DNA of 64,000 nt from Escherichia phage vB_EcoM_G17. Positions 1 to 64,000 of this stretch are shown piece after piece. The translations under genes were made by a program, and so were the position numbers. Within the stretch, counting starts at the first letter, position 1; each line of letters starts with the position of its first letter. Where the stretch lies: sequence record MK327931.1. One strand, given 5' to 3'. The notes beneath the pieces are model-generated. The model saw only the letters and a list, made by a program, of their open reading frames with translations, did not search any database and had not been told where the DNA came from.

Positions 1-269
1 AATTCCAGTAAATTTACACCAATCCAATCAACATCACTATCAGTACTTAATTCCAATCGTAGCTTACCGCTATGACTAACAATATCGCGGAATTTGTATA
101 TTTTATTATCACGAACTATACACAAATCATGGTAATATTCATGTAATTCATCCAAAAACTTTATCCATACCGAACGATAGATTTCACTGTAGAGATATTC
201 TCCAGCATCAACCGTAGCGTATTGGATATACAAAAATTTGTATGTGAATTGTATATCATTTAATAACAT
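1..269 (-). CDS. hypothetical protein, Family C paralog (3-prime end truncated by window edge)
   Basis: ATG at 267-269 with AAGAGG-like SD; N-terminus MLLNDIQFTYKFLY shares the IQFTYKxLYDL motif with the next three genes. Confidence 0.5.
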   Translation of the reverse strand, partial: MLLNDIQFTYKFLYIQYATVDAGEYLYSEIYRSVWIKFLDELHEYYHDLCIVRDNKIYKFRDIVSHSGKLRLELSTDSDVDWIGVNLLE

Positions 270-279
270 ATGTAACCTC

Positions 280-591
280 TTATAAATTCACCAACTTCAC
301 AACTTTAATCTCGATAAATCCCCTATCGGTTATTTCCTGAAATTGAACATGGATTATACCATTATATGATTGCACACCATAGAAATCGAATTTATCATTT
401 CCATCGATAAAAGTACTGTAATTCTTTTTTATATATTCACCTACTGAATCTAAGTACTCAATATATAAATCAATAAATGGTTGTTCTTTGGATCGGTTAT
501 GTGAACCTATGTTGTTACTAACAAGGTATACATCATACAAATCATATAGGATCTTATAAGTGAATTGTATATCATTTAAATTTAATCCCAA
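280..591 (-). CDS. hypothetical protein, Family C paralog
   Basis: ORF track; motif DIQFTYKILYDL; tandem paralogs. Confidence 0.6.
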   Translation of the reverse strand: MGLNLNDIQFTYKILYDLYDVYLVSNNIGSHNRSKEQPFIDLYIEYLDSVGEYIKKNYSTFIDGNDKFDFYGVQSYNGIIHVQFQEITDRGFIEIKVVKLVNL

Positions 592-848
592 GGGAATATC
601 TCCAACGGAATACTGGTAAATCCAAAATCAGTGTAGTACTGAACCTCAACTTTACCATCACGTCTAATGATTATATCAGAAAATTCTGCATGGTCATCAC
701 CAATAATAACAGTACTGAATTTTTTTTTAATCTTACCACGAATCGTATGAATCATTTCAGTGCATGTGTCTTCTAGACTAGGGCTATCATTGTCGTGTGC
801 TAAATCTCGAATAATCTTGTATGTTAGTAGGAAATCTTTATAATTCAT
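582..848 (-). CDS. hypothetical protein, Family C paralog
   Basis: ORF track; motif FLLTYKIIRDL; start overlaps upstream stop. Confidence 0.6.
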   Translation of the reverse strand: MNYKDFLLTYKIIRDLAHDNDSPSLEDTCTEMIHTIRGKIKKKFSTVIIGDDHAEFSDIIIRRDGKVEVQYYTDFGFTSIPLEIFPWD

Positions 849-1120
849 ATGTCCACCAAATCTATACTATATCTTTCATTAGTATTACTATCTATAAATG
901 ATAGTACTAATTTACCACCAAAACTATTAACTTGTTCTATCTTCTGTTTTTTACCACGAATGATTATCTCACTATTAACAAAATATTCACGTATCATTAT
1001 TAAGTGATTAATCCAGATAGTATGAGTGAATGTGTTTTCTCGTATTGTATTGAGATATCTTCCATTGTGATGTAAATCAAACAAAACACTGTATGTATAT
1101 TGTAGAACTTTATAATTCAT
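845..1120 (-). CDS. hypothetical protein, Family C paralog
   Basis: ORF track; motif LQYTYSVLFDL; ATGA overlap with neighbour. Confidence 0.6.
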   Translation of the reverse strand: MNYKVLQYTYSVLFDLHHNGRYLNTIRENTFTHTIWINHLIMIREYFVNSEIIIRGKKQKIEQVNSFGGKLVLSFIDSNTNERYSIDLVDI

Positions 1121-1166
1121 ATATCCCCTTACAAAAATAGCCCGAACTTATGTCGGGCTATGTACA

Positions 1167-1853
1167 TTATTCATCGTCGTCATCGTCATCTAGATCGATA
1201 TAGATACTATCATCACCATCATCAAAGTACTCCACAATAACTCCTGGAATATTAAGGGCAGTAAACATTGCATCATATTTCTCATCAGATGGAATCAAAA
1301 CAAATTCGTCAATGTTTTGAACTTCTGGCATTTTATCTTCGGGGATACCCATATCAACAAGTGACTGAATAATCTTTTCTTTGAATTCTAAAAACTTCTC
1401 TTCAGATTCAAAATCCATAATAAGCTGTGCAACATATCCTTCATCGTTACCGAATGAAATTGACATTTGTGCATCAGTACCGACATAGCACCAAACACGT
1501 TTACCTGTGTGCTGCTCAATAAAGTTTTGAATCTGTAACACAATGTCATGGCGAGAACTGTTAGCAATGTTGTTAAGATTTTCTACACCAGCATTAATTC
1601 CAGTACTGTCATTTGTTTCTTCAAATTCACCATAATCACCCAATACATACTGTACACCTTCATGATGTAATGCATATGCATAGTCAAGGTCAGCGAGTGA
1701 ATCGCACTTTCCACGGATCGGACGTAGGGAAAGACCTAAGCGAAGATAACGGAAGTATGTATTAGTATTTGTATTTGTCAACGTAATGCTCCTTAACAAT
1801 ATAAAAGTAGTTGCTGTTATTGTCAAAAAAGATAACCATCCCTTTATAGACAT
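1167..1853 (-). CDS. hypothetical protein with poly-Asp C-terminal tail
   Basis: ORF track; C-terminus DLDDDDDDE; N-terminal part low complexity so true start may be internal. Confidence 0.5.
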   Translation of the reverse strand: MSIKGWLSFLTITATTFILLRSITLTNTNTNTYFRYLRLGLSLRPIRGKCDSLADLDYAYALHHEGVQYVLGDYGEFEETNDSTGINAGVENLNNIANSSRHDIVLQIQNFIEQHTGKRVWCYVGTDAQMSISFGNDEGYVAQLIMDFESEEKFLEFKEKIIQSLVDMGIPEDKMPEVQNIDEFVLIPSDEKYDAMFTALNIPGVIVEYFDDGDDSIYIDLDDDDDDE

Positions 1854-2061
1854 TTACACCAATTTTGATTTCACATATGTTATTTGATTTACTCGCTTCA
1901 GTCAATAACATTTTGTGCTCTTTACTGAAAGTGTGGAACAGTGGTTTGACATGCCACATTTCGATACCATCCAGTACTGAAAATTTTTCACTAAATTTAA
2001 TCATTGATTCTTGTAAAAAATATCCTGTAAGATTTATTTCATCACACATGCAAGTTTCCAA
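1762..2061 (-). CDS. hypothetical protein
   Basis: ORF track; overlaps 1167..1853 by about 90 nt, boundaries uncertain. Confidence 0.4.
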   Translation of the reverse strand: METCMCDEINLTGYFLQESMIKFSEKFSVLDGIEMWHVKPLFHTFSKEHKMLLTEASKSNNICEIKIGVNVYKGMVIFFDNNSNYFYIVKEHYVDKYKY

Positions 2062-2335
2062 GAAAATTAATCACATCTGCATGTGATAATGTATCATTAC
2101 CTTCTAGTACATTAATGATAAACGGCACTTGACGATATAGTTCAGCCAGGAATTGTACCTCATCAGATGTGTAAGAATATCCCATAGGAACAACCTGTGC
2201 AGTCCAGTTTCCTAGAGTTTTGTTAGCAATAATTGCAACTACAGTATTACCTTTGTATTCAACATGGATGGAACGAAATCCTGATTGCTCATTTTGATCC
2301 CAAAGTACTGGATTGGTTTTGAACAGTACTGACAT
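2042..2335 (-). CDS. hypothetical protein
   Basis: ORF track; tiled in leftward operon. Confidence 0.55.
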   Translation of the reverse strand: MSVLFKTNPVLWDQNEQSGFRSIHVEYKGNTVVAIIANKTLGNWTAQVVPMGYSYTSDEVQFLAELYRQVPFIINVLEGNDTLSHADVINFLGNLHV

Positions 2336-2337
2336 AA

Positions 2338-2871
2338 TTATTTCCTCATGTATTTTATAACGTCTTCAAATAATTGTATTTTTAAGTCCTCGTCATTTCC
2401 AGGTAAAAACTCACGAAAACTATCAAAATCTTCATTTTTTGCGAAGTTACGCATTTGTGTTGAGCTATATTGACTTACATTACGGTCAATACCTGCCTGA
2501 ATTGCTTTTATACTACAAAAATTATACAACTTACCATTGTACATGTCAAGAGTTTTTTGAAAAGAATCAATACGGTCAGAACCACAAATGAAAAGAACAT
2601 CTAAGTACTTTCCATCCAGTTCTCTCATTATATCAAATAGATTGTCTTCTGTGTAGATGTTCTCTTGCACTGAAGGATAGAATCCCTCTGTATAATACAT
2701 TTTTAGTTCAGGTGGGAGTGGGTTTTTTATATTGTCAGTACTGGTGCTTAGATATATTTTTAAATCAGCATTGTACTGTTCTTGTAATGTTTTGGCCTTT
2801 TCAAAAACTAAACCATGTCCACGATGTACAGGATTAATACGACCAAACGTTAATACACATGTTTCTTTCAT
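2338..2871 (-). CDS. nucleotidyltransferase, NMN/NaMN adenylyltransferase-like
   Basis: N-terminal FGRINPVHRGH (GxFxPxHxGH nucleotidyltransferase signature) and C-terminal YSSTQMR (ISSTxxR-type motif); 177 aa. Confidence 0.7.
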   Translation of the reverse strand: MKETCVLTFGRINPVHRGHGLVFEKAKTLQEQYNADLKIYLSTSTDNIKNPLPPELKMYYTEGFYPSVQENIYTEDNLFDIMRELDGKYLDVLFICGSDRIDSFQKTLDMYNGKLYNFCSIKAIQAGIDRNVSQYSSTQMRNFAKNEDFDSFREFLPGNDEDLKIQLFEDVIKYMRK

Positions 2872-3389
2872 AAATTCTTCATCACCAATCCGAGAGATTT
2901 AAGATAATTAATTTTAGCAGTGGTTAAGTACTTATCCAGTACTATCAGACACGAAGGAAATGGTGCTGAATCTGTTTTCTTATCGGGTTCTTCTGGTATA
3001 CCAAATCGTAATCTTCCCTTAATAAAACAAATACAATCACATATTTTAGCAGCATAATCCTGAAAAGCAATTGTGTCGGTTCTTGAGGGTACAAGAATAA
3101 CTACAGTTGCCCCGTTATTATATGCATCTACTGCTTTAGATAACCAAGTTTTCAAATCACTGTATGGTGGATTCAACCAAACTATATTATTTCCCCAATC
3201 CTGTGATAGTGAATCATCTTCTGGAGTGAAAAAATTATCACACAATGCAGTCTCATCAACACAAGCAGCATCAAGTGTAAATCCCCATAACTCATCCAAA
3301 TCTTCAAAGAAATCTTTGGGAGTTGTCCAGTTATCTTTTCCAGTACTGAAATGTACTGAATGTTTTTTCGAAGCATCCTTCTTCGACAT
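2868..3389 (-). CDS. DNA N6-adenine methyltransferase (phage Dam family)
   Basis: NPPY catalytic motif (WLNPPYSD); N-terminal WTTPKDFF..LDAAC region typical of phage N6A methylases; ATGA overlap with upstream gene. Confidence 0.75.
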   Translation of the reverse strand: MSKKDASKKHSVHFSTGKDNWTTPKDFFEDLDELWGFTLDAACVDETALCDNFFTPEDDSLSQDWGNNIVWLNPPYSDLKTWLSKAVDAYNNGATVVILVPSRTDTIAFQDYAAKICDCICFIKGRLRFGIPEEPDKKTDSAPFPSCLIVLDKYLTTAKINYLKSLGLVMKNL

Positions 3390-3405
3390 TATATAATTCC
3401 TTTTG

Positions 3406-3948
3406 TTAGAGACAGTTGTGTACTATCTTATCAAAAGTACTACTGTCAATGTTATATTCATATAAAAATTTAAAATGTGAACCGTAACGCATCATCAGAT
3501 TAAACTCTTCTTCAGTATTGAACTTGTAATCATGAATAGTCTCAGGGGTACATTTTAAACCCAAGAACTCTATAATTTCAGATGTTACATCATATCCTGA
3601 ATTGAAGTATTTAACCCAAACACATTTTCCTTGTGGGTTGTATTTTCTATATTCTCCTTCTAGTTCTCCTTTAATAATATGAGCCTTAACACTTATTGAA
3701 TTATTACTATATCTTTCTTCAAAATAATTACCATACTGGGCTTTTGATATTGTTGGTTTTTGAGTAGGAAGTAATTTAACTGAAGTTACTTCAATTCCAT
3801 TTTGTAATTCCTTTATATAAGAAATGCATCCTTTTTCTTTAATAACCACATATCCAGTAAAGATATCTTCGTCTTGTGATTGATTAATGCAATCATCAAA
3901 ATTCAAAGTTTTATAAGTAACAGTTTTTTCTTTTCTAATAAATGCCAT
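3406..3948 (-). CDS. hypothetical protein
   Basis: ORF track 3406..4026 trimmed to ATG (MAFIRKEK) with AGGA SD. Confidence 0.5.
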   Translation of the reverse strand: MAFIRKEKTVTYKTLNFDDCINQSQDEDIFTGYVVIKEKGCISYIKELQNGIEVTSVKLLPTQKPTISKAQYGNYFEERYSNNSISVKAHIIKGELEGEYRKYNPQGKCVWVKYFNSGYDVTSEIIEFLGLKCTPETIHDYKFNTEEEFNLMMRYGSHFKFLYEYNIDSSTFDKIVHNCL

Positions 3949-4567
3949 CATTATTCCTATGGAAACATCAATGAATATACGTGACGTTGATTGCATCAAC
4001 ATCAGTAGAATTATCATGCTACGCATGTCTAATTCTACACAAGTACTATTTTCTTTTAATTAATATTGACGGGGTTTGCTTGAGCATATTTCATCCCCCC
4101 GCAGGGGAAAGAACAAAAAAATTTGACGCTGGTGGCCTTCACATAGTTCATATCACGAATTCTCTTACGAGACGAAAGCGGGTTGCTCTGTTTCTCTCTA
4201 TCGCGGTTCTTGTAGCAACGGTCGTCGGTCTTAAACATCCCGACACATAATACAAATACCATATGACCAGTACTTGTATTTGATTTCACAAAATTTGGAC
4301 GCAACTATATTGTATAATTCCGACCGCATATTTCTTATGAAATCTCCCTTAGATAATTGGTAAGGTGCGATCCTTATATGTCTATCGAGGAACTCTCTTT
4401 ATCCTATTGGAGTTCTTTATACAGCCGCATTGCCGTGAGTGGTTCAAACTATGCCATCATCTAACGGGTTTCATCTGCTGTTCGTACTGAAAGGACTACT
4501 CATCTACCCTCTACATTTTCGAGTGGATTAGGCTTTTAATCATTTCCTTATGGGAACCTTTCAGGAT

Positions 4568-4602
4568 TAAAAAAAGGTGACTAACATATTATGTTGTCAC
4601 CT
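4568..4602 (-). terminator. rho-independent terminator closing the leftward gene array
   Basis: Hairpin GGTGACAACAT/ATGTTAGTCACC at 4576-4601 followed on minus strand by U-run; directly after stop of 4632..5486. Confidence 0.7.
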
Positions 4603-4631
4603 TATATTATATCATTAACTTATCATTTGTC

Positions 4632-5486
4632 TCAGTTATATTCGGTTTTTTCTGTGAAATTTGTTAGTATATCAACACTAAAACTTCGAATAACCTCAAT
4701 CCTGCTTGGCATGAAACGATGTTTATTTTTAATATACAACTCATCATCTTCAATAAAAGACGTAAAAATAAATGTCATATCTTCACGTGGAATTTGTAAA
4801 ATATCACACATTTCATTTGCCGATGCTACTGGTGAATCGTTGTAGTACTGAGAGTATGCACTAGATTGGCGACCGATTATAATAGAATTTCTGATTAGAA
4901 AATTACTACAGTACTGAAAATCTTTGTAGTACTTTTCAATAATGTAAGGCATAAGTGCTTCTTTCACGTCTTCATAACCATTAGTACTATCAATTGCTAT
5001 ACAGTAATCTTCACGTTCTTTTTTCTCATGATGGTAATCATAAACATACTCAAAGAATGAATTTTTATTTAATGAATCATTTAAACCAACTGACCCACTA
5101 TAGTATGATTTTCTATCATTCATTCGATCATCTGGGCATGATGCATACATAGAAGTGTCATGTGATGATGTACCAATATAAATTTTCTTAGTAATATGAT
5201 TATACGCTATGTAATCATAATCTTGAACTCCAGTCAGCATTAACTGGAACATTAAATCATCAGGAACATCAATTAACGGGTACTCAAACTTCGAATATCT
5301 ACTGCGGCAGAAGTTCTTTTCAAATGCTCGGTATGCGATAAAATCTTTTAGATTTTTACAAGATTCATGTTCATGAGCACTACTGCTACGTACATTGACA
5401 TTAGTCGATGTGCAATATCCATCCGAATCTTCGGTGAAGTTACCAGCATAATCCTTATTGTAGTCAACGATTAGATAAAGTTTCAT
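4632..5486 (-). CDS. hypothetical protein, divergent FamA-like
   Basis: ORF track; 284 aa; contains DDLMFQLMLTG resembling FamA core. Confidence 0.6.
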   Translation of the reverse strand: MKLYLIVDYNKDYAGNFTEDSDGYCTSTNVNVRSSSAHEHESCKNLKDFIAYRAFEKNFCRSRYSKFEYPLIDVPDDLMFQLMLTGVQDYDYIAYNHITKKIYIGTSSHDTSMYASCPDDRMNDRKSYYSGSVGLNDSLNKNSFFEYVYDYHHEKKEREDYCIAIDSTNGYEDVKEALMPYIIEKYYKDFQYCSNFLIRNSIIIGRQSSAYSQYYNDSPVASANEMCDILQIPREDMTFIFTSFIEDDELYIKNKHRFMPSRIEVIRSFSVDILTNFTEKTEYN

Positions 5487-5497
5487 ACATCTCCAGA

Positions 5498-5532
5498 CAA
5501 AAAAAAGGACGAGATAACAAATCCCGTCCTTT
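5498..5532 (-). terminator. intra-array rho-independent terminator
   Basis: Hairpin AAGGACG..CGTCCTT at 5505-5531 with U-run on minus strand, between 5539..5844 and 4632..5486. Confidence 0.6.
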
Positions 5533-5538
5533 GGTTTA

Positions 5539-5844
5539 TTAGTGACTTGCCCAGCAGTAAACAGGACGTAGATTTTCCATTGGATTTACTTCAGGCTTCA
5601 GTACTGTTACACGTACTTCATATGGAGTTCCATCTGCGTGATGGAATGTTTCATAATGAATACTTTCAATAAATGTTTCGTATTCTTCTTGTGAACGTGA
5701 ACGTACTGATGATGAATATTTCTTTTTAGAATCTGCTTTAAGTGTAACACTAACTAGTTCTGATTCCTCACCTTCTTCAAGTTTGTTGAAATCGAACTCT
5801 GGTACACCTTCAAACATATCAAATTTCATTCCATTGTCTTCCAT
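5539..5844 (-). CDS. hypothetical protein
   Basis: ORF track; AAAGGA SD upstream. Confidence 0.6.
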   Translation of the reverse strand: MEDNGMKFDMFEGVPEFDFNKLEEGEESELVSVTLKADSKKKYSSSVRSRSQEEYETFIESIHYETFHHADGTPYEVRVTVLKPEVNPMENLRPVYCWASH

Positions 5845-5893
5845 TTTTAAATTCCTTTTATATAATGTTAATTAGATATTTTTAATAAGCAGA

Positions 5894-6280
5894 TTAGATT
5901 GTGTCATACTGTAGTGTTCCGTGACGGAATTTTTCAAGTCGTGCTAGAACTTCTTTTCGTTCAACAATTTCTGGAACATCTTCTTGTAGTTGATCACAAA
6001 CTTCAACAATGAAGTCCCAATCACTCTCACAACTTTGTCGTACCGCCTCAATTGTTTTCCAATCAGTACTGATATCACCATCAGCATTTTGATATACAGG
6101 CCAAACTTTTCCATAATCAGCAATGGATTTGTCATTTAGAATACGAATGGCATTGAAAATCTGACCAGTACTGAAGTGTTTTGTATTCTTCATATCTTCT
6201 AAACAGCATAGCTTTGGCTCACCTTTTACTTCAATGAGTAAAACACCACCAATTGCTTTTAGGACTGAACTTGTATTCAT
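5894..6280 (-). CDS. hypothetical protein
   Basis: ORF track; GGAGA SD upstream. Confidence 0.6.
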   Translation of the reverse strand: MNTSSVLKAIGGVLLIEVKGEPKLCCLEDMKNTKHFSTGQIFNAIRILNDKSIADYGKVWPVYQNADGDISTDWKTIEAVRQSCESDWDFIVEVCDQLQEDVPEIVERKEVLARLEKFRHGTLQYDTI

Positions 6281-6295
6281 CTATATCTCCGTTAT

Positions 6296-6350
6296 CAAAA
6301 AAAAGATGTGAACATTATATCACAAGAATCTAATATGTTCACATTATTTT
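6296..6350. terminator. bidirectional hairpin terminator
   Basis: 10-bp stem ATGTGAACAT/ATGTTCACAT at 6306-6344 flanked by A-run and T-run. Confidence 0.55.
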
Positions 6351-6352
6351 CA

Positions 6353-6646
6353 TTAGATTTTAATAATATTGTACCAGTTATCAAAATCCTCAATTGCTAG
6401 AATGAACATATTTTCATCATTGAAATCTAAAATATGTTCATTGTATAGGTAACTAATGTACTTGTTTTTGCATAGTCTAGCATTCATTAGTAACATTTCT
6501 ACTGCACGTTCATAAGAACAAGGAACAAGGTATAACTTAGTACCATCTTGGTGAATAATTTCCTCAGCACCATGTGGTATAAAACGTTCTGCTGTATGTG
6601 GAATATACGGCTTAGTTTTAAAAATAATTTTGAATTTAGTATCCAT
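6353..6646 (-). CDS. hypothetical protein
   Basis: ORF track. Confidence 0.6.
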   Translation of the reverse strand: MDTKFKIIFKTKPYIPHTAERFIPHGAEEIIHQDGTKLYLVPCSYERAVEMLLMNARLCKNKYISYLYNEHILDFNDENMFILAIEDFDNWYNIIKI

Positions 6647-6662
6647 ACCAAATCCTCCAGAT

Positions 6663-7517
6663 TTATAATGTTTCTTTTATGTTATGTAACATAGTATTAA
6701 CTATGCACATCTTACCACCTAACTTGTAGTAATATTCTAACTTATTAATAATATTACTTTTTAATATATCAAATATTTGATATTCATTTGGATCGAAACT
6801 AAGTTCGAATTGGAATGTATATAAATTGTTAAAGAGGTGAACTAATGATGCATCTGGTGATTCCATTGTAACTGTATATTTTTCACGATAACCAGTACTA
6901 ATCACTACTTCGGATATATCACCTTTCATGTATATGTCAATATTGTACATCATTGGTCTGCCTGTGGCAATATCTTTCATGCGAAAGAATGCAGTACTAC
7001 GATATACAATGCCTTCTGAAACCTGTTCTTGTATAGTGATATTTGAAACTTCACTCTCTTGGAATTTGGACTCGAATGAATGAGTGTAATTTGTTTTTTC
7101 ATTATCCGTGTGCATAGTACATGTGTATTTTCCAAAATCATCTCTAGATGTATATGATTTATCACTGCTAGTTTTATAGAACGAAACACCATTAATATGT
7201 TGTTCTTTATACATCATCGTGTCATGGGATTTGTAGTATGAACAATTAGGTGTTGAAAGAGATTCAAACTTGTTCACGTCATGACAGTAAGAAATAGAAG
7301 AATCGCTATACATTACTACATCACGAATTGCAACTTCTTTTGTAAAACCTTTTTTGACGGAAATTTGAAAGTCATTGTATGGGAAGATTGTATATCCATC
7401 GTATGCATCTGATGTACTGATACCAAATGGTGTAGTAGAATTCAGAAATTCGTTGATATGTTCAAGTACTGAATACTTTTTAAAATTAAGAAAATCTGAA
7501 ATATCTAACATATACAA
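6663..7517 (-). CDS. hypothetical protein
   Basis: ORF track; 284 aa. Confidence 0.6.
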   Translation of the reverse strand: MYMLDISDFLNFKKYSVLEHINEFLNSTTPFGISTSDAYDGYTIFPYNDFQISVKKGFTKEVAIRDVVMYSDSSISYCHDVNKFESLSTPNCSYYKSHDTMMYKEQHINGVSFYKTSSDKSYTSRDDFGKYTCTMHTDNEKTNYTHSFESKFQESEVSNITIQEQVSEGIVYRSTAFFRMKDIATGRPMMYNIDIYMKGDISEVVISTGYREKYTVTMESPDASLVHLFNNLYTFQFELSFDPNEYQIFDILKSNIINKLEYYYKLGGKMCIVNTMLHNIKETL

Positions 7518-7540
7518 TCCTCATAAATTTAGACAAAAAA

Positions 7541-7672
7541 TTAGTCGAGAATAAATCTCGACTTGTGTTTTACTTTACCATTTTTCATTTCTTTTTTACG
7601 ATCCACATGTGTCTGAGGCTTGTTAAACTCATTCATGTGTTTCTGTACGAAATTGTTTACTTTCTTAGCCAT
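7541..7672 (-). CDS. hypothetical small basic protein (43 aa)
   Basis: ATG with GGAG SD; lysine-rich; below ORF-track cutoff; 3-prime end overlaps terminator hairpin 7543-7563. Confidence 0.4.
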   Translation of the reverse strand: MAKKVNNFVQKHMNEFNKPQTHVDRKKEMKNGKVKHKSRFILD

Positions 7673-7674
7673 AC

Positions 7675-8148
7675 TTACTCCAAACTGGGATCTTTAACTG
7701 TTAGACTTTCTATGTCACTCGCATAAAGAACTACATTGGATTGATTTTCAGACACTTTAAAGTCGTGATAACTGTCTTTGACGATAAAATTATCTAATAT
7801 AAACCCTTTACTACAGCACATCATAATTTTATCATCTTTGATTGTGTAGGTGTTTTTCTTTTTACGTACTTCAGATTGTGGCGTAATACTATCGTTATTA
7901 CGAATAACACAATCAATATATTGTTCATTTGTACTCATAGGCATACCCATGATAAACGAGTTTTCAGTACTGATTGTTAGTATAAAAACGTTAGTATTTG
8001 GGTTGTGAAAAAAATCATGCATTGTCTTGCTACACAAAAATAGACATTGAATAATGTCCTTCACATTAAACATTATATCATGAACTTTGAATGCGTCCAA
8101 CTCTAAAATGTCATCAATTTTCCCATTTTCAACAGTTTTAATCTCCAT
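7675..8148 (-). CDS. hypothetical protein
   Basis: ORF track. Confidence 0.6.
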   Translation of the reverse strand: MEIKTVENGKIDDILELDAFKVHDIMFNVKDIIQCLFLCSKTMHDFFHNPNTNVFILTISTENSFIMGMPMSTNEQYIDCVIRNNDSITPQSEVRKKKNTYTIKDDKIMMCCSKGFILDNFIVKDSYHDFKVSENQSNVVLYASDIESLTVKDPSLE

Positions 8149-8190
8149 GATCTATCCTTGATCTTCTAATGCACTCCATGTGCGTTTTTA

Positions 8191-8688
8191 TTAAGTCACT
8201 GCATTATACTTCTCTATAGCATTAGTAATATTTAATATAGCTTCAGGAACCATTTCTTTATTGTATTCACGTTTTAAATTTTCCATTTTCTTAATAATTT
8301 CCAAGAAAAATGGCAAAATACATGAAGTATCTGTAAAATTACATGAGTACAAAGTACTCATTTGAAATAATTCACCTGAATCAATATTAAGAGATTTGTA
8401 TTCCTTAACAATGTTTTCGTTTGTATTGAAAATATGAAATACTGTTCCCATGTGATGAAGATATACACCATTCTCATTTTGAATATGGCATGGTGTGATT
8501 ACAATAGCAGTGTTGTCAATATTATTTACTATTGATAAACGTAGACTATGTAAACCTAAAATAACAGTACAATCACTTGAACTGCTTTGAATTTGGTCAG
8601 CAGTTTGTGTAACACTTGTAATATTTTCCCCATCAAGACAACTCTTGATTTTATCAAATGAATTTTTCATTGATTTAGTTAGATACAT
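8191..8688 (-). CDS. hypothetical protein, FamA paralog
   Basis: FamA core GELFQMSTLY. Confidence 0.65.
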   Translation of the reverse strand: MYLTKSMKNSFDKIKSCLDGENITSVTQTADQIQSSSSDCTVILGLHSLRLSIVNNIDNTAIVITPCHIQNENGVYLHHMGTVFHIFNTNENIVKEYKSLNIDSGELFQMSTLYSCNFTDTSCILPFFLEIIKKMENLKREYNKEMVPEAILNITNAIEKYNAVT

Positions 8689-9092
8689 TTATGAACACCT
8701 TCGAAATATTTGATTAATGATTTTATCATATCGCTACTAATGCCATGTAAGTCAACACCTAAACACTCGTATTGAAAAAAATCAATATCCTCCAGTGTGT
8801 TTAGATCAATTTCCACCTTATCATGACCCAACGAATTCATAATAACGTTTTTATCATTAATTGTCAAGAAAGTTTTTTTATCTGAACCTAAAAAGATTTT
8901 TACATGTTTTTTTGGCATTACATCATAAGATAAAGATTGTGAACCATAAATGTATATGCCTTCCATTGAACCAATATCTATAAAATATAGACGAATCCCT
9001 TTGTGGTATTTTGACTCCTTAGTGATCGCCTCTATTAGTTCATCTGTGGTTGTTAACCTTGTTTCTTTCTTCTCTAAATTGCTCAAATGCAT
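8679..9092 (-). CDS. hypothetical protein, FamA paralog
   Basis: FamA core IDFFQYECLG. Confidence 0.6.
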   Translation of the reverse strand: MHLSNLEKKETRLTTTDELIEAITKESKYHKGIRLYFIDIGSMEGIYIYGSQSLSYDVMPKKHVKIFLGSDKKTFLTINDKNVIMNSLGHDKVEIDLNTLEDIDFFQYECLGVDLHGISSDMIKSLIKYFEGVHKCI

Positions 9093-9513
9093 AAAATAAT
9101 ACCTTGATCATTTGTAATGTTTCTGACATTACATCAGCAGAAAATTGAACATCAGTGTATTTTACCATAGTACTTTGAGTAAAGAAAGTAGCTTCAATAT
9201 CTTCAAGGTCAAATGGTTCATCAAATAAATTAGTACTGAACATATCAGTTTTTTTCTTATAAGTCAACATAAACTTAGCACTGTATCTCAATACAATTTC
9301 ATCTTTACTTACTAAAATTCGTGCAATGTTCTGTCTACCCAGTGTTGTAATGTTAACATTAAACGTATTCTTTCGTGCCTCAACAATATCAACGAAATAA
9401 CCATCACCTTGGTAAACGTTATGACGAACTTCTAATCCTTGTTGAACTGTATTGAACAGTGCGTCCTGGATAAAATAATTTGCAGTATCGATGTTTCCTA
9501 AAATATCTAACAT
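9040..9513 (-). CDS. hypothetical protein, FamA paralog
   Basis: FamA variant core ATFFTQSTMV; start approximate (overlaps neighbour). Confidence 0.55.
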   Translation of the reverse strand: MLDILGNIDTANYFIQDALFNTVQQGLEVRHNVYQGDGYFVDIVEARKNTFNVNITTLGRQNIARILVSKDEIVLRYSAKFMLTYKKKTDMFSTNLFDEPFDLEDIEATFFTQSTMVKYTDVQFSADVMSETLQMIKVLFYAFEQFREERNKVNNHR

Positions 9514-10043
9514 AACTTCTCCTTTATAGCTGTCATATTTAGAAGAAATTCAGTAAGCAATTCCTCCGTAACATGCTCTGTATACCAGAATATCACAATA
9601 TCTTTTGAAAGTCGTGTATTCATAAAAATATCTACTAACTCTTTGTAGAACTCTAGTGTTTCGAGATTTGTGAGAATTAACGAGTACTGAAAGAGTAATT
9701 CTTCCGTTAGATTAAATTCTGGATAAAGTAAATCATTGAACTCATGTGATGCAGTTTGAACTTTAATTTCTTTGAAGTTATTGGTTATACAACCGGAATA
9801 AATATTTCGGTGCAACTCTCTGTACAACGCAGCATAATCTATGAATTTTGCTTTAGGGTTAAAATCAAGAACACTTTCACCTTTATATGACAATCGGTGG
9901 AACGCCGAGAACATAGTCACTTCCCACGGTTGCTTAATATCTAGCTCAGTAATATCAATATTATTGGACAGAAGAACCGTAAAAATCTCACCAATCTTTA
10001 ATAGTAACTTAGTACGTGCCAGTGCTACCATCGGGTCAGTCAT
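9507..10043 (-). CDS. hypothetical protein, FamA paralog
   Basis: FamA core EELLFQYSLI. Confidence 0.65.
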   Translation of the reverse strand: MTDPMVALARTKLLLKIGEIFTVLLSNNIDITELDIKQPWEVTMFSAFHRLSYKGESVLDFNPKAKFIDYAALYRELHRNIYSGCITNNFKEIKVQTASHEFNDLLYPEFNLTEELLFQYSLILTNLETLEFYKELVDIFMNTRLSKDIVIFWYTEHVTEELLTEFLLNMTAIKEKLC

Positions 10044-10456
10044 TATACACCTTCATATTCATCAAGAAAATCTTCGATAATCATTTCAGCTTCATCCATA
10101 TGCATAGCATCAACTTCAATGATGCGAACTTTAGATGCATCCCAAATCATAAAGCTAGGAACATTATCAGGCTCGTAGTCATTTTTGTACTGAACAGCAT
10201 CATAACCTTGAGCAGTGCAATTCTCAATAAGTGAACGCCACTCATCATCACTGCCTAAATCTTCACACAGAAGCACGTTATCAACATCAACTTCTAAGGT
10301 ATGCAAGTATACTGTACATGCGTCTACTACGTTCAGTGGGCTTCTCAGCTTGCGTAATGCAGCTTCCAAAGCACTGTGTTTACCTCCCATATGAAGACCA
10401 CCATACGGGATATAAAAGTTATCAATTTTTACAGTACTCGCATGATACAGTTTCAT
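10043..10456 (-). CDS. hypothetical protein (not FamA)
   Basis: ORF track; acidic C-terminus; no family motif. Confidence 0.6.
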   Translation of the reverse strand: MKLYHASTVKIDNFYIPYGGLHMGGKHSALEAALRKLRSPLNVVDACTVYLHTLEVDVDNVLLCEDLGSDDEWRSLIENCTAQGYDAVQYKNDYEPDNVPSFMIWDASKVRIIEVDAMHMDEAEMIIEDFLDEYEGV

Positions 10457-10465
10457 ATTTCATTC

Positions 10466-11050
10466 CTATTTCAGTACTTTAGTCAATGCTTTCACAGCGG
10501 TTTCGAGTTGAGCATAGTCGTTAATTGTAAGGTAATGAATACCATGTGCCTTCATTTCAGCATCTATTTTACTATATAAATCAAACATGTCAAGGATATG
10601 ATTGTATGCATATGAAGTATTTGAAACACACAATTCTTGGAACAAACGTTCTTCCAAGTCATTCACAACTTCTCCATGAATGTCAAGTACTACACCATCT
10701 TTGTAAGTGTAGTACTCTTCACTCCACTCTTCAGAAAGTCGGAACAGTAACGGATTCCCGCCGAACACTTCCATGTCATAGGAATTTATCTCACTAAGTA
10801 GTGTTTCACCTGGTTCTGGTGTGAAGTCAAAATATGCGAGTGTTGTACCATCATAGTCCTTGAGTGATATACCAGTATGATTTAAGGTTACTTCACCATA
10901 ATTATTATTCTTGAACTTGATTTTGATATTAATCTCAATGTATTTTATTGTCTCATCATCACTGAAATTGTAATCAACTTTATACTTTTTCCAAAGAAGT
11001 TTGATATCTTTGAAGTACTTTAATTTACTTTCAATTTCTTTAAAGTCCAT
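10466..11050 (-). CDS. hypothetical protein, FamA paralog
   Basis: FamA core EERLFQELCV. Confidence 0.6.
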   Translation of the reverse strand: MDFKEIESKLKYFKDIKLLWKKYKVDYNFSDDETIKYIEINIKIKFKNNNYGEVTLNHTGISLKDYDGTTLAYFDFTPEPGETLLSEINSYDMEVFGGNPLLFRLSEEWSEEYYTYKDGVVLDIHGEVVNDLEERLFQELCVSNTSYAYNHILDMFDLYSKIDAEMKAHGIHYLTINDYAQLETAVKALTKVLK

Positions 11051-11642
11051 CTGGAACCACCATTTCTTGAATGTGCTTACATTTTATATTTGCCATATTG
11101 GTATGTAATATAATGCTGTGTTTACGCAATGATTTTACTTTGTAGCACTCATTGAGTACTGAAATAATTCCCCATAACTCTTCTACACTAATAGTGATAG
11201 GTTCACTTGTACTCAGTTGCATCAGTGCTGCTTGAACATCATCTTTGTTATTAATAGTGAACTGGATTCCTCTTTTGAGAATTTTAGTTTTTGGATTGTA
11301 CTCAGCTAATACATCACCTTCTGGATAACCCTCATGAAGTAATAATGTTGTTTCAAAATCACCGCAGTTGAAGTTAATTTCATCATAATCAGGTACACAA
11401 ATGTTCCCTTCCCCGTACTCATTAGGTTCAGATTCTAGTGTTAAAATACGCTGAGTCTCATTGCTCAGGATGATAGAATCATTCCAGTACTGGGTAGTGA
11501 ATGCTCTACGTTTCTTTTGAAAGCACATACTCGACATTGAACCATACTTCTTGTATATGGACTTCTTGAACTCAATAGCAGCAGGAGCCACCTTGATAAC
11601 TTCACGAATTAAGTCAATAGCTTCTTGATAACTTTTTCTCAT
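11040..11642 (-). CDS. hypothetical protein
   Basis: ORF track; no clear FamA core. Confidence 0.55.
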   Translation of the reverse strand: MRKSYQEAIDLIREVIKVAPAAIEFKKSIYKKYGSMSSMCFQKKRRAFTTQYWNDSIILSNETQRILTLESEPNEYGEGNICVPDYDEINFNCGDFETTLLLHEGYPEGDVLAEYNPKTKILKRGIQFTINNKDDVQAALMQLSTSEPITISVEELWGIISVLNECYKVKSLRKHSIILHTNMANIKCKHIQEMVVPDGL

Positions 11643-12190
11643 TTATCGTATCCATATAAAATATGATCTAGTGTACTTTGTACTTCTTCATGAAAGAATG
11701 AAGGGTAAACTTGTATCAATTTATCTTTAAGTTCAAGGGAATGGCATAGTTCTAATGTTTTGTAACAATCCTCGTACTGTGCCAGATCATGTAATGTACT
11801 TAACTGAAAATGTTGTTCTTCGGAGTACAATAAATCATAAACCATATTATCGGATAAAAGATTAGATTTGATTGAAGGATCAAGTACTGTCTGGTGGTGA
11901 CCAACCCAAAAGATAGCTTTTGAGTTAATGTTATTACAACCCCATCCTTTCCCCATCTTTTGGTGAATAGCAAATACACAGGAATCATACAAATTAATGC
12001 TCAGACGTTCTTCGTCTGCATGGATAGTTACACCATCAATAGATAGTGTATATTTGAAATCCATAGCCCCCTCACTTCGTGCACGAGAACTAAAGACCAG
12101 ATATCGATGAATTATGGTATTGATTTTATCTGTCCATCCATCAACACATTTGGATGCACATAATGTAAAAAGATCATGATTGTAGTTCAT
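11639..12190 (-). CDS. hypothetical protein, FamA paralog
   Basis: FamA core EEQHFQLSTLH. Confidence 0.65.
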   Translation of the reverse strand: MNYNHDLFTLCASKCVDGWTDKINTIIHRYLVFSSRARSEGAMDFKYTLSIDGVTIHADEERLSINLYDSCVFAIHQKMGKGWGCNNINSKAIFWVGHHQTVLDPSIKSNLLSDNMVYDLLYSEEQHFQLSTLHDLAQYEDCYKTLELCHSLELKDKLIQVYPSFFHEEVQSTLDHILYGYDK

Positions 12191-12251
12191 AAAATTCTCC
12201 TTTAGGACAATGTATCATACAAAAATACCAGAGTCAACCCCTGGTACGAAT

Positions 12252-12833
12252 TTAATCCATCATAAGTGGGATAATTGCCCATATCTTTTTCATAATCATA
12301 TCTTCAGTAAAAACAAATGTTTTAGGAGCAGTATATGATATTGACACACCAAATGGAAGTTTGATTGCATCATCAATTATATTATGAATATCAAACCATG
12401 TTTTAACATAATCATACGGTGGAAGTTCATGAATTGTACTTAACTGAAAGTAATTCTCTTCACCAAAATCACTATATTCAATTTCACAAATTTTAGTGAA
12501 TTGATGATTCCATTTAGATATAATACTATTTTTATTATTGTACATAGTAGTTCTATGCATAAAACCATTTTTGCTAGTATGATTTGATATTACGTTTTCT
12601 TCAATGTCAGTATCTATTTTAAAATTCATATCAAAGTTGTAGTACGGACTTGACGATTCTTTGAATTTTAAATGTAAATTGCGATTGTTATTAATTTCAA
12701 TTTCAATACAAAACACATCTGAATCAAAACGATTAAACTTGTAATCGTTATCTTCCGGTAGATTCTGTATTTTTTTCATAATACTAAGCATAGGGTGTAC
12801 TACACTTTTAATAAAATCATTTGTTATTTTCAT
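12252..12833 (-). CDS. hypothetical protein, FamA paralog
   Basis: FamA core EENYFQLSTIH. Confidence 0.65.
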   Translation of the reverse strand: MKITNDFIKSVVHPMLSIMKKIQNLPEDNDYKFNRFDSDVFCIEIEINNNRNLHLKFKESSSPYYNFDMNFKIDTDIEENVISNHTSKNGFMHRTTMYNNKNSIISKWNHQFTKICEIEYSDFGEENYFQLSTIHELPPYDYVKTWFDIHNIIDDAIKLPFGVSISYTAPKTFVFTEDMIMKKIWAIIPLMMD

Positions 12834-13326
12834 AGTATTCCTTTAGAACTTTATATGATTCAACAATACTATCTTGTGTATAATTTGAACTATATACAAC
12901 AGCACTTGTTTTAGTTGACCATAGATATGACATAAAGGTTATAACACTACTACATGGACTTAATGTATTGTTTTGAAATTCAATTTCTTCAATGTTATCA
13001 GTACTGGTATAGATGAATTGGAAAGTACCCATTGATTTATTGGACAGCGATACTATAGTAGAATCCGTACCAGGACTATACATGAATGTCTCATTACTAA
13101 TTGAACTATCATTAGTATATGATGGTTTGGGAATATAAATCAAACGCATGATATCGCGTTCAAGACCTGACTTATTACTTTCCACCAAAGAAATCATATC
13201 TATATTTGATATATGTTCAACACTGACATGGAACTTTTTGTCGAGAATCACATCTCCATGAGAATTTTTATATGAAGACAAAATCTCATACATCTCAACT
13301 AATTCGCGTGCATTTAATAAACTCAT
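12817..13326 (-). CDS. hypothetical protein, FamA paralog
   Basis: FamA core EEIEFQNNTL. Confidence 0.6.
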   Translation of the reverse strand: MSLLNARELVEMYEILSSYKNSHGDVILDKKFHVSVEHISNIDMISLVESNKSGLERDIMRLIYIPKPSYTNDSSISNETFMYSPGTDSTIVSLSNKSMGTFQFIYTSTDNIEEIEFQNNTLSPCSSVITFMSYLWSTKTSAVVYSSNYTQDSIVESYKVLKEYYENNK

Positions 13327-13751
13327 GTTTTGTCTCTTAATGAAAGAATATCCTTAGTATAAACTGAAACAGAAATATGATTATATTTCATCATTAATTT
13401 ATACACATAAGAAGCTAGTACTAAATCGTAAATTAATTTAGTATTATACAGTACTTGGTATTGTAACGCAAGTGAATCAATATCATCTTTACTTTCAATA
13501 TCCAGAAATGTACCGAAAAATGTAGTACCGTAGAGATGAAAAGTGGAATTAATGCAATCAATGCATTCATTGTCCAATAGAGTAGATGCTGATGCCCTCG
13601 GTGAATCCCAAATAGTCACTGCGTGTATGCCCTCAACGAACAAATCTATCCATATTTTGTGTCGTTGTCTTTTTTTTGTTTTATAATTTTCTGGATTTGA
13701 AAGTGTAGTTTCAATTATATCCCATATGTACAAACAATCATCTCTTGTCAT
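13323..13751 (-). CDS. hypothetical protein
   Basis: ORF track; ATGA coupling; no clear FamA core. Confidence 0.55.
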   Translation of the reverse strand: MTRDDCLYIWDIIETTLSNPENYKTKKRQRHKIWIDLFVEGIHAVTIWDSPRASASTLLDNECIDCINSTFHLYGTTFFGTFLDIESKDDIDSLALQYQVLYNTKLIYDLVLASYVYKLMMKYNHISVSVYTKDILSLRDKT

Positions 13752-14329
13752 TATATAACCTTATCCATTGCTGCATTTAATGCTTTTAAACGATCTACAT
13801 TCAAATTATTGAAGATGTACGTTCCTAACATGTGGAAATCGAACTGGTTCTTTTTGTATTCATGATAAATTAAACTACAAAAAATAATAGTACTAAGAAC
13901 CTCTTCAGGTATAACAGTGCTCATCTGGAACAGTTCTTCTTCAACTGTACTTGAATCTGGATTGATAGATTTTAACACATACTCTTCATCACCGAATAGT
14001 ACTTTAATATTATATAAAACACCAACAGTACTAATATGGAATGGGTGGTGTGAAAAACTTCCATCATCCTTAATTTGTATATCGGTTCTAATCTCACACT
14101 CTTCATTACTTTTACTTTTATTTTTTACAATACAAATATTTCTGGCCCCAGAAATAGTAAGAATACCGTGGTCGTAATATTCATTTGACCAACATTTGGA
14201 TGAAATTGATACATCACGGATGAGATATTGTTTTTCAATTTCTTTCGCACTACCAACAATTGATAGCATTTTTTTACTGATATCATATAATAACTGATGG
14301 CGTTCTGTCATATAACTATAAGCGTTCAT
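13751..14329 (-). CDS. hypothetical protein, FamA paralog
   Basis: FamA core EEELFQMSTVI. Confidence 0.65.
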   Translation of the reverse strand: MNAYSYMTERHQLLYDISKKMLSIVGSAKEIEKQYLIRDVSISSKCWSNEYYDHGILTISGARNICIVKNKSKSNEECEIRTDIQIKDDGSFSHHPFHISTVGVLYNIKVLFGDEEYVLKSINPDSSTVEEELFQMSTVIPEEVLSTIIFCSLIYHEYKKNQFDFHMLGTYIFNNLNVDRLKALNAAMDKVI

Positions 14330-14900
14330 ATTTTTCCTTAACAGATTCTATATTTTGAAGTAGTGTATTCAGAACATCAGTCTTGCAATTGATAAAATCA
14401 TTGTACATAACTAGTTCACCACAATCAAGAATTTTTGCAGTATCGTAACAAAGCATTAAGTACTCGAATTCTTTGTAATTGTCCAACAAGGATTTCTGGA
14501 AAATGAATGCATCTCGAATATCTTCACTTTGGTCTAATTCTGGTGGAACATCCAACCCAATAAATCCATCATCTTCACTGAAATTAGATTCTACAATTTT
14601 ATTCATTTTTTCATGTAATGCATTCGCAAATACCATATTAGAAGAAATAGAACCAATACGTTCACGATTTCTGGATGTGCGAATGTACATAGTAATCGTA
14701 TCCCATGAACTTTTAATTTTTTTAGAAAATTCATAAGTTTTATATACATCCAACTGAACTGATCCAAAACGATGTTTGGATTTGTTTTCAATTTTCAGTC
14801 GATAATCATCAAATTCAACAATTTCTGTAATGTCATGAATCTCTGAAAGTTCTGCAATGTCATGCATGAGTCTCAAAATTTTAGTTCTGATATGGTTCAT
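14316..14900 (-). CDS. hypothetical protein, FamA paralog
   Basis: FamA core DAFIFQKSLL. Confidence 0.65.
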   Translation of the reverse strand: MNHIRTKILRLMHDIAELSEIHDITEIVEFDDYRLKIENKSKHRFGSVQLDVYKTYEFSKKIKSSWDTITMYIRTSRNRERIGSISSNMVFANALHEKMNKIVESNFSEDDGFIGLDVPPELDQSEDIRDAFIFQKSLLDNYKEFEYLMLCYDTAKILDCGELVMYNDFINCKTDVLNTLLQNIESVKEKYERL

Positions 14901-15463
14901 TGTGCATCCTCGAATTTAACAGGTACATGTTCATTAATGAAATTCTTAAGAGCCTGTACTAAATCCTCTAATTCTTTTGTACTGTATTTTAAAATAGTTT
15001 TAAAGTGAATCAAATCTTTTCTTTCCATGATCTTTGGAATTTTATATGCTAACTCTAAACAGCGTACAGTACTGGCATCATACAAAAGGTTTGCGTTGAA
15101 CATTAGAACATTGTATTCATCAGATGAAATTTTATAATTATATGTATCAATCACTTCATGTGTGTATAAATTCTTATACACAATTTTATTCTCACTGAAG
15201 TTTGAGCAAACACACAGATGATCGTTGTAAAATGAAGAACGATAATCTTGTTTACGTTGTACATCTGCTATGATTTGTAATACTGTATATTTTTCTTCAG
15301 AATCCAACTCAATGTTTGCATAACTGCTCGCAGTTTCAGATACAAGGATATTGATGTTATATTTCTCATTAACTTTAATGTACTGGCGTGAGCCAGTATC
15401 AGGAATGAACTTAAAACAATGCTTCAGAAGTAATGTGACTTCTTTAATTAATTCAGTACTCAT
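14897..15463 (-). CDS. hypothetical protein, divergent FamA-like
   Basis: ORF-track start is TTG; trimmed to ATG (MSTELIKEV) with GGAGGA SD. Confidence 0.55.
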   Translation of the reverse strand: MSTELIKEVTLLLKHCFKFIPDTGSRQYIKVNEKYNINILVSETASSYANIELDSEEKYTVLQIIADVQRKQDYRSSFYNDHLCVCSNFSENKIVYKNLYTHEVIDTYNYKISSDEYNVLMFNANLLYDASTVRCLELAYKIPKIMERKDLIHFKTILKYSTKELEDLVQALKNFINEHVPVKFEDAQ

Positions 15464-15490
15464 AGATTCCTCCAACTCTAGTTAAAATCA

Positions 15491-15519
15491 AGTATAACAC
15501 ACCTGAATGCTCTTGTAAA
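15491..15519 (-). promoter_or_regulatory. internal sigma70-like promoter
   Basis: -35 TTTACA, 17-bp spacer, -10 TATACT upstream of 14897..15463. Confidence 0.45.
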
Positions 15520-15528
15520 GCCATAAAC

Positions 15529-15550
15529 ACAAAAAGACCCATACGGGTCT
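15529..15550 (-). terminator. intra-array rho-independent terminator
   Basis: Hairpin GACCCGTATGGGTC with U-run on minus strand immediately after stop of 15551..16117. Confidence 0.6.
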
Positions 15551-16117
15551 TTATTTTGGTAAAACACTGTCGATGTACGCTAGAACCTCATCTCGAAGGT
15601 ACGTTCCATCTATAGTTAGGTAATAGTTCATGGGAATATCACTCCCAACCTTCTCATAAATTTTCATACATGATATCACATCTTCATCACAAATGGTACT
15701 CAATTGAAAAATAACTTCATCGGTTAACGGTACGATATCATGTTTAGATAGGGGATTTGTATTTTCATTCAACACAATATTAATCAAGTTAGGAGTATTC
15801 TTTGACGAAATATAACGATGCTTACTACGAATTACCATTCTCGATAGTGAAATACTGGAACTCCATCTTGGATCAACATCTTCATATGATAACGATATTA
15901 ACATCTCGTGAAAATCTTGAAATTTCATTGACGCATAATATGTTTTATCCTCACCGTACATACCAAATGATTTAAATTCAATATCCCCCACTTTGTATGT
16001 ATCGACATCATTATTTGAGAACTTTATTAAACTATTAATTAGTCTAATTAGAATATCATCTTTATCCATTCTTAAATAACTCCAAGTGCATGTCGTATAA
16101 ATCTCTGAAGTCTTCAT
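15551..16117 (-). CDS. hypothetical protein, FamA paralog
   Basis: FamA core DEVIFQLSTI. Confidence 0.65.
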   Translation of the reverse strand: MKTSEIYTTCTWSYLRMDKDDILIRLINSLIKFSNNDVDTYKVGDIEFKSFGMYGEDKTYYASMKFQDFHEMLISLSYEDVDPRWSSSISLSRMVIRSKHRYISSKNTPNLINIVLNENTNPLSKHDIVPLTDEVIFQLSTICDEDVISCMKIYEKVGSDIPMNYYLTIDGTYLRDEVLAYIDSVLPK

Positions 16118-16625
16118 AGAAATCTTTTTCTTCGAGAATATTCTTTAAACTGGGAATCTCTTCCATAATTTCATCTATATCTGATTCTATGAAAAATCCT
16201 GATGGATTATCGTAGTTTTGTAACAGATAACTGAAAGTAATAATGTAAAGAAGTTCATTAGGATTGTGAATTAAACTTAGCTGGAACATAGCTGATTCTA
16301 AATCTGATTCAGTACTAAGATCAACCCAACGTGAATTTCTATAATCAATTCGTACTTGACTTGTATTTGGATTCCATGTGAAGCAATGTGTACCAATATG
16401 ACCTATACAACCAACCCTTGTACTGTCTCCGGTATCAACACTGATATCAACAAATAGTTCAATACCGATATCGGTTGATGTTACACGACCTTTTTTCAGA
16501 AATAAATCATTATCCTTACGAAATTGTTTGGATGAAAGAGTGTCAATGATGCACATCAATGTTTTTGCAAATGCAACACAATGACGAAATTCAAGCCTAT
16601 GAAATTGGTAATCATTGATATTCAT
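16062..16625 (-). CDS. hypothetical protein, FamA paralog
   Basis: FamA core ESAMFQLSLIH; start approximate. Confidence 0.6.
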   Translation of the reverse strand: MNINDYQFHRLEFRHCVAFAKTLMCIIDTLSSKQFRKDNDLFLKKGRVTSTDIGIELFVDISVDTGDSTRVGCIGHIGTHCFTWNPNTSQVRIDYRNSRWVDLSTESDLESAMFQLSLIHNPNELLYIITFSYLLQNYDNPSGFFIESDIDEIMEEIPSLKNILEEKDFYEDFRDLYDMHLELFKNG

Positions 16626-17164
16626 AATTCAACCCTCAATATTTTATCAGCAATAGATATAACCTTATCATTGAATACATTACCAATCTCAATCCTTATA
16701 TACATAGCAGGTGGAATCTTTCCTTGTAGTGAATAATATGTTTGTATACCTAAGTACTCATTATCTGATAATGAAAATTTGATTCTCTCCATATCAATGT
16801 CTGTTACTGGTAAATCTATCATTTCATAATGGTAGTCAACGTTTTCATTGTATATTTTATCGAAGTAATTTGAATAATCACTACTAATGTAGATGCTATC
16901 ATCACGAATAATTACTTTATAATCAGAAGGTTCAAATTTATCTTTACAGGAAAAGAATGCATCATCTATTTTCTCTTCTCTTATGCCAAATAACATTCTA
17001 CCATCATATTTTACATCAAGAATACTACCTAGTATATTAATGGTACAATGCTCATCAATATTATGATGTAATGAACGTTTTTTGTATTTTGGGTTAATGA
17101 AAATTTTCATTAATTTTATACAAATTTCAGTAATGCATTTTACATTCTCATTTTCTATGTACAT
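16622..17164 (-). CDS. hypothetical protein
   Basis: ORF track; ATGA coupling; no clear FamA core. Confidence 0.55.
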   Translation of the reverse strand: MYIENENVKCITEICIKLMKIFINPKYKKRSLHHNIDEHCTINILGSILDVKYDGRMLFGIREEKIDDAFFSCKDKFEPSDYKVIIRDDSIYISSDYSNYFDKIYNENVDYHYEMIDLPVTDIDMERIKFSLSDNEYLGIQTYYSLQGKIPPAMYIRIEIGNVFNDKVISIADKILRVEL

Positions 17165-17651
17165 TAAAAGCCCTCTTTAATTCTTTTACATTTTTAATGA
17201 ATACTTTCATTGCAGAAATCTCAAAAGATAATGTATTAAATTTGCAGTACTTTTTAAAGTACGACATAATATATAACATTTTGAGTTCTTTTTCTGTATA
17301 AATTAAACTGTTTTGAAAGTAACTTTCTTCGGAAATGTCCGTAAGAAAAGAATAAAATGTATTTTGCTTGTGCACAATTTTAATACTATCAGACCAAGAT
17401 TTGTATGAAACGTAATCAGTACGTGCAAAATCATATAGTGAATTAGATGTATCTGTGTATGTTTCCGAGAACACAATCTTATATATCTTATCTTGAATTC
17501 GAGAACATATGTACCTATGGTCATCTGTCTCACTGATTGCAATGTATCTATGGAGTAAATCTTTATGAGCATTGATGAACTCAAACACTTCTAAACACTC
17601 CCTAGCGAACTTCATAGTTTCTCTGTACTTTCGGTTCATTAGTCTCTCCAA
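17148..17651 (-). CDS. hypothetical protein, FamA paralog
   Basis: FamA core EESYFQNSLIY. Confidence 0.65.
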   Translation of the reverse strand: MERLMNRKYRETMKFARECLEVFEFINAHKDLLHRYIAISETDDHRYICSRIQDKIYKIVFSETYTDTSNSLYDFARTDYVSYKSWSDSIKIVHKQNTFYSFLTDISEESYFQNSLIYTEKELKMLYIMSYFKKYCKFNTLSFEISAMKVFIKNVKELKRAFNVHRK

Positions 17652-18052
17652 ACTTTACCAGGGAAGTGTTTCTCGTAGTACTCATCATCACTTAACATAT
17701 AATCAGGAGTTTCTACTTCTATGGTTTTGAAGATTGTTTCTGGAATGTGTGTGACTTTATTGGGTTGTACTTTATGTTCGCGTAAAACCTTCTGTATCGC
17801 TCCTAGACGTTGTAAATCGATACATGTAGGAAAGACTAAGCTGTACTGAAATAACTCATCAGGGGTCATTATAGACACATCTTTAGCTTGTTTGATTTGA
17901 TAATTAGTACTAATGAATATATCAAATCCTTGTACAGCATTATAGCTTACATAGGTTGTTTTATTTTTGTCAATAGGAGCACTTAAACGATATCCATATA
18001 TCCCGTGTTGGTCAACAACACAACGTTGCATAATTTTAATCATTTCTAACAT
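17639..18052 (-). CDS. hypothetical protein, FamA paralog
   Basis: FamA core PDELFQYSLVF. Confidence 0.65.
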   Translation of the reverse strand: MLEMIKIMQRCVVDQHGIYGYRLSAPIDKNKTTYVSYNAVQGFDIFISTNYQIKQAKDVSIMTPDELFQYSLVFPTCIDLQRLGAIQKVLREHKVQPNKVTHIPETIFKTIEVETPDYMLSDDEYYEKHFPGKVWRD

Positions 18053-18398
18053 AATTTACCTCATATGTATTGTAACACCACGGTTTAACAATATCGATTT
18101 GTATATCATTTGCTTCATGAAAATGTTTAAGTACCTTCTGGTATTCCATTATTTCGTACACATCTTCAGTACTGATAGTGCTCTGCTGAAACAATTCCTC
18201 TTCTGATAAAGTACTATAATCAGGGATTTTTATTTCTGAATATATATCATTTATCTTTCCATTATATTGATAAATCTGGATATAAAATTGATTGTATTCT
18301 GGAATATAGGTCACATAATGGTTGTGGTTGATTACATATCTTGAAACAAAGTATTCAGTACCATCAGTCATGTACTGAATTGTTGTCGTATTTTTCAT
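18036..18398 (-). CDS. hypothetical protein, FamA paralog
   Basis: FamA core EEELFQQSTIS. Confidence 0.65.
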   Translation of the reverse strand: MKNTTTIQYMTDGTEYFVSRYVINHNHYVTYIPEYNQFYIQIYQYNGKINDIYSEIKIPDYSTLSEEELFQQSTISTEDVYEIMEYQKVLKHFHEANDIQIDIVKPWCYNTYEVNYVRND

Positions 18399-18858
18399 TC
18401 AAATAATCCACGCATTTATAGTATACTACTAAATCTAAAAAGAATCGTTGTTTGTATTTGTAATGATGAAGTAGTGCACCATAAAATAACATAGCATTAA
18501 GTACTTTTACATCATGAATACAAGAACCCTGAAAGTACATTTCCTCTGACATGAACACTAAATCATCATACTTAACAAATACTGCTTCTCTATAATTGTC
18601 AATATTAATCTTCAAATCAGACCCAGGGCAATATGAAATGTATCCGGCTTTGTAATGAAAGTCATTGTCATCAAAGTACTCGGCATAGATTTGATTACCT
18701 CTTTCATTAGTAAACGCAAGTCTTCCTTTGGATGAACTAAACTCATCGTATTCGAACATACCACCAAATGGGTCAGGACTTCTGAACTCCTTTGCAATGC
18801 GATAGATATTTTCTGCAAATTCTAAAACACCATCGTAATCATATTCTGTAGTAATCAT
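18364..18858 (-). CDS. hypothetical protein, FamA paralog
   Basis: FamA core EEMYFQGSCIH. Confidence 0.65.
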   Translation of the reverse strand: MITTEYDYDGVLEFAENIYRIAKEFRSPDPFGGMFEYDEFSSSKGRLAFTNERGNQIYAEYFDDNDFHYKAGYISYCPGSDLKINIDNYREAVFVKYDDLVFMSEEMYFQGSCIHDVKVLNAMLFYGALLHHYKYKQRFFLDLVVYYKCVDYLNEKYDNNSVHD

Positions 18859-19331
18859 AAACCATTTTTCTCCAGGTACTCAATAATACAATCGAGATTG
18901 TTCAGGTCCAAGTAGAAATGATCACTATCTGAATTTAGTTCATTTTTAAGGGCAGTGTAAATCACTGAACTGAAAACAATCCTCTCTGGATACACAGTAC
19001 TGTACTGGAAGAACTCTTCTTCAGTGTTAATTTCAGCCGTATCAAATCCTTCATTTATAAGATGATGATTGTAGTATTTGAAATTATCTGAACTTGGGAA
19101 ATGGTATGAAATAAAATCACCACTTGGTACTTCATCAAGCACTCTAATACTACAAGTTGATTCATCTGAACTATAGAGTAACCCATCCATAAAGGAAAGG
19201 TATCCATTTCGTTTTTTGACTGTATGTTTGCCTACGGAAAAATCTTCAGTAACATTTGTAAGGAATTTATAAACCCTGATAATGTCTTTTGCTATTTTTT
19301 GTGCATTGCTAAATGATAGGTCTTTGGACAT
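18855..19331 (-). CDS. hypothetical protein, FamA paralog
   Basis: FamA core EEEFFQYSTVY. Confidence 0.7.
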   Translation of the reverse strand: MSKDLSFSNAQKIAKDIIRVYKFLTNVTEDFSVGKHTVKKRNGYLSFMDGLLYSSDESTCSIRVLDEVPSGDFISYHFPSSDNFKYYNHHLINEGFDTAEINTEEEFFQYSTVYPERIVFSSVIYTALKNELNSDSDHFYLDLNNLDCIIEYLEKNGL

Positions 19332-19364
19332 TGTGATATAACCCTTTACAATTAATATAAAGAG

Positions 19365-19394
19365 ATTATATCACAAAGAATCGGAGGGTGTCAA
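19365..19394 (-). promoter_or_regulatory. internal sigma70-like promoter
   Basis: -35 TTGACA about 19389-19394, -10 TATAAT about 19365-19370; AT-rich inverted repeat TGTGATATAA/TTATATCACA between -10 and start of 18855..19331. Confidence 0.4.
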
Positions 19395-19975
19395 GATGGG
19401 TTGCGAAGTTCTACCATTTCTTTCCAAACTAATTGGTAATCTTCTAAGTCCAGATAGAAGTCTTCATTCCAGTGCTCATGAAAGTACTTATACATGAATA
19501 GAACTCCTAAATCGTATGCAGGAAACAATAATGATAGTTGAAAGTAGTATTCCTGATTTAAAACTATATCAATAAACTCTAATGTACGTATGCCACCTTT
19601 CGATGAACGTATCTCAATGTGTGAGGTATCCTTCATACTGTAACACATGAAACCACCTCTAAATTCTGGATCATATTCACATTCGAACTGCTCACTGTTG
19701 TTATAGAAATCTCTCCCACTTTCTTGATCTTTCGGTCTACGTACTGATACATGAATATTTTTATCACGGTACATTGAACGATTTAGTATTTTCAAACATT
19801 TGAACTTATCTTCTTTAATGAACTTGATAATATCAATTATATCTTGTGCTGTACTGATAGCTGATTCGAATGTATCCAACTTAAGATGATTATATTGGGT
19901 TCCAGAGTTCATTTTTTTATCTAACATATAAACCTCATAATTCATACATTTTTGATTTGAACTGCATATGACCAC
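19391..19975 (-). CDS. hypothetical protein, FamA paralog
   Basis: FamA core QEYYFQLSLLF. Confidence 0.65.
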   Translation of the reverse strand: MVICSSNQKCMNYEVYMLDKKMNSGTQYNHLKLDTFESAISTAQDIIDIIKFIKEDKFKCLKILNRSMYRDKNIHVSVRRPKDQESGRDFYNNSEQFECEYDPEFRGGFMCYSMKDTSHIEIRSSKGGIRTLEFIDIVLNQEYYFQLSLLFPAYDLGVLFMYKYFHEHWNEDFYLDLEDYQLVWKEMVELRNPS

Positions 19976-20276
19976 CTATTTCACATGGATAACAATTCAT
20001 AATTTTGTTCAATAGAATCTGGTATTTTTTAATAACTTCTATATCAATTTTTATATTACTATTAAAAACTAATGATTCTTGAAATAATTCCCCCTCGTCA
20101 AGTGAAGTAAAATCATTTATCTTCAAGGGTATATTGTTGCATCGCAAGGAGAATGTATTTTCATCACGAATTAAAGTATAGAAATCATTATGTTTTTTAT
20201 TATAATCAAATTTAACAAGTAGTAGTTTAATATGAGTAGCGTACATTACTTTAACTAATTCAGATTCACGTCGCAT
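19935..20276 (-). CDS. hypothetical protein, FamA paralog
   Basis: FamA core EGELFQESLVF. Confidence 0.6.
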   Translation of the reverse strand: MRRESELVKVMYATHIKLLLVKFDYNKKHNDFYTLIRDENTFSLRCNNIPLKINDFTSLDEGELFQESLVFNSNIKIDIEVIKKYQILLNKIMNCYPCEIGGHMQFKSKMYEL

Positions 20277-20698
20277 ACAATACCTCTCTTATGATGCAAA
20301 CATTCTTGCATAATGTGTTGTATTTTTCGTAACAGAAACACATCCAGTTCATTAAAAACAGTACTGTACTGGAACATCTCTTCTTCCCCGTACTCAGTTA
20401 AATCATCAATTTCATCTCTAGAAACAGCTACAATATTAAAACCACGTGTACTACAATAACCCTTAGTAAGATAATATATGTACTTGTACTCTCCGTTGAT
20501 ATCTAAGAGATCTTGTGTGATACAGAAGCTTTTGGGTGACAGTTTATCATCAGGAACCATATGCCTTGCTTGTACATAGCAACGGATACCATCACCTATA
20601 CTATATGTAATAACTTCAAATTCAATCTTCATAGGTGAATATAATCCTTTTATATTGCTCAGGTGCAGTACTGAAACGTTTGATTGGATAATTATCAA
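20255..20698 (-). CDS. hypothetical protein, FamA paralog
   Basis: FamA core EEEMFQYSTVF. Confidence 0.65.
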   Translation of the reverse strand: MIIIQSNVSVLHLSNIKGLYSPMKIEFEVITYSIGDGIRCYVQARHMVPDDKLSPKSFCITQDLLDINGEYKYIYYLTKGYCSTRGFNIVAVSRDEIDDLTEYGEEEMFQYSTVFNELDVFLLRKIQHIMQECLHHKRGIVCDVNLN

Positions 20699-20984
20699 AG
20701 ATTCTTTTCATTTCTTTCTGGATTAAACATAAGAAATCAAAGTTACAATCGTACTTATTATCCCATACTAAACTTTCTTGGAATAACTCATCCTCTTGCA
20801 TTAGTGTAGTGTCAATTACATCTTCACGGACATAGCTATATACTTCATAGCTCTTGAAGCCATCTTCTGATAATTCTAATTCATATGCAGCCATATCAAA
20901 CATATCATCATGGTTTGTCTTCAAAGATATTAAACAAGTAACTAATTTTTTAGTTGTATAGTATGTAATACTTAATGTGTTCAT
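20622..20984 (-). CDS. hypothetical protein, FamA paralog
   Basis: FamA core EDELFQESLVW; start approximate. Confidence 0.6.
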   Translation of the reverse strand: MNTLSITYYTTKKLVTCLISLKTNHDDMFDMAAYELELSEDGFKSYEVYSYVREDVIDTTLMQEDELFQESLVWDNKYDCNFDFLCLIQKEMKRIFDNYPIKRFSTAPEQYKRIIFTYED

Positions 20985-20989
20985 TTGTT

Positions 20990-21592
20990 TTATACCTCAG
21001 TATATAGCTTACAATAGCTTTCATCGAAATTACAAACACTTCTCAAGTACTGACACAGGTCATTGAAAATATTTACATTTGATATATATACATTATCAAA
21101 TTCTGTTCGTTGAAAGAATGTATACATAGAATTTGTAATATATCGCATTGCATCTTCACGTCCCATAGTTATATCATTTGTGAACATTGCATCTTCATCA
21201 GTACTGATGTGTTCTATTTTAAATGATTTCATAAATGGAATACTCTTTCCTAGGGCATAACCATCACCATATGATGCTTCTACTGCACCTTTAGAATAAA
21301 GGAATTGATATAAGTCCGAATCACGATTATAAAAAGTACGACATACGGAGGAACATAATTTATTATCTATATGAAATAAAAATCTTTTAGCATTTTTGTC
21401 TAATACTATTCGCAATGCATCACTCTCTAGAAATATATCACCATCAAGCATAAATGAGAACTGTACTAATGCTTTTTCTAAATCCGCTCGTTTGTGATAA
21501 ATCATTTCCTGCATATATATAATATCATTTGCTAATTTCTTAAAAAACAAATGCACATCTGCACTACAACATTTATTTGCATTTATTGACAT
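20990..21592 (-). CDS. hypothetical protein, divergent FamA-like
   Basis: ORF track; degenerate core EDAMFTNDIT. Confidence 0.5.
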   Translation of the reverse strand: MSINANKCCSADVHLFFKKLANDIIYMQEMIYHKRADLEKALVQFSFMLDGDIFLESDALRIVLDKNAKRFLFHIDNKLCSSVCRTFYNRDSDLYQFLYSKGAVEASYGDGYALGKSIPFMKSFKIEHISTDEDAMFTNDITMGREDAMRYITNSMYTFFQRTEFDNVYISNVNIFNDLCQYLRSVCNFDESYCKLYTEV

Positions 21593-22143
21593 AATAGTTC
21601 CTTATACATATGATGTACTTTACAAATCTCATTATAGTATTTCATATCAATGTCATTTGTATTAAAAACGGAAACAGACAATACTGCTAACTTATCAATT
21701 AAGTAATTATTATCGGCGTACTGTTTTAACTTATTGAACATATAGATGCATTTTATACTTAATTCATCATGCAACACACTGTTCTGAAAAATATTCTCTT
21801 CAGTATTAGGAGATAAGTAATCTTCAATTATATACGATAAACTACTATCGCAATCTTTATAGATTGAAATTGATGGATGTAATGTGTCATACATTACACT
21901 AAACAGATCACCGTCATATGTGGATATTAAACTATTATTGGAAACAGTAGGATGATAATATTTCAGTACTGAAAACTTTGAACAATCAGTGCAGTAAAAA
22001 TGATCCATCCCTCGACGACTTTCGTATGAGAATAGTTTACTTGTATATTCAATCCCTTTGGTGCGACGGATTGTTTCATGCATTTCTGCACATTGCATTA
22101 AAATTACCATACGTTCAAACGCAAGATCTAAATCATCGTACAT
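21583..22143 (-). CDS. hypothetical protein, FamA paralog
   Basis: FamA core EENIFQNSVLH. Confidence 0.65.
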   Translation of the reverse strand: MYDDLDLAFERMVILMQCAEMHETIRRTKGIEYTSKLFSYESRRGMDHFYCTDCSKFSVLKYYHPTVSNNSLISTYDGDLFSVMYDTLHPSISIYKDCDSSLSYIIEDYLSPNTEENIFQNSVLHDELSIKCIYMFNKLKQYADNNYLIDKLAVLSVSVFNTNDIDMKYYNEICKVHHMYKELLCQ

Positions 22144-22324
22144 AACGGATATCCTTCTTCAACGAATTAATATATTCCAAAATAACTTGTTCCTGATATT
22201 GGGTTCCCAAGTACATCAGTACTTTCAACTCTTTGAATTCAGTACTATATGAGTCTGTTTGCATCATTCTAGTAGAATATATATTGAATAGTTTAGCAAT
22301 ATCATCTTGGTCTATTATTTTCAT
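22133..22324 (-). CDS. hypothetical small protein, FamB paralog
   Basis: FamB core YLGTQYQEQV; isolated FamB pair embedded in FamA block. Confidence 0.6.
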   Translation of the reverse strand: MKIIDQDDIAKLFNIYSTRMMQTDSYSTEFKELKVLMYLGTQYQEQVILEYINSLKKDIRYVR

Positions 22325-22520
22325 TAACCCTCTTCTGTATTAGTTCCTGTAAGTGCTGAATATAACCCTTCATTGCAACATCCTGTTTGTTAGAGCCAAC
22401 GAAGAACAAGAGCTTAAAGTCATGGTAATCCATTTTTGGTTTAGTAGTGAACCATATGTCCCACACTGCACTCACAGTTCTCATGTATTCAATTCGATTA
22501 AATGTTTTTGAATACTTCAT
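22302..22520 (-). CDS. hypothetical small protein, FamB paralog
   Basis: FamB variant core FVGSNKQDVA. Confidence 0.55.
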   Translation of the reverse strand: MKYSKTFNRIEYMRTVSAVWDIWFTTKPKMDYHDFKLLFFVGSNKQDVAMKGYIQHLQELIQKRVNENNRPR

Positions 22521-23034
22521 CGATGTTCATTGCCAATAAGTTAATATACAAATTACTGTTAAATGCTATCTGCAATTCCATATAGAACTGAATGATTGCA
22601 TAGTCAGGGTCAGTACACGATAGTTGAAAACACTGTTCGTCGAATGCATTGTAATTGTACTTAGGGATGTGAATTTCACGCTTCAAATCAGGTTGCCCCC
22701 ACTTCATCGCGTACACACCAATGTTATTGTTCTTTTTCCTTTTCTTAAATGTTAATTGTTGAATATTTCCTGCGTTATCCAGGAAAATAGAATTATTCGA
22801 CACAGGTGCACCAATAGAAAACAATGATGTATCAATTACGTGTTTCTCACGTACATCACACTTCTGAAATGCACCTGTACCCTGTAATACACGATGAAAA
22901 TTGTACTTCTCATTAACAACAGTACTAGGATCAATTAAACCAGTACTGCATTTTTTGAGTACTGGTACGATGATACGAATCTTTTTTGATAAATCTTGTA
23001 ATGCATCAAAGTCATTGATGTTAACTTTCATCAC
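22498..23034 (-). CDS. hypothetical protein, FamA paralog
   Basis: FamA core DEQCFQLSCTD. Confidence 0.6.
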   Translation of the reverse strand: MMKVNINDFDALQDLSKKIRIIVPVLKKCSTGLIDPSTVVNEKYNFHRVLQGTGAFQKCDVREKHVIDTSLFSIGAPVSNNSIFLDNAGNIQQLTFKKRKKNNNIGVYAMKWGQPDLKREIHIPKYNYNAFDEQCFQLSCTDPDYAIIQFYMELQIAFNSNLYINLLAMNIDEVFKNI

Positions 23035-23480
23035 TCAAATGTGGCCTCTTCAGTAGTAACAAAATTGATTAGTGTATCCAGTTCAGCAGTGTCAAGATAA
23101 AATACATCCAGTACTGATTTCTGATATATTACACTGAATGTGCATAGATTGTCAAGCGTTCCTTGTTCATAAACAGTACTACCCTGGAAGTACCCTTCTT
23201 CAGTACTCAGGGATAAAATGTCTGAAATTTTAAAAGATTCTTCAGTCGCATGTCTTTCTATATTAACTAAATGTCCGTTTCGGTTCAATGAAATATAATC
23301 GTATGCTAACTCAATTAGACTATAATTATCCGCATTAGTGTCAAATAAAGCGACAATTTTTCGTCTCAATCTCTCATCGTGATCATGGTTTTCATCAGCT
23401 AAGTATTCAGGATTTTCTTTGAAGAACTGAACAACTTTTAGAATATCATTTGCTTTCTTGATTGCACTTTCGTAACTCAT
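23031..23480 (-). CDS. hypothetical protein, FamA paralog
   Basis: FamA core EEGYFQGSTVY. Confidence 0.7.
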   Translation of the reverse strand: MSYESAIKKANDILKVVQFFKENPEYLADENHDHDERLRRKIVALFDTNADNYSLIELAYDYISLNRNGHLVNIERHATEESFKISDILSLSTEEGYFQGSTVYEQGTLDNLCTFSVIYQKSVLDVFYLDTAELDTLINFVTTEEATFE

Positions 23481-23785
23481 AATAATTCAACCACTCCATC
23501 TCTAAAGTACATATAACTACCACCATTGGATACCTTGAATTCTATTGTCCCCAATAATATATTATATTTTTTTATTTCACATGTAGTACTGGTAGTGTAA
23601 GGCTCACCATCTCCTAAGTACATTGACATATGACATAGAACTTTTCTACCTGCATATTTCTCTTCAAACGATTGTTCAAAACTATGCATAATTTGATTTA
23701 AAGCTGAAATGTAATTAATAAAGTCAGGTATTTCTGTCAATGAATTATAAACCGTACAAAGTGAATCAAATTCATTTTTAGTCAT
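23477..23785 (-). CDS. hypothetical protein
   Basis: ORF track; ATGA coupling; no family core. Confidence 0.55.
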   Translation of the reverse strand: MTKNEFDSLCTVYNSLTEIPDFINYISALNQIMHSFEQSFEEKYAGRKVLCHMSMYLGDGEPYTTSTTCEIKKYNILLGTIEFKVSNGGSYMYFRDGVVELL

Positions 23786-24099
23786 TATATTTCTATCTCA
23801 ATGTAATCCTGTGTGATTAAGTAATCCCAATGATACTTCACCTGCTTTTGTAATTCAATTAACGTAAAGAAGTTGATCGATTTATCCCATACGAGCGATT
23901 CCTGGAAAATAAATGATTCATGTTCATCGTAATAATCACACTCTAAAAAATCAGGTATATATTCACTATCGTGAATGTATTCAACAAACGAACTAGCTTG
24001 GCATTTCTTTACTACTAGTAATAATGAATTATCATGATCAAACAGATACAATAAACTAATTTCACCAGGGACGTACTGAACACTGAATAAGTTTTTCAT
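23785..24099 (-). CDS. hypothetical protein, FamA paralog
   Basis: FamA core ESFIFQESLVW. Confidence 0.65.
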   Translation of the reverse strand: MKNLFSVQYVPGEISLLYLFDHDNSLLLVVKKCQASSFVEYIHDSEYIPDFLECDYYDEHESFIFQESLVWDKSINFFTLIELQKQVKYHWDYLITQDYIEIEI

Positions 24100-24548
24100 T
24101 CTATACCTTCTGGATCTTTACGAAGTTCTTCGAAATCCAAATAAAATCGAGGACAGTTAACACTCTTTAAGTACCACATAATAACTAATGCTTCAAGTAC
24201 TTCATCATCGTAAACAGTACTGTTTTGGAAGTAATACTCTTCACTATCCCACGGACCATCCAGTACTTCATAATTCAAAATTAATGGTTTTTTGCGATTA
24301 ATAAAACGAATGCTACCATTTTCAACATAACTAATAAATTCTGCATCTCTATTGTATTCAGAAAACGATATAGGACTATTGGAATTCAACCCAAGAATAA
24401 CCCTTACACCCACGGAGTTATTATACATTTCATCTTTGTAGTAGTTGCCGTTCTCGGCTTTGTACACTTCTTTGAACTTTCCTGCCTTTATATCGTCAAA
24501 GTATCCATGTAGTTCTTTTGCTTTTTCAAGAGCACTTTGTAATGACAT
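24096..24548 (-). CDS. hypothetical protein, FamA paralog (MSLQSAL subfamily)
   Basis: Core SEEYYFQNSTVY; N-term MSLQSALEKAK; C-term FYLDF. Confidence 0.7.
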   Translation of the reverse strand: MSLQSALEKAKELHGYFDDIKAGKFKEVYKAENGNYYKDEMYNNSVGVRVILGLNSNSPISFSEYNRDAEFISYVENGSIRFINRKKPLILNYEVLDGPWDSEEYYFQNSTVYDDEVLEALVIMWYLKSVNCPRFYLDFEELRKDPEGIE

Positions 24549-25014
24549 TACCTTCTCCTACAGTATTCTCTACATATTCATAATCAAAATAGAAACTACT
24601 GGAGTCAATACTTTTGAAATACCACATAATTACAATAACATCTAATTCTTCTTCATTGTACAACGTACTATTCTGGAAGTAATATTCTTCACTATCCCAC
24701 GGTCCTTCCAGTACTGAATAAGGAATGATAGTGTCATCAGCATCACTATCTGTGTTGTAGATGGTAATATCTTCATTACGGCAATAACTAATGTACTGAT
24801 TGTACATATGATATTCACAGTTATCACTGTCACCAGTATCAGTGTGCAGTACTAATGTTTCTGCACATATCTCGGACTCGTCATAATCGTCACGGTCTTT
24901 TACAAAAAATTCAGTATCAGATGTTTTATATACACCTGGTACTGAACCTTCCTGTACCATAATCATGTACTCATGAATCTTCTTTGCTTCTTTCAATGCA
25001 CTTTGTAATGACAT
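24526..25014 (-). CDS. hypothetical protein, FamA paralog (MSLQSAL subfamily)
   Basis: Core SEEYYFQNSTLY; N-term MSLQSALKEAK. Confidence 0.7.
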   Translation of the reverse strand: MSLQSALKEAKKIHEYMIMVQEGSVPGVYKTSDTEFFVKDRDDYDESEICAETLVLHTDTGDSDNCEYHMYNQYISYCRNEDITIYNTDSDADDTIIPYSVLEGPWDSEEYYFQNSTLYNEEELDVIVIMWYFKSIDSSSFYFDYEYVENTVGEGNVITKCS

Positions 25015-25457
25015 TACAAATCCCCTGTACTTAAATATTCACATGCTCCCCAGTCAAGAAAGAATGGTTCAAAATTCAATTCCTTAAAGTACCACAACAC
25101 AACCAAGGAATCAAGAATTTCTTGGTTAAAAATGAGACTCTGTTGGAAGTAATACTCTTCAGTACCCCACGGGCCATCAAGTACCCCGAAGTCAACAGGT
25201 GTATTTGTTGTGTCAAAAGTAATCTTAGTACCTGGAATATATACAAAAAAATTAGTATATTGACTACATGAAGAGTACTGTATAGTATTGTCTTTATCCT
25301 GTCCCATAAGTAAAATATCATCAGAGTATGTCTTTATACCTGATAGATAATACTCATCACCAAATGCACTTACTTTATCACCATAGAACCCACTTTTTAT
25401 GTTATCGTGGAAGTGATGTATTCTGTGTGCTAGTTCAAGTGCACTTGCTAAACTCAT
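25014..25457 (-). CDS. hypothetical protein, FamA paralog (MSLQSAL subfamily)
   Basis: Core TEEYYFQQSLIF; N-term MSLASALELAH. Confidence 0.7.
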   Translation of the reverse strand: MSLASALELAHRIHHFHDNIKSGFYGDKVSAFGDEYYLSGIKTYSDDILLMGQDKDNTIQYSSCSQYTNFFVYIPGTKITFDTTNTPVDFGVLDGPWGTEEYYFQQSLIFNQEILDSLVVLWYFKELNFEPFFLDWGACEYLSTGDL

Positions 25458-25924
25458 ATATCCTCTTTAATAACTCGTAGTAGATCCAAGTCCAAATAGA
25501 AGCTAGGACAATCTGTATTATTAAAGTACCACAGAATGACAAGCTTGTCAAGTACATCTTCCTCGTAGATAGTATTCTGCTGGAAGTAGTACTCTTCACT
25601 TCCCCAGTCATTATCCAGTACTGAATACGGAAGATGTTTCTCTGCTGCACCAGATATAATGTCAGAATCTTGTATTAAAATATCAGCATCACGACAGAAG
25701 TACATGTAATTATCTTCCAAATTAACATCACACCCATTGAGTGTTGTTTCAGAAGAATCTAAGTTTTCTTCATACATGTGAATGTACTCACTACTGTCAT
25801 CGTATCTCATTCGACAATATGATTTACCTTCCTTGAATAGATATCCATTAAGACAATTTGCTACAATTTCTTTGCTGCATAAATCAATTAACTTCGCAAT
25901 CTCTAATGCTCTTTCTAAACTCAT
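25454..25924 (-). CDS. hypothetical protein, FamA paralog (MSLQSAL subfamily)
   Basis: Core SEEYYFQQNTIY; N-term MSLERALEIAK. Confidence 0.7.
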   Translation of the reverse strand: MSLERALEIAKLIDLCSKEIVANCLNGYLFKEGKSYCRMRYDDSSEYIHMYEENLDSSETTLNGCDVNLEDNYMYFCRDADILIQDSDIISGAAEKHLPYSVLDNDWGSEEYYFQQNTIYEEDVLDKLVILWYFNNTDCPSFYLDLDLLRVIKEDI

Positions 25925-25925
25925 T

Positions 25926-26417
25926 TCAACCCCTGTTAATACCGTTATCTACAGTTTTCTTTACGTATTTGTAATCGAAATAGAAGTTCCCAGAACCAAT
26001 ACTTTTAAAGTACCACATAATTATAATAACATCAAGTACTTCATTATCATATACAGTACTTTGTTGGAAGTAATACTCTTCACTATCCCACGGACCTTCC
26101 AGTACTTCACTCGGAATTATAATGTCATTGGAATCGCTGTCAGTACTGTTGATGGTATCTGTATCATTAATATAGACCATGTACTCATTATGCATATTAA
26201 TGAAGCATTCATAATCATTAGGGTCGGTATCTAGTATGCACGTTTCTGTATCCAGTACGCACGTTTCTGTATCTGAGCAGTCATTATAAAGGAGGTTATC
26301 CGGTACATAATATTGAGTACTTGTGTCTTTGAAAACACCGTAAACTGAACCTTCTTTTGCCATATTCATGTACTCATGAATCTTCTTTGCTTTTTCCAAT
26401 GAACTCTGTAATGTCAT
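25926..26417 (-). CDS. hypothetical protein, FamA paralog (MSLQSAL subfamily)
   Basis: Core SEEYYFQQSTVY; N-term MTLQSSLEKAK. Confidence 0.7.
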   Translation of the reverse strand: MTLQSSLEKAKKIHEYMNMAKEGSVYGVFKDTSTQYYVPDNLLYNDCSDTETCVLDTETCILDTDPNDYECFINMHNEYMVYINDTDTINSTDSDSNDIIIPSEVLEGPWDSEEYYFQQSTVYDNEVLDVIIIMWYFKSIGSGNFYFDYKYVKKTVDNGINRG

Positions 26418-26426
26418 TTTATAATC

Positions 26427-26786
26427 TCATATATTGAAATAATAATTATTCGTTCTTGATGGGGATGGATTAAATACGTTTTCTTTTTCAAATCTCTTCA
26501 TTTCATTTTGCAAAGAAACCATTTCTTCAAATGTACAGGAGTACTTATTCTTATCAAACACTAATGCAGCCTGAAATAGTTCCCCATCGTCCAGTACTGT
26601 ATAATCTATAAGACTCTCAGATTCATAGTCATAGTCGTCATGTGATACATGAATAAATTTAAAACAAGAATCTTTGTAATGCATATATAAACTCAACTCA
26701 TGTTCCGAGTCGCCCTTAATAAGATTACAGCACAAGTCCCATCCTTTAGGTAACTTATAATAGTACATAGAATAATCATATGTCAT
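26427..26786 (-). CDS. hypothetical protein, FamA paralog
   Basis: FamA core GELFQAALVF. Confidence 0.65.
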   Translation of the reverse strand: MTYDYSMYYYKLPKGWDLCCNLIKGDSEHELSLYMHYKDSCFKFIHVSHDDYDYESESLIDYTVLDDGELFQAALVFDKNKYSCTFEEMVSLQNEMKRFEKENVFNPSPSRTNNYYFNI

Positions 26787-27139
26787 TCTTGAATTCCTAA
26801 ATTGAATTTGTATTCTTGATTAATACTTGCATTGGGTTTATGCAAAGCAGCATACTCTTTCATTTCATTTTGTATTGCAATAACTTCTTCAAATGTACAC
26901 AAGTACTTCTTATCAAATACTAATGATTCTTGGAATAGTTCTGCGGTATCCATTAATGTATAGTCCGGCATATCTTGGTGTGGATACTGTAATGAACTGT
27001 AATCAATGAATGTAAATTTACCCTGAGTGTAATGAATATACTCATTTGCACTGTGCATTAAATCACCTTTGTTTAAATTACAAAAGTACTGATAACTGTG
27101 CTTGAAAGTATGTACTGATATTAAAAAATCAAATTCCAT
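26783..27139 (-). CDS. hypothetical protein, FamA paralog
   Basis: FamA core AELFQESLVF; N-terminus MEFDFLISVH. Confidence 0.65.
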   Translation of the reverse strand: MEFDFLISVHTFKHSYQYFCNLNKGDLMHSANEYIHYTQGKFTFIDYSSLQYPHQDMPDYTLMDTAELFQESLVFDKKYLCTFEEVIAIQNEMKEYAALHKPNASINQEYKFNLGIQE

Positions 27140-27510
27140 CAGTACTCAACCTCTACATAAATAGATTCAGGAAACTTAGTCATATAATCTTCTGGATAGT
27201 TCTGCATTACTTTGATCATTTCTGCCTGTGTAGCACGGACGTATTCAATTGGTGCTCCTGGTAAATTCCAGACAGTACTTTCCTGAAAGAATTCCTCTTC
27301 TGACAGTACTGTCAGATTTACAAAATCATTACGGTAATTTTTTGAATCATCATATGTGAAGATTTTAAAAGACCCATTTTCATATAGTACAAGAACAAAA
27401 TGGGAGAATTTTTGTAATGCACCACCAAGGCTTTCCACGACCGCATGATTCAGTGTACAGATGACCTCTTTTTTCCTCATACCGAATTGAATTCTAATTT
27501 CTTTTTTCAT
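27139..27510 (-). CDS. hypothetical protein, FamA paralog
   Basis: FamA core EEEFFQESTVW. Confidence 0.65.
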   Translation of the reverse strand: MKKEIRIQFGMRKKEVICTLNHAVVESLGGALQKFSHFVLVLYENGSFKIFTYDDSKNYRNDFVNLTVLSEEEFFQESTVWNLPGAPIEYVRATQAEMIKVMQNYPEDYMTKFPESIYVEVEY

Positions 27511-27582
27511 AAAATCTCCTTCAGATTAGTACTGAATTTGTACAGAATATTAGAACTGTATACAGCCTCTGTATCTGTATCC

Positions 27583-27669
27583 ATAATCAAATCACCTTTG
27601 TTTAAATTACAAAAGTACTGATAACTGTGCTTAAAAGAATGTACTGATATTAAAAAATCAAATTCCATC
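27583..27669 (-). pseudogene. 5-prime gene fragment duplicated from 26783..27139
   Basis: About 87 bp nearly identical to 27056-27141 (start region of 26783..27139), encodes MEFDFLISVHSFKHSYQYFCNLNKGD then diverges. Confidence 0.5.
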
Positions 27670-28045
27670 ACACTTCCCCTAGATTGAAATGATTACAAAA
27701 ATCATCTTCACCAGTACTGCACCAGATATCTATACATTCCCTGTGAATACATTTAATTCTACGCTGTAATTCAATCATCTCTTCTAATGTACAGATGTAC
27801 TTCTTATCAAATACTAATGCCGCCTGAAACAGTGCAGCATCATCAAGTACTGTATAGTCCAACATCTCGGTTGCTTTACCCCTAAACCCAGTACTAAAAT
27901 CCATCAAATAAAAGTCAGCATTCCAGTACTTTAAAATCTTGTCCCTAGCGTAGTTTAAATCACCCTTGTATAAGTTAGAGTGCGTAACTAACTCACCAGT
28001 GTACATCCATGTCCTTGCACAAAATTCATTATATTTTATTTCCAT
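27668..28045 (-). CDS. hypothetical protein, FamA paralog
   Basis: FamA core AALFQAALVF; ORF-track N-terminal extension through GC-rich non-coding stretch removed (start at MEIKYNEF). Confidence 0.55.
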   Translation of the reverse strand: MEIKYNEFCARTWMYTGELVTHSNLYKGDLNYARDKILKYWNADFYLMDFSTGFRGKATEMLDYTVLDDAALFQAALVFDKKYICTLEEMIELQRRIKCIHRECIDIWCSTGEDDFCNHFNLGEV

Positions 28046-28243
28046 CTTAATCTCTACTATAATTAATAAGGTAAACTCCAATATAAGGAGAACGTTCGGC
28101 GGCGGGGTATTTTTTGTTTCAAGAAACATGAACTGTACTCTGAAAAACACAATATAAAACTTTATATTAAACATATACCTTAGCATGTTTTTCAGCGGAA
28201 ATTTTTTTGACCCCCCCCTGCGGCCTGTCAAAATGAAACGTCT

Positions 28244-28468
28244 CTATTTATTCAGCCTAGAAACCTTGATTTCTTCAATCCTTTTCATTGCACAAAGCCT
28301 TCGACTCGTCCTCTCGTATATATTCAATACTCGCTGTAATGCATTATCTGTATTATCTGCAACTGCAATCTGAACCAAATATGTATCCTTCAAAATAGAA
28401 TCCATCATGAATTCAAAACCTTTCACACTAAAGCAATATGCCACTTCCGGCTCTTCAAACGTAATCAT
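28244..28468 (-). CDS. hypothetical protein (non-family)
   Basis: ORF track. Confidence 0.5.
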   Translation of the reverse strand: MITFEEPEVAYCFSVKGFEFMMDSILKDTYLVQIAVADNTDNALQRVLNIYERTSRRLCAMKRIEEIKVSRLNK

Positions 28469-28685
28469 AATTCCAATCCCCTATTCCCTCTAACCTTCTA
28501 AGATATCTTGCGTAAATTATTTCGAAATATCTGTGCAACGAAATTACGGATTGCTCATAATCATCATTCCTGTACATTGTGCATGTCAGAAAATCATTTA
28601 ACCCAAAATCTAAACTGCACTTGAACTTCTCCTTTGCAATATCACTATTACTTGCACTTTTCATAATAAACCCTTTGTACCGCAT
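28455..28685 (-). CDS. hypothetical protein (non-family)
   Basis: ORF track. Confidence 0.5.
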   Translation of the reverse strand: MRYKGFIMKSASNSDIAKEKFKCSLDFGLNDFLTCTMYRNDDYEQSVISLHRYFEIIYARYLRRLEGIGDWNYDYV

Positions 28686-28846
28686 TGGTGTACTGTGAAC
28701 TCAGCACCACTAATAGGTAATCTATATTGTAAGCACGATTTCCTCGTTGACTAGCACGGCTGGAATAAAGAATATTATCCACATATGTATTGAACTGATC
28801 TTCAAATAACTCTTTCATCAGCATTATACCATCACATAATCATACA

Positions 28847-29470
28847 TCATACATTAACAACTTTATCGATGTAATCTTCTAACATATCAATATATCTGGT
28901 ATTGGTTCTAACTAAAAGGTATGCAAATCCAGAAAACTCCTGTGTATAATGCTTTACAGCGTACATACAACGAAGCTTATCATTGTCATACATTGTACTG
29001 TACTGAAACAAACTCTCGTCTGATAGCTCTAATAACGCTTGGGCTTCACTTCTCGTGAACTTCATAGGGTCATGTACTGCATCACAAAAACAAACCTGTG
29101 TCTCGCTATTGAAACCCTGTGATAGATATATACCTTCACACTCTGAACGCACCGATACTGCATTATAACTATGTGTTGCCCCCATCATATCTGAACTCAA
29201 AACTAAAATCAACCCATTTTTATTTTTAATCAACAAATCTGACTTAAGGGATTTGATCTCCGTATGGGAAATATCACCAAATCTTCCTGGGACTTCAAAC
29301 TTATCAACGTTGTATACAATCTTTTGTACTTGCTCTTTTAAACGCTTAATTGCACTTCTGTCTTTTTCTAATGTATCTAATAAACTCATTGAACTCATTG
29401 TACTTTCCTTACATATTTGTACCGAACAAAACGGAACTTTGAATGCCATTAATCGACACTTCATGTACAT
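28847..29470 (-). CDS. hypothetical protein, FamA paralog
   Basis: FamA core DESLFQYSTMY. Confidence 0.65.
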   Translation of the reverse strand: MYMKCRLMAFKVPFCSVQICKESTMSSMSLLDTLEKDRSAIKRLKEQVQKIVYNVDKFEVPGRFGDISHTEIKSLKSDLLIKNKNGLILVLSSDMMGATHSYNAVSVRSECEGIYLSQGFNSETQVCFCDAVHDPMKFTRSEAQALLELSDESLFQYSTMYDNDKLRCMYAVKHYTQEFSGFAYLLVRTNTRYIDMLEDYIDKVVNV

Positions 29471-29753
29471 ATATATTTTGTCTGAACAAAGGAACTAATT
29501 GAACTAAACTCGTTTGCATAATAATATGCATATGTACATTGTCATATGCCGTTTCGTATTGGAATCGTGCAGCTTCATCTTCTATGAAATTCGGAACTTG
29601 GACTGGATTCTCAAAATTTGTCCTTGTACTGAACTGTACATCATTGTCCTGTACCTTAATACCATATGAATTATCATTGTTATCAACTACATCAAATTCA
29701 ATTAAACTACCATCTTTACTGACGTTTACTATATAAACCGAAAATCGACTCAT
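29409..29753 (-). CDS. hypothetical protein, FamA paralog
   Basis: FamA core EAARFQYETAY; start approximate. Confidence 0.55.
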   Translation of the reverse strand: MSRFSVYIVNVSKDGSLIEFDVVDNNDNSYGIKVQDNDVQFSTRTNFENPVQVPNFIEDEAARFQYETAYDNVHMHIIMQTSLVQLVPLFRQNIYVHEVSINGIQSSVLFGTNM

Positions 29754-30265
29754 AAACCTATTTCCTCTAAATCTTTGACAAATGTATCATAATCCGATAA
29801 TGACAAAAATATGTCTGTACTGATGTTTTGACGTAATGTATTAAACAAATTATGTACCTGTAATAAATCAGGTGCATAAATCAGGGATTGCTGGAAATAC
29901 GATTCTTCTGTATCTAATATATCCCTGCACTCAATTTCACGAACTCGTTGGTATATTGAATTTAATAATACATTTTCATCTTTGAGCATTGGAAGGTATC
30001 GGATGTACATGTGCTCCATCAACTCATCCTGGATTGAACCCCTGAACTGCAACACGTATTCAAAACACATCACTACATCTTGTAGGTAATTGGCACTGTA
30101 ATTATTGCTGTAAACAATCTTATGACTTCTGAACTCATCATCATTTCTGAACCAATTGTCACCTACTTTGGTGTACTTATGACTAAGCTTCCCATCCTCC
30201 AACGCTCGAATGAACTTCATAATGTTAATTGCAAAATCATATGAATGATGCTTGTGTTGATGCAT
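29750..30265 (-). CDS. hypothetical protein, FamA paralog
   Basis: FamA core EESYFQQSLIY. Confidence 0.65.
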   Translation of the reverse strand: MHQHKHHSYDFAINIMKFIRALEDGKLSHKYTKVGDNWFRNDDEFRSHKIVYSNNYSANYLQDVVMCFEYVLQFRGSIQDELMEHMYIRYLPMLKDENVLLNSIYQRVREIECRDILDTEESYFQQSLIYAPDLLQVHNLFNTLRQNISTDIFLSLSDYDTFVKDLEEIGL

Positions 30266-30273
30266 TTTTTACC

Positions 30274-30468
30274 TCAATTCTGTCCGAAAAAATAACCAAA
30301 ATGTTTAAAGCAAGAAAGCATTACTATGTTCATCACTCTATCATCAAATTCATCTTGTGTTTCTGCACATAATGTTTCACAGATATTCAAATGTAATAAT
30401 TCAAGCTGGAAACTGTCGGTGAACCAATCAAACTTACGGTATTTTTGTTTAACATCAACTGTAAGCAT
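30274..30468 (-). CDS. hypothetical small protein
   Basis: ORF track; 64 aa. Confidence 0.45.
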   Translation of the reverse strand: MLTVDVKQKYRKFDWFTDSFQLELLHLNICETLCAETQDEFDDRVMNIVMLSCFKHFGYFFGQN

Positions 30469-30469
30469 A

Positions 30470-31093
30470 CTATATATCCAACCCTTTTACAACATCTACG
30501 AAATGTTCAAACACTTCTTTTGAAAAATAACCACCTTCACAAAAAAGCATACTAAACGGTGGCAGCATGTCCGATAACTCTTTAGCTAAATTGATTTCTG
30601 CTCTTAACTCTTGAACATCAATGATATCATGTACTAAAGATAATTGAAACATGAATGCATCTACATCTTCATTCATTTCTGAATTGTAATATAACTCTTC
30701 AGGGAATTTGTCGGTTTCGTAATAATAAAAAACTTTATTGTTGAACACACCACTAATAGGAACATCATTTTCATCTTTCTTTGAAATGTTTGTTTCCCAT
30801 GACTCTATATTATTAGGAACAAAAAAATCATAGGCTGATTTTGAACCCTGTACTGAATCCAACTTTATTCCATAATATTCCGTATCCATGTATTTCTGCT
30901 GTAATGTAATACCACGTGTACTGACATTCACTTGGAATATATCATCTTTATCTGGAACACTAAATGGAATACATAACACTGAATTCTCAGGGTATTTGGC
31001 AATGAATGCATCCAGCACTTTATTAAGCACCGGAATGGCAATTTTACTGTACTGCATCAAATCATACATTTTAATTCTGGTCATATCATTCAC
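30470..31093 (-). CDS. hypothetical protein, FamA paralog
   Basis: FamA core DAFMFQLSLVH. Confidence 0.65.
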   Translation of the reverse strand: MNDMTRIKMYDLMQYSKIAIPVLNKVLDAFIAKYPENSVLCIPFSVPDKDDIFQVNVSTRGITLQQKYMDTEYYGIKLDSVQGSKSAYDFFVPNNIESWETNISKKDENDVPISGVFNNKVFYYYETDKFPEELYYNSEMNEDVDAFMFQLSLVHDIIDVQELRAEINLAKELSDMLPPFSMLFCEGGYFSKEVFEHFVDVVKGLDI

Positions 31094-31625
31094 CTGTGTA
31101 TGTTTTCACCCTTAGCGATTCAAAATCCCATACATCACTGATTGTACCATTGTGCCTGTAATCATAATATTCTACTAATACATTATACAATAACTTCAAC
31201 GATACAAATTCATGATTCCACGGAGCTTTATTGTCATGAACACATTTGGTGATATAAGGTATAATATATAAACTAAACAACACTAATGGTGAATGTATAC
31301 ATTGCATTTGAAAATATTCTTCTTCTTGCATACAATGTTCAGGAATAATTAGATCATAATGTGTCTCAAATAAATGTAAACCTATTGTGGTTTTTTTCGT
31401 ATCACATGCGTACCATATTGTACTATCCGAAATAAATGGAATGATACCATTATTGTTTGCAATGTACATCATATGGTAAGAGCGATTTGTCTTGTTAAAT
31501 ATCTCGATACTTTCGATATTACTACAAATCATGTATTCAAGGCAATCAATGATCTTATCTTTAAATGTACCAATTTCATTGAATGACATTGCTTTCTGTA
31601 CTTTTGATACTGTTGTACTGCTCAT
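31086..31625 (-). CDS. hypothetical protein, FamA paralog
   Basis: FamA core EEEYFQMQCIH. Confidence 0.65.
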   Translation of the reverse strand: MSSTTVSKVQKAMSFNEIGTFKDKIIDCLEYMICSNIESIEIFNKTNRSYHMMYIANNNGIIPFISDSTIWYACDTKKTTIGLHLFETHYDLIIPEHCMQEEEYFQMQCIHSPLVLFSLYIIPYITKCVHDNKAPWNHEFVSLKLLYNVLVEYYDYRHNGTISDVWDFESLRVKTYTGE

Positions 31626-32164
31626 ATGTTCTCCTTAAAAAAATCCAAATACTCTTCATTGAAAGCATATGTATCATCTTTTATGTTATGCACCACATAA
31701 TCATAAAGAGCTATGAATGCAGGGATTATGATCTTACATGATTTATTATTGTATTTGTACTGCTCCAAATCAACGGTGTTCAATTTAGCAATAAGCATAG
31801 CAGCAAAGATATCTTCATGGCGGTGTACTGTGCTGTACTGAAAATACTCATCCTCTCCAATATCGGGATGATATAACGGTATAACCAAATTATTACGAAT
31901 TGACATTTTATATTTTTGTAATGCAGCTAAATGCATGAACCACAATCTATCTTCATGGAAAGATGGAAAAATAATTTTGTCTGTGCTAATAAAAATTTCT
32001 TCATTTCGATTATTTGTCACAAGAGGTGCATACATTTTAATTTTTGCAGATTTAATAATTAAATTAAAAATATAATGAATCTTATGAACTGCACTTGATG
32101 CATCTTCGTATGTACTTGGGATTATGAAACTCACTATATGTTCTCCTTTAAAATGAATACACAT
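31622..32164 (-). CDS. hypothetical protein, FamA paralog
   Basis: FamA core EDEYFQYSTVH; true start possibly GTG a few codons in. Confidence 0.6.
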   Translation of the reverse strand: MCIHFKGEHIVSFIIPSTYEDASSAVHKIHYIFNLIIKSAKIKMYAPLVTNNRNEEIFISTDKIIFPSFHEDRLWFMHLAALQKYKMSIRNNLVIPLYHPDIGEDEYFQYSTVHRHEDIFAAMLIAKLNTVDLEQYKYNNKSCKIIIPAFIALYDYVVHNIKDDTYAFNEEYLDFFKENI

Positions 32165-32191
32165 GATAACAGCTTTGGTCTTCTATGTCAA
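32163..32191 (-). promoter_or_regulatory. internal sigma70-like promoter
   Basis: -35 TTGACA 32186-32191, 17-bp spacer, -10 TATCAT 32163-32168. Confidence 0.4.
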
Positions 32192-32200
32192 TACCAAAAC

Positions 32201-32239
32201 GAAAAAAGCCCATATCTTACGATACAGGCGTTATGGGCA
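32201..32239 (-). terminator. intra-array rho-independent terminator
   Basis: Stem GCCCATA/TATGGGC about 32208-32238 with U-run on minus strand; overlaps stop of 32217..32723. Confidence 0.5.
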
Positions 32240-32723
32240 TGTTGATTTGAATTTCATTGTACAAATCATCAATATATAGACATGAAAAAAACACACTATC
32301 TTGTACTATATTGTTGTGATAAAGCATTTTAAATACTACATAAAAAAATAAATCAATATCATCGTGGACTAAATTCTGCTGGAACCACCACTCGTCTGTT
32401 AAATCTTGTGCATTAAAATCATCAGGAACTTCAATGAACGACATATCACAATCTTCTTTGTACTCAAACCACATGTCGTCATTCGGATAACGTTCATGCT
32501 TCTCTGGGTAACAATTGCTGGGATTAAATGTTAAAATATTAAACCCCGTAGAGCAACGTTCTTTATTTAAAAATGTATTATTCCATACCTGATATTTTTC
32601 ACCAACATCAAGCTCTTCTGTTACTGATTTTATTGCACATAATGTACTGTATATTGTTTCTATCTTGTGAACATATTTAAATGCAGCATCTAAGCTGAAC
32701 TCTAAATCATACATGTACTGCAT
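32217..32723 (-). CDS. hypothetical protein, FamA paralog
   Basis: FamA core DEWWFQQNLVH. Confidence 0.65.
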   Translation of the reverse strand: MQYMYDLEFSLDAAFKYVHKIETIYSTLCAIKSVTEELDVGEKYQVWNNTFLNKERCSTGFNILTFNPSNCYPEKHERYPNDDMWFEYKEDCDMSFIEVPDDFNAQDLTDEWWFQQNLVHDDIDLFFYVVFKMLYHNNIVQDSVFFSCLYIDDLYNEIQINMPITPVS

Positions 32724-33043
32724 AAAATTACCTCAACTAAAGCAAGAACTGTATTAAATTCAACTATACTTGTAATTCCTTGAAGGTACATGTACTTTGC
32801 TACTACATATTTCTGTACTAAATTATAATTATTAAATTCCTCAAAATTGTAATTTAGAACAAAATCTGTACTCAAAAATATCTTATGCATCTCTAATGCA
32901 CTTTGATAATACGCGTACAACTCACGGATATCAATACTGGTTAAATTATATTGTTCATATCTATGATACGGGATGGCTTCAATTTCAATACTATAAAACC
33001 ATTCTCTTAACTTATTAATATCAAATGTATTATTCAGCTTCAT
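32702..33043 (-). CDS. hypothetical protein
   Basis: ORF track; no family core. Confidence 0.5.
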   Translation of the reverse strand: MKLNNTFDINKLREWFYSIEIEAIPYHRYEQYNLTSIDIRELYAYYQSALEMHKIFLSTDFVLNYNFEEFNNYNLVQKYVVAKYMYLQGITSIVEFNTVLALVEVILCSTCMI

Positions 33044-33596
33044 AACTCAATACCTCCATTAAACACTCATACACACCATCAATCGCATAAGCACAAAAAT
33101 TGAAATTAATTTTGTGATTCTTGTGTAATGGACTATTGTGTACTGTACTCATTATGACATTATAAAATAACAAACGCACTGGTACAAGCATTGAACCTTG
33201 GAAAAATTCTTCCTCTGATTTATATGTATTGTACTCTATTGTTTTGTTCGTTTCTTTATCATATGTTACCATTACTAATGGGGAATTTTTATTATACCAT
33301 GCGTACTCTAAATCATTCTTTCCAATAACAGCACCAGGTGCGAAATCCAAAAGACCAATAACACTACGGGCATTTGGTATATCTGGTGTATTGAATCGTT
33401 TATCAAAATGACTCGTGCACGCAATATATGTATTGTACTTCGATGGAATAATACCAATACATTTGTGGAAATGACGCTTGTGATATTTCTGGGCATTATA
33501 TAAGGATGCAACAATACAAGCTAACTTTTGTCCCATAAGGATTGCATTAGCGTAGGTGTACTGAATTTCATTGCTGGTACGGTACTTCGAGGTCAT
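33030..33596 (-). CDS. hypothetical protein, FamA paralog
   Basis: FamA core EEEFFQGSMLV. Confidence 0.65.
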   Translation of the reverse strand: MTSKYRTSNEIQYTYANAILMGQKLACIVASLYNAQKYHKRHFHKCIGIIPSKYNTYIACTSHFDKRFNTPDIPNARSVIGLLDFAPGAVIGKNDLEYAWYNKNSPLVMVTYDKETNKTIEYNTYKSEEEFFQGSMLVPVRLLFYNVIMSTVHNSPLHKNHKINFNFCAYAIDGVYECLMEVLSYEAE

Positions 33597-33879
33597 AATA
33601 TTTCCTTTGCCATATCATGGGCTTAAAATCAATAACAGCTTTCTGTATCTTTTTTAATAATAAGACATCATAACCACCCGTGTCAATCACTAATTGCTGT
33701 TGGAACAATTCTTCATCGGATAATGTATTGAAATCTACAAAATAATCTGTAACTATCGAATCATTTAAATGTGCCATGTACCAACCTGAACTTCTTGAAT
33801 AAATCAAATTCCACCCATCGTCATCATCTTCTAATTCAACATAAATCATATCTGGGGTATACATCATTTTATACTTCAT
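33568..33879 (-). CDS. hypothetical protein, FamA paralog
   Basis: FamA core DEELFQQQLVI. Confidence 0.6.
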   Translation of the reverse strand: MKYKMMYTPDMIYVELEDDDDGWNLIYSRSSGWYMAHLNDSIVTDYFVDFNTLSDEELFQQQLVIDTGGYDVLLLKKIQKAVIDFKPMIWQRKYYDLEVPYQQ

Positions 33880-34417
33880 AACTATATCCTTGCATTAATA
33901 AATCATAAACTACATGGACTAAATTTAATTGAATATAAAATTTTAAACCTTTAATTAATGAATTCAAATGCATTGTACTGAATAACATTAGATACATCAT
34001 CTCATGCGGTTTTGTGATTAATGATTTTTGAAATACGCCAGCTTCATCATAAGGGTCTATGAACTGAAATTTGTCTTCATCATAATTTGTATTGGAATGC
34101 TGATATATAAAATAATCATCATTGGTATTGTACCACAAATATCCTTCGAATCCTGTACTAACATCTTTGGTCAATGGGGATGCTGATACTGGATTTGAAC
34201 TGATTAATGCACCTACATCAACAATCCCCGTTGTATCATATTCGATTTCAACATCAATATCAATGTATTTCCTTGCGATATCTGCGTTTATGGACAAATA
34301 TAAACTACCACCTGTCCTCTGACTCAGGATTCCATCTATATGCGATATAGGATGGTTGTTATTGAGGATAAGCATTATTGTACTTATCTTGTGTGCTAAT
34401 AACTCTATCTCATTCAT
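33869..34417 (-). CDS. hypothetical protein, FamA paralog
   Basis: FamA core EAGVFQKSLIT. Confidence 0.6.
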   Translation of the reverse strand: MNEIELLAHKISTIMLILNNNHPISHIDGILSQRTGGSLYLSINADIARKYIDIDVEIEYDTTGIVDVGALISSNPVSASPLTKDVSTGFEGYLWYNTNDDYFIYQHSNTNYDEDKFQFIDPYDEAGVFQKSLITKPHEMMYLMLFSTMHLNSLIKGLKFYIQLNLVHVVYDLLMQGYSYEV

Positions 34418-34617
34418 AATTTACCTATCGATGGATACCTAGGATTTGTAGGATGTAAAATCCTGTCCTGTACTGAAAGGTGCTCAAATGTAATTAAACT
34501 CAAATAATAATCGTAATTATCAATACCACCCTTCAAATGTATATTGTAATACATCTTAATACTATCTAATAATGAATCCTGTAATGCATTTAATGTTATC
34601 GTATTAATCTTTTGCAT
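34414..34617 (-). CDS. hypothetical small protein
   Basis: ORF track; ATGA coupling. Confidence 0.5.
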   Translation of the reverse strand: MQKINTITLNALQDSLLDSIKMYYNIHLKGGIDNYDYYLSLITFEHLSVQDRILHPTNPRYPSIGKL

Positions 34618-34765
34618 TAATGTTCTTCTCTTAAAAATCGTTTGATAGCATAATCTAAATAAAATTCATAACACATGCTATCTCTGTTCTTTATCCATAT
34701 TTTGTAATCGGATTTTATATTACGCAACAAATAATTTGTATTAATTGTGTAATAATCTAATCGCC

Positions 34766-35158
34766 CTAATCTTTCCATTTAATAGGATACTCCTTTCCTT
34801 GTACTATATATGACAAAATCCATCCGTAATGAATAGGATGATTTTTGTCTGAATCAGGAATAAAATATAAAGCTGTACTTGGATTATGACTGAATAAATC
34901 TTTATTGTCAAATGTAAAATGTGATAATATAATTTTCCTTGCACTTGGACGAATAACATTCTTAACACTGAACTCTGAACCTTTGTATTTCTCCGATAAT
35001 TCAAATAATGCATCTGTAATTAAATCACTGATCTCTTGGATTACAAAATTCTGATAAAATGCATTAATCTCTTTTAACTCTGTATACAATTCACTTCTGG
35101 TATTCAAAAGAAATATTACTTTTTTAAGATCCTGAACTATTTCTGGATTCATATTCAT
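34766..35158 (-). CDS. hypothetical protein
   Basis: ORF track. Confidence 0.55.
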   Translation of the reverse strand: MNMNPEIVQDLKKVIFLLNTRSELYTELKEINAFYQNFVIQEISDLITDALFELSEKYKGSEFSVKNVIRPSARKIILSHFTFDNKDLFSHNPSTALYFIPDSDKNHPIHYGWILSYIVQGKEYPIKWKD

Positions 35159-35390
35159 TTATCTCATTCTGTAACTTAAGCATCAAAATTTGCATATTAA
35201 TTTTTTGTAAAAGGTGCTTGATAAATTTCTGTGCCATTTCTTCTTGTTCTTTTGTACCAAGATAAAATAACAGATTAAATTCTGATAATCGCAAAGAAAA
35301 ATCTTCATCACCACCCTTTAAACAAAAATCCCTGTACTTTGTAGCGTACAAATATTGGTTTACCTTTTTATAATACCCTGTGTTTTGCAT
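35124..35390 (-). CDS. hypothetical small protein, FamB paralog
   Basis: FamB core YLGTKEQEEM. Confidence 0.6.
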   Translation of the reverse strand: MQNTGYYKKVNQYLYATKYRDFCLKGGDEDFSLRLSEFNLLFYLGTKEQEEMAQKFIKHLLQKINMQILMLKLQNEINEYESRNSSGS

Positions 35391-35578
35391 ACTATCTCCG
35401 TTCGCAACGAATTTATATAATAATGAACAAATTGTTCTTGTGAACGTGTTCCAAGAAAAATAAACATATCAAACTCTGTTGTTTTTAAATTCAATGCATC
35501 TTTTGTAAAATTCCTGTTGAATTCCCTGTACTTTTGGGTCTTCCATTCTTGATTAATTGTCTTGTATATCGATTTCAA
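35360..35578 (-). CDS. hypothetical small protein, FamB paralog
   Basis: FamB core FLGTRSQEQF. Confidence 0.6.
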   Translation of the reverse strand: MKSIYKTINQEWKTQKYREFNRNFTKDALNLKTTEFDMFIFLGTRSQEQFVHYYINSLRTEIVCKTQGIIKR

Positions 35579-35879
35579 TGATTCTCCCTGATGTACCTTG
35601 TATTAGCTTATCATACATATCGAGCATCACTTTTTGAATACTAATTAGTACTGGCATCGTGCAAATATCAATGTCGTATACTAAGCTGTACTGGAATAAT
35701 TCATCTTCCTGCATTTGTACTAAATTAGGTAAAGGATAATTGTCTGCCTCTTCATCCTGGTACTTGAAATGCATAACACCATCCTTTTTGTACAAAAGAA
35801 TGTCAATATCACCTAACTCATCAGCATAACCAAAAATACATATACTCGATGTTTTTGCTATATTAAATTTCATCTCCAC
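35553..35879 (-). CDS. hypothetical protein, FamA paralog
   Basis: FamA core EDELFQYSLVY. Confidence 0.65.
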   Translation of the reverse strand: MEMKFNIAKTSSICIFGYADELGDIDILLYKKDGVMHFKYQDEEADNYPLPNLVQMQEDELFQYSLVYDIDICTMPVLISIQKVMLDMYDKLIQGTSGRIIEIDIQDN

Positions 35880-36115
35880 CTCTCTCCGTCAGCACAAGAG
35901 TACTGGTACGTTGTCGTTAGGGTAGGGACCATGTTTGTAATGGGCATATTATTAACAATAACGGTAACAGGCATAAGAATCGTCTCTACTCTACTCTGTC
36001 CTGTCCTTGTACAATTCATCTTCTGCATTTCATCTGAATCCATGAAATACAATACAAATGGTGCAATCCCAAGAACAATACACAAGACGATAAGGAAATT
36101 TAAAAAATTTAACAT
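35870..36115 (-). CDS. hypothetical small membrane protein
   Basis: ORF track; hydrophobic N-terminal segment LNFLIVLCIVLGIAPFVLYF. Confidence 0.5.
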   Translation of the reverse strand: MLNFLNFLIVLCIVLGIAPFVLYFMDSDEMQKMNCTRTGQSRVETILMPVTVIVNNMPITNMVPTLTTTYQYSCADGERWR

Positions 36116-36144
36116 AATTTTTACCCTATGATTAACGTTAGTGT

Positions 36145-36173
36145 ACTATATCAGTAATGAAAAGTACTGTCAA
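36145..36173 (-). promoter_or_regulatory. internal sigma70-like promoter
   Basis: -35 TTGACA 36168-36173, 17-bp spacer, -10 TATAGT 36145-36150. Confidence 0.4.
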
Positions 36174-36174
36174 G

Positions 36175-36579
36175 CTAGTATTGCACTGTTCTAATGAAAG
36201 TACCTTTACTCATGGATTTAAGCTTATGAACCTCTTCCTGCATACCCTTAATTAACCCTAAAGGTATAGGTAAATCATGTACTAAGCTGTACTGAAAGTA
36301 TTCTTCTTCAGATAAAGTACTAACATCTGGAACGCCAATTTTAGTTATATAATCTTGATGTGTTGACCAATAAATTATATCTTCAGTACTATTGTACTCC
36401 CCATATACTGAACAATATTGATGAATATCTTTCCTGTACCCTTGAGCAATAAAGAACTTATCTAATGCATTACCAGCATTAATAGAATTTACTTCGATTG
36501 TCACAGTACTTGAGCTTGTATAACTCTTAATATTATCAGTACTCTTAATACTCAACGATGTGTTCTTCATAATCACCAT
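36175..36579 (-). CDS. hypothetical protein, FamA paralog
   Basis: FamA core EEEYFQYSLVH. Confidence 0.65.
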   Translation of the reverse strand: MVIMKNTSLSIKSTDNIKSYTSSSTVTIEVNSINAGNALDKFFIAQGYRKDIHQYCSVYGEYNSTEDIIYWSTHQDYITKIGVPDVSTLSEEEYFQYSLVHDLPIPLGLIKGMQEEVHKLKSMSKGTFIRTVQY

Positions 36580-36889
36580 TAGGCTCCTGTTTAGATTCTT
36601 TCATTAGTACTATCATCTTATGTACTAATGGCATAGGGAACTCTAAATCCCATACTAATGATTCCTGGAAGTATTCCTCTGGTGATAAAGTACTTAAATC
36701 TTTAATATCAACGTGCTTGTATATTTTATTTTCGTAATTAACAAATGATATATATAAATCACTAACATAAGAATCATAGGTAATTGTGAATGGCTTACCC
36801 TTGTAATCCATTACATCTCTACATAGACTACTTTTGATATATGTATGTTCAAATGATTTATATACCTTGAGTTGTATATTAGTTTTCAT
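36545..36889 (-). CDS. hypothetical protein, FamA paralog
   Basis: FamA core PEEYFQESLVW. Confidence 0.65.
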   Translation of the reverse strand: MKTNIQLKVYKSFEHTYIKSSLCRDVMDYKGKPFTITYDSYVSDLYISFVNYENKIYKHVDIKDLSTLSPEEYFQESLVWDLEFPMPLVHKMIVLMKESKQEPNGDYEEHIVEY

Positions 36890-37154
36890 ATTTCTCTTTA
36901 TTAGCTTGTTTGGTTTTATAGTGAATTAAATCTATTAATGTAATCAAGTACAACGTCAAATAGTACTCTTGTTGATCTGTACCTAATGATACAAAGAACT
37001 TGTGCTCATAGATTAAAACCTGTTTCTCTTCAAATGGACATTTAATCCTCTGTATAGGCTTAAGTAAATGATAGTACTTATTAAATCTATGATACATTTC
37101 TAGTTCTGTCAGTACTTTCATATTAAACACATACTCCATTAGCTGTAGCATCAC
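36879..37154 (-). CDS. hypothetical small protein, FamB paralog
   Basis: FamB core SLGTDQQEYY. Confidence 0.6.
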   Translation of the reverse strand: MMLQLMEYVFNMKVLTELEMYHRFNKYYHLLKPIQRIKCPFEEKQVLIYEHKFFVSLGTDQQEYYLTLYLITLIDLIHYKTKQANKEKYEN

Positions 37155-37344
37155 GTAAAGCTGTCAAATACTTCTGTACGGCTTGCTCTTGCTTATTTGT
37201 ACCTAAAAGTATATACATCCATAATTCACTGTAATGTACATCTTGTGTATAAGGGTCATTGTAACTTTTTGATAATATAGCATCAAATTCAGATGCATGA
37301 ACCCTTGTGAACTTAAGAATATCTTGTTGTGTTATGATTCTCAT
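37123..37344 (-). CDS. hypothetical small protein, FamB paralog
   Basis: FamB core LLGTNKQEQA. Confidence 0.65.
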   Translation of the reverse strand: MRIITQQDILKFTRVHASEFDAILSKSYNDPYTQDVHYSELWMYILLGTNKQEQAVQKYLTALRDATANGVCV

Positions 37345-37556
37345 ATCTTTTCCTGTACAATCTGTATAAGAATACCTATGTGTGAATTAACAGTTCTCTC
37401 TTGATGCTGTGTTCCTAAGAGTGTCAGTACTATCATATCTGAACGCAAAAGATTTTTTTCAAGTTCACTTATATCAGTTCTTGAATCAAGTGCCATATAT
37501 TTGTGATTATTCTTCCTGAATAGTGCCAAGTACTCTTGGTTTGATATTATCTTCAT
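37341..37556 (-). CDS. hypothetical small protein, FamB paralog
   Basis: FamB core LLGTQHQERT. Confidence 0.65.
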   Translation of the reverse strand: MKIISNQEYLALFRKNNHKYMALDSRTDISELEKNLLRSDMIVLTLLGTQHQERTVNSHIGILIQIVQEKI

Positions 37557-37768
37557 AGTTTACTTTTAATTTCCATTAAAAGTGCTCTAATATGCTCATT
37601 GACAAATCGCTCTTGGGAATCTGTGTCTAGGGTGAGAAGCATTCTTAAATCGGAACCTCTGATGGTATATTCTAAATCATTCTTTGATTCTCGCATAAGT
37701 TTCTGAAAGGATGAGAAGTGTAATCCCATGAGTTCAATGTATTCTGCTGTTCCTAGTGGTTTTGGCAT
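37553..37768 (-). CDS. hypothetical small protein, FamB paralog
   Basis: FamB core TLDTDSQERF. Confidence 0.65.
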   Translation of the reverse strand: MPKPLGTAEYIELMGLHFSSFQKLMRESKNDLEYTIRGSDLRMLLTLDTDSQERFVNEHIRALLMEIKSKL

Positions 37769-37986
37769 TTTAGTTCAATAGCTCGTTTAAGTGTATTAAT
37801 ATAATCTTTAATGTCGTGTTCTTGATAGTTCGTTCCAAGGGTAGCTAGAACATAGACTTCATTTCTCTTAATAATTTTATCCATATCTGGTATATCTGAT
37901 GTGTTAATGACGAAGAGCTTCAAAAACAGTCCATTTATGATTGTTAGGTATTCTACATCGGTAATGATTTTCATTTGCATTTGCAT
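37753..37986 (-). CDS. hypothetical small protein, FamB paralog
   Basis: FamB core TLGTNYQEHD. Confidence 0.65.
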   Translation of the reverse strand: MQMQMKIITDVEYLTIINGLFLKLFVINTSDIPDMDKIIKRNEVYVLATLGTNYQEHDIKDYINTLKRAIELKCQNH

Positions 37987-38192
37987 TTTCTCAGTACTGA
38001 TTCTTTAAGTTCATTGATGTAGCACTCTACATATTCTTCTTGTAGGTTTGTTCCGATATGTAACAGTACTCTTAAATCTGCTCTCAGTACTTCTTTGTCA
38101 TCTTCATCTATATCAGACAGTGTTATGTTTAAGAATTTACTTGAACTCTCTATAAGTAATATTACTGAATCACCTTTGCTTAAAATTTTCAT
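37971..38192 (-). CDS. hypothetical small protein, FamB paralog
   Basis: FamB core HIGTNLQEEY. Confidence 0.65.
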   Translation of the reverse strand: MKILSKGDSVILLIESSSKFLNITLSDIDEDDKEVLRADLRVLLHIGTNLQEEYVECYINELKESVLRKCKCK

Positions 38193-38400
38193 AATCTCTT
38201 TTTGCTTTCCTCGCCAAAAGGTACATATACGATTCTTCGTATTGTGCTTGGTAGTTTGTGTTTAAGAGTCGAAACAACTTCTGTTCTGCTAGAACTAGTT
38301 GCTTATCTTCATAACAACGGTAGCGTATCAACTTTTTGTATTCGATGTTGATTACATCCATTACTATAAGCCCATGTTCATCATCTGTCAAGTGTTTCAT
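38170..38400 (-). CDS. hypothetical small protein, FamB paralog
   Basis: FamB core LLNTNYQAQY. Confidence 0.65.
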   Translation of the reverse strand: MKHLTDDEHGLIVMDVINIEYKKLIRYRCYEDKQLVLAEQKLFRLLNTNYQAQYEESYMYLLARKAKRDYENFKQR

Positions 38401-38639
38401 GCATTTTTTCTTTTTCTTATATGTTTAGTTAAAAGGTATATTAGTTTTCTGATGTATTCTTCTTGATAGTTTGTTCCTAAGAGTGCAAGAAGTTTTGCTT
38501 CAACTAAAGCTAGTTGTCGTTCTTCGAATGTGTGTTCCAGTATGTACTTGGGGTTTGATTTTTTAGCGTAAGCACTATTAGTCTTCATTACAATCTTATG
38601 ATATTCATTAGCTGTTAGGATTTTTAAATACTTGATCAT
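38397..38639 (-). CDS. hypothetical small protein, FamB paralog
   Basis: FamB core LLGTNYQEEY. Confidence 0.65.
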   Translation of the reverse strand: MIKYLKILTANEYHKIVMKTNSAYAKKSNPKYILEHTFEERQLALVEAKLLALLGTNYQEEYIRKLIYLLTKHIRKRKNA

Positions 38640-38859
38640 GTATCTTTTCCTTTATAGAGAATTTAAGATATCGAAGCATACTTTCAATGTAATACTCTTG
38701 TCTGTCAGTGCCAAGAAAGTACATGAGTTGAATGTATAAAACTTCTGCACTCCTTTCCGCTGGAGACTTGTTTGTGTCGTTTGGAAGTTGATTTGTATGT
38801 TTTCTTGATTTAATTAGTCGTTCTTTTAACTCATCGTCTGTTAAGTATTTCATTTTCAT
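38608..38859 (-). CDS. hypothetical small protein, FamB paralog
   Basis: FamB core FLGTDRQEYY. Confidence 0.65.
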   Translation of the reverse strand: MKMKYLTDDELKERLIKSRKHTNQLPNDTNKSPAERSAEVLYIQLMYFLGTDRQEYYIESMLRYLKFSIKEKIHDQVFKNPNS

Positions 38860-39085
38860 TTACTTTTTCCTTAATAGTGATTTTAAGATATCTAATCATA
38901 CGTGCAACATATTCCTCTTGTCTATCAGTTCCCAGAAGATATGGTAGTGATTGGAATAATACTTCTGCACTCCTTTCTGCTGGGGTTTGGTTTAGGTCAA
39001 TTGGACGTTTATTGGTATATCTCTTGGCACGAACTAATCTCTCGACGTATTCATTATAGGTTAAGTATATCATTTCATTTTGCAT
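38831..39085 (-). CDS. hypothetical small protein, FamB paralog
   Basis: FamB core LLGTDRQEEY. Confidence 0.65.
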   Translation of the reverse strand: MQNEMIYLTYNEYVERLVRAKRYTNKRPIDLNQTPAERSAEVLFQSLPYLLGTDRQEEYVARMIRYLKITIKEKVNENEILNRR

Positions 39086-39305
39086 TTACTTTTTCCTTAA
39101 TACTCATTATAAGATGTTCAATCATATTTTGAACCATAAATTCTTGTTTATCAGTTCCAAGAACGTATGGTAGCTTCTGAAACAATACATTTGCAGATAC
39201 TTCAGATATTGATTGATTTGGAACGAACTTAAGAGTAATGTTTTTGGTTTTTAACATCTTCTCTTGAAATTCTTCATTCGTTAAGTATATCATTTCATTT
39301 TGCAT
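39075..39305 (-). CDS. hypothetical small protein, FamB paralog
   Basis: FamB core VLGTDKQEFM. Confidence 0.65.
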   Translation of the reverse strand: MQNEMIYLTNEEFQEKMLKTKNITLKFVPNQSISEVSANVLFQKLPYVLGTDKQEFMVQNMIEHLIMSIKEKVNAK

Positions 39306-39521
39306 TTACATTCTCTCATATATATTTTGGGTTAAAAGGTCAATCCAGATTTCCACATATCGTTGTTGGTGTTGCGTCCCTAACAGTACACCCAACTTAG
39401 CTTCACACTCTAATAACAATCTGGTTTTGTATGGTAGACTTTGGAATCCTATAGTAGCATCTAATTTGGTAATTGCATAGTTGATTCGGATGAATCTTTC
39501 TTGCAATGTGATGTTGTTCAT
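39306..39521 (-). CDS. hypothetical small protein, FamB paralog
   Basis: FamB core LLGTQHQQRY. Confidence 0.65.
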   Translation of the reverse strand: MNNITLQERFIRINYAITKLDATIGFQSLPYKTRLLLECEAKLGVLLGTQHQQRYVEIWIDLLTQNIYERM

Positions 39522-39808
39522 TTCTTAGTACACCTCAGTGGTTGGGTCATTTGATAAAAGTACAGCTTACCTTTGATTTCCAGTAGTAACTCCGCGATTA
39601 AGCGATTTACTTCTGTATCTTGATAGTTTGTTCCTAAGAATACACCCATCTTTAACTCACGCATCATAATCATTTTCTTACTGTGTTGAATTTCTGGGTT
39701 GTGATAGATTGTATTACGTTTGTGCGTAATTTTTGTCATACGCTCGGTATATTCATCTTTACTTAAATTGATCATTTGCATGTTCATCAACCTCACATTT
39801 ATTTTCAA
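39518..39808 (-). CDS. hypothetical small protein, FamB paralog
   Basis: FamB core FLGTNYQDTE. Confidence 0.65.
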   Translation of the reverse strand: MKINVRLMNMQMINLSKDEYTERMTKITHKRNTIYHNPEIQHSKKMIMMRELKMGVFLGTNYQDTEVNRLIAELLLEIKGKLYFYQMTQPLRCTKK

Positions 39809-39810
39809 TA

Positions 39811-40077
39811 CTATTCTTTAGTTTGTAGATATAGTTTTCTTCCAATGTATCTCTTAAGTGCGATTATGTATTCATCTACATAATACTCCTGATAGTTTGT
39901 TCCTATGAATGCACCCACCTTTAACTCAAGTTTCATAATCATCTTATTTCCGTGTTTAATGACTTCTCCGTGATGGATTTCATTAAGTCCAGGTGCAATT
40001 TTCACCAGGCGTTCTTTATATTTTGCTTGAGATAATTTAATCATTTTCATGTTAATTACCCTTACATTTATTTTCAA
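39811..40077 (-). CDS. hypothetical small protein, FamB paralog
   Basis: FamB core FIGTNYQEYY. Confidence 0.65.
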   Translation of the reverse strand: MKINVRVINMKMIKLSQAKYKERLVKIAPGLNEIHHGEVIKHGNKMIMKLELKVGAFIGTNYQEYYVDEYIIALKRYIGRKLYLQTKE

Positions 40078-40282
40078 TACTATTCATGAGTTCTATAAGA
40101 TAGTTTTCTACCTTACCTTCCTGATAGTTAGTCCCTAGGAAGTTGCACAACACGGCTTCTATGATTTTGATTTTCCTGATATCAGGCTTCAATCTTTTGT
40201 TATTGAATATTTGAATCCTTATATCTCTGGATGCATTTAAACGTTTTTGATATTCATGGTAAGTTAAATGAATCATTTTCAT
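40052..40282 (-). CDS. hypothetical small protein, FamB paralog
   Basis: FamB core FLGTNYQEGK. Confidence 0.65.
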   Translation of the reverse strand: MKMIHLTYHEYQKRLNASRDIRIQIFNNKRLKPDIRKIKIIEAVLCNFLGTNYQEGKVENYLIELMNSIENKCKGN

Positions 40283-40497
40283 TTACGTTTAACCTCTCGC
40301 TGGAGGGCATCAATTAACATCAGTACAGCATTCTCTTGATAGTTTGTTCCTAAGACTGAAAGCATCTTTATCTCATTTACTAAAATCAACTTCTTTGAGG
40401 GTTCAATAATGTGACTATCATAAACGGCCTTACGTGCTGGATAAGTTTTCGCCAGTATAACATAAAATTCGTCTTTACTTAAATTAATCATTTGCAT
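40279..40497 (-). CDS. hypothetical small protein, FamB paralog
   Basis: FamB core VLGTNYQENA. Confidence 0.65.
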   Translation of the reverse strand: MQMINLSKDEFYVILAKTYPARKAVYDSHIIEPSKKLILVNEIKMLSVLGTNYQENAVLMLIDALQREVKRK

Positions 40498-40706
40498 TTA
40501 CTTTTAACCTCTTTCTGTAGAGCGTCAATCCATAGATCTACATACATTTGTTGATAGTTTGTGCCTAAGAGTGCACCTACATAGAGTTCAGTTACTAGTG
40601 CGTGCTTAAGGTTAGCTTGGATGCTCTTATCGCTTGATATCATTCTCCTTCTGCTTCCACATGTTTTCAGGAGTCTGATGTATTCAAAGCCTTGTAAATT
40701 TCTCAT
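40488..40706 (-). CDS. hypothetical small protein, FamB paralog
   Basis: FamB core LLGTNYQQMY. Confidence 0.65.
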   Translation of the reverse strand: MRNLQGFEYIRLLKTCGSRRRMISSDKSIQANLKHALVTELYVGALLGTNYQQMYVDLWIDALQKEVKSKCK

Positions 40707-40918
40707 ATTTTGGATACCACCTTGTTACGTAAGGAACTTAATAATACGTCAGTGTAGATGTTTTGATAGTTTGTCCCTACGAATACACCCAACTTCATTT
40801 CAGCTATTATAACACATTTGTCCTCTTGTGCAATAGATTTGTTTAACACAATACTATACACTTTTGATTTGATAGTTTGTAACCTCCAATGATACTGATA
40901 CTCATTAAGGATTATCAT
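40703..40918 (-). CDS. hypothetical small protein, FamB paralog
   Basis: FamB core FVGTNYQNIY. Confidence 0.65.
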   Translation of the reverse strand: MIILNEYQYHWRLQTIKSKVYSIVLNKSIAQEDKCVIIAEMKLGVFVGTNYQNIYTDVLLSSLRNKVVSKI

Positions 40919-41165
40919 TCTCTTTCCTCCAGATTTCGGTTCTCATGTGTTGGCAGTGTGCATCAATATATTGCTCTATCGATCTGGCGATTGCTGTTTT
41001 ATCAGTGCCTGTCATCAGTACAAGCATCTCGGCCTCACAGTGAAGTAAACGCATGATATCATAGGGTAATATTTCAGATACCGTGTCATAGTGTTTCTGT
41101 GCCAGTGTCTGCAATAGTTTACAATACATTTTGTGATTTAGTCTTTGTCGCATTGTTTCTTCCAT
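40905..41165 (-). CDS. hypothetical small protein, divergent FamB paralog
   Basis: Variant core LMTGTDKTAI. Confidence 0.55.
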   Translation of the reverse strand: MEETMRQRLNHKMYCKLLQTLAQKHYDTVSEILPYDIMRLLHCEAEMLVLMTGTDKTAIARSIEQYIDAHCQHMRTEIWRKENDNP

Positions 41166-41410
41166 TCTCTTCTGGCTTGGCGGGTTTTATCTGATATTTC
41201 GTTTCTCAATGCAGAGATATATCGTAGAGTGAACAGTTCTTGATAGTTAGTCCCTATGAATTTATTAAGATATACATCAGCGTTGACGATATCAGCTTCA
41301 CGGGAATTATAAAGTTTATTGTTAGTGCGAAGGGTGTTTAGAAGAGAGAAGAGGGCAGTCTGATACTCAGTGCTTGATAAAGTTTTCATATTTTTCCACA
41401 ATTCGTTCAT
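41138..41410 (-). CDS. hypothetical small protein, FamB paralog
   Basis: FamB core FIGTNYQELF. Confidence 0.65.
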   Translation of the reverse strand: MNELWKNMKTLSSTEYQTALFSLLNTLRTNNKLYNSREADIVNADVYLNKFIGTNYQELFTLRYISALRNEISDKTRQARREWKKQCDKD

Positions 41411-41624
41411 TTAGTTTTATCTGTATAAGATCCATTAGTTGTTCAAGATAATCGGTACAATATTTCTCTTGATATTGGGTTCCCACAAAGTACAGCAACC
41501 ATAGCTCATGAACTTTAACTTTCATCTCGTTCCATGAAAGTGCATCGTCATCGTAGATTACTCTTGCTTCTGGGGTGAGCTTTCGAATTCTAAGTGAATA
41601 TTCATCGTCCGTCAAGTGTTTCAT
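41367..41624 (-). CDS. hypothetical small protein, FamB paralog
   Basis: FamB core FVGTQYQEKY. Confidence 0.65.
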   Translation of the reverse strand: MKHLTDDEYSLRIRKLTPEARVIYDDDALSWNEMKVKVHELWLLYFVGTQYQEKYCTDYLEQLMDLIQIKLNERIVEKYENFIKH

Positions 41625-41779
41625 TTACATTTATCCCTTATTAGATTTGTGAGTGCAACTATGTGTTCATGGATATAAAAATTTTGATGAGAAGTTCCAA
41701 GAAAGTACAGCATCCATCCCTCACTCTGCTCGACTTCTAGTTTAGTATCGAGTTGGTCAGATATGTTAATGAAAACCAT
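41621..41779 (-). CDS. hypothetical small protein, FamB paralog (52 aa)
   Basis: Below ORF-track cutoff; reading by eye gives MVFINISDQ...FLGTSHQNFY; fills gap in array with ATGA/TAATG coupling. Confidence 0.5.
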   Translation of the reverse strand: MVFINISDQLDTKLEVEQSEGWMLYFLGTSHQNFYIHEHIVALTNLIRDKCK

Positions 41780-42036
41780 TAGTTCTTTTCCTTTCTTTCT
41801 ATTTGTTTCATAAGAACATCGATATACTCACCCGCAAACCTATTCTGATACTGCGTCCCCATGAATTCCAACATCCATACTTCAGCAACCTTTTCTTCAA
41901 TTTCAGTCCATTGTAAGTACATCATAGTGAAGTAAATGGTGTTCTCTTTTTTTCTGGCACTCTTAGCACGGGCCTCGTATTCAAAGTTATTAATGATGTT
42001 CATTACATTTGTCCATAATGTAATTCTTGAGTGCAA
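41779..42036 (-). CDS. hypothetical small protein, FamB paralog
   Basis: FamB core FMGTQYQNRF. Confidence 0.65.
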   Translation of the reverse strand: MHSRITLWTNVMNIINNFEYEARAKSARKKENTIYFTMMYLQWTEIEEKVAEVWMLEFMGTQYQNRFAGEYIDVLMKQIERKEKN

Positions 42037-42217
42037 CTATGTGTGCAATAACATACTCTTCCTGGAAGTTCGTCCCCAGTACAGCCAACATGCGTACATC
42101 GGTGGTGTTTATCTTGTGTTCCAATCGAGTTAAACCTTTTATTTGTAAAAGGGTATCGTATTTGTTTAATGCATCAATGATAATTCTCATCTTCTCAATA
42201 TTACTTAAATGTTTCAT
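41990..42217 (-). CDS. hypothetical small protein, FamB paralog
   Basis: FamB core VLGTNFQEEY. Confidence 0.65.
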   Translation of the reverse strand: MKHLSNIEKMRIIIDALNKYDTLLQIKGLTRLEHKINTTDVRMLAVLGTNFQEEYVIAHIVALKNYIMDKCNEHH

Positions 42218-42426
42218 AGTTTACTCTTAATGTAGTTCTGAAGTTCAATTAAGTATTTCCCTACATAATACTCCTGAAAGTCTGTATCCAAAAATGCACC
42301 CAAAAGTAAATCCTTCTCCATTGCCCTTGATAAGTTAAGGTCTGCATTTGAAAGGTATATAAGTAATATTTCAGTCTGGACAGAATTAAAACGTTTCTTA
42401 TATTCTTCAGGTGTTAATATAATCAT
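42214..42426 (-). CDS. hypothetical small protein, FamB paralog
   Basis: FamB core FLDTDFQEYY. Confidence 0.65.
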   Translation of the reverse strand: MIILTPEEYKKRFNSVQTEILLIYLSNADLNLSRAMEKDLLLGAFLDTDFQEYYVGKYLIELQNYIKSKL

Positions 42427-42638
42427 AATTTGCTCCTGATGTATTTCTCAAGAGATGACAAATACTTTTCCTCATAATACTCCTGATAGTCTGTTCCCAA
42501 GAATGCACCCATAAGTATTTCATTTTCCAATACCTCGGCTAAGTTTAAATCAGACGTCTCTTCGTATATTATGAGGATTTCAAGTTGTCTGGCAGCGATG
42601 CGTTCAGTATATTGATATGAGTTTTCTATAATAATCAT
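42423..42638 (-). CDS. hypothetical small protein, FamB paralog
   Basis: FamB core FLGTDYQEYY. Confidence 0.65.
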   Translation of the reverse strand: MIIIENSYQYTERIAARQLEILIIYEETSDLNLAEVLENEILMGAFLGTDYQEYYEEKYLSSLEKYIRSKL

Positions 42639-42844
42639 ATTTTACTCTTAATATCTTCTATTAAAAATCGAATCCATTCTTCAACATAATCTTCCTGATG
42701 GTTTGTGTTCAGTACAGCCAACATGCGGATCTCTGCTCTTGCAACTTCAATTTCAGTTTTAGGCAGGTCTTTGCTGATATCCACCATTAAGTCCATGTAT
42801 TTCAAGATAAGACCGTATGATTGGGTTCGTGTTATAGTTTTCAT
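42635..42844 (-). CDS. hypothetical small protein, FamB paralog
   Basis: FamB core VLNTNHQEDY. Confidence 0.65.
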   Translation of the reverse strand: MKTITRTQSYGLILKYMDLMVDISKDLPKTEIEVARAEIRMLAVLNTNHQEDYVEEWIRFLIEDIKSKI

Positions 42845-43041
42845 TGTTTCCTCGTGGACAATATTTTATTTTTCAATGTATCCATATATTGCCACACCCA
42901 TCTACCCTGATAGTTTGTTCCCAATGTAATCAAAAGGTATAACTCCATTCGTTCTACGTGTGTGTCTGTGTTGTAAATCTTTACGTAGTTTTTACGTAAC
43001 AGTGATTGATATTCTTCTTTATTTAAAATACGCATTTTCAT
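42841..43041 (-). CDS. hypothetical small protein, FamB paralog
   Basis: FamB core TLGTNYQGRW. Confidence 0.65.
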   Translation of the reverse strand: MKMRILNKEEYQSLLRKNYVKIYNTDTHVERMELYLLITLGTNYQGRWVWQYMDTLKNKILSTRKQ

Positions 43042-43265
43042 AGTTTACTCGTTATATCTTCAATTAAATACCAAATCCAATCGTTGACATACCTTTCCTG
43101 AAAGTTAGTTCCAATGAATAGTGCCATAATTAATTCACGCTTATAGGCAATACCACGGTCATGGGACTTATACATTATCATAGCCATGTTATTGATAAGT
43201 CTTTCGTGGTGCTGTTCTTTAGTTAAAATACGCATAGGGACTCCCTTAAAATTAATATCAATCAT
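43038..43265 (-). CDS. hypothetical small protein, FamB paralog (first gene of array)
   Basis: FamB core FIGTNFQERY; AAGGGAG SD before internal ATG (MRILTKEQ). Confidence 0.6.
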   Translation of the reverse strand: MIDINFKGVPMRILTKEQHHERLINNMAMIMYKSHDRGIAYKRELIMALFIGTNFQERYVNDWIWYLIEDITSKL

Positions 43266-43484
43266 ATTTTATACGATTCATATAAAAAGTCAATAACATT
43301 TTATTCGTAATACCCCTTTATCGAAGTCGCTAAGGTTACCCGCCCTTTAGCCCCCTACGCATTTTGCCATAGTCCAATCCCTTTTATTTCAAAAAAGTCA
43401 AGGGATTACCTATGCATTTTTTTAACGCATAATTTTAAAAACGCCTTGACTTTTTTCTGAATCAGTACTAGATCCCTTTACGCA
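43266..43484 (-). promoter_or_regulatory. non-coding control region upstream of the paralog super-array
   Basis: About 220 bp without ORF; TTGACT -35-like boxes, inverted repeat AAAAAAGTCAAGG/CCTTGACTTTTTT, repeated ACGCAT-containing motifs. Confidence 0.45.
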
Positions 43485-43694
43485 TTAATCCTTCGTTACG
43501 CTAACGATTATCTGTGTATCCCCGTAGTCCTGCCATACTTCCACGCCATCGGTCGCCCTGGTTAGTCGTGCTGTCATCTGCTTAATGGTCTTAGGCTTTA
43601 GTGGAACCTGTTGCAGTACTGTACGCATAGCATCATTGACGTTATCATGTACGCCTGCAATAGTACCTAGAACGCTGTATACTGTATAGAACAT
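43485..43694 (-). CDS. hypothetical protein
   Basis: ORF track; AGGAGGG SD; preceded by hairpin AGGCCGC/GCGGCCT at 43721-43740. Confidence 0.6.
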   Translation of the reverse strand: MFYTVYSVLGTIAGVHDNVNDAMRTVLQQVPLKPKTIKQMTARLTRATDGVEVWQDYGDTQIIVSVTKD

Positions 43695-43762
43695 ATGTAT
43701 GCCCTCCTGATATAGTTAAGGCCGCTACAAGGCGGCCTATGATGTTTGGTGATGTGTAACGC

Positions 43763-44164
43763 TTACAGTCCTAAGATAGTGCGTGCTTCGTTACGTTCCG
43801 TACACAGCTGCATGATGTGAGCAAGTAAGTCCTTGCTAATGTATCCGGTGTTCATAGCTTCACGAATAGATACATCATACGCACCGAACCCCGTGCGAAC
43901 GATACGCACATCATTCAGGTTAGTATTATAGATACCGCCGAGATCAACGGCTTCGAATACTACATCAACAGAATATTCATTGTTGCCATCGTGGAAGTTT
44001 TCCAGTGCAATAGTATTGGATACCGCCCAACGTTTGCAGTTTCCAATGATGCGGCACTGTTCCGGTTGGATAGTACCATTACTTACAGCGTACTCCAGTG
44101 CATCTTTACCAAAAGTCCGAGCCAGTACTAAAACGTCAGCGAAGGAATTGATTGAGAAGGTCAT
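43763..44164 (-). CDS. hypothetical protein
   Basis: ORF track 43763..44197 trimmed: first ATG lies inside leader hairpin; second ATG has AAGGAG SD. Confidence 0.6.
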   Translation of the reverse strand: MTFSINSFADVLVLARTFGKDALEYAVSNGTIQPEQCRIIGNCKRWAVSNTIALENFHDGNNEYSVDVVFEAVDLGGIYNTNLNDVRIVRTGFGAYDVSIREAMNTGYISKDLLAHIMQLCTERNEARTILGL

Positions 44165-44183
44165 GATAAAACTCCTTAATTTA

Positions 44184-44246
44184 GGAGGGAGAACCATTTC
44201 CCCCTCTCTATGTAAAACATTATACTTGATTCTAAGTACTATGCAA
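44184..44246 (-). promoter_or_regulatory. sigma70-like promoter + leader hairpin cassette (PeSL-like)
   Basis: -35 TTGCAT 44241-44246, 16-bp spacer, -10 TATAAT 44219-44224, GC hairpin about 44184-44208. Confidence 0.6.
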
Positions 44247-44253
44247 GTACTTT

Positions 44254-44586
44254 TTACATTTTAATACCTGGATTCAGGTAGCGGTGAGATCCATATTCTG
44301 GATCGGTTTCGGTCCAGTACTGTAAATCGATAGTACCTTTCGCGTTAATCTTGTCTACCAGCTTATTCATCTTAGTGTATACTACGTCAGCATCGATGCG
44401 TTTAAAGCCAGTAGCTTTAGTGAAGTAGTAGTGATTTGCTTCACTATCATTAAGGATATACCGAGCACCGTTTGCAGTCTGTGCGATAATGATTGAGTAT
44501 TCTACTTCCCGATCCAGACCGTCGATGAATACAGATGAAACATTGGTACGGATGAAAGCTTTAACGATAGCGATTGAAGTACTCAT
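44254..44586 (-). CDS. hypothetical protein
   Basis: ORF track; AGGAGA SD. Confidence 0.65.
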   Translation of the reverse strand: MSTSIAIVKAFIRTNVSSVFIDGLDREVEYSIIIAQTANGARYILNDSEANHYYFTKATGFKRIDADVVYTKMNKLVDKINAKGTIDLQYWTETDPEYGSHRYLNPGIKM

Positions 44587-44606
44587 TTTGAATCTCCTAA
44601 CTTTGT

Positions 44607-44668
44607 GGGCCGTCGCACCATTGCCGCCCTACGAGATACATTATTGCAGTACTGATATACTTTGTCAA
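44607..44668 (-). promoter_or_regulatory. sigma70-like promoter + leader hairpin cassette
   Basis: -35 TTGACA 44663-44668, weak -10 (AATAAT/CAATAA), GC-rich hairpin about 44607-44629. Confidence 0.5.
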
Positions 44669-44737
44669 TACTTTTTTTATTAATAGTTTTCACCCCACCA
44701 GCAGATAGTTACTCACCGTTATTAACTATATATTTTA

Positions 44738-44830
44738 GATACACTCCTGCACCCAGTGGGCTAGTTTTTGTCTATGCGTATATAATAGCAAAGGGACTGA
44801 CCGGAGTCAATCCCTTTTTTTATTCTTTTT
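44738..44830. repeat. repeated intergenic element copy A with bidirectional terminator
   Basis: Motif GATACACTCCTGCACCCAGTGGGCTAG 44738-44764, then hairpin GGGACTGACCGGAGTCAATCCC 44793-44814 and T-run; recurs near 47485-47580, 50758-50840, 54042-54130. Confidence 0.6.
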
Positions 44831-44832
44831 TG

Positions 44833-45033
44833 TTAGATGATTCTCCAATCTTCTACGATCATGGTAAGATAACGGACCATCGATTCAAGTGATTCGAATT
44901 CCCGATAGTCTGCCGCTCCACCAGCGGTACAAGTACAGCCGATTAAACCATTTTGTAATTCCTTAATCTGTACATCGATAAGGTTGGCTTTAGCTTCTTT
45001 CAGTACTTCAACCAGGGCGATAGCGATAGACAT
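44833..45033 (-). CDS. hypothetical protein
   Basis: ORF track; GGAG SD; own promoter cassette. Confidence 0.55.
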   Translation of the reverse strand: MSIAIALVEVLKEAKANLIDVQIKELQNGLIGCTCTAGGAADYREFESLESMVRYLTMIVEDWRII

Positions 45034-45056
45034 AATGTTTTACTCCAAACTATTGA

Positions 45057-45116
45057 CGGGAGAACTATTCCCCCGCTCTATGTAAAACATTATACATTAC
45101 TGGTTAGTACTGTCAA
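45057..45116 (-). promoter_or_regulatory. sigma70-like promoter + leader hairpin cassette
   Basis: -35 TTGACA 45111-45116, 16-bp spacer, -10 TATAAT 45089-45094, hairpin CGGGGGAATAGTTCTCCCG 45057-45075. Confidence 0.6.
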
Positions 45117-45122
45117 ATAGTT

Positions 45123-45380
45123 TTATGAAATATCTTCGATGTAGTCGGCCCATTTCATTTTTTCAGTACTGTCAATGGCTACCGGATTATTTGGATCAAA
45201 CCATTCACCATTCCCGCAATACATACCCACGGCAACGGTTTTATATCCATCCTGTGCAGTACTCCACGACATAGCACGATAGATATGGCCTTTAACTGGT
45301 TGCAATACTGGTAATGTTTTATGGTCTTCTACGTAGGCCATAGCTTGAGGATTTACCCGATATTGTGTGAACTGTTCCAT
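45123..45380 (-). CDS. hypothetical protein
   Basis: ORF track. Confidence 0.65.
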   Translation of the reverse strand: MEQFTQYRVNPQAMAYVEDHKTLPVLQPVKGHIYRAMSWSTAQDGYKTVAVGMYCGNGEWFDPNNPVAIDSTEKMKWADYIEDIS

Positions 45381-45408
45381 TATGTTTCCCCTTGTAGTTA
45401 GTAAAGTT

Positions 45409-45437
45409 ATTACATCAGTACTATCAAGCTATGTCAA
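45409..45437 (-). promoter_or_regulatory. sigma70-like promoter (no leader hairpin)
   Basis: -35 TTGACA 45432-45437, 17-bp spacer, -10 TGTAAT 45409-45414. Confidence 0.5.
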
Positions 45438-45456
45438 TAGTACTGAAATAAAACTT

Positions 45457-45681
45457 TTAGATTAGATTATTGATGCCGTTGATGGTAGACTCGCTTTCTT
45501 CTTTCTCCCATTGGCGGTAGTACTTCCATGCTTCATGATATGTGGCGATTAGTTCATCTTTTTGATCCTGAGTACATGCCAGTACTGAATCACGGTGAGC
45601 GGTTTTATAGATAGAATCGAATGATTTCTTCTCTTCTGCCAGGTTAGCTACTTCCCGCATCAGTTCATCAAAGTTAGCCAT
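45457..45681 (-). CDS. hypothetical protein
   Basis: ORF track; AAGGAG SD. Confidence 0.65.
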   Translation of the reverse strand: MANFDELMREVANLAEEKKSFDSIYKTAHRDSVLACTQDQKDELIATYHEAWKYYRQWEKEESESTINGINNLI

Positions 45682-45699
45682 TTTATTACTCCTTTTAGT

Positions 45700-45756
45700 G
45701 GGGGAGGATATCTCCCCCTATGCAAAACATTATACTTTGTTTTAGTTATTATGCAA
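45700..45756 (-). promoter_or_regulatory. sigma70-like promoter + leader hairpin cassette
   Basis: -35 TTGCAT 45751-45756 (overlaps stop of 45749..46012), 16-bp spacer, -10 TATAAT 45729-45734, hairpin GGGGGAG..CTCCCCC 45700-45718. Confidence 0.6.
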
Positions 45757-46012
45757 GTACTTTTTTCATATAAAGATTATATTCTACACCGCCGTAACCT
45801 TCTACGATGATATGTTTTGCGTTATCACGTTTGCACATAGTGAAACCGTTGTTGATGTGTTCTGCATTTTCCAGGGCGACATCACCGATAGCGGCACATA
45901 CGGCACTAATAACAGTATTCCGCAAAGTACTGGTATCATTAGCGGTCATAGTAGTTTGCAGTACTACGTTGTCGTATACGTGTGCATTGATAGTGATTTC
46001 GATAGTGTTCAT
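45749..46012 (-). CDS. hypothetical protein
   Basis: ORF track; GGAG SD. Confidence 0.65.
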   Translation of the reverse strand: MNTIEITINAHVYDNVVLQTTMTANDTSTLRNTVISAVCAAIGDVALENAEHINNGFTMCKRDNAKHIIVEGYGGVEYNLYMKKVLA

Positions 46013-46030
46013 GGTGTATCTCCTGGACTG

Positions 46031-46091
46031 GCGGGAGAACTATTCCCCCGCTCTATGTAAAACATTATACGTTAATCTAACTACAATGCAA
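46031..46091 (-). promoter_or_regulatory. sigma70-like promoter + leader hairpin cassette
   Basis: -35 TTGCAT 46086-46091, 16-bp spacer, -10 TATAAT 46064-46069, hairpin 46031-46051. Confidence 0.6.
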
Positions 46092-46098
46092 GTACTTT

Positions 46099-46290
46099 TT
46101 AAATTTTATTTCCGATATAGTCCGGTCTATTCTTTTCGGTCATACGCTTTGCTAATGTTTGCATATGGCTTATTGCGTTTAATGTGTCTTCCTCCAGGGA
46201 TGAATCAACATAATCAGGATCATTCTTCACCTTGCAATGATTATGATAGCGTAGTACTGCCAGTACTTTTTTAACTTCTTCTACTGTCAT
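46099..46290 (-). CDS. hypothetical protein
   Basis: ORF track; ATGA-coupled to 46287..46559. Confidence 0.6.
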   Translation of the reverse strand: MTVEEVKKVLAVLRYHNHCKVKNDPDYVDSSLEEDTLNAISHMQTLAKRMTEKNRPDYIGNKI

Positions 46291-46559
46291 AATAAGTACC
46301 CCACTTCGTTAGCTTTCAGGTTAGTATCAATCATCAGTGGATTTTTGTAGTTCACAAAACGATTAGTTTTCTCGATAGCGAATCCCATATAATCCAGCTT
46401 ACTAACAGTACATTCATTCTTAAAAACTTCTTTCGCTGCATCGATGGCTGATTGCATGGATAACCGACCATCTAAATTAATGTTTCCAAATGATCCACCA
46501 GCAGAAGTAGGATTACCGTTCATATCTTTAATGATCATAGTAGCGGAGTAGCTGGACAT
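46287..46559 (-). CDS. hypothetical protein
   Basis: ORF track; AAGGA SD. Confidence 0.65.
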   Translation of the reverse strand: MSSYSATMIIKDMNGNPTSAGGSFGNINLDGRLSMQSAIDAAKEVFKNECTVSKLDYMGFAIEKTNRFVNYKNPLMIDTNLKANEVGYLL

Positions 46560-46581
46560 AATTTTGTTTCCTTTTAGTATC

Positions 46582-46640
46582 GGGGAGAACTATTCTCCCC
46601 TTGATGTAAACTATTATACAGTACTGATATACTTTGTCAA
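46582..46640 (-). promoter_or_regulatory. sigma70-like promoter + leader hairpin cassette
   Basis: -35 TTGACA 46635-46640, 16-bp spacer containing CAGTACTG, -10 TATAAT 46613-46618, hairpin GGGGAGAA-TAG-TTCTCCCC 46582-46600. Confidence 0.65.
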
Positions 46641-46646
46641 ATACTT

Positions 46647-47054
46647 TTATTCGCCCATATAGATTAAGTTATCATCGCCTACATAGGGATCGCAAACGTT
46701 GATTTCTTCGCAGTACTTCGTGAATACATCGCCATAGTGACCTAAACCACGATCCCAAAAACCAGTTCCGTGACCTTCGCGGGTAAGGAACAGATCATGA
46801 CCAGCTTGCTCATAACCGTAATCAATAAACATACCGCGAACTACTTCCAGATCATTACCGTGTTTCTCAATGAAGCGAGAACATGCAATCACCGCCGCTT
46901 GACGTGCTTCATCAGATAACTCATAATCTTCCAGGTAATCGCCGTTATCATTATGTACAGTACTGAATTGCATAGCTTCAATGTAAGCTACAACCATTGC
47001 AGCATGATTTTTATCGTTAGTGATGTTCCGAGCGAGATTAGTAGTAGTAGACAT
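46647..47054 (-). CDS. hypothetical protein
   Basis: ORF track; AAGGAA SD. Confidence 0.7.
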   Translation of the reverse strand: MSTTTNLARNITNDKNHAAMVVAYIEAMQFSTVHNDNGDYLEDYELSDEARQAAVIACSRFIEKHGNDLEVVRGMFIDYGYEQAGHDLFLTREGHGTGFWDRGLGHYGDVFTKYCEEINVCDPYVGDDNLIYMGE

Positions 47055-47075
47055 GATTTTATTCCTTATTGTATT

Positions 47076-47134
47076 GGGGAGAACTATTCTCCCCTTGATG
47101 TAAACTATTATACAGTACTGATATACTTTGTCAA
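47076..47134 (-). promoter_or_regulatory. sigma70-like promoter + leader hairpin cassette
   Basis: -35 TTGACA 47129-47134, 16-bp spacer, -10 TATAAT 47107-47112, hairpin 47076-47094; stop of upstream gene 4 bp from -35. Confidence 0.65.
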
Positions 47135-47137
47135 TAC

Positions 47138-54266: not shown

Positions 54267-54356
54267 TTAAATCACCATAAAGAATAGATAGGTTACTAAC
54301 AACGCCGCGATCAATGCACCGACCAGGGCCGAACTATAGTAAGCTAATGTTTTCAT
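54267..54356 (-). CDS. hypothetical hydrophobic micro-protein (29 aa)
   Basis: MKTLAYYSSALVGALIAALLVTYLFFMVI; coupled between two small genes. Confidence 0.3.
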   Translation of the reverse strand: MKTLAYYSSALVGALIAALLVTYLFFMVI

Positions 54357-54505
54357 TTTTTAGCCTGAAAATAATGTTTAATTTGTGCGGCGGTCAATGC
54401 ACAATTACGCAGGAAGTTTTCTGTATAACTGCGGCGAGTACTGAAAGAGAATTGACCTTTGCCGTTGCCGATAGTAACATCAAACCGAGCGTTGTATTGT
54501 TTCAT
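54353..54505 (-). CDS. hypothetical small protein (50 aa)
   Basis: Below ORF-track cutoff; ATG with AAGGAG SD directly after promoter cassette. Confidence 0.45.
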   Translation of the reverse strand: MKQYNARFDVTIGNGKGQFSFSTRRSYTENFLRNCALTAAQIKHYFQAKK

Positions 54506-54521
54506 TTTGATTCTCCTTGTA

Positions 54522-54586
54522 TCAGGGGAGAACCATTTCCCCCCCCTCTATGTAAACAATTATACAGTACTGGAAACTAATTGCAA
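54522..54586 (-). promoter_or_regulatory. sigma70-like promoter + leader hairpin cassette
   Basis: -35 TTGCAA 54581-54586, 16-bp spacer, -10 TATAAT 54559-54564, hairpin GGGGAGAACCATTTCCCCC about 54522-54546. Confidence 0.6.
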
Positions 54587-54589
54587 GTA

Positions 54590-54736
54590 CTATTTTTTAG
54601 ATTTACGCAAACTTTCTACCATCTCAGGAGTAAGGCCCGGCGGGTAGGAAACCACTTCATCCACAAAACGCAAAGGGAATACCCCAGCGAAAGGTGAACG
54701 TGCTTTCTTGTTAGTACTCTTTTTTGATGCTTTCAT
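54590..54736 (-). CDS. hypothetical small basic protein (48 aa)
   Basis: Below ORF-track cutoff; ATG with AAGGAA SD. Confidence 0.45.
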   Translation of the reverse strand: MKASKKSTNKKARSPFAGVFPLRFVDEVVSYPPGLTPEMVESLRKSKK

Positions 54737-54755
54737 TTCATATTCCTTAATTAGT

Positions 54756-54815
54756 GGGGAGAATCATTTCTCCCCTTCATGTAAAACATTATACAGTACT
54801 GAAAACTAATTGCAA
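54756..54815 (-). promoter_or_regulatory. sigma70-like promoter + leader hairpin cassette
   Basis: -35 TTGCAA 54810-54815, 16-bp spacer, -10 TATAAT 54788-54793, hairpin GGGGAGAA..TTCTCCCC 54756-54775. Confidence 0.6.
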
Positions 54816-55015
54816 GTACTATTTGAAAGTAAATGCTCATACGCTGCATTAACTACGTTTTCAATAACCGACTGTACAGAAAGATCCCCCACGTCCCGGC
54901 TATAGTAGAAATCGCTTACAGTGGTGTCATCGTATGCAAATACTTTACCAGGTACGGCATCAATCACATACATATTAACCTTTAAGATGTCGATCTTATC
55001 CTGTACAGTAAGCAT
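54806..55015 (-). CDS. hypothetical protein
   Basis: ORF track; 3-prime end overlaps -35 of downstream cassette. Confidence 0.55.
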   Translation of the reverse strand: MLTVQDKIDILKVNMYVIDAVPGKVFAYDDTTVSDFYYSRDVGDLSVQSVIENVVNAAYEHLLSNSTCN

Positions 55016-55020
55016 ATTAA

Positions 55021-55293
55021 TTAACCTTTTAAGTACTGGCTTAAGTAGTCTTGTTGATCTTCGGTGATTGCAGCCATCTTCCCTAGTACTGGATTGATGA
55101 TATAATCCCCTGTAACGTCCTGTAACGCATTCTCAGGCGGTTTAACGGCTGGGGTAGCCATAGCCATTGCCTGGACTTGTTCGACGCTGTAACGCTCATA
55201 AAGGCGGCATTCTTCCGGTGTTAACATAGCATCAGTACGCTTCATCGGTTTAATGATGCTTTCGATCTCATTCAGTACTTGATTAACGTTCAT
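55021..55293 (-). CDS. hypothetical protein
   Basis: ORF track. Confidence 0.65.
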   Translation of the reverse strand: MNVNQVLNEIESIIKPMKRTDAMLTPEECRLYERYSVEQVQAMAMATPAVKPPENALQDVTGDYIINPVLGKMAAITEDQQDYLSQYLKG

Positions 55294-55344
55294 GGTATAA
55301 TCCCCAATATAAGCGGCCTGAATCGACCGCTAACGATGTTTTGA

Positions 55345-55614
55345 TTAATAGGTGTATGGTTGACGTTCAAACAATGATTGCACGTTGTACGCCCCACTAA
55401 TGGGCTTTGCTGGTAAATCAATTTTATATTGTTCACGCTTAAAGATAATAAAACGGCAATTGTTTTTTACATCAAAATTGATTGAACGTTCCAGGAGTTT
55501 TCCATCGTGTACAAATACAAGATAACCGCTTGCTACTTGTTTTGTAGTACTGGTTGCAACCATAGACCGACGAACATGCGTACCTGCATCGATTAAAGTA
55601 CTGATATTTTTCAT
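55345..55614 (-). CDS. hypothetical protein
   Basis: ORF track; AGAGGA SD. Confidence 0.65.
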   Translation of the reverse strand: MKNISTLIDAGTHVRRSMVATSTTKQVASGYLVFVHDGKLLERSINFDVKNNCRFIIFKREQYKIDLPAKPISGAYNVQSLFERQPYTY

Positions 55615-55694
55615 TATACGATCCTCTTAAGTTAATTTAATTTCTTTCCCCTATGCAGACACTATATCAAAGTATCTGCATAAAGTAAAGCTAA

Positions 55695-56018
55695 TTAAAG
55701 ATCTTTTTTGCGTTTAACATTCTGTACAGTACAATGCAACGGGATATTAAGATCATTGCACACACGAGTAAGGGAGGTTTCATCAGTATTAAGCCCGTCT
55801 ACTGATTCCTTTAAGAGAGATAACGCCGTTTGTTGATATGCATCTTCATAGCCATAAGTAAATGATTCAACCGCCAGATCATTCAAACCGTTATCCAGTT
55901 CAACGCTTACATGACAAGAATGATAAGTATTGCCATATGAATCAGTCCAACGTTTACCGTCAACATTGATTGCACGGATTGCAGCCAGGGAAACGGTGTT
56001 AATGATAGTTTTAGCCAT
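55695..56018 (-). CDS. hypothetical protein (paralog of 49577..49900)
   Basis: ORF track; AAGGAA SD; shared RWTDxxGNTYHSC motif. Confidence 0.7.
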   Translation of the reverse strand: MAKTIINTVSLAAIRAINVDGKRWTDSYGNTYHSCHVSVELDNGLNDLAVESFTYGYEDAYQQTALSLLKESVDGLNTDETSLTRVCNDLNIPLHCTVQNVKRKKDL

Positions 56019-56059
56019 TTTTGTATTCCTTAAATTAATATGTTGTCTTGATAAAATCT

Positions 56060-56088
56060 ATTATGCCAGTACTATCAAACTATGTCAA
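56060..56088 (-). promoter_or_regulatory. sigma70-like promoter (no GC hairpin)
   Basis: -35 TTGACA 56083-56088, 17-bp spacer, -10 CATAAT 56060-56065. Confidence 0.5.
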
Positions 56089-56107
56089 TAGTACTGTGAT
56101 AATATTT

Positions 56108-56251
56108 TTACTTACTTTTTGCTTTCTTTGCTGCTTCCACCTGGTCGGCCCATTCTTTACCCCATACTTGTAAATTATAATGGTACTGGCAAAGAGCAAC
56201 GCCCCGCTTTAAACCCGTAATAGATTTCTGACCACATTGACAAGTTTTCAT
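56108..56251 (-). CDS. hypothetical small Cys-containing protein (47 aa)
   Basis: Below ORF-track cutoff; MKTCQCGQ...CQYH; ATG with AAGGAA SD. Confidence 0.45.
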   Translation of the reverse strand: MKTCQCGQKSITGLKRGVALCQYHYNLQVWGKEWADQVEAAKKAKSK

Positions 56252-56268
56252 TTTAGTTTCCTTGTAGT

Positions 56269-56328
56269 GGGGAGAACCATTTCTCCCCTTGATGTAATGT
56301 ATTATACTTTATTCGATTTACTTTGCAA
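56269..56328 (-). promoter_or_regulatory. sigma70-like promoter + leader hairpin cassette
   Basis: -35 TTGCAA 56323-56328, 16-bp spacer, -10 TATAAT 56301-56306, hairpin GGGGAGAA..TTCTCCCC 56269-56288. Confidence 0.65.
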
Positions 56329-56337
56329 GTACTTTTT

Positions 56338-56565
56338 TTAATTTAATTCATCCAGGCAAAGGATACGCTCAACGCCCAAATCAGTTAAACTAATCGACGG
56401 CACTTGATAGGTTTCAATGTATGCTACACTTGCCCACTGACCGAACTCATTAACGGCCCAGGTATTCATTGCATTTTGCAATTCCGCACCTTCCTTGTTG
56501 GTAATTACAGCAACAGTAGAAGAATTACCAGTAGTACCAGATACGCGAGTGATTACGATAGCCAT
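56338..56565 (-). CDS. hypothetical protein
   Basis: ORF track. Confidence 0.65.
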   Translation of the reverse strand: MAIVITRVSGTTGNSSTVAVITNKEGAELQNAMNTWAVNEFGQWASVAYIETYQVPSISLTDLGVERILCLDELN

Positions 56566-56597
56566 TTTTTAATTCCTATTCAGTAGTTGATGTATGT

Positions 56598-56626
56598 ATT
56601 ATGTCAGTACTTAAAACTATTGTCAA
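56598..56626 (-). promoter_or_regulatory. sigma70-like promoter (no GC hairpin)
   Basis: -35 TTGACA 56621-56626, 17-bp spacer, -10 CATAAT 56598-56603. Confidence 0.5.
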
Positions 56627-56634
56627 ACTATTTT

Positions 56635-56787
56635 TTAAAGTTTATCAATGATTGATGCCGTTTCATTGATAGTCTTGCCGTGTTTTGCACACGCGATAAC
56701 TGCTTTAAATTCCTTTGATGACCAATCTTTCTTGCTGCATACTGACATTACTTGTAAAGTAAAACAATCCAGTTCATAAGTATTCAT
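56635..56787 (-). CDS. hypothetical small protein (50 aa)
   Basis: Below ORF-track cutoff; ATG with GAGGA SD. Confidence 0.45.
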   Translation of the reverse strand: MNTYELDCFTLQVMSVCSKKDWSSKEFKAVIACAKHGKTINETASIIDKL

Positions 56788-56832
56788 CTTTAAATCCTCA
56801 GTTAGTTAAGGTGTCTCGCCTTGATGTAATTA

Positions 56833-56860
56833 ATTATACGCTAATCTCTTAATCGTGCAA
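56833..56860 (-). promoter_or_regulatory. sigma70-like promoter (short leader hairpin)
   Basis: -35 TTGCAC 56855-56860, 16-bp spacer, -10 TATAAT 56833-56838. Confidence 0.5.
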
Positions 56861-57001
56861 GTACTTTTTATTACTTTTTGCAAAATACTTTAAACGCTCT
56901 CAATCGCATTCTAACGACCTTAACTCCACCAGCTAGGGCGATGTATCAGATAATCAGTTTAATGCGTTAGGCGGTGCTAGTGGACTGGAATACTATAGAC
57001 A

Positions 57002-57030
57002 CAAAAAAGCCCACTGTTTAAGGTGGGCTA
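57002..57030 (-). terminator. rho-independent terminator
   Basis: Hairpin AGCCCAC-CTTAAACA-GTGGGCT 57008-57029 followed on minus strand by U6; after stop of 57051..57533. Confidence 0.7.
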
Positions 57031-57050
57031 GTGATTCAGTACTTTAATTT

Positions 57051-57533
57051 TTATGCTTCAACTTTGCGATGAGCTTCGATCCATTCCTCGCGAGTCATAC
57101 CGCTTTCTTTGATAGCGTCCAGTACTACCGCAATGCAGTTACCGCGTACAGGAATCAAATGTTCTTCCCCGTTATCAAGTACTACCGCTACACGTTCCTG
57201 AATCCATTTTTTAGGCTTAGATTCCGGCTTATCTTCACCATACTTAACCGCCAGGGCTTTATGTGCCATTTCCACAACCACTTCCAGATCCAATCCAGAC
57301 ACTGCCGCCTGAATACTTTCAATTGTTGCTTGTAGTTCTGCTTCACGGGCTTTTTTCTGTTCTTCCAGTTCTGCTACCTTTTTGGCTTGCAGTTCTTTCG
57401 CAGTACTGTACGCAATGTTAAAATTGTTGCGTACCGCTTTCATGGTATCGCTATCCAGTTCAGCCAGGATTTCTGCCGCTACGTTAGTTTCATTTGCTAC
57501 CAGTGCTTTGATGAATGATTTTACATTAGCCAT
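57051..57533 (-). CDS. hypothetical protein (coiled-coil rich)
   Basis: ORF-track start is TTG; trimmed to ATG (MANVKSF) with GAGGA SD; Lys/Glu/Ala-rich helical repeats. Confidence 0.65.
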   Translation of the reverse strand: MANVKSFIKALVANETNVAAEILAELDSDTMKAVRNNFNIAYSTAKELQAKKVAELEEQKKAREAELQATIESIQAAVSGLDLEVVVEMAHKALAVKYGEDKPESKPKKWIQERVAVVLDNGEEHLIPVRGNCIAVVLDAIKESGMTREEWIEAHRKVEA

Positions 57534-57656
57534 TTTATAAATCCTCAATTAAAGTTTAGTTTACGTTAGATAGTGTATCAAAGTTTTCTCGACGTGTCCA
57601 GTTTTTCGTTCGACTTACTGGCGGTCTACTTAGTGCTCCCCGTCTTGATGTAATAC
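57534..57656 (-). other. conserved structured leader element, copy 3 (5-prime UTR of 57051..57533)
   Basis: About 120-nt leader beginning ACATCAAGACGGGGAGC, homologous to 50596-50680 and 60584-60672. Confidence 0.4.
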
Positions 57657-57684
57657 ATTCTACGCTTTTCTGTGGTAATGTCAA
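57657..57684 (-). promoter_or_regulatory. sigma70-like promoter
   Basis: -35 TTGACA 57679-57684, 16-bp spacer, -10 TAGAAT 57657-57662. Confidence 0.55.
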
Positions 57685-57737
57685 CTACTTTTTTAAAACT
57701 ATTTTTAAAGTATCTCAGTACTACGATACTACAAAAA

Positions 57738-57766
57738 CAAAAAAGCCCACTGTTTAAGGTGGGCTA
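57738..57766 (-). terminator. rho-independent terminator (duplicate of 57002-57030)
   Basis: Identical hairpin AGCCCACTGTTTAAGGTGGGCT 57744-57765 with A/U runs; after stop of 57783..58082. Confidence 0.7.
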
Positions 57767-57782
57767 GTGATTCAGTACTAGA

Positions 57783-58082
57783 TTATAAACAGTTAATTAC
57801 TCCGGTGTGCGTTACTTTCTCAGTATCCATAACCGTGACCGATCCACGCTTAGTACTGGCATCATAATAAATTGTGGTGCTACCGTTTTCGTCTTCTTCA
57901 TGGAACGGGCCGTTTTTAAATGCTTCCGGCTGGATCTCTAAATCCTTTAATACAATCTCGCCAGTTCTTTCATCGGTCATTGCAACAGTGCACTGAATGA
58001 ATTTTTCATTACTTACATCTAATGACGCATTAACAGCGAAAGAGGAAACAGATAAAGCCAGGGCGATGATTGCAATTTTCAT
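57783..58082 (-). CDS. hypothetical secreted or lipoprotein-like protein
   Basis: N-terminal signal-peptide-like MKIAIIALALSVSSFAVNAS; AAGGA SD. Confidence 0.65.
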   Translation of the reverse strand: MKIAIIALALSVSSFAVNASLDVSNEKFIQCTVAMTDERTGEIVLKDLEIQPEAFKNGPFHEEDENGSTTIYYDASTKRGSVTVMDTEKVTHTGVINCL

Positions 58083-58102
58083 TTGATTATCCTTAGTTAC
58101 CA

Positions 58103-58161
58103 GGGGGAACCGCTCCCCCTTGCTATGTAAAATATTATACAGTACTAAAAACTAATTGCAA
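58103..58161 (-). promoter_or_regulatory. sigma70-like promoter + leader hairpin cassette
   Basis: -35 TTGCAA 58156-58161, 16-bp spacer, -10 TATAAT 58134-58139, hairpin GGGGGAACCGCTCCCCC 58103-58119. Confidence 0.6.
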
Positions 58162-58166
58162 GTACT

Positions 58167-58403
58167 TTATGATTTTTTATAAAACATTTCGGCAGTGATA
58201 TTTTTACCCGTTGGCTGTACTTTATCCAGAATTTTTTGATGCCCTGGCCGTCCAAATGAATATGATCCGTAAACCGTAAACCAGTAGTTACCCTCAGTGT
58301 TTACATGTACAGCACAATAGGGAACGCCCCGCGATTCATCACTAGTAAAGTGTGCTACCGTTCCCGTTACATTCGAAGTCGTTGATTTGATTTGTTCAAG
58401 CAT
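58167..58403 (-). CDS. hypothetical protein
   Basis: ORF track; AAGGAA SD. Confidence 0.65.
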   Translation of the reverse strand: MLEQIKSTTSNVTGTVAHFTSDESRGVPYCAVHVNTEGNYWFTVYGSYSFGRPGHQKILDKVQPTGKNITAEMFYKKS

Positions 58404-58423
58404 TTTCTTATTCCTTAGTTACC

Positions 58424-58477
58424 AGGGGAACCGCTCCCCTATGCAAAACATTATACGCGTTTAAAAACTAATAGCAA
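58424..58477 (-). promoter_or_regulatory. sigma70-like promoter + leader hairpin cassette
   Basis: -35 TTGCTA 58472-58477, 16-bp spacer, -10 TATAAT 58450-58455, hairpin AGGGGAACCGCTCCCCT 58424-58440. Confidence 0.55.
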
Positions 58478-58510
58478 GTATTTTAATAAAAAGTATTTGG
58501 AAAATAATTG

Positions 58511-58539
58511 TTGACAAGTGCATCCAGTACTGGCATAAT
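58511..58539 (+). promoter_or_regulatory. plus-strand sigma70-like promoter
   Basis: -35 TTGACA 58511-58516, 17-bp spacer with AGTACT, -10 CATAAT 58534-58539; opposite orientation to flanking genes. Confidence 0.5.
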
Positions 58540-58545
58540 TACTAC

Positions 58546-58653
58546 ATCAAGACGAAACAGTCACTAACCCACCGGGTGCATAGATCCGTCTATTAAATGA
58601 TTCAGTACTGAAAAAGTAACGGGGAGTTATTATCTCCCCGCGTTGTTATTTTG
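58546..58653 (+). ncRNA. candidate small RNA (promoter-to-terminator unit, about 105 nt)
   Basis: Starts about 7 nt after -10, contains motif AACCCACCGGGTGCATAG, ends at hairpin CGGGGAG-TTATTAT-CTCCCCG 58620-58640 plus U-rich tail; no ORF. Confidence 0.4.
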
Positions 58654-58867
58654 TAAGGTATAAACAGAAGTCACCTTTATTTGCTACGCCGCCAGTGTAA
58701 CGCGATGAATAGTTAGAAATATCTTGTACTTCTGCTATTACCAGTGTATCATCATTCATTTCGTCGCAGAAGCAAACGGCTGGATCTTTTACGCCGATAT
58801 TGTCGGCATGTTCCCGCATAGATTTAACCAGTGCTTCCAGTTGAGAAAGAGTAGTGATATTAGCCAT
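58646..58867 (-). CDS. hypothetical protein
   Basis: ORF track 58646..58897 trimmed to ATG (MANITTLSQ) with GAGGA SD. Confidence 0.6.
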   Translation of the reverse strand: MANITTLSQLEALVKSMREHADNIGVKDPAVCFCDEMNDDTLVIAEVQDISNYSSRYTGGVANKGDFCLYLTK

Positions 58868-58885
58868 TGTATTTTCCTCATTACC

Positions 58886-58945
58886 AGGGAGAACCATTTC
58901 TCCCCTCTATGTAAACTATTATACAGTACTGAAAACTAATTGCAA
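58886..58945 (-). promoter_or_regulatory. sigma70-like promoter + leader hairpin cassette
   Basis: -35 TTGCAA 58940-58945, 16-bp spacer, -10 TATAAT 58918-58923, hairpin about 58886-58906. Confidence 0.6.
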
Positions 58946-58953
58946 GTACTTTT

Positions 58954-59157
58954 TTAATTTAATTGCTTTAAAACATACTCAAAGACACCACGCACATCAT
59001 TGATCATCGCCTGGCGGTTAGCAGGTAACGCATCAGGATCGCCACTATCCCAGGCATTGATAAAACTCCCCAAATCATGATAGATTTTATTCTGTAAGCC
59101 GATTAACTGTAATTCTTTTTCTTCAAGCTCTTTGATGCGGTCGATTAAATCACTCAT
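58954..59157 (-). CDS. hypothetical protein
   Basis: ORF track 58954..59193 trimmed to ATG (MSDLIDRIK) with TGAGGATTATCTA SD. Confidence 0.55.
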   Translation of the reverse strand: MSDLIDRIKELEEKELQLIGLQNKIYHDLGSFINAWDSGDPDALPANRQAMINDVRGVFEYVLKQLN

Positions 59158-59174
59158 TAGATAATCCTCAGTAC

Positions 59175-59459
59175 TTAACTGTAAGATCCGCAACGGTCGC
59201 AGTAGTGCCCGTCCTCGTCATCGTCAACGAATTGACCGACGAAATGATCTACTTTCGCTTTCAGGTTATTATAATCGTTTTCTACTTCATTTAAACGCTT
59301 CTGGTAGTATTCCAGTGCTTTAAGATATGCCGCATCAGCAGTTTTCTCCTGCATAGCTAAATTCATGCCACGCGTTTCATCGTACAGCCAAAAACCATCG
59401 GTGCACTGGCTAATAGATAATGACTTGCTTAGTACTGTATAGTTAATTACTTTACCCAT
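59175..59459 (-). CDS. hypothetical protein
   Basis: ORF track; same SD sequence as downstream gene; C-terminal CDRCG. Confidence 0.65.
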   Translation of the reverse strand: MGKVINYTVLSKSLSISQCTDGFWLYDETRGMNLAMQEKTADAAYLKALEYYQKRLNEVENDYNNLKAKVDHFVGQFVDDDEDGHYCDRCGSYS

Positions 59460-59476
59460 TAGATAATCCTCAGTAA

Positions 59477-59537
59477 AGGCGGGAACTATTCCCCGCCTCG
59501 ATATAAAGTATTATACGTTAATCTAACTACAATGCAA
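59477..59537 (-). promoter_or_regulatory. sigma70-like promoter + leader hairpin cassette
   Basis: -35 TTGCAT 59532-59537, 16-bp spacer, -10 TATAAT 59510-59515, hairpin AGGCGGGAACTATTCCCCGCCT 59477-59498. Confidence 0.6.
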
Positions 59538-59551
59538 GTACTTTTTAAATT

Positions 59552-59818
59552 TTATAATCCTTTTACTGCATCAGGTGCGACTACTCCATCAATGTATTGA
59601 ACATCGTTTTCAACTTCACGGGCGGCATCATTCAGCAGATCAAAATTAAATTCCATTTCTTCCAGATCATCGAAATCAGGCTCATAACCATTAATTGTTG
59701 AATAAGTCCAAGTACCTTTTTCATAAGTTACGACACTTACATCAGGGAAGAAATCTTGCACATGATCCATCGCATCCCGAACCAATTGATGTGCAGTTGT
59801 GATATTTAAAGTTTTCAT
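59552..59818 (-). CDS. hypothetical protein
   Basis: ORF track. Confidence 0.65.
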   Translation of the reverse strand: MKTLNITTAHQLVRDAMDHVQDFFPDVSVVTYEKGTWTYSTINGYEPDFDDLEEMEFNFDLLNDAAREVENDVQYIDGVVAPDAVKGL

Positions 59819-59839
59819 TTTGTTGCCCTTTTAGTGTGA

Positions 59840-59899
59840 GCGGGGAACCACTCCCCGCCTCGATGTAAAGTATTATACGCTTTTAAACTTAGTTTGCAA
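59840..59899 (-). promoter_or_regulatory. sigma70-like promoter + leader hairpin cassette
   Basis: -35 TTGCAA 59894-59899, 16-bp spacer, -10 TATAAT 59872-59877, hairpin GCGGGGAACCACTCCCCGC 59840-59858. Confidence 0.6.
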
Positions 59900-59911
59900 G
59901 TACTTTTTAAA

Positions 59912-60523
59912 TTAATATGCGATTGATTCTACTACGTCATCAATAACATTGAATTGATATTCGTTACCCTCAATCAGTGCCGTAATGTTTTCAGTAGTGA
60001 ATTGATCCTCATATGCATTCTCTAAATCACGGTACAACTTGCGGGATAATTCACGAATAGTTTCAGTGAGTAGTTCCTCAAGCTCATTAACTAACGTTTC
60101 TTGTTTTGCGGTTAAATCAGTGTAAGCCGATTCAATGTACCCGCTTACAGTATTCTCATGCGAGTAGTGGGAGTGAGAACGCTTTACACTCATCGCCAAA
60201 TCATCTTCATTCAGCAGGTGACGGATTGAGCGATACTTAGTTAATGCTCTTACCTTGCGTAAAAACTTCACTGCGTCAACGTGGTCAGTACTGATTGATG
60301 CACCGTCACCCTGGGACCAAAAACCACTGAATTGTATTTCAGCTTCATTAATGCCATATTCCGGTAGTACTGTTTCTTTATAGTATTCAATTTCACTTTC
60401 AGAAAAATAATTGTCGTTTGAGTTTTTTTCACGTTCCCGAACCAGTTCGATAGCTGACGTTTTTTGTTCTGCGTTCAATTCAGAAAAATCCATAACGAAA
60501 GTAGTAGTAGTGATAGTTTTCAT
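59912..60523 (-). CDS. hypothetical protein
   Basis: ORF track; 203 aa; contains SGFWSQGDGAS; GAGGG SD. Confidence 0.7.
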   Translation of the reverse strand: MKTITTTTFVMDFSELNAEQKTSAIELVREREKNSNDNYFSESEIEYYKETVLPEYGINEAEIQFSGFWSQGDGASISTDHVDAVKFLRKVRALTKYRSIRHLLNEDDLAMSVKRSHSHYSHENTVSGYIESAYTDLTAKQETLVNELEELLTETIRELSRKLYRDLENAYEDQFTTENITALIEGNEYQFNVIDDVVESIAY

Positions 60524-60555
60524 TTTGTAACCCTCATTCAGTAGTTGATGTAAGT

Positions 60556-60583
60556 ATTATACGCTTTTAAAAACATTTGTCAA
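60556..60583 (-). promoter_or_regulatory. sigma70-like promoter
   Basis: -35 TTGACA 60578-60583, 16-bp spacer, -10 TATAAT 60556-60561. Confidence 0.55.
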
Positions 60584-60672
60584 ACTATTTTATCAGGGGA
60601 GTTTTTCGTGTGCCTTACTCCTGGGCTACTTAACGGGAAGTTACTTATTTCGTTCCCCGTCCTGATGTAAAA
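60584..60672 (-). other. conserved structured leader element, copy 2
   Basis: Homologous to 50596-50680, differing at a handful of positions; no ORF. Confidence 0.4.
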
Positions 60673-60673
60673 C

Positions 60674-60701
60674 ATTATACGCCTTTAAACATAGTTTGCA
60701 A
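60674..60701 (-). promoter_or_regulatory. sigma70-like promoter
   Basis: -35 TTGCAA 60696-60701, 16-bp spacer, -10 TATAAT 60674-60679. Confidence 0.5.
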
Positions 60702-60746
60702 GTACTTTTTAAAAATAGTTTTCAGTACTGAATATTTAAAAAAGTA

Positions 60747-60775
60747 TTGACAGCATTATCAAGTACTGGCATAAT
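60747..60775 (+). promoter_or_regulatory. plus-strand sigma70-like promoter
   Basis: -35 TTGACA 60747-60752, 17-bp spacer, -10 CATAAT 60770-60775; transcript would begin with AGCTAACCCACCGGGTGCAC motif. Confidence 0.45.
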
Positions 60776-60890
60776 ATACCCCATGACAACAGCTAACCCA
60801 CCGGGTGCACAATTGTAACTATACTAAACTACTTTTTCTATAGATACACTCCCGCACCCTATGGGCTACGGCTTATCTGCCAATGAATAC

Positions 60891-60919
60891 ATTATGCCAG
60901 TACTGACAAAATAAGTCAA
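60891..60919 (-). promoter_or_regulatory. minus-strand promoter convergent with plus promoter at 60747-60775
   Basis: -35 TTGACT 60914-60919, 17-bp spacer, -10 CATAAT 60891-60896. Confidence 0.4.
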
Positions 60920-60949
60920 TACCGGCAATTGTAAAGATTTGTAAACTGC

Positions 60950-61180
60950 TTATACTGCAATCGCGTCCAGGCTATAATAATAATAAGTGCCGTATTGGTG
61001 TACTTTATTACCTTTTATTTCAGTACTGAATGAATCCGAACGGTTTGCATATGATGTTAATTTAAAGTACTTTGATTTGCTGATACGTTGCCATACACCG
61101 CAGATCCGCTGTAAGTAAGTAGTTTTATTCGTGGTAGTATCTTTTACAGTTTTAACTTCAGTCATATACATATTAGTCAT
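60950..61180 (-). CDS. hypothetical protein
   Basis: ORF track; GGAG SD. Confidence 0.6.
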   Translation of the reverse strand: MTNMYMTEVKTVKDTTTNKTTYLQRICGVWQRISKSKYFKLTSYANRSDSFSTEIKGNKVHQYGTYYYYSLDAIAV

Positions 61181-61201
61181 TTTTATTACTCCAGGTTATA
61201 G

Positions 61202-61260
61202 GCGGGAAGAGTTCCCGCTCTCGATGTAAAACATTATACGCCATTAAACATAGTTTGCAA
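61202..61260 (-). promoter_or_regulatory. sigma70-like promoter + leader hairpin cassette
   Basis: -35 TTGCAA 61255-61260, 16-bp spacer, -10 TATAAT 61233-61238, hairpin GCGGGAA-GAG-TTCCCGC 61202-61218. Confidence 0.6.
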
Positions 61261-61267
61261 GTACTTT

Positions 61268-61534
61268 TTATTCAAGTACTGCAATCTTTTTAGTACGGTA
61301 CACGGTCACGCGGTTGCCCTTTCGGTCGAGCTTTATTTCTACCACTCGACGCGATACACTATCAGGACTTTTCAACGCCGCTAACCAGTACTGTAATGAT
61401 CTGGCGGTACTACGCTTTATAATGGCCCAACGTTTACCACGTTCCGATTGTACGCCCATATCTTTAAACGTTGCCCCGTCCTGGCGTGCGGCGATCCGAG
61501 CTTGTTCACGCGTCGCAAAATACTTAATATTCAT
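61268..61534 (-). CDS. hypothetical protein (paralog of 49086..49490)
   Basis: ORF track 61268..61570 trimmed to ATG (MNIKYFATREQAR) with AAGGG SD. Confidence 0.6.
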   Translation of the reverse strand: MNIKYFATREQARIAARQDGATFKDMGVQSERGKRWAIIKRSTARSLQYWLAALKSPDSVSRRVVEIKLDRKGNRVTVYRTKKIAVLE

Positions 61535-61575
61535 GCTGTTGCCCTTATCGTTGGTGTATGAATAAAACACTATTA

Positions 61576-61606
61576 TAAAGTACTATCGCAAAAAATGATA
61601 GTACTT
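61576..61606. promoter_or_regulatory. 11-bp inverted repeat AAAGTACTATC / GATAGTACTTT (candidate operator or attenuator)
   Basis: Perfect 11-bp arms separated by 9 bp, each containing AGTACT; sits where a -35 box would be expected upstream of 61268..61534. Confidence 0.35.
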
Positions 61607-61619
61607 TAAATAAATTCTA

Positions 61620-61859
61620 TTACATTCCAACCATTGCAGCACGGATCGCAGTAGTGCTATATTTGAATCCGTCCGGCGTTTTATCTTGTCCAGTCTGTTC
61701 TAAAAATAACATCATATGACGGGCCGCATCATTACGATTAGTATTGGCGGCAATAAAGTCCTGGGCCAACCGGTATAATGATTCATCGTTATTAATCCAA
61801 AGGCTTACATTCCAATGAGTTTTGTTTTTGTGACCTAAGAACATTTTTGATTTAGCCAT
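61620..61859 (-). CDS. hypothetical protein
   Basis: ORF track 61620..61898 trimmed to ATG (MAKSKMF) with AAGAGGA SD. Confidence 0.6.
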   Translation of the reverse strand: MAKSKMFLGHKNKTHWNVSLWINNDESLYRLAQDFIAANTNRNDAARHMMLFLEQTGQDKTPDGFKYSTTAIRAAMVGM

Positions 61860-61880
61860 TTTTTTAATCCTCTTATATAG

Positions 61881-61938
61881 TGGGGAACTATTCCCCACCT
61901 GATGTAAAACATTATACGCTTTTAAACATAGTTTGCAA
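61881..61938 (-). promoter_or_regulatory. sigma70-like promoter + leader hairpin cassette
   Basis: -35 TTGCAA 61933-61938, 16-bp spacer, -10 TATAAT 61911-61916, hairpin TGGGGAA-CTA-TTCCCCA 61881-61897. Confidence 0.6.
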
Positions 61939-61952
61939 GTACTTTATTAAAC

Positions 61953-62315
61953 TTATTCGTAAATTTTGCCACTGTCAGCCCATACCAGGAAACGAGGCAT
62001 ATTATCCCATGCATCTTGTTTTAAATTTAAACCGTGTAATACTTCTGTACTTTCCATTCCTGGTACTGGTTTACTATACACCGCGAAATTTTCGCCCATA
62101 TACTGATAAACCATCGTCAAATCACTGGCGATCATCTTATGGATCATCGCATCAAGCATCACGGTAGCGGCGTATTGTTCACGCTTAAGCGGCAACATTG
62201 TAATAAGTTCCCGATAAGCTGAAATGTGAATTTTTACCGTTTCAGCCGGAAGACCTTTCATCTCTTCACGGAAGTTGACCAGGTTAGAAATAATTTTATT
62301 GATTTGGGTCGCCAT
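61953..62315 (-). CDS. hypothetical protein
   Basis: ORF track 61953..62372 trimmed to ATG (MATQINKII). Confidence 0.6.
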   Translation of the reverse strand: MATQINKIISNLVNFREEMKGLPAETVKIHISAYRELITMLPLKREQYAATVMLDAMIHKMIASDLTMVYQYMGENFAVYSKPVPGMESTEVLHGLNLKQDAWDNMPRFLVWADSGKIYE

Positions 62316-62339
62316 CGTATTAATCTCTTTTAAAGTGTA

Positions 62340-62398
62340 GCGGGAAGTGTTCCCGCTCTCGATGTAAAACATTATACGCCTTTAAACATAGTTTGCAA
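62340..62398 (-). promoter_or_regulatory. sigma70-like promoter + leader hairpin cassette (first of the leftward small-gene cluster)
   Basis: -35 TTGCAA 62393-62398, 16-bp spacer, -10 TATAAT 62371-62376, hairpin GCGGGAA-GTG-TTCCCGC 62340-62357. Confidence 0.6.
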
Positions 62399-62634
62399 GT
62401 ACTTTCTACATGTACTTTTAAAATAGTTTTCTTTCTATATAGGGGAACTATCATTCAGTACTATTATTCAGTACTGAATCAACCAAATCACTACTACACC
62501 CCATAAAACGGCCTCAGACGCATTCTAACGCATTAATACACCTAAGCTATACATTTGCACCATTCCAATCATTCCAGGGCTTTACGGGCCGTTTAAACGC
62601 GTTAAATTATTTTCAATTATTTTGTTTTTAGCTA

Positions 62635-62662
62635 TTGACTCAGTACAGAAAAAGCGTATAAT
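62635..62662 (+). promoter_or_regulatory. plus-strand sigma70-like promoter
   Basis: -35 TTGACT 62635-62640, 16-bp spacer, -10 TATAAT 62657-62662. Confidence 0.45.
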
Positions 62663-62850
62663 TACTACATAGACGCGAGAAAGCGGAAACCCCAGAGGGT
62701 GCGGAATTACGCCCAAAATTCAAGATATAAAAAAAGGATACACTCCCGCACCCTAGCAGGTAAACGCACTTTCTCAGTACTGAAATATAGTACCATAGTC
62801 CGGCCCAGGATAGCAAGCAAATTAATTAAAACTTTTTTGCTTCCAGGGTA

Positions 62851-62878
62851 TTGCTTTATTTTTTCAGTACTGTATAAT
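62851..62878 (+). promoter_or_regulatory. plus-strand sigma70-like promoter
   Basis: -35 TTGCTT 62851-62856, 16-bp spacer with CAGTACTG, -10 TATAAT 62873-62878; followed by CATCAAG..AGCCCACCGGGTGCATAG. Confidence 0.45.
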
Positions 62879-63099
62879 AGTTCCATCAAGTCGAGAAAGA
62901 CTCAAGCCCACCGGGTGCATAGTTACGCCCAAAATTCAGTACTGAAAAAATTTTTAAAAATATCCGTCCAGGCCGTTGACATTGCCCCCAGTTTATAAGA
63001 TAATGATTCCAGATTCAGAAAAATCTAACTCCAGATACTGCGGGGAAACTATCCCCACGCGGTAGGGGAACTATTGGAAAAAACAAAATAAAATTTTGA

Positions 63100-63230
63100 T
63101 TTAGCCGTCTATACTTCCAGACGTGTAACCATCTAGCCGTTTAGCCGTCCAAACGTCTAGCCATCCAGAAATCTAGCCGTCTAGATGGATAGCCATCTTT
63201 ACTTCCAGACTTCTGGAGGGCTAGACATAT
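63100..63230. repeat. iteron-like cluster of short direct repeats (TCTAGCC / TAGCCGTC / TAGCCATC)
   Basis: At least 7 copies of CTAGCC-type units within about 130 bp of ORF-free DNA. Confidence 0.5.
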
Positions 63231-63607
63231 CTACGCCCAAAATCCATCCAGGGTAACTACACCCAAAATCCGTCAGTACTATACCATAGATCTATCTTTT
63301 GAAAGGGAGTATTCAGTACTGCCATCATAGCCCTCACTATGTTACCCTAGGAGGATGAAGACCATCATGTAGTACTGAATACTGTTAGAGGGAATCCACC
63401 AGCACAAGCTGGTGGTATAATGCTTTAGATTAAAATCAGTACTGACACCATTCTGTTAATATCAGTACTGTTATTACGATTTTCATATGAGGTTCAAAAA
63501 GATGTACCACCACAGGAGGAACTATCTTTTCTGTACTGTCTCACGACAGGAGGTAGAGTAAATGAATTGTTCGCAGCAACTCATCACCCCTTGAAGCTAT
63601 GTAGAAC

Positions 63608-63635
63608 ATTATACAGTACTGAATCATAATGTCAA
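63608..63635 (-). promoter_or_regulatory. sigma70-like promoter in right-hand control region
   Basis: -35 TTGACA 63630-63635, 16-bp spacer, -10 TATAAT 63608-63613; no obvious downstream ORF. Confidence 0.4.
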
Positions 63636-64000
63636 TAGCTTTCTTTCATTATTCAGTACTGATATTCTTGAGAACTACCCGACTACAAACATCATTATAT
63701 CCCACAAATCATAAACGTCCCAACGTAAATTTCAACTTTCGAAGATCCAACTTTTATTTCATAGGTACTCCAAAATTTTTAGGATCGAGATTTAGGATGG
63801 AGTACTAACCAACTTTTTGCTGGAGCCTCAAGGGGTAATTGAATTTTACCCCGAAGGGTAAAAGGGTAATTGTAATTAAGGTGAAAGTAATAATTCAGTA
63901 CTAATCATTGCGTGATTACTTTTGATTACATTTGATGTAATTTGCAAAATGGAAAAGGAGCTTGGAAACTACAAAGTACGGCAGACTTCCTCTGCCTACT

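Follow-up and report, generated by a model that had tools for sequence, protein, structure and literature searches.

An 82-nt direct repeat in a small-gene array of Asteriusvirus phages as the probable scar of an ectopic insertion

In the genome of a jumbo coliphage, the first 82 nt of a small gene, FamA-2, are present twice in direct orientation, and this repeat is most probably a target duplication left by the ectopic insertion of a 447-nt segment carrying the tail of one gene and the whole of another. The preliminary description of this DNA had proposed a recombination scar, with the start of a FamA gene duplicated as a fragment, and in this respect it was borne out. The window, i.e. the whole stretch of DNA analysed, comprises 64,000 nt of Escherichia phage vB_EcoM_G17 (MK327931.1).

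The FamA array and the 82-nt repeat

The FamA region matched 36 phage records, which are jumbo coliphages or Salmonella phages of about 310-390 kb; the retrieved records with a genus assignment (121Q, PBECO4, phAPEC6, slurp01, BF17 and others) belong to Asteriusvirus. The window is that of an Asteriusvirus jumbo coliphage of the 121Q/PBECO4 group, and over positions 26783-28045 it is 99.8% identical to BF17. Nearly all the open reading frames (ORFs) of at least 90 aa in the 64-kb window are small genes on the minus strand, as are all the genes around the scar, which are given here in the direction of transcription, followed by the two copies of the repeat:

28045..27668, minus strand: FamA-1, 125 aa, PHROG 15629; the upstream neighbour, directly abutting FamA-2 in phages with an empty site
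27668..27507, minus strand: chimeric ORF, 53 aa, between FamA-1 and the 123-aa gene; ATG at 27668, stop at 27507, the stop overlapping the start of the 123-aa gene (ATGA)
27510..27139, minus strand: the 123-aa gene, imported, PHROG 13866
27139..26783, minus strand: FamA-2, intact, 118 aa, PHROG 15629
26786..26427, minus strand: FamA-3, 119 aa, PHROG 15629
downstream of FamA-3 in the direction of transcription: five paralogues of 147-163 aa
27060..27141, minus strand: repeat copy A, TG plus ATG plus the first 26 codons of intact FamA-2 (gene 26783..27139)
27589..27670, minus strand: repeat copy B, the duplicated FamA-2 start in its original upstream context (the end of FamA-1), opening the chimeric ORF

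Copies A and B are identical at 80 of 82 positions (97.6%, ungapped, offset 529), and the edges of the repeat are sharp, identity collapsing right outside both ends. When up to three mismatches were allowed, the 82-mer was found twice in the 64-kb window, against 0.00 occurrences expected from 100 dinucleotide-preserving shuffles. The near-identical pair originally reported, 27056-27141 and 27583-27669, was essentially right, if a few bases too generous at the inner end, and its identity on pairwise alignment lies above the limit of about 80% below which the repeat was to have been given up. Nor is the fragment the true N-terminus of gene 27668..28045, which has its own start (MEIKYNEF...), kept in all relatives. 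Copy B with its upstream flank corresponds to the single-copy state of PBECO4 and E9.1.

FamA stands for PHROG 15629, a family of small Asteriusvirus proteins, the profile of which has 121 positions and a core of the form DYT.(L/M)D..ELFQ.(S/A)LVFDKKY.CT.EE...Q. The genes 26783..27139, 27668..28045 and 26427..26786 match it over their full length (E from 1e-56 to 1e-60), and no matches to Pfam, NCBIfam or PADLOC were found for FamA-1, FamA-2, FamA-3 or the 123-aa gene. In GenBank, the phAPEC6 orthologue of 27668..28045 (gp447c; L004 1972-2349) bears the name 'amidohydrolase 3', a label that found no support in Pfam, NCBIfam or PHROGs. The arrays and the present rearrangement are not described in the searchable literature on phAPEC6, fEgEco12 and CBB.

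Some further features of the array should be mentioned. Over window positions 18855-31093 and beyond, PHROGs 15629, 13866, 9317, 12674, 30243, 28680 and others cross-match one another and have in common the motif (D/E)x(L/Y)FQ(E/Q)S(L/T)(V/I)(F/Y/W)(D/N), which suggests that much of this part of the window may represent a single, very divergent superfamily of small paralogues. Upstream of FamA-1, the non-coding stretch 28103-28225 is 90-97% conserved with phage A4 (tblastx), whereas the flanking genes are far more diverged; it contains C8 and G-rich tracts and a GTTTC..GAAAC palindrome, has no Rfam match and an ordinary folding energy, and may be a regulatory region of the FamA array. A search of Rfam over 24-31 kb returned nothing relevant, and for the conserved intergenic region 28040-28250 the predicted folding was not better than that of shuffled sequence (z = -0.77). 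Finally, gene 25926..26417 contains a 21-nt tandem duplication (26224-26265, 86% identical) that encodes the repeated peptide DTETCVL/DTETCIL.

Insert, joints and donor locus

The sequence between the two copies of the repeat, together with its joints and the related native locus, comprises the following features:

27142..27588, minus strand: ectopic insert, 447 nt, made up of the 3' tail of an A4_364-like gene (about 26-27 codons) and the complete 123-aa gene
27589..27593, minus strand: junction J1, 5-nt microhomology GATTT between FamA-2 codons 26-27 and the A4_364-like gene (three-way alignment)
27135..27141, minus strand: junction J2, 7-nt microhomology TGATGGA between the end of the donor 123-aa gene and the start of recipient FamA-2
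27507..27593, minus strand: A4_364-derived tail, with a 63-bp in-frame deletion relative to 121Q and A4 (joint between 27551 and 27552)
27516..27521, minus strand: Shine-Dalgarno sequence AAGGAG, read from the sequence, 5 nt upstream of the ATG of the 123-aa gene and belonging to the imported tail
20622..21592, minus strand: native locus in the window, 20622..20984 corresponding to A4_365 and 20990..21592 to A4_364 (tblastn/tblastx synteny, BLASTP)

Phage A4 has its orthologue of the 123-aa gene (A4_365, with 93.5% of residues identical) outside the FamA array, where it follows the 192/198-aa gene A4_364. The preliminary description had the reading frame of the fragment diverging into unrelated sequence; the frame does leave FamA, but what follows is the 3' end of an A4_364-like gene, the C-terminus of A4_364 (...FQQDLIMDVDSAATYSSNVLCKEFQNSKILELLYIADCNILYKFCTHLKEIL) being the very part that had seemed unrelated, and A4_364 and A4_365 share the same ATGA overlap. 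The whole 123-aa gene 27139..27510, which had not been linked to the repeat, arrived with this tail. The insert is collinear with positions 44175-44598 of the A4 record and with four further assemblies, L026, L027, L028 (GCA_012813795.2) and L029, which were retrieved from contigs encoding the 122/123-aa protein and have the same native order of genes of 182, 198, 122/123, 112 and 178 aa; the native donor arrangement is thus present in five assemblies. Their orthologues of the 123-aa gene are 93-99% identical, and the native copy in L029 agrees with that of the window at 367 of 372 nt. Searches of IMG/VR and JGI metagenomes with A4_364 returned only 121Q itself or nothing, and in the phage collection (tblastn) a full-length copy of A4_364 was found in A4 only. 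L028 corresponds to contig AATHYQ020000001.1, complete at 357,761 bp, of Asteriusvirus size and with an A4-type native locus; it is part of an assembly labelled Escherichia coli, and seems to be a phage genome that was submitted along with a bacterial one.

The window and A4 are collinear by tblastx, the block A4_364-368 corresponding to window positions 21592-18855, and 27129-27556 is the only match out of order (81-97% aa identity, except for one out-of-frame HSP of 54%). At the native locus of the window, the products are only distantly related to those of A4: 20990..21592 (200 aa) is 24% identical to A4_364 over the full length, tail included (E=8e-9), 20622..20984 (120 aa) is 27% identical to A4_365, and 19935..20276 is 41% identical to A4_366. 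The donor was then an A4-type allele of a locus about 6-6.5 kb downstream, at which the window itself carries a very divergent allele (24-27%). Consequently, the event was not confined to the array, as had been supposed, the donor being a divergent allele of a locus about 6.5 kb away.

It was also considered that the fragment might be an internally deleted FamA paralogue, on the basis of the similarity of its C-terminus (YKFSTNLKEIL) to FamA YKFNLGIQE. This was rejected, as A4_364 has the same tail natively (86-88% nt identity).

At J1, the parental sequences are ...AAAGGTGATTT followed by AATG in FamA-2, and ...CAGGATTT followed by GATT in the A4_364-like gene. At J2, they are ...GAGTAC TGATGGA TTTAG in the donor and ...GAAGTG TGATGGA ATTTG in the recipient, where TGATGGA is the stop/start overlap typical of the array. 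These alignments identify the parents as a PBECO4/E9.1-like recipient and an A4/L026-L029-like donor that share few bases at each joint; base-by-base alignment of the donor-side joints covered the window and 121Q. Outside the overlaps of 5-7 nt, identity collapses both between FamA-2 and the A4_364-like gene and between the end of FamA-1 and the end of the 123-aa gene. Microhomologies of 5 and 7 nt, without a transposase or inverted repeats, point to microhomology-mediated illegitimate recombination. Unequal homologous crossover is not the source of the scar, because neither joint shows extended homology, i.e. the tens of bases of high identity across the crossover that such an exchange would leave. 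Of the two processes named in the preliminary description, illegitimate or homologous recombination, only the former fits the joints.

Short direct repeats on both sides of an insert do look like the footprint of a transposon, but it is scarcely credible that the repeat is the target duplication of a transposable element or an artefact of assembly. The same structure occurs in 11 independently assembled phage genomes and, because 10 of these were sequenced independently of the window, it is no assembly artefact. The 447-nt insert encodes the gene tail and the PHROG 13866 protein only, with no Pfam, NCBIfam or PADLOC matches; it contains no ORF for a transposase, an integrase or a homing endonuclease, and no inverted repeats were found at its ends. 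Target duplications of transposons are far shorter, and 82 nt greatly exceeds them.

The 123-aa gene matches PHROG 13866 over its full length (E=2e-41, profile positions 1-112 of 115) and is undamaged in all the filled genomes examined, where its pN/pS is 0.25-0.5. Its Shine-Dalgarno sequence AAGGAG is identical in A4, 121Q and L026-L029, and the import of this ribosome-binding site would account for the stretch of upstream gene that a viable insertion contains. Nucleotide divergence from each of the known donors is 12-14% for the tail, compared with 1.3-5.5% for the adjacent 123-aa gene. About nine of the differences are packed into some 20 nt beside J1 (GATACAGATACAGAGG(C/T)TGTA versus GATGTGGATTCAGCAGCTACA), far more densely than elsewhere in the insert; either the actual donor may be missing from the genomes sampled, or mutation or slippage may later have altered the joint.

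In the chimeric ORF, codons 1-27 of FamA-2 continue in frame into the final 26 codons of the A4_364-like gene, giving MEFDFLISVHSFKHSYQYFCNLNKGDL followed by IMDTDTEAVYSSNILYKFSTNLKEIL, the latter being the part after the FamA-2 head. Of its first 27 residues, 26 are those of FamA-2 (S11 versus T11). The chimeric ORF matches PHROG 15629 at positions 1-39 only (E=1.3e-9) and not over the full length, and has no residues in the conserved core columns, so that all the nearly invariant FamA positions are missing. In 121Q, the ORF is 74 aa long, retaining 21 additional codons (VLCKEFQNSKMLELLCIADCN); these correspond to the 63-bp deletion of the window-type lineage, which is flanked by AAT(G/A)TTCTGT repeats.

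Lacking the FamA core, the chimeric ORF is probably a by-product of the insertion. Judging from the FamA-2 initiation context and the ATGA overlap, it may nevertheless be translated and couple translation into the 123-aa gene. That it is a new functional small gene held by selection seems rather unlikely to us. Such a role would agree with the observations that each of the nine filled genomes translated has the ORF uninterrupted and in frame (53 or 74 aa), that the deletion which shortened it is itself in frame, that it keeps the native start context of FamA-2 and the ATGA overlap with the downstream gene, and that it is annotated as a CDS in 121Q, BF17, phAPEC6 and others. However, every nearly invariant position of the FamA core is missing, one lineage has lost 21 of the 74 codons, the N-terminal part is whichever FamA-2 allele recombines in, and an in-frame fusion has a prior chance of one in three; moreover, conservation across the genomes is not independent evidence, because all the copies have a single origin. 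The pN/pS values (0.4-0.5 for the tail, 0.25-0.5 for the 123-aa gene) come from too few sites in the tail, which is almost invariant among the filled genomes.

Empty and filled sites, and the order of events

A filled site with the same structure as in the window is present in BF17, EC22.5-2, CRJP21, phAPEC6, SHEFM2K, ECO103 4-12-1, slurp01, Turkey3, Sharanji and 121Q, i.e. in 11 phages, the window included, from several countries. The event, which had been called recent, is therefore not a recent one private to this phage, since the junctions are identical in all of them, and in the 123-aa gene the cassettes of the 121Q type and of the window type have diverged by 3.8%. The edges of the repeat are the same in the nine filled genomes in which copy B was covered (the comparison leaves out Sharanji, where copy B lies beyond the end of the record, and ECO103 4-12-1), which suggests a single origin of the filled sites.

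The site is empty in about 20 of the 36 matching records: E9.1, JP4, SP27, ELP-22, vB_Ec-M-J, fEgEco12, TH47, ph0011, UE-S1 and PBECO4, and further four Salmonella SD phages, Ecwhy_1, WPEC3/5, UB, CMSTMSU and EC.P1. In these phages nothing separates FamA-1 from FamA-2, and the locus falls short of the filled one by exactly 529 bp. As verified in E9.1, PBECO4, TH47, ph0011, UE-S1, CMSTMSU and WPEC3, the empty-site sequence is made up of the upstream flank of copy B, one repeat and the sequence downstream of copy A. The fragment is probably not what remains of an extra copy of FamA; a complete ancestral copy is present there in none of the relatives.

Presence of the insert does not track the relatedness of the flanks. 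E9.1, which is empty, has flanks 99.7/99.5% identical to those of the window, whereas Turkey3 has an insert 100% identical to that of the window between flanks of only 86/85.5% identity. This argues that the cassette has been moved or lost by homologous recombination, either via the FamA flanks or between the 82-nt repeats.

Copy B is of the PBECO4 type in the window and of the TH47 type in Turkey3, and in 121Q and CRJP21 it has a patch of 11 substitutions that resembles natural FamA-2 alleles, e.g. those of L022 and UE-S1. Dating of the event from the identity between copies A and B, which ranges from 70/85 to 81/85 across the filled phages, was therefore dropped: because copy B exchanges with FamA-2 alleles, and carries different ones in different phages, this identity is no clock, and the recency that had been read from it falls with it. 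The patch that sets copy B of 121Q and CRJP21 apart from the others is located at codons 11-17 (27095-27115 in FamA-2, 27624-27644 in copy B; H-S/T-F/V-K-H/N/G-...), which are hypervariable among UE-S1, JNE01, L020 and L022.

Two other rearrangements were observed in the same array. A Logan contig (SRR27732228; L021 3962-4330) contains a FamA-1::FamA-2 hybrid gene, about 100% identical to TH47 FamA-1 over its initial ~240 nt, beyond which it agrees with TH47 FamA-2 at 90-97%. The exchange point is within the conserved, ~90% identical LFQESLVFDKKY core, and the hybrid represents an independent, unequal homologous crossover. In UE-S1 (L016 301-1029), FamA-1 and FamA-2 form one read-through fusion of 242 aa (...NLGERVMEFDFL...), because the TGA/ATG overlap is altered; the gene is annotated, and translates, in this way, and the fusion could be real or due to a sequencing error.

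The sequence of events that we infer would have started from an ancestral Asteriusvirus recipient in which FamA-1 was followed directly by FamA-2, the state kept in PBECO4, E9.1 and about 18 others. Probably during a mixed infection, 447 nt would have been copied from an A4-type allele, starting near codon 150 in the 198-aa gene and ending with the stop of the 122/123-aa gene, and joined to FamA-2 at two staggered points, the upstream one after codon 27 (GATTT) and the downstream one at the FamA-2 start (TGATGGA). It is because the recipient joints are staggered, re-entry lying 82 nt upstream of exit, that the first 82 nt of FamA-2 would now be present twice. Most economically, this would have happened while the DNA was replicating, by template switching or join-copy illegitimate recombination, or else through two microhomology crossovers in succession. 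In this connection, a RecA-like recombination protein and an SSB are reported for phAPEC6 (PMC7247149). After the event, the 63-bp in-frame deletion would have shortened the tail in the window-type lineage. The gain is a second, very divergent member of PHROG 13866 with its own ribosome-binding site, while the 53-aa in-frame chimera, equipped with the translation start of FamA-2, would be a by-product that at most aids translational coupling. The 82-nt repeats and the homologous FamA flanks would then allow precise loss of the cassette, or its transfer between phage backgrounds. No intermediate of the insertion was seen among the genomes compared.

An alternative course in two steps would have FamA-2 duplicated in tandem first, and the extra copy then mostly replaced or deleted by the A4-type segment, leaving 27 codons. 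Tandem paralogues and unequal crossovers do occur in the array (the L021 hybrid), the copy number of FamA ranges from 1 to 3, and the upstream edge of the repeat is a natural gene boundary. Two full-length copies of FamA-2 are, however, present in none of the 36 phage records or the metagenomic contigs, and the same two microhomology joints would be needed in addition to the duplication, so that this course is less parsimonious, and we regard it as unlikely.

Even less can be said for the filled state being ancestral, with the empty sites and the A4 arrangement derived from it by deletion and translocation. Repeats of 82 nt would permit a precise deletion, and the flanks of E9.1 are closer to the window than those of several filled-site phages. 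Yet the chimera joins parts of two full-length families: the tail is integral to the 198/200-aa family (full-length alignment with 20990..21592) and the head is integral to FamA, and therefore the chimera must derive from both. In addition, the A4 block retains the gene order of the native locus of the window. Secondary loss in some of the empty-site phages is plausible and would not make the filled state ancestral, which we consider very improbable. Insertion into an empty site, with duplication of the target, is the reading that we retain.

Comparison with known systems

In tailed phages, mosaic joints are ascribed to illegitimate recombination in the model of Hendrix and Hatfull. The scar resembles such joints in that a joint lies at or near a gene boundary with few bases of homology, the same module is found in differing neighbourhoods, and relatives are polymorphic for its presence. 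It differs from them in that one joint is inside a gene, that an 82-nt duplication and an in-frame chimeric ORF were left behind, and that, unusually, sequences exist for the donor context, the empty site and the product alike.

The insert is also similar to a moron, as a single accessory gene lies between genes that are adjacent in about 20 relatives. Unlike a moron, it came from a paralogous locus of a phage and not from outside, and it appears to ride on the transcript of the array with an imported ribosome-binding site. A scan with sigma-70 and terminator consensus sequences, which omit promoters peculiar to this phage group, yielded sites in numbers no higher than in shuffled sequence, and none of them bracket the insert.

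T4-like phages undergo duplications and deletions at short homologies, such as the rII-type rearrangements between short direct repeats. The joints at repeats of 5-10 nt are comparable, and the 63-bp deletion between AAT(G/A)TTCTGT repeats is of the textbook slippage type; the scar, however, imports sequence from a second, non-allelic locus rather than duplicating or deleting locally. Unequal homologous crossover between tandem paralogues takes place in the same array, as in the L021 hybrid, but the joints of the scar lack the extended homology. Insertion by a transposon, a homing endonuclease or an integrase is different again, as the insert has no element-encoded enzyme, and instead of inverted repeats and a short duplication of fixed length there is one of 82 nt.

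A more ambitious interpretation would see in the small-paralogue arrays a dedicated diversification zone, for example an arsenal for counter-defence or host takeover, in which divergent alleles of co-infecting relatives are captured ectopically by microhomology template switching, cassettes spread via paralogue flanks, and chimeric leaders are kept for translational coupling. To us, this seems improbable. The scar reveals neither a new mechanism nor the function of the gene families. As regards annotation, 121Q gp366 and its 53-aa counterparts are chimeric remnants and not members of a small-protein family.

The scar is ordinary phage mosaicism of a known kind, unusually well documented, with the moron-like gain of one accessory gene. 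Its interest lies in the fact that the recipient, the donor (in five assemblies) and the product of an illegitimate recombination in a jumbo phage are all available at base resolution. They illustrate how genomes of about 350 kb can gain an accessory gene, a divergent allele being captured into an array of paralogues and then reshuffled by homologous recombination.

Follow-up and report, generated by a model that had tools for sequence, protein, structure and literature searches.

The block described here occupies positions 28046-28846 of a 64,000-nt stretch of Escherichia phage vB_EcoM_G17 (MK327931.1), referred to below as the window. It consists of three small genes, p58, p76 and p74, followed in the direction of transcription by a non-coding spacer, and it lies inside a long array of paralogous genes, the FamA family. 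The sequence of the block is 100% identical to that of Escherichia phage Sharanji (OR545507.1), an Asteriusvirus and 350-kb jumbo phage, and about 35 further Asteriusvirus records (121Q / PBECO4 / phAPEC6 group, genomes of ~350 kb) match at 79-99%. Roughly 80% of the genes in such a jumbo phage have no assigned function. Every credible gene of the window is carried on the minus strand, and packing is tight, with overlaps often of 1-20 nt. An iterated profile search of the window collected 41 FamA members between 8191 and 36889, and the family hallmark, an invariant F-Q in an acidic E-E-[YF]-[YF]-F-Q-x-S context with x-S/A-L/T-V after the F-Q, was found in 41/41; the family corresponds to PHROGs 15629, 13866, 30243, 28680 and others. 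A second family, FamB, fills 36879-43265 with 32 members of ~70-90 aa each, and the region from 43.3 to 64 kb holds small genes, each with a strong sigma-70-like promoter and a 5' stem-loop ahead of it. A match to nuoG RNA at 30439-30465 (E=0.075) was taken as chance. Tandem paralogue arrays in jumbo phages have been noted for phAPEC6 (PMC7247149), and the same paper attributes to Hua et al. the idea of jumbo-genome growth by tandem duplication. The surroundings of the block are arrays of this kind (41 FamA and 32 FamB genes), whereas the block itself belongs to neither family.

Both neighbours of the block are FamA members, as an earlier note on this DNA had stated: profile, PHROG match and F-Q motif place the upstream gene (28847-29470, minus strand) in the phrog_30243 subfamily and the downstream gene (27668-28045, minus strand, start ATG 28045) in the phrog_15629 subfamily. 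Since these are different subfamilies, the block did not split a recent tandem pair and instead sits at a boundary between sub-arrays. Nor is the interruption unique: the FamA array contains about 22 further genes from outside the family, dispersed along it, and other small-gene clusters lie inside it at 22133-22520 and 34414-35390. Two of the three small genes were where they had been reported, namely the 74-aa ORF of p74 (28244-28468) and the 76-aa ORF of p76 (28455-28685), both on the minus strand. The third had been placed at about 28686-28846; the real ORF, p58, lies about 40 nt further left at 28648-28824 on the minus strand. It encodes 58 aa (in many relatives 55 aa), overlaps the 76-aa ORF at the start of the latter, matches phrog_29794 (E=5.5e-43) and has been annotated in several relatives. 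The conserved start of p76 is probably the ATG at 28664, giving a protein of 69 aa (67-70 aa in relatives), because Sharanji gp003 (28455-28664) and most orthologues, which range from 66 to 76 aa, begin there.

The three ORFs are intact in nearly all relatives examined (14 relatives for p58), with median dN/dS values of 0.19 for p58, 0.31 for p76 and 0.50 for p74. These are real genes under purifying selection. We considered whether they might together be the remains of a decayed, frameshifted FamA-type gene of ~190 aa, with the spacer as its degenerated neighbour. Together they cover 581 nt, as much as a long FamA gene, with head-to-tail overlaps, and p58 bears a faint likeness by eye to the family motif (ELFEDQF..T..D against EEYYFQ.ST..D). 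Searches gave this idea no substance. In hmmsearch with the FamA profile, p58 (E=2.2) and p76 (E=7.5) scored at noise level and p74 was not listed at E<=10; with the FamB profile, p58 (E=4.0) and p74 (E=9.0) scored likewise and p76 was not listed at E<=10. Against FamA, hhalign returned probabilities of 0.1-0.3% for the three proteins, none of them contains F-Q, Y-Q or W-Q, and phmmer found no neighbour for any of them among the proteins of the window. A pseudogene, moreover, would show neither three frames that are separately open in nearly all relatives nor dN/dS below 1. With HMM scores in the noise (E=2.2-9) and hhalign probabilities below 1%, descent from a broken FamA gene is scarcely credible, and the claim that the small genes are unrelated to the array family holds, none of the three matching FamA or FamB.

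The homology search of the three proteins suggested in the earlier note was run, and it found no FamA or FamB kinship and relatives restricted to Asteriusvirus. In tblastn against 50,697 phage records (E<=1), each protein was detected only in the same 32 Asteriusvirus records. A collection of 5.8 billion proteins held only close relatives (at least 59% identity), which came from Asteriusvirus phages, E. coli-labelled assemblies and metagenome contigs, and an exhaustive profile search with p74 (1.84 billion representatives) retrieved three clusters, all of one family. Across these billions of proteins, no homologue outside Asteriusvirus phages was identified. Pfam and NCBIfam contain no family for p58, p76 or p74, and no PHROG with a function was matched. 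Weak matches of p74 to phrog_401 (E=0.0076) and KaiB (E=0.03) were taken as chance. The AlphaFold2 model of p76 is a predicted two-helix hairpin (pLDDT 77, pTM 0.62, helices 6-31 and 36-58), and a fold search with it returned generic helical hairpins only (E>=0.95). The model of p74 is helical and of low confidence (pLDDT 65), too poor for a fold search. In alignments p74 is fast-evolving. Its N-terminus and its basic C-terminal helix are conserved, and the acidic linker between them, which consists of ADN/ADD repeats and contains indels, is variable. Several alleles of p74 are exchanged between lineages, and this shuffling does not follow the flanking genes. The trio may be described as three overlapping small genes that are probably translationally coupled and encode predicted alpha-helical proteins found only in the genus. 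By analogy with other small phage orphan proteins, they would be non-essential early or accessory proteins that probably bind host or phage partners, and judged by position they are probably expressed with the early or middle genes of the left arm. The only promoter-like element of the trio is a candidate extended -10 box, read from the sequence, that overlaps the p58 start codon.

To place the locus in its genus, we compared it with the matching relatives. This comparison, also proposed in the earlier note, detected the block in nearly all genomes and without the FamA-like features that closer alignment might have brought out. The block is present at the same position and at full length in 30/33 matching relatives and is single-copy in the window and in each relative. 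The exceptions, and some of the more divergent loci, are informative. Phage A4 has kept the spacer and is without the trio; divergent orthologues of 28847-29470, 29750-30265 and 30470-31084 reach the spacer directly, the first of them ending 42 nt from it. As flanking orthologues and spacer are maintained in A4, the trio is dispensable and an optional extra. In JNE01 and Turkey5, the slot is taken by three other small genes (74 aa, a 44-aa FamB-like fragment and 64 aa), for which remote homology to the trio was rejected (hhalign probability below 2%). UE-S1 retains the trio and has 55 nt in place of the spacer, so that, set against A4, spacer and trio vary independently. In ph0011 only the proximal third of the spacer is present, and SD-1_S14 has a 253-nt deletion spanning the spacer/p74 junction. 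Since these last three phages are without the distal spacer, the distal spacer is not essential.

The earlier note took the block to be an insertion that had interrupted the array. Part of this stands: the block is foreign to FamA, its small genes are dispensable, and it has a history of its own. The block is neither recent nor mobile. A recent foreign or mobile insertion (a moron, a transposable element or a homing-endonuclease-type cassette) splitting the FamA array would account for genes unrelated to FamA, for A4, with its flanking orthologues and no trio, and for a history that differs from that of the flanks. It does not account for the occupation of one position in 30/33 relatives from all clades. 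Neither direct or inverted repeats nor a target-site duplication were found at 28046 or 28846, and the block contains no transposase, integrase or endonuclease gene. The same position in so many relatives, the missing flanking repeats and the missing mobility gene together argue against a recent or mobile insertion. Also against it are the composition, which is that of the background (35.3% GC for the block against 34.3% for the window), the single copy, the independent variation of trio and spacer, and the searches outside the genus, in which no source homologue was identified. We regard this explanation as largely refuted and highly improbable. The morons of lambdoid phages, reportedly described by Juhala et al. 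in 2000 as additional genes lying between a pair of genes that are neighbours in related phages, offer a partial parallel: the genes flanking the trio are adjacent in A4 with only the spacer between them. Unlike a moron, the trio has no promoter and terminator pair of its own that we could find, its GC content is that of the background, it is the majority state in the genus rather than sporadic, and the phage is virulent.

The history of the block was resolved further by pairwise comparison. Between Sharanji and PBECO4, dS is 0 in both flanking FamA genes, whereas the p74 segment 28300-28499 differs at 26-41 positions per 100 nt. Conversely, 28300-28499 is near-identical between Sharanji and a distant clade (Ec-M-J, Turkey3, TH47), whose flanks differ at 10-43 positions per 100 nt. 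This discordance between block and flanks indicates that the locus is a recombination mosaic. The best-supported reading of the trio is that it is an old, genus-restricted, allele-swapping optional cassette, in which p74 is under diversifying pressure and its alleles are exchanged via homologous recombination.

The non-coding spacer (28046-28243, 198 nt, minus strand) lies between p74 and the downstream FamA gene and is identified as non-coding from alignments in which its frames are not conserved. It is far longer than an ordinary gap in the array (0-60 nt). The description of the spacer as GC-rich was correct only for two islands of 62-65% GC; overall its GC content is 35.4%, close to the 34.3% of the window, and the 94-nt core between the islands has 25.5% GC. 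The reported C-run and GCGG-type motifs are present. Composition and alignment define island 1 at 28203-28236, which holds the C8/G8 run at 28211-28218. This run is one of only three G/C runs of at least 6 in the 64 kb, and its length ranges from 4 to 9 among isolates. Island 2, defined in the same way at 28083-28111, reads CCCCGCCGCCGAACG on the minus strand, has an A-tract ahead of it and occupies the -20 to -40 region upstream of a candidate -10 box; at the same place, JNE01 has other GC-rich sequence. The most conserved core of the spacer is GGGGTCAAAAAAATTTCCGC (28195-28214, minus strand), which is unique in the window and lies at the edge facing the variable cargo. An imperfect inverted repeat in the AT-rich core, CTGAAAAACA ... 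TGTTTTTCAG, with 79% complementarity, spans 28131-28204.

Several observations suggest that the spacer is constrained. The 19-mer GGGTCAAAAAAATTTYCGC was found once per locus in 13/18 loci searched, including those of the very divergent JNE01 and Turkey5. In these two phages a gap of 204 nt at the same place has kept the exact 19-mer GGGTCAAAAAAATTTCCGC and shares the architecture of the spacer, that is, a G-rich island, A7T3, an AT-rich core, an A-tract, a GC island, ~45 nt and the ATG, and the DNA around the gap is ~70% identical or unalignable. The core motif is single-copy per genome, and its one match in IMG/VR is to a contig of 348,532 bp. In the distant clade, the spacer has accumulated K=0.06-0.10 substitutions per site, compared with dS values of 0.19-0.37 for FamA_L, 0.13-0.17 for p76, 0.29-0.33 for p58 and ~0.7 for the upstream FamA gene. 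In p74 dS is only 0.05-0.18, its allele being shared with Sharanji and recently exchanged. The spacer thus diverges more slowly than synonymous sites do in three of the genes next to it, the exception among the four being p74. The spacer of A4 is 94.7% identical over 170 nt amid flanks that are both unalignable as DNA, an identity that could reflect recent recombination instead of constraint.

We also considered that the spacer may have no function of its own, being tolerated intergenic DNA whose apparent conservation comes from recent recombinational spread in the genus. The locus is demonstrably a mosaic, UE-S1, ph0011 and SD-1_S14 survive without most of the spacer, and no recognisable signal was found in it. 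Recombinational spread, however, does not readily explain why core motif and architecture persist in JNE01 and Turkey5 amid DNA that is ~70% identical or cannot be aligned, nor why the gap is far above the usual 0-60 nt of the array. We therefore judge a functionless spacer to be unlikely.

A further possibility is that the spacer specifies a short peptide or a structured non-coding RNA, be it an sRNA, a tRNA-like element, or an RNA that regulates in cis, for example as an antitermination site. A conserved, single-copy spacer whose divergence is below dS in three of four adjacent genes, and which contains nested imperfect inverted repeats, could be read as an RNA gene. JNE01 also has CGCTTTAACAA, which we take to recall the core of boxA; at that place the majority clade has GAAAAACA. 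The searches for RNA were negative. ARAGORN found no tRNA or tmRNA in the spacer, and Rfam gave no match there at gathering threshold and only noise up to E 10. Folding energies of the two strands were no better than those of shuffled sequences (z -0.6 and -0.8), and the consensus fold of six divergent spacer copies reached -10 kcal/mol with an unfavourable covariation term of +0.75. No compensatory changes were seen in the spacer helices, whose pairs are broken in relatives; in Ec-M-J and Turkey3 this holds for the inverted repeat at 28131-28204. Long-range pairing of the GC islands and an inner hairpin were rejected on the same grounds, there being no compensation, with a 3' arm that varies and a 5' arm that is constant. 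In favour of a peptide, the spacer of Sharanji is free of stop codons when read in the frame that it shares with the flanking genes. Homopolymer indels shift this frame among relatives, and thus no spacer peptide is conserved. Taken together, an RNA or peptide product of the spacer appears rather unlikely.

Related coding interpretations were also discarded. In Sharanji one frame runs from p74 through the spacer into the downstream FamA gene, interrupted by a single TAG, which raised the possibility of read-through or of an N-terminal extension; this was rejected because relatives have stops and frame-shifting homopolymer indels, and the longer downstream ORF reaching 28231 is open in Sharanji only. 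The proximal spacer was considered as a relic of a FamA 5' end (EFTLLIIVE resembling MEFDFLISVH), and its DNA similarity proved to be at the level of shuffled sequence. A dnaX-like frameshift at GGGGGG-UC-AAAAAAA-UUUCCG-hairpin was seen by eye only, is not conserved between clades and has no ORF running through the site.

We next consider transcription signals. No sigma-70 promoter with at least 9/12 matches is fully contained in the minus strand of 28046-28243; in the sole match nearby, the -35 box is at the spacer edge and the -10 box falls within the downstream gene. No terminator hairpin with a T-run was detected in the spacer on the coding strand. Other gaps of the array, at 12251-12191, 15550-15464, 32216-32165 and 36174-36116, do contain a canonical terminator, made up of a hairpin and a T-run, and after it a good sigma-70 promoter, and this difference points to a different kind of control at the spacer. 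What can be read from the sequence is a candidate -10 hexamer, TATATT, at 28080-28085 on the minus strand and without a -35 box, which would give the gene at 27668-28045 a leader of ~28 nt. The hexamer is found 32-36 nt upstream of the ATG in Sharanji and JNE01 and is the only promoter-like feature common to both; in its setting, a GC island stands at the place of the -35 box and an A-tract lies further upstream. It matches the consensus at only 5/6 positions, in AT-rich DNA, and was not reported by the consensus scan, which needs a -35 match. Readings of parts of the spacer as a T4 MotA-box or as boxA/boxB (nut-like) elements were made by eye only, are not conserved between clades and were set aside. 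A TGAAACG-type divergent promoter is known from CBB and GAP32 (PMC5259590); TGAAAC occurs in the spacer, but a -10 box is absent at the right distance, and this candidate was rejected.

From these features, we propose that the spacer is constrained but not essential and probably regulates a long leftward operon from within. The promoter-proximal half would serve as the 5' UTR and the -35-less promoter of the downstream FamA genes, and such a promoter would depend on an activator or on the phage sigma factor (WNN14470.1). The distal half, with its invariant GGGGTCAAAAAAATTTCCGC, may be a protein-binding or processing site, and may also be the conserved junction beside which small-gene cargo swaps. 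A bolder version, which we think quite unlikely, is that the spacer is recognised by a phage transcription factor or sigma factor and represents a new class of -35-less promoter, marked by GGGGTCAAAAAAATTTCCGC and a GC island at the -35 place, that times the downstream FamA sub-operon, with p74 acting as a diversifying inhibitor of a host defence or other host protein whose alleles are exchanged in an arms race.

The location of the block within the genome is known from a relative. The termini of fEgEco12 have been determined experimentally, with a terminal repeat of 20,993 bp (PMC13070987), and the inner end of this repeat maps to ~43,334 of the window. By this mapping, ~15 kb separate the block from the early, terminally repeated region, the block being the downstream of the two with respect to transcription. 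In GenBank, the Sharanji record begins only 490 nt away, at window position 27556, and the block was therefore considered as a terminus or packaging site. This was ruled out, as the block of fEgEco12 lies at ~36.5-37.2 kb and the repeat end maps to window position 43,334. The start point of the Sharanji record is an arbitrary cut.

Among described systems, the nearest is the hyperplastic region found in T4-type phages, together with its PeSL (promoter-early stem-loop) cassettes (Arbiol et al. 2010, PMC2839356; Comeau et al. 2014, PMC4122927). As in those regions, the surroundings of the block are dense in small non-essential orphan genes, relatives differ by insertion, deletion and replacement of small-gene modules, and the changes adjoin conserved, regulatory-looking intergenic sequence, with alleles exchanged by homologous recombination. 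PeSLs are multi-copy and combine a strong sigma-70 promoter with a terminator stem-loop (PMC2839356). The spacer resembles them in that its core adjoins the differences in cargo in A4, JNE01 and Turkey5; in contrast, it is single-copy and has neither a sigma-70 promoter nor a terminator stem-loop on the coding strand. Differing from PeSLs in three of four defining features (promoter, terminator and copy number), the spacer should not be filed as one. True PeSL-like repeats are present in the window, at 43.3-64 kb.

Collectively, these results lead us to conclude, with moderate confidence, that the block is an accessory module of long standing, located in the left arm, a plastic part of this Asteriusvirus jumbo phage genome. 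Features of this sort are ordinary where a phage genome is plastic, and this one is unsurprising for phage genomics. It illustrates how the paralogue arrays of Asteriusvirus are split into sub-arrays by small non-family genes and a few regulatory gaps, and of how cargo beside a conserved junction is lost, replaced or allele-swapped. If the trio, and especially the fast-evolving p74, did serve in host takeover or anti-defence, the natural variants of the locus could be used directly as genetic controls: A4 without the trio, UE-S1 without the spacer, and p74 in at least three allelic forms.

The members of FamA, a paralogue family of 41 members (window 8191-36889), were compared with one another. 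An F-Q dipeptide was invariant in all aligned members, as part of the pattern E-E-[YF]-[YF]-F-Q-x-S-[LT]-V. Outside this motif, mean identity among the aligned members was only ~13%. TEV-type proteases recognise the consensus E-x-x-Y-x-Q-S/G. We presume that the F-Q motif may recall this consensus, and the likeness may be due to chance. The FamA profile also matched A4_348 of the Asteriusvirus phage A4 (L004 3779-4315; E=5.9e-12), which is annotated as 'DNA ligase' and whose orthologue in the window is at 29750-30265. The 'DNA ligase' label is probably wrong. FamB, the other paralogue family, comprises 32 members of ~70-90 aa arranged head-to-tail in an almost unbroken array (36879-43265), with a few members inside the FamA array (22133-22520 and 35124-35390).

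Beyond the FamB array, at 43266-64000, a repeated cassette was found upstream of nearly every small gene. Its two parts are a sigma-70-like promoter (AGTACTTGCA or TTGACA, 17 nt, TATAAT) and, after it, a 5' stem-loop (GGGGAGA...TCTCCCC). The cassette resembles the promoter-early stem-loop (PeSL) cassettes of T4-type phages. By homology with the related phage fEgEco12, the region 43266-64000 is the direct terminal repeat of ~21 kb, whose inner end, mapped from fEgEco12, is at ~43,334, inside the gap 43266-43484 (PMC13070987). Another gap, the 369 nt at 4263-4631, has no ORF, is comparatively GC-rich and lies downstream of a terminator-like hairpin; no Rfam family matched it at gathering score.

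A segment of 444 nt within the FamA array (27142-27585) was polymorphic, being carried by the window and ~10 relatives and missing in PBECO4 and ~20 others. It is enclosed by two direct repeats of 85 nt that are 96% identical (27057-27141 and 27586-27670), and each repeat is the 5' end of a different FamA paralogue. The segment carries one FamA gene, at 27139-27510, together with a truncated 5' copy (27507-27671). The arrangement looks like a duplication or deletion through recombination between paralogues. The point at which the GenBank record of the matching phage Sharanji was cut, window position 27556, falls mid-array within this segment and does not match the physical terminus inferred from fEgEco12.

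Further along the FamA array lie the non-family small genes p58, p76 and p74. A perfect candidate extended -10 element, TGGTATAAT, is present on the minus strand at 28823-28831, where it overlaps the start codon of p58. If active, it would place the transcription start at approximately the third p58 codon. This codon, too, is an ATG, and in UE-S1 the gene is annotated as beginning there. For p74 (compared over 28300-28499), at least three allele types were distinguished, with a distribution discordant with that of the flanking genes, and ADN/ADD units have been gained and lost, giving the protein a variable central linker. The p74 allele pattern bears the mark of recombination and may also reflect diversifying selection.

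Follow-up and report, generated by a model that had tools for sequence, protein, structure and literature searches.

Within the 64 kb that open its packaged genome (the window), Escherichia phage Sharanji (an Asteriusvirus of 350 kb) carries thirty-three intact genes for diverged copies of one soluble helical mini-domain of ~65-75 residues. Old tandem duplications produced this lineage-specific expansion, here called family B. Twenty-nine of the genes are consecutive (36879-43265) and two pairs lie apart from them (35124-35578 and 22133-22520). All were found on the minus strand where a preliminary description had placed them; its 'at least 33' becomes exactly 33 intact members, plus one 34-aa relic (Table 1).

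Membership and distribution

Comparison of the translated sequences confirmed a real family, whose homology is full-length and extends beyond the LGTxxQE core. A profile HMM of the 29 consecutive genes, run against every ORF of 40 aa or more in the window (355 in all), added exactly four: 22133-22324 (E=9e-12), 35360-35578 (1e-11), 22302-22520 (2e-7) and 35124-35390 (5e-7); the next-best ORF scored E=0.13. Leave-one-out profiles found 32 of the 33 members at E<=3e-8 over nearly the entire ~75-position model; the weakest is 40905-41165 (E=0.006), whose motif is interrupted by 6 inserted residues and which scores 1.3e-20 when part of the profile. Independently, BLASTP single-linkage clustering gave 32 of the 33 as the window's largest cluster, and a six-frame scan that ignores start codons returned the same 33 along with the C-terminal relic (39762-39863), which sits at a gene junction in a different reading frame. 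The proposal of a single paralog family thus stands, and so does its lack of relation to Family A (hhalign probability 0.1%). The N-terminal half, described as variable, is nevertheless alignable, with a conserved M-K-x-L-T-x-x-E-Y and E42; the sizes given (52-96 aa) hold as longest-ORF calls, family-consistent starts bringing the core to ~63-85 aa. In P0001, two adjacent members are naturally fused.

Table 1. Family B genes and associated features (window coordinates)
Feature	Position	Strand	Leave-one-out E	Remarks
Direct terminal repeat, inner boundary	43333			repeat = window 43333-64000, 20,668 bp
Candidate sigma-70-like promoter heading array	43266..43293	-		TTGACT, 16 nt, TAAAAT
Main tandem array	36879..43265	-		29 consecutive genes; 6,387 bp, ~220 bp/gene
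Member 1	43038..43265	-	9.1e-14	probable true start ATG 43235, preceded by ribosome-binding site AAGGGAG; protein begins MRILTKEQ
Member 2	42841..43041	-	9.8e-14	
Member 3	42635..42844	-	6.8e-19	
Member 4	42423..42638	-	5.4e-14	most acidic copy, net charge -8.5
Member 5	42214..42426	-	1e-17	
Member 6	41990..42217	-	1.3e-19	no 121Q ortholog
Member 7	41779..42036	-	3e-15	likely start 42003, matches GenBank
Member 8	41621..41779	-	4.5e-14	52 aa, N-terminally truncated; HMM positions 28-74 only
Member 9	41367..41624	-	7.3e-22	
Member 10	41138..41410	-	4.4e-13	
Member 11	40905..41165	-	0.006	most divergent copy; motif insertion (TGTDKTAIARSIEQ)
Member 12	40703..40918	-	9.3e-17	
Member 13	40488..40706	-	2e-19	
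Member 14	40279..40497	-	1.2e-18	no 121Q ortholog
Member 15	40052..40282	-	9.6e-21	first structure model
Member 16	39811..40077	-	7.1e-20	likely start 40050, matches GenBank
Relic, C-terminal helix	39762..39863	-		34 aa; E=0.0024, HMM positions 57-73
Member 17	39518..39808	-	6e-20	likely start 39781, matches GenBank
Member 18	39306..39521	-	2.6e-13	
Member 19	39075..39305	-	2.5e-16	55% identity to neighbour, closest paralog pair
Member 20	38831..39085	-	1.9e-18	
Member 21	38608..38859	-	1.3e-18	
Member 22	38397..38639	-	1.5e-16	no 121Q ortholog
Member 23	38170..38400	-	1.1e-9	unannotated in GenBank OR545507; 100% identity to 121Q ortholog
Member 24	37971..38192	-	3.3e-17	
Member 25	37753..37986	-	8.5e-20	
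Member 26	37553..37768	-	2.3e-13	
Member 27	37341..37556	-	1e-17	
Member 28	37123..37344	-	5.8e-14	
Member 29, last of main array	36879..37154	-	2.3e-12	family-consistent start near 37121
Member 30, displaced copy	35360..35578	-	4.5e-13	unannotated in GenBank
Member 31, displaced copy	35124..35390	-	1.9e-8	
Member 32, remote copy	22302..22520	-	3.4e-8	among Family A genes
Member 33, remote copy	22133..22324	-	1.9e-12	second structure model

Pfam, NCBIfam, PADLOC and PDB sequence profiles gave nothing consistent for the family, Foldseek against the PDB gave no match at E<3, and a BFVD search returned the family's own members only. This is not a known abundant domain: the only catalogue match is phrog_4148 (PHROGs v4, function unknown), which 32 of the 33 members match full-length (best E 1.3e-26); it is the same family, entered without function, structure or genomic description, and so brings no mechanistic information. 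An exhaustive scan of 1.84 billion representative proteins found just 100 clusters, and those traced all belong to Asteriusvirus or to an uncultured low-GC sister lineage, always in multiple copies. The phage records number 35, all of Escherichia or Salmonella jumbo phages; uncultured contigs carry 15 and 13 copies, and in that lineage the members are dispersed. Beyond Asteriusvirus-type jumbo phages and the uncultured sister lineage, family B is without a detectable relative.

The label 'highly unusual' has to be tempered, as large expansions of this kind are already on record: a sentence in Hua et al. 2017 (PMC5646251) mentions tandem gene arrays in jumbo phages 121Q and G, and Iyer et al. 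2021 (PMC7824862) report that zinc ribbons have expanded to ~35 copies in phage G. These jumbo-phage cases are likewise lineage-specific tandem expansions involving ~30 small genes. However, the sentence in Hua et al. names no family, fold or position, may mean the larger A/C family, and calls the genes 'very similar', whereas family B paralogs average 25% identity; and family B, which lacks conserved Cys/His, is no zinc ribbon.

Position, gene packing and turnover

The array lies directly after a 20.7-kb direct terminal repeat, key context absent from the preliminary description. The repeat boundary was mapped from the vB_Ec-M-J repeat annotation, with the physical genome end at 64000, and the size obtained is the same as that published for Sharanji (PMC11895373). 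The array starts 68-98 bp beyond the repeat and is co-oriented with it. The candidate promoter at its head, with a predicted transcript start near 43259, has an invariant -35 and a consensus-like -10 (TAAAAT or TATTAT) in 121Q and vB_Ec-M-J, and would, judged by its sequence, function as a promoter. Family B does head a leftward-transcribed block, as proposed; a single ~39 kb transcription unit stays unproven. There is one conserved promoter before the array, the 27 individual promoter cassettes of the repeat have no counterpart downstream of its boundary, and the promoter scan was not enriched over shuffles (62 sites found vs 64.7 expected).

The 29 consecutive genes, described as start/stop-coupled, are tightly packed: 12 of the 28 main-array junctions are 4-nt ATGA overlaps, and gaps are at most 29 nt across the 6,387 bp, so translation is probably coupled. 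None of the array products (gp467-489) was detected in the phAPEC6 virion proteome. Copy number differs among phages: 29 in the main array of Sharanji and, in fetched loci, 28 in phAPEC6, 26 in vB_Ec-M-J, 23 in 121Q and 20 (total) in Turkey5. In the close relative 121Q, the fetched locus holds 23+2 orthologous genes, and whole genes have been gained or lost between strains (Sharanji members 6, 14 and 22 are missing from 121Q). Between Sharanji and Turkey5, terminal-repeat proteins are 93-100% identical and array members only 25-70%, the drop coinciding with the repeat boundary.

It might be supposed that the paralogs hetero-oligomerise, or bind the A/C-family proteins encoded nearby, and so form a single intracellular structure or chaperone system, the whole array specifying one machine. 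Co-transcription and translational coupling would give roughly equal product amounts; even in the distant lineage the family stays linked to the C family and to a small membrane protein; and the fusion P0001 joins two adjacent members. A fixed machine is nevertheless ill-fitted by a copy number of ~20 to 29, by a Turkey5 repertoire that is almost wholly different, and by the dispersal of members in the uncultured lineage, and we consider it unlikely.

Conserved scaffold and varied surface

The AlphaFold model of member 15 (pLDDT 96.5, pTM 0.81) is a compact helical mini-domain, closed by a beta-bridge from the N-terminus to the threonine of LGT; member 33, only 25% identical to it, is modelled with the same topology (pLDDT 93.8). 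The helical fold proposed earlier is thereby upheld; the HTH-like version of it is not, as no HTH family or fold was matched and net charge ranges among members from -8.5 to +8.8. By column entropy, the alignment contains 27 low-entropy columns, which are core and caps, and 37 columns above 3 bits. The conserved residues form the scaffold: a hydrophobic core, the N-terminal strand (MKxLT), which pairs by a bridge with the LGT strand, and two helix caps, with S/T-x-x-E/Q capping boxes at T7..E10 and T51..Q54. Variation is not confined to one face of the domain, a possibility that the preliminary description had raised for checking; nearly the whole surface varies.

The charge range also bears on the supposition that these are nucleic-acid-binding regulators or nucleoid-remodelling proteins, that is, paralogous transcription factors or DNA-coating proteins, a role already proposed for the ~35 zinc ribbons of phage G. 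About half of the members are basic (pI >9), many with Lys/Arg-rich C-terminal tails, and jumbo phages do have lineage-specific expansions of small DNA-binding domains (PMC7824862). Fourteen members, however, are acidic or near neutral, K72 is the only conserved basic surface position, no Cys/His pattern is conserved, and the searches matched no family or fold that binds nucleic acid, zinc ribbons included; a role of this sort seems very unlikely.

Exposed positions nearly all differ among paralogs, yet are retained among orthologs. For orthologs, omega comes to 0.19-0.25 in the core, 0.43-0.50 at the surface and 0.36-0.38 overall (flanking genes, 0.12-0.21); within orthologs the surface is under purifying selection, each copy being maintained. 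Pooled omega nowhere reaches 1 and thus gives no sign of the positive selection that an arms race would predict. T51 and Q54 are strictly conserved, D, N and E never being seen there; such strictness may be the sign of an active or binding site common to the members, not of a cap alone, which would imply a common target and not diverse ones.

Selection on the copies can be set against another account, in which tandem duplication expands the genome to fill an enlarged capsid, by a ratchet, with mostly dispensable copies that individually have little function; this is how Hua et al. read the 121Q arrays (PMC5646251). Whole-gene gain and loss is compatible with such filling, as is the greater likeness of neighbouring copies than of distant ones (30% vs 25% identity, permutation p<1e-4). 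But all 33 ORFs are intact despite divergence to a mean paralog identity of 25%, omega is low (0.2 in the core), divergent members are confidently predicted to fold, and multiple copies are retained in the distant lineage; the account is most improbable.

A putative host-binding repertoire

The perspective preferred here, tentatively and with a chance that falls somewhat short of even, takes the family B proteins for a set of binding modules that act early and in the cytoplasm, in host takeover or anti-defence. Host RNA polymerase would transcribe the array early in infection, as one or few polycistronic messages; the output would be a cocktail of ~30 cytoplasmic mini-proteins; each might carry its own surface on the common scaffold, through which it would bind its own host partner or its own variant of a single partner; defence or abortive-infection effectors would be neutralised, or host machinery redirected; and, from phage to phage, whole units would be gained, lost or replaced, which would reshuffle the repertoire. 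Early timing is suggested by the position of the array, by its consensus-type promoter match and by analogy with known host-takeover modules: in T5 the pre-early genes, which lie in the terminal repeat; in SPO1 the module within its terminal redundancy; and in T7 the class I genes. These too comprise many small non-structural genes at or beside a long direct terminal repeat, transcribed, as the array would be, away from the genome end and from host-type promoters. They are, however, unrelated genes, whereas family B is a single expanded family; and in Sharanji the repeat has its own 27 cassettes, family B lying just outside it with a different promoter.

Comparable near-terminus arrays of diverged paralogs are found among large eukaryotic DNA viruses, in the African swine fever virus MGF, the poxvirus host-range families and the herpesvirus US22/SUKH arrays. 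Their copy number varies with the isolate, one scaffold carries diversified binding surfaces, and they are used against host antiviral responses. The herpesvirus US22 arrays and the bacterial SUKH immunity-protein arrays provide precedent for diversified binders (PMC3113570). These eukaryotic-virus families have no relation of sequence or fold to family B, which belongs to a bacterial virus, is a much smaller domain and has a putative role. Family B matched no known anti-defence protein or fold, and the narrow host range of Sharanji (PMC11895373) counts against the host-binding perspective.

The array might instead be a multi-immunity locus, each member neutralising a different toxin or exclusion factor of competing phages, prophages or the host, a reading that we regard as unlikely. 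Immunity proteins of the colicin and contact-dependent-inhibition type are helical and ~70-90 aa long, their core is conserved while their specificity surfaces are hypervariable, and they accumulate in arrays; orphan immunity genes of these systems accumulate in comparable fashion. Family B, small and helical, with a conserved scaffold, hypervariable surfaces and strain-variable copy number, resembles these proteins and the documented bacterial tandem arrays of diversified immunity genes (PMC3113570) in size, core, surfaces and arrangement. Yet the array has neither a toxin nor a nuclease gene linked to it, its neighbours are all of unknown function, and the mechanism overlaps that of host binding, the target alone being different.

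Membership and packing of the family-B genes

The leftward block of the window holds 33 genes for mini-proteins (family B), and every ORF listed in the preliminary description was recovered, all on the minus strand. A profile built from the 29 ORFs of the main array picks out exactly the four extra ORFs that had been proposed as members, at E values from 9e-12 to 5e-7; the next-best ORF falls at E=0.13. In leave-one-out tests 32 members are recognised at E<=3e-8, with matches spanning the full model of ~75 positions; the exception, 40905-41165 (E=0.006), carries an insertion within the motif. The largest cluster that BLASTP single-linkage clustering forms in the window contains 32 of the 33 members, and a six-frame scan independent of start positions returns the same 33, plus one short relic that is probably the scar of a unit-length deletion or recombination. 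Positions 36,000-85,999 of the record of Sharanji, the Asteriusvirus phage (OR545507.1) whose genome the window represents, hold no further copies. The resemblance extends beyond the short LGTxxQE core, because the N-terminal half of family B aligns too. That half had been described as simply variable. Over the alignment as a whole, 37 columns exceed 3 bits of entropy.

Features of the window bearing on family B
Feature	Coordinates	Strand	Remarks
Family-B main array	36879-43265	minus	29 consecutive genes
Outlying family-B pairs	35124-35578; 22133-22520	minus	two genes each
Family-B relic	39762-39863		34 aa; other reading frame, at a two-member junction; remnant of C-terminal helix
Family A/C examples	35553-35879; 36175-36579; 36545-36889; 17148-26417
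Promoter-like site heading the array	43293-43266	minus	conserved in three phages
Repeat/unique junction	43266-43484		220 nt
Direct terminal repeat	43333-64000		20,668 bp; mapped from vB_Ec-M-J annotation
Putative promoter cassettes	44209-63614		n=27, same orientation; ~60-95 nt; before small repeat genes

Packing is tight: 12 of the 28 junctions of the main array are ATGA overlaps, and the largest gap is at most 29 nt over 6,387 bp. GenBank labels all genes of the 36800-43300 region 'hypothetical protein'. Two members, 38170-38400 and 35360-35578, have no CDS in OR545507.1; the former has an annotated, 100% identical ortholog in the related phage 121Q.

Genes of family C (108-134 aa) are interleaved with family B; they share with Family A (147-186 aa) an EExxFQxS(L/I)V motif, the two being spread over 12252-36889. 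By hhalign the two match at a probability of 70% (E=4e-5), and on this alignment they are probably one superfamily. Family B stands apart: it is unrelated to Family A, as first supposed (hhalign probability 0.1%), and kinship with family C was likewise rejected (0.7%). A small predicted membrane protein (phrog_8826) is encoded at 35870-36115 and again at 4081-4344 of L002, a locus from an uncultured lineage; it adjoins family-B/C genes even in that distant lineage.

Known relatives and predicted fold

One alternative allowed for at the outset was that family B would prove to be a known abundant domain; none was found in Pfam, NCBIfam, PADLOC or the PDB. Searches of Pfam-A, NCBIfam and PADLOC gave no match common to many members, each family listed being matched by one of the 33 only (E>=5.8e-4), and PDB sequence profiles gave scattered single-member noise. 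Foldseek against the PDB returned no match with E<3, and BFVD returned Asteriusvirus members only. For known anti-defence proteins (anti-CRISPR, Ocr, Tad, Gad and similar), these searches gave no significant similarity in sequence or fold, with AcrIIC4 at E=6.8 and T4 Vs.4 at E=9.2. The sole catalogue match is phrog_4148, of unknown function: its profile matches all but one of the 33 members at E<=0.01, and the match to the first member (E=4.9e-24) covers positions 1-72 of 74. On the predicted structures, the mini-fold looks new.

The AlphaFold2 model of 40052-40282, computed from the 33-member alignment, reaches a pLDDT of 96.5 and a pTM of 0.81. It places helices at residues 8-17, 19-26, 33-46 and 54-73, with a beta-bridge from residue 4 to T51; the remote copy 22133-22324, 25% identical, is modelled with matching topology (pLDDT 93.8). 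Column analysis identifies a conserved hydrophobic core (L6, Y11, L15, I25, V38, L45, L49, Y57, V58, Y61, I62, L65 and I69); two of the helices open with a conserved S/T-x-x-E/Q capping box (T7..E10 and T51..Q54), and conservation further extends to G50 and, among polar residues, to E42, E55 and K72. Core, caps and the placement of strand and helix in the model suggest a structural reading of the LGTxxQE signature, as a strand-plus-helix-cap that would close the domain. The proteins are soluble, with GRAVY from -0.93 to +0.14.

One rival explanation supposes that family B binds nucleic acid. The helix-turn-helix-like fold once thought plausible for the family did not materialise: Pfam gives no consistent match of this type, a single TetR-type Foldseek match has E=3.4 and TM 0.44, and net charge spans -8.5 to +8.8; helix-turn-helix identity was rejected on these grounds. 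So was a zinc ribbon of the phage G type (CxxC...CxxC ligands), since members have 0-3 Cys and the alignment has no conserved Cys or His column. The lack of either signature, together with the span of charge, speaks against nucleic-acid binding.

Family B at the head of the unique region

Family B lies at the head of the unique region, adjoining the terminal repeat. The annotation of vB_Ec-M-J, a related phage, gives a direct terminal repeat at 1-21,525, with the first family-B gene 99 bp beyond; the repeat boundary aligns at window ~43,333, and position 1 aligns exactly at window 64,000, where the match stops. The repeat size published for Sharanji, 20,668 bp (PMC11895373), is exactly the mapped length, and in fEgEco12 restriction digests bore out repeats of ~21 kb (PMC13070987). 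Judged from this alignment, the packaged genome has its physical left end at window position 64000; boundary mapping and agreement in repeat size together make the window the first 64 kb from that end. All window genes are transcribed away from it, and G+C rises across the boundary at 43333 from ~0.31-0.33 to ~0.38.

Within the repeat, the 27 cassettes have a common layout: TTGCA/TTGACA and TATAAT, 17 nt apart, lead into a GGGGAGAA..TTCTCCCC hairpin, after which comes a ribosome-binding site. Each cassette probably acts as a strong early promoter whose 5' leader forms a hairpin; the remaining 43 kb of the window, downstream of the repeat, contains no such cassette. The promoter-like site heading the array is followed by AAGGGAG and an ATG at 43235, a start that restores the family N-terminus MRILT. 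Promoter-like sites in the scan number 62, against 64.7 expected from shuffles, and terminator-like sites 8, against 4.7, neither being enriched; of all scanned sites the argument uses the conserved array-head site alone. The repeat/unique junction hardly varies among Sharanji, 121Q and vB_Ec-M-J, while the flanking genes differ; it contains three copies of TTGACTTTTT and folds far more stably than its shuffled counterparts (z=-4.06). Its role may lie in packaging, cleavage or regulation.

The terminal repeat also contains an ORF (47581-48222) with a sub-threshold Pkinase match (E=0.003; 17.5 bits against a cut-off of 31.7), reminiscent of the T7 early kinase; its homolog in the related phage Turkey5 is annotated as a serine/threonine kinase. 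The window spans the origin of the Sharanji GenBank record. Around 27633, across that origin, the window is 77 bp shorter than circularised OR545507.1, which suggests that the deposited record retains an assembler k-mer overlap and has an arbitrary origin.

Turnover of the repertoire and possible roles

The 36800-43300 region is 100% identical to that of Sharanji (350,079 bp) and 82-97% identical to that of 34 other ~350-kb Escherichia/Salmonella jumbo phages of the PBECO4/121Q group; tblastn finds family B in 35 phage records, every one of them from a jumbo phage of Escherichia or Salmonella. When 1.84 billion representative proteins were scanned exhaustively with HMMER, 100 family-B clusters emerged, all but one consisting of proteins of 52-122 aa, with the motif in 99. 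For 38 of the 100, identity to some Sharanji member reaches 50% or more, which places about a third of known family-B diversity in a single genome. Divergent members come from uncultured contigs of ~29-30% GC, in which 15 copies crowd into 4.7 kb or 13 occur per 20 kb. The latter density is that of two 41-kb Logan contigs from a sister lineage (L007 and L010, ~29% G+C), where small genes precede arrays of 160-200-aa genes, as in Sharanji. A 236-aa gene neighbouring family B in an uncultured contig has no match among 50,697 phage records.

Paralogs average 25% identity (maximum 55%), a figure that rises to 30% between neighbouring copies (permutation p<1e-4); the low identity and the likeness of neighbours point to old tandem duplication rather than active expansion. 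The main array counts 29 copies in Sharanji, 28 in phAPEC6, 26 in vB_Ec-M-J and 23 in 121Q; Turkey5 has 20 family-B matches in total. Between Sharanji and Turkey5, repeat proteins are 93-100% identical whereas array members are 25-70% identical, the switch falling at the repeat boundary. Family B evolves at 2-3 times the rate of neighbouring genes. Among orthologs, overall omega is 0.36-0.38; it falls to 0.19-0.25 in the core, rises to 0.43-0.50 at the surface, and stands at 0.12-0.21 in flanking repeat genes. Turkey5 is uninformative here, with saturated synonymous sites and 3 orthologous pairs only. The surface values indicate that the individual surface of each copy is being kept. Family B is real, intact, selectively maintained and clade-restricted, a conserved scaffold with diversified surfaces. 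Two further, less likely explanations are that the array is filler DNA and that its paralogs are subunits that assemble together.

T5, SPO1 and T7 carry terminal modules for host takeover. By analogy with these, and with SUKH/US22 arrays, the array would be co-expressed early in infection and its products, as a set of specific binders, would serve host takeover or anti-defence; the conserved promoter-like site and the position beside the repeat would fit early transcription by the host polymerase. SUKH/US22 arrays are composed of diversified binders (PMC3113570). It is possible, though rather short of an even chance, that ~30 versions of an undescribed mini-fold, each with its own maintained surface and made together at the start of infection, work jointly as a polyvalent mixture of inhibitors, aimed at polymorphic defence effectors of the host or at host factors, with the whole repertoire swapped between phages whose genome ends are otherwise near-identical. 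If so, family B would be to a bacterial virus what multigene families for immune evasion are to herpesviruses, poxviruses and asfarviruses. Immunity to toxins or to superinfection would be another, less likely explanation; the literature yielded neither a functional study of family B nor an Asteriusvirus transcriptome. A role as virion or injected internal protein was rejected on published evidence from a relative rather than from Sharanji itself: the phAPEC6 orthologs gp467-489 are not among 62 virion proteins detected by mass spectrometry, in a proteome that includes a 4.7-kDa protein.

Jumbo phages carry mostly genes without an assigned function, those of their expanded paralog families among them. 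Family B belongs with the lineage-specific expansions of paralogs in large viruses, and it is catalogued as an unnamed PHROG. Hua et al. 2017 (PMC5646251) gave one sentence to tandem arrays in 121Q, which a 2026 review repeats; as far as we found, there is no earlier description of the predicted fold, of the contrast between scaffold and surface, of the array's exact placement at the boundary of the repeat or of the turnover in its repertoire. Family B comprises ~30 naturally occurring versions of a single, very small scaffold whose structure is predicted with confidence; they differ in surface and occupy a defined regulatory position. These variants, and the repertoire swaps between otherwise near-identical phages, make the question of function testable. 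Should the members prove to be specific binders, they would supply new proteins for anti-defence or host takeover, and binders could be engineered on their compact scaffold; a dispensable array would back tandem duplication as mere filling of enlarged capsids.

Two smaller observations concern other arrangements of paralogs. In a 154-aa protein from an ENA metagenome contig (P0001), the orthologs of 38397-38639 and 38170-38400 are fused head to tail; two adjacent family-B members have been united there by natural read-through or frameshift. Just beyond the window end, at 40.8-54.9 kb of the Sharanji record (4818-18855 of the fetched locus L011), lies an opposite-strand tandem array of ~12 paralogs, mostly of ~380 aa, one annotated as an RCC1-repeat protein; matched by position near the genome end rather than by alignment, these are probably the virion 'DNA condensation proteins' of phAPEC6.

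Follow-up and report, generated by a model that had tools for sequence, protein, structure and literature searches.

The 219-bp gap at 43266-43484 very probably represents the seam between a 20,668-bp direct terminal repeat (DTR, 43333-64000) and unique DNA, with a putative end signal in the tail of the repeat and a predicted sigma-70-type promoter beyond it. As judged from the deposited ends of related genomes, the main fact missed by the initial annotation is that this gap contains a physical genome end. The terminal repeat itself has already been published, and the new part is the fine anatomy of the seam: in the literature searched, only lengths and restriction patterns were given, and no description of the junction sequence, the 152-bp tail, the hairpin or the adjacent promoter was found. 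The elements of the seam and of the promoter are otherwise ordinary.

Position of the gap and surrounding genes

The 4-kb stretch around the gap is 100% identical to Escherichia phage Sharanji (OR545507.1) and 90-99% identical to approximately 30 other Asteriusvirus jumbo phages, including PBECO4, 121Q, phAPEC6 and fEgEco12. By this identity, the window (the whole 64-kb stretch of DNA that was analysed, to which all positions refer unless otherwise stated) is Asteriusvirus jumbo phage DNA. The minus strand carries all credible genes of the window, and the gap is therefore read from high to low coordinates, from the end of the repeat genes to an array of 65-90-aa paralogs that runs without gaps from gp051 down to approximately 36175 (Table 1). 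Pfam and PHROG searches with gp051, gp052, gp053 and an insert found in PBECO4 returned families of unknown function only, and a search of IMG/VR with gp052 gave 121Q as the sole match. The G + C content is approximately 0.37-0.40 above 44 kb versus 0.30-0.35 below 40 kb. A replication origin at the gap was also considered and was rejected, as the cumulative GC skew showed no inflection.

Table 1. Features at the seam between the terminal repeat and unique DNA, with positions in the window
Feature	Position	Strand	Description
gp052	43485..43694	-	69 aa, PHROG 17833, function unknown; last gene of the direct terminal repeat; stop codon 43485-43487
DTR non-coding tail	43333..43484	.	152 bp, behind gp052; from record ends and DTR length
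Nested inverted repeat/hairpin	43388..43461	-	outer arms 43391-43403 and 43444-43456, extended to ~16 bp; U/T run at the end
Terminus-proximal block	43333..43382	-	conserved islands AGGGATTGGACTATGG (43382-43367), ATGCGT.GGGGG, and GGGTAACCT ending the repeat
Junction motif GGGTAACCT/TAGCGA (stroke, repeat end)	43327..43341	-	last DTR base 43333; unique DNA from 43332
Sigma-70-type promoter (predicted)	43266..43293	-	TTGACT-16 nt-TAAAAT; 10/12 matches; 40-67 bp beyond the repeat end; expected start ~43259
SD site AAGGGAG and true start ATG of the first small paralog	43233..43247	-	SD 43247-43241; ATG 43235-43233
First small-paralog array gene (gp051)	43038..43235 (annotated 43038-43265)	-	65 aa, PHROG 4148, function unknown

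The right end of the packaged genome

The gap consists of two parts, joined at 43332/43333. To locate this joint, the record ends were fetched for every relative long enough to hold both copies of the repeat. The gp052 region was found twice in vB_Ec-M-J, E9.1, CRJP21, fEgEco12, BF17 and WPEC5, with one copy at the record end, and in BLAST comparisons all six of these records, which were deposited independently, terminate exactly at 43333, with their right ends in the first five and with the left end in WPEC5. The terminus in these records lies 152 nt past the gp052 stop codon. In addition, the 'Direct Terminal Repeats' annotation of vB_Ec-M-J (1-21,525) stops inside the orthologous gap. The repeat closes with base 43333, and the packaged DNA consequently has its right physical end there. 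The records of vB_Ec-M-J, fEgEco12 and E9.1 open with the reverse complement of the last bases of the window, and 64000 is therefore the other (left) physical end. Compared in this way, the records show 43333 and 64000 to be the physical ends of the genome.

The length of the repeat leads to the same position. The interval 43333-64000 measures 20,668 bp and is equal, to the base, to the DTR length determined for Sharanji by PhageTerm (PMC11895373), while the lengths published or annotated for fEgEco12 and vB_Ec-M-J are 20,993 bp and 21,525 bp, respectively. The position of the terminus rests on PhageTerm and assembly calls of other laboratories together with one restriction-digest confirmation in a relative, fEgEco12, for which PhageTerm and the digests agree on the termini (PMC13070987). 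The composition also changes here: apart from the shift in G + C content noted above, AGTACT sites have a density of approximately 6 per kb in the repeat but are absent from the following 5 kb.

Two records depart from this pattern. The record of BAU.Micro_ELP-22 terminates at 43461, not at 43333. Position 43461 is exactly the outermost base of the hairpin described below, and this end may therefore be an assembly artefact arising from the inverted repeat. For UE-S1, a repeat of 8.3 kb was published, an assignment that the authors of the fEgEco12 study consider to be wrong (PMC13070987). At the opposite end, the leftmost 1.1 kb or so of the genome (62900-64000) contains no minus-strand ORF of at least 50 aa; it is dense in AGTACT and has one consensus promoter near 63615.

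These results call for a correction of the map: 43333 should be taken for an end of the genome and no longer for a position within an operator, and the repeat boundary of Sharanji-type phages is thereby fixed to one base.

Structure and conservation of the repeat tail

Read on the coding strand, the non-coding tail of the repeat opens with TAATGCGTAAAGGGATCTAGTACTGA, followed by the nested hairpin (43461-43388) and then by AGGGATTGGACTATGG-CAAA-ATGCGTAGGGGG-CTAAAGGGC-GGGTAACCT, the final T of which is 43333. The tail was compared in an alignment of 13 phages, to which A4, EJP2 and PBECO4 were added later. Only two of the 16 sequences searched lack the motif GGGTAACCT/TAGCG. Variants of the junction consist of one extra T in vB_Ec-M-J (GGGTAACCTT/TAGCG), GGGTAATTGCT/TAGC in A4 and GTAACCCT/TAGCG in EJP2. 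The islands AGGGATTGGACTATG and ATGCGT.GGGGG are kept in the divergent phages Turkey5 and JNE01 despite the replacement of their surroundings. Divergent members retain the junction motif and its flanking islands but not the inverted-repeat sequence. The tail, measured from the gp052 stop codon to the genome end, is also nearly constant in length. Seven phages were folded, and in six of them it measures 148-157 nt; in Turkey5 it reaches 228 nt through a 61-nt tandem duplication.

Taken together, the terminus-proximal block may serve as the cis-site at which the packaging machinery makes a sequence-specific cut for the right end on concatemers. The hairpin may assist in the formation of this end, or it may terminate the last early operon, or it may be a scar of rearrangement. 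The sole motif common to the two junctions of the repeat is the ubiquitous AGTACTGAT, and therefore no single recognition sequence is evident. A scan of IMG/VR with the 14-mer junction motif gave 53 matches, among which 121Q was the sole recognisable relative. The junction motif and the constant-length non-coding tail are candidate cis-signals for sequence-specific ends in jumbo phages with long terminal repeats.

Several other candidates in this region were rejected. TAAAGGG repeats flank the cut, with three of the seven copies of the window located here, but they are not kept in relatives and were dismissed as a functional motif. A small ORF of 7 codons after AGGGATTGGACT-ATG is conserved neither in length nor in frame (approximately 37 codons in Turkey5, as read from the sequence). 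No match at the gathering level was obtained with Rfam in the whole window; the best one, bglG-cis-reg (RF03530), scored 28.4 bits against a threshold of 80 and was discarded.

The inverted repeat and its possible roles

An inverted repeat with arms about 45 bp apart had been described in the gap. The repeat is indeed perfect, with 13-nt arms AAAAAAGTCAAGG (43391-43403) and CCTTGACTTTTTT (43444-43456) that are 100% complementary, but they are separated by 40 nt. Between them, ATGCGTT and AATGCAT (AUGCGUU and AAUGCAU in the RNA), which correspond to two of the ACGCAT repeats of the initial annotation, form the 9-bp stem of an inner hairpin at 43410-43432. The minus-strand RNA of 43388-43461 folds with -23.6 kcal/mol (z = -4.5) and ends in UUUUUU. 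The inverted repeat is kept in most Asteriusviruses, while Turkey5 and JNE01 have other sequence instead. The TH47 group retains the outer arms, but its inner hairpin is disrupted by changes that are not compensated. A4 carries another palindrome instead, AATTGAGTCAA-N7-TTGACTCAATT, and EJP2 has a hairpin containing AGTACT.

One possible, although doubtful, function of this structure is that of a factor-independent terminator that closes the gp053-gp052 unit and insulates the array, leaving it to its own weaker promoter, a reading that is compatible with a seam at this position. The stem of approximately 16 bp followed by the U run, together with the folding z-score given above, is consistent with termination, and the stretch from the last cassette promoter (44253-44198) to the array contains no other terminator; the GGCCGC hairpin in this stretch, at 43739-43719, is not followed by a U run. 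The different hairpin of EJP2 also occupies the same place and is followed by a U-rich tail. However, a scan of 43266-43484 for intrinsic terminators listed none. Such terminators are defined by a G + C-rich stem, a 3-8-nt loop and a U run, of which only the U run is found here; the 40-nt loop and the AT-rich stem with three G-C pairs are non-canonical. Moreover, A's follow the A4 hairpin on the sense strand, no hairpin of this kind is present in JNE01, and the uncompensated disruption in the TH47 group also argues against a terminator.

The repeats of the gap might instead be non-functional traces of duplication and recombination. The 10-mer TTGACTTTTT occurs three times in the 64 kb, with all copies in the gap (two direct and one inverted), whereas shuffled sequences are expected to contain 0.34 copies and none of 100 shuffles reached three. 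In addition, 43400-43422 is a 23-nt inverted copy of the gene start at 43225-43247. The triplet, the inverted repeat and this copy could all be scars at a rearrangement hot spot, an explanation that we regard as rather unlikely. In its favor, one arm with its flank (AAGGGATTACCTATGCATTTTTTTAAC, plus strand) is similar, when inverted, to the SD site and ATG of the real gene start (AAGGGAGTCCCTATGCGTATTTTAAC), and relatives are rearranged at this place: apart from the tandem duplication of Turkey5, an insertion of 486 bp that includes an extra ORF is found in PBECO4 and BF17, and 75 bp are deleted in the SD phages. The arms are nevertheless nearly unchanged in 11 of the 13 aligned phages, which are 90-100% identical, a divergence at which this conservation is weak evidence either way.

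Judged from these differences among genomes, the seam of repeat and unique DNA is a rearrangement hot spot. In PBECO4 (773-1138 in L009) and, with the same insert, in BF17, the junction promoter is directly followed by an additional ORF of 121 aa, which has no match in Pfam or PHROG and replaces 43239-43248. In the Salmonella SD phages, the deletion takes out the junction promoter.

The similarity between 43400-43422 and 43225-43247 also allows a long-range pairing in the RNA, which, in transcripts that read through from upstream, would mask the ribosome-binding site of the first array gene and so leave only promoter-proximal transcripts to be translated. Such an arrangement would resemble the control of the T4 lysozyme gene. 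The two 23-nt arms are 83% complementary, and the whole 271-nt leader folds better than its shuffles (z = -4.6). However, UB, E9.1 and TH47 have T in place of G within the Shine-Dalgarno arm, a change that is uncompensated, no covariation was seen, and the upstream arm is absent from Turkey5, JNE01 and A4, which makes this pairing extremely improbable as a means of control.

The predicted junction promoter and expression of the array

On the unique side of the seam, 43332-43266 reads TAGCGACTTCGATAAAGGGG...TTATTGACTTTTTATATGAATCGTATAAAAT. Sigma-70-type hexamers with a 16-nt spacer (16-18 nt being the range applied) are located here on the same strand as the array, 30 nt before the ATG at 43235. 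The flanks of the promoter diverge among the 15 relatives compared, but 13 of them share the -35 hexamer, a spacer of 16 nt (15 nt in CMSTMSU) and a -10 hexamer of the form TAnnnT; the -10 hexamer appears as TAAAAT, TATTAT, TATAAT or TAATAT, at an unchanged distance from the junction, and two relatives have TTGATT at -35. The exceptions are A4, where another promoter, of the extended -10 type, stands at this position, and SD15, in which the promoter is deleted. In this AT-rich window, sigma-70-like matches are found at the level of shuffled sequences (24 versus 22.8), and the promoter call therefore rests on position and conservation, not on statistics. The conservation described above supports a sigma-70-like promoter at the head of the array, at 43293-43266.

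The first gene of the array had been placed with its start at 43265, as in the Sharanji record. The ATG at 43265 directly adjoins the -10 hexamer and is not conserved, reading AGG in UB, E9.1 and TH47, whereas the start at 43235 is ATG or GTG behind the SD sequence AAGGGAG, and the records of several relatives annotate the 65-aa form. On this comparison, Sharanji gp051 is annotated 10 codons too long, and its real start is 43235. Host RNA polymerase with sigma-70 would begin transcription at approximately 43259, giving a short leader with the SD sequence ahead of this ATG, and the resulting transcript would cover the gap-free first 7 kb or so of the array.

The gap had also been proposed to switch the whole array of about 39 kb. 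Other promoter-like gaps occur within the array, at 36173-36145 and at 32191-32163, the latter behind a terminator at 32229-32208, and the array also holds several classical terminators; the gap therefore cannot control all 39 kb. The predicted promoter probably feeds the first 7 kb or so of the array, not its full length. The link between promoter and array would be present only beside the left copy of the repeat, or across the repeat in concatemeric or circularised DNA, since nothing would follow the right copy. As an alternative to its own promoter, the array may be transcribed by read-through from the repeat; no Asteriusvirus transcriptome was found in the literature. In the unique DNA, the array comes first after the repeat and is served by a predicted host-type promoter of its own, and both its position and this promoter bear on early-gene annotation and on phage engineering.

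In the initial annotation, the whole gap was read as one regulatory region with possibly delayed action; on this view, a phage protein acting on ACGCAT repeats and on the inverted repeat would switch the array on late. Most of the motifs on which this reading was built are present. As had been noted, the gap lacks ORFs (none of at least 20 aa lies inside 43266-43484, and a 36-aa plus-strand ORF only clips the edge), and TTGACT boxes are found at 43401-43396 and 43293-43288 on the minus strand and at 43446-43451 on the plus strand. The three ACGCAT repeats are likewise confirmed; their plus-strand positions are 43357, 43425 and 43480, and ATGCAT occurs at 43412. The reverse complement, ATGCGT, has 22 minus-strand copies in 64 kb, so that approximately 0.08 would be expected in 219 bp against the three seen, an enrichment noted post hoc, and the copies at 43480 and 43357 are kept in the 13 aligned phages. 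The absence of the standard early cassette also holds, as the gap contains neither the AGTACTG spacer element nor the GGGGAG...CTCCCC leader hairpin.

However, the inverted repeat and the ACGCAT repeats lie in the tail of the terminal repeat, on the other side of the genome-end junction (43332/43333) from the promoter, and the gap is thus not one control region. The TH47 group lacks the middle ACGCAT. Of the motif said to recur at remote sites, an exact 12-mer, CGTTAGAATGCG, does occur on the minus strand at 52665, 56905 and 62519, but the gap has no copy even with two mismatches, and its link to these sites is therefore a shared hexamer only. The promoter is similar to host sigma-70 promoters, like those of the early genes, and has no middle- or late-type motif, and nothing indicates the delayed regulation that had been suggested. 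Together with the promoters and terminators inside the array, these observations make a single late-acting control region very improbable, and nothing supports an ACGCAT-binding regulator.

Early cassettes and other repeats in the window

Most gaps between 44 and 62 kb contain a standard cassette, which consists of TTGACA-N9-AGTACTG-TATAAT or AAAGTACTTGCA-N17-TATAAT, then ACATCA, a GGGGAG...CTCCCC 5'-UTR hairpin, an SD sequence and ATG. Across 44198-62000, the cassette promoters fall into two classes, TTGACA-N9-AGTACTGTATAAT and AAAAAGTACTTGCA-N17-TATAAT, with AGTACTG in or beside the spacer, and the 5'-UTR hairpin reads GGGGAGAA-N4-TTCTCCCC.

The three CGTTAGAATGCG sites (52665-52676, 56905-56916 and 62519-62530, minus strand) are located in three long non-coding gaps of the DTR. 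They share only about 28 nt, CGTTAGAATGCG-N4-AG-N2-CGTTT, and a related copy is found in coding DNA at approximately 55131. Another non-coding repeat, of approximately 100 nt, occurs at about 44729-44832, 47476-47582, 50757-50851 and 54040-54140. It opens with a hairpin, AAAGGGATTGACTCCGGTCAGTCCCTTT, that overlaps a TTGACT-17-TATTAT promoter and is followed by a conserved GGGTGCGGrAGTGTATCT; its first 11 nt resemble the conserved AAAAGGGATTGGACT block beside the genome end. These repeats could be small RNA genes.

AGTACT, usually as cAGTACTg, is the commonest hexamer of the window, with 251 sites versus approximately 21 expected, and it occurs in all three codon phases as well as in non-coding DNA. 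It is also enriched about 5-fold (88 versus 17) in a 50-kb replication and structural segment, positions 150001-200000 of the Sharanji record (L029). No mention of this enrichment was found in the literature. The excess suggests selection at the DNA level for a palindromic site. Two islands, 28000-35600 and 38100-43460, are free of AGTACT, while their surroundings have 2-6 sites per kb; the second of them corresponds to the array of small paralogs that immediately follows the terminal repeat. From the lack of the site, these arrays seem to differ in origin or in the constraints acting on them.

Comparison with known systems

The repeat described here is the same element as the published Asteriusvirus DTRs, and the ends located in the window coincide with the deposited ends of relatives. 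With regard to the promoter, Rak2-like jumbo phages such as CBB have RpoD-like early promoters before runs of short hypothetical genes, some of them on the terminal repeat (PMC5259590). The seam is similar in having host-type -35 and -10 hexamers ahead of short hypothetical genes. Compared to the cassettes of its own repeat, however, the junction promoter is devoid of the AGTACTG spacer element and the 5'-UTR hairpin, and its hexamers are weaker (10/12).

The processing of concatemer junctions in T7 offers a second comparison, as T7 also has sequence-specific ends and a repeat that needs to be duplicated. The terminal repeat of T7 is approximately 160 bp, whereas that described here is 20,668 bp, and we take the Asteriusvirus terminase to be of the T4-like type. 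A passage in PMC4281155, citing Chung and Hinkle 1990, reports a hairpin intermediate near the T7 repeat, which would be a precedent for a hairpin close to a genome end. This resemblance may be followed as a lead only.

By analogy of layout, the nearest functional analogue of the seam is the junction between the left terminal repeat and unique DNA in T5. There, a conserved, repeat-rich non-coding stretch, repeat region 3, holds the injection stop signal (doi 10.1101/866236). In both systems, a long terminal repeat carries early genes, and a non-coding stretch of direct and inverted repeats straddles the junction and is conserved better than the neighboring genes. Unlike the T5 region of 1.66 kb, that of the present phage spans 0.2 kb and is about eight times shorter, and the sequence of its inverted repeat is not universal in the genus. 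The injection stop of T5 is defined by paired DnaA boxes in inverted repeats at the inner end of the repeat, and a search for DnaA boxes (TTWTNCACA) gave no match in 41401-53801.

A T5-like injection stop, in which the repeat would enter first and its hairpin-bearing tail would halt transfer until the repeat genes are expressed, is thus a distant prospect. The layout is analogous, with a long repeat full of small genes behind consensus host promoters and a repeat-rich non-coding stretch at the junction, as in repeat region 3 of T5 (doi 10.1101/866236); against it stand the lack of DnaA boxes in or near the region, the much smaller size of the stretch and the members without the inverted repeat. 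For Asteriusvirus, two-step injection is, to our knowledge, not described. With little confidence, we suggest that the repeat could be a first-entering pre-early module like that of T5 and that its tail of approximately 155 bp, with the hairpin and GGGTAACCT/TAGCG, might pause either DNA entry or early transcription, thereby withholding the array and the rest of the genome. If this were true, a pausing tail would rescue the idea of delayed regulation by a different mechanism and would extend two-step genome delivery, as in T5, to T4-related jumbo phages.
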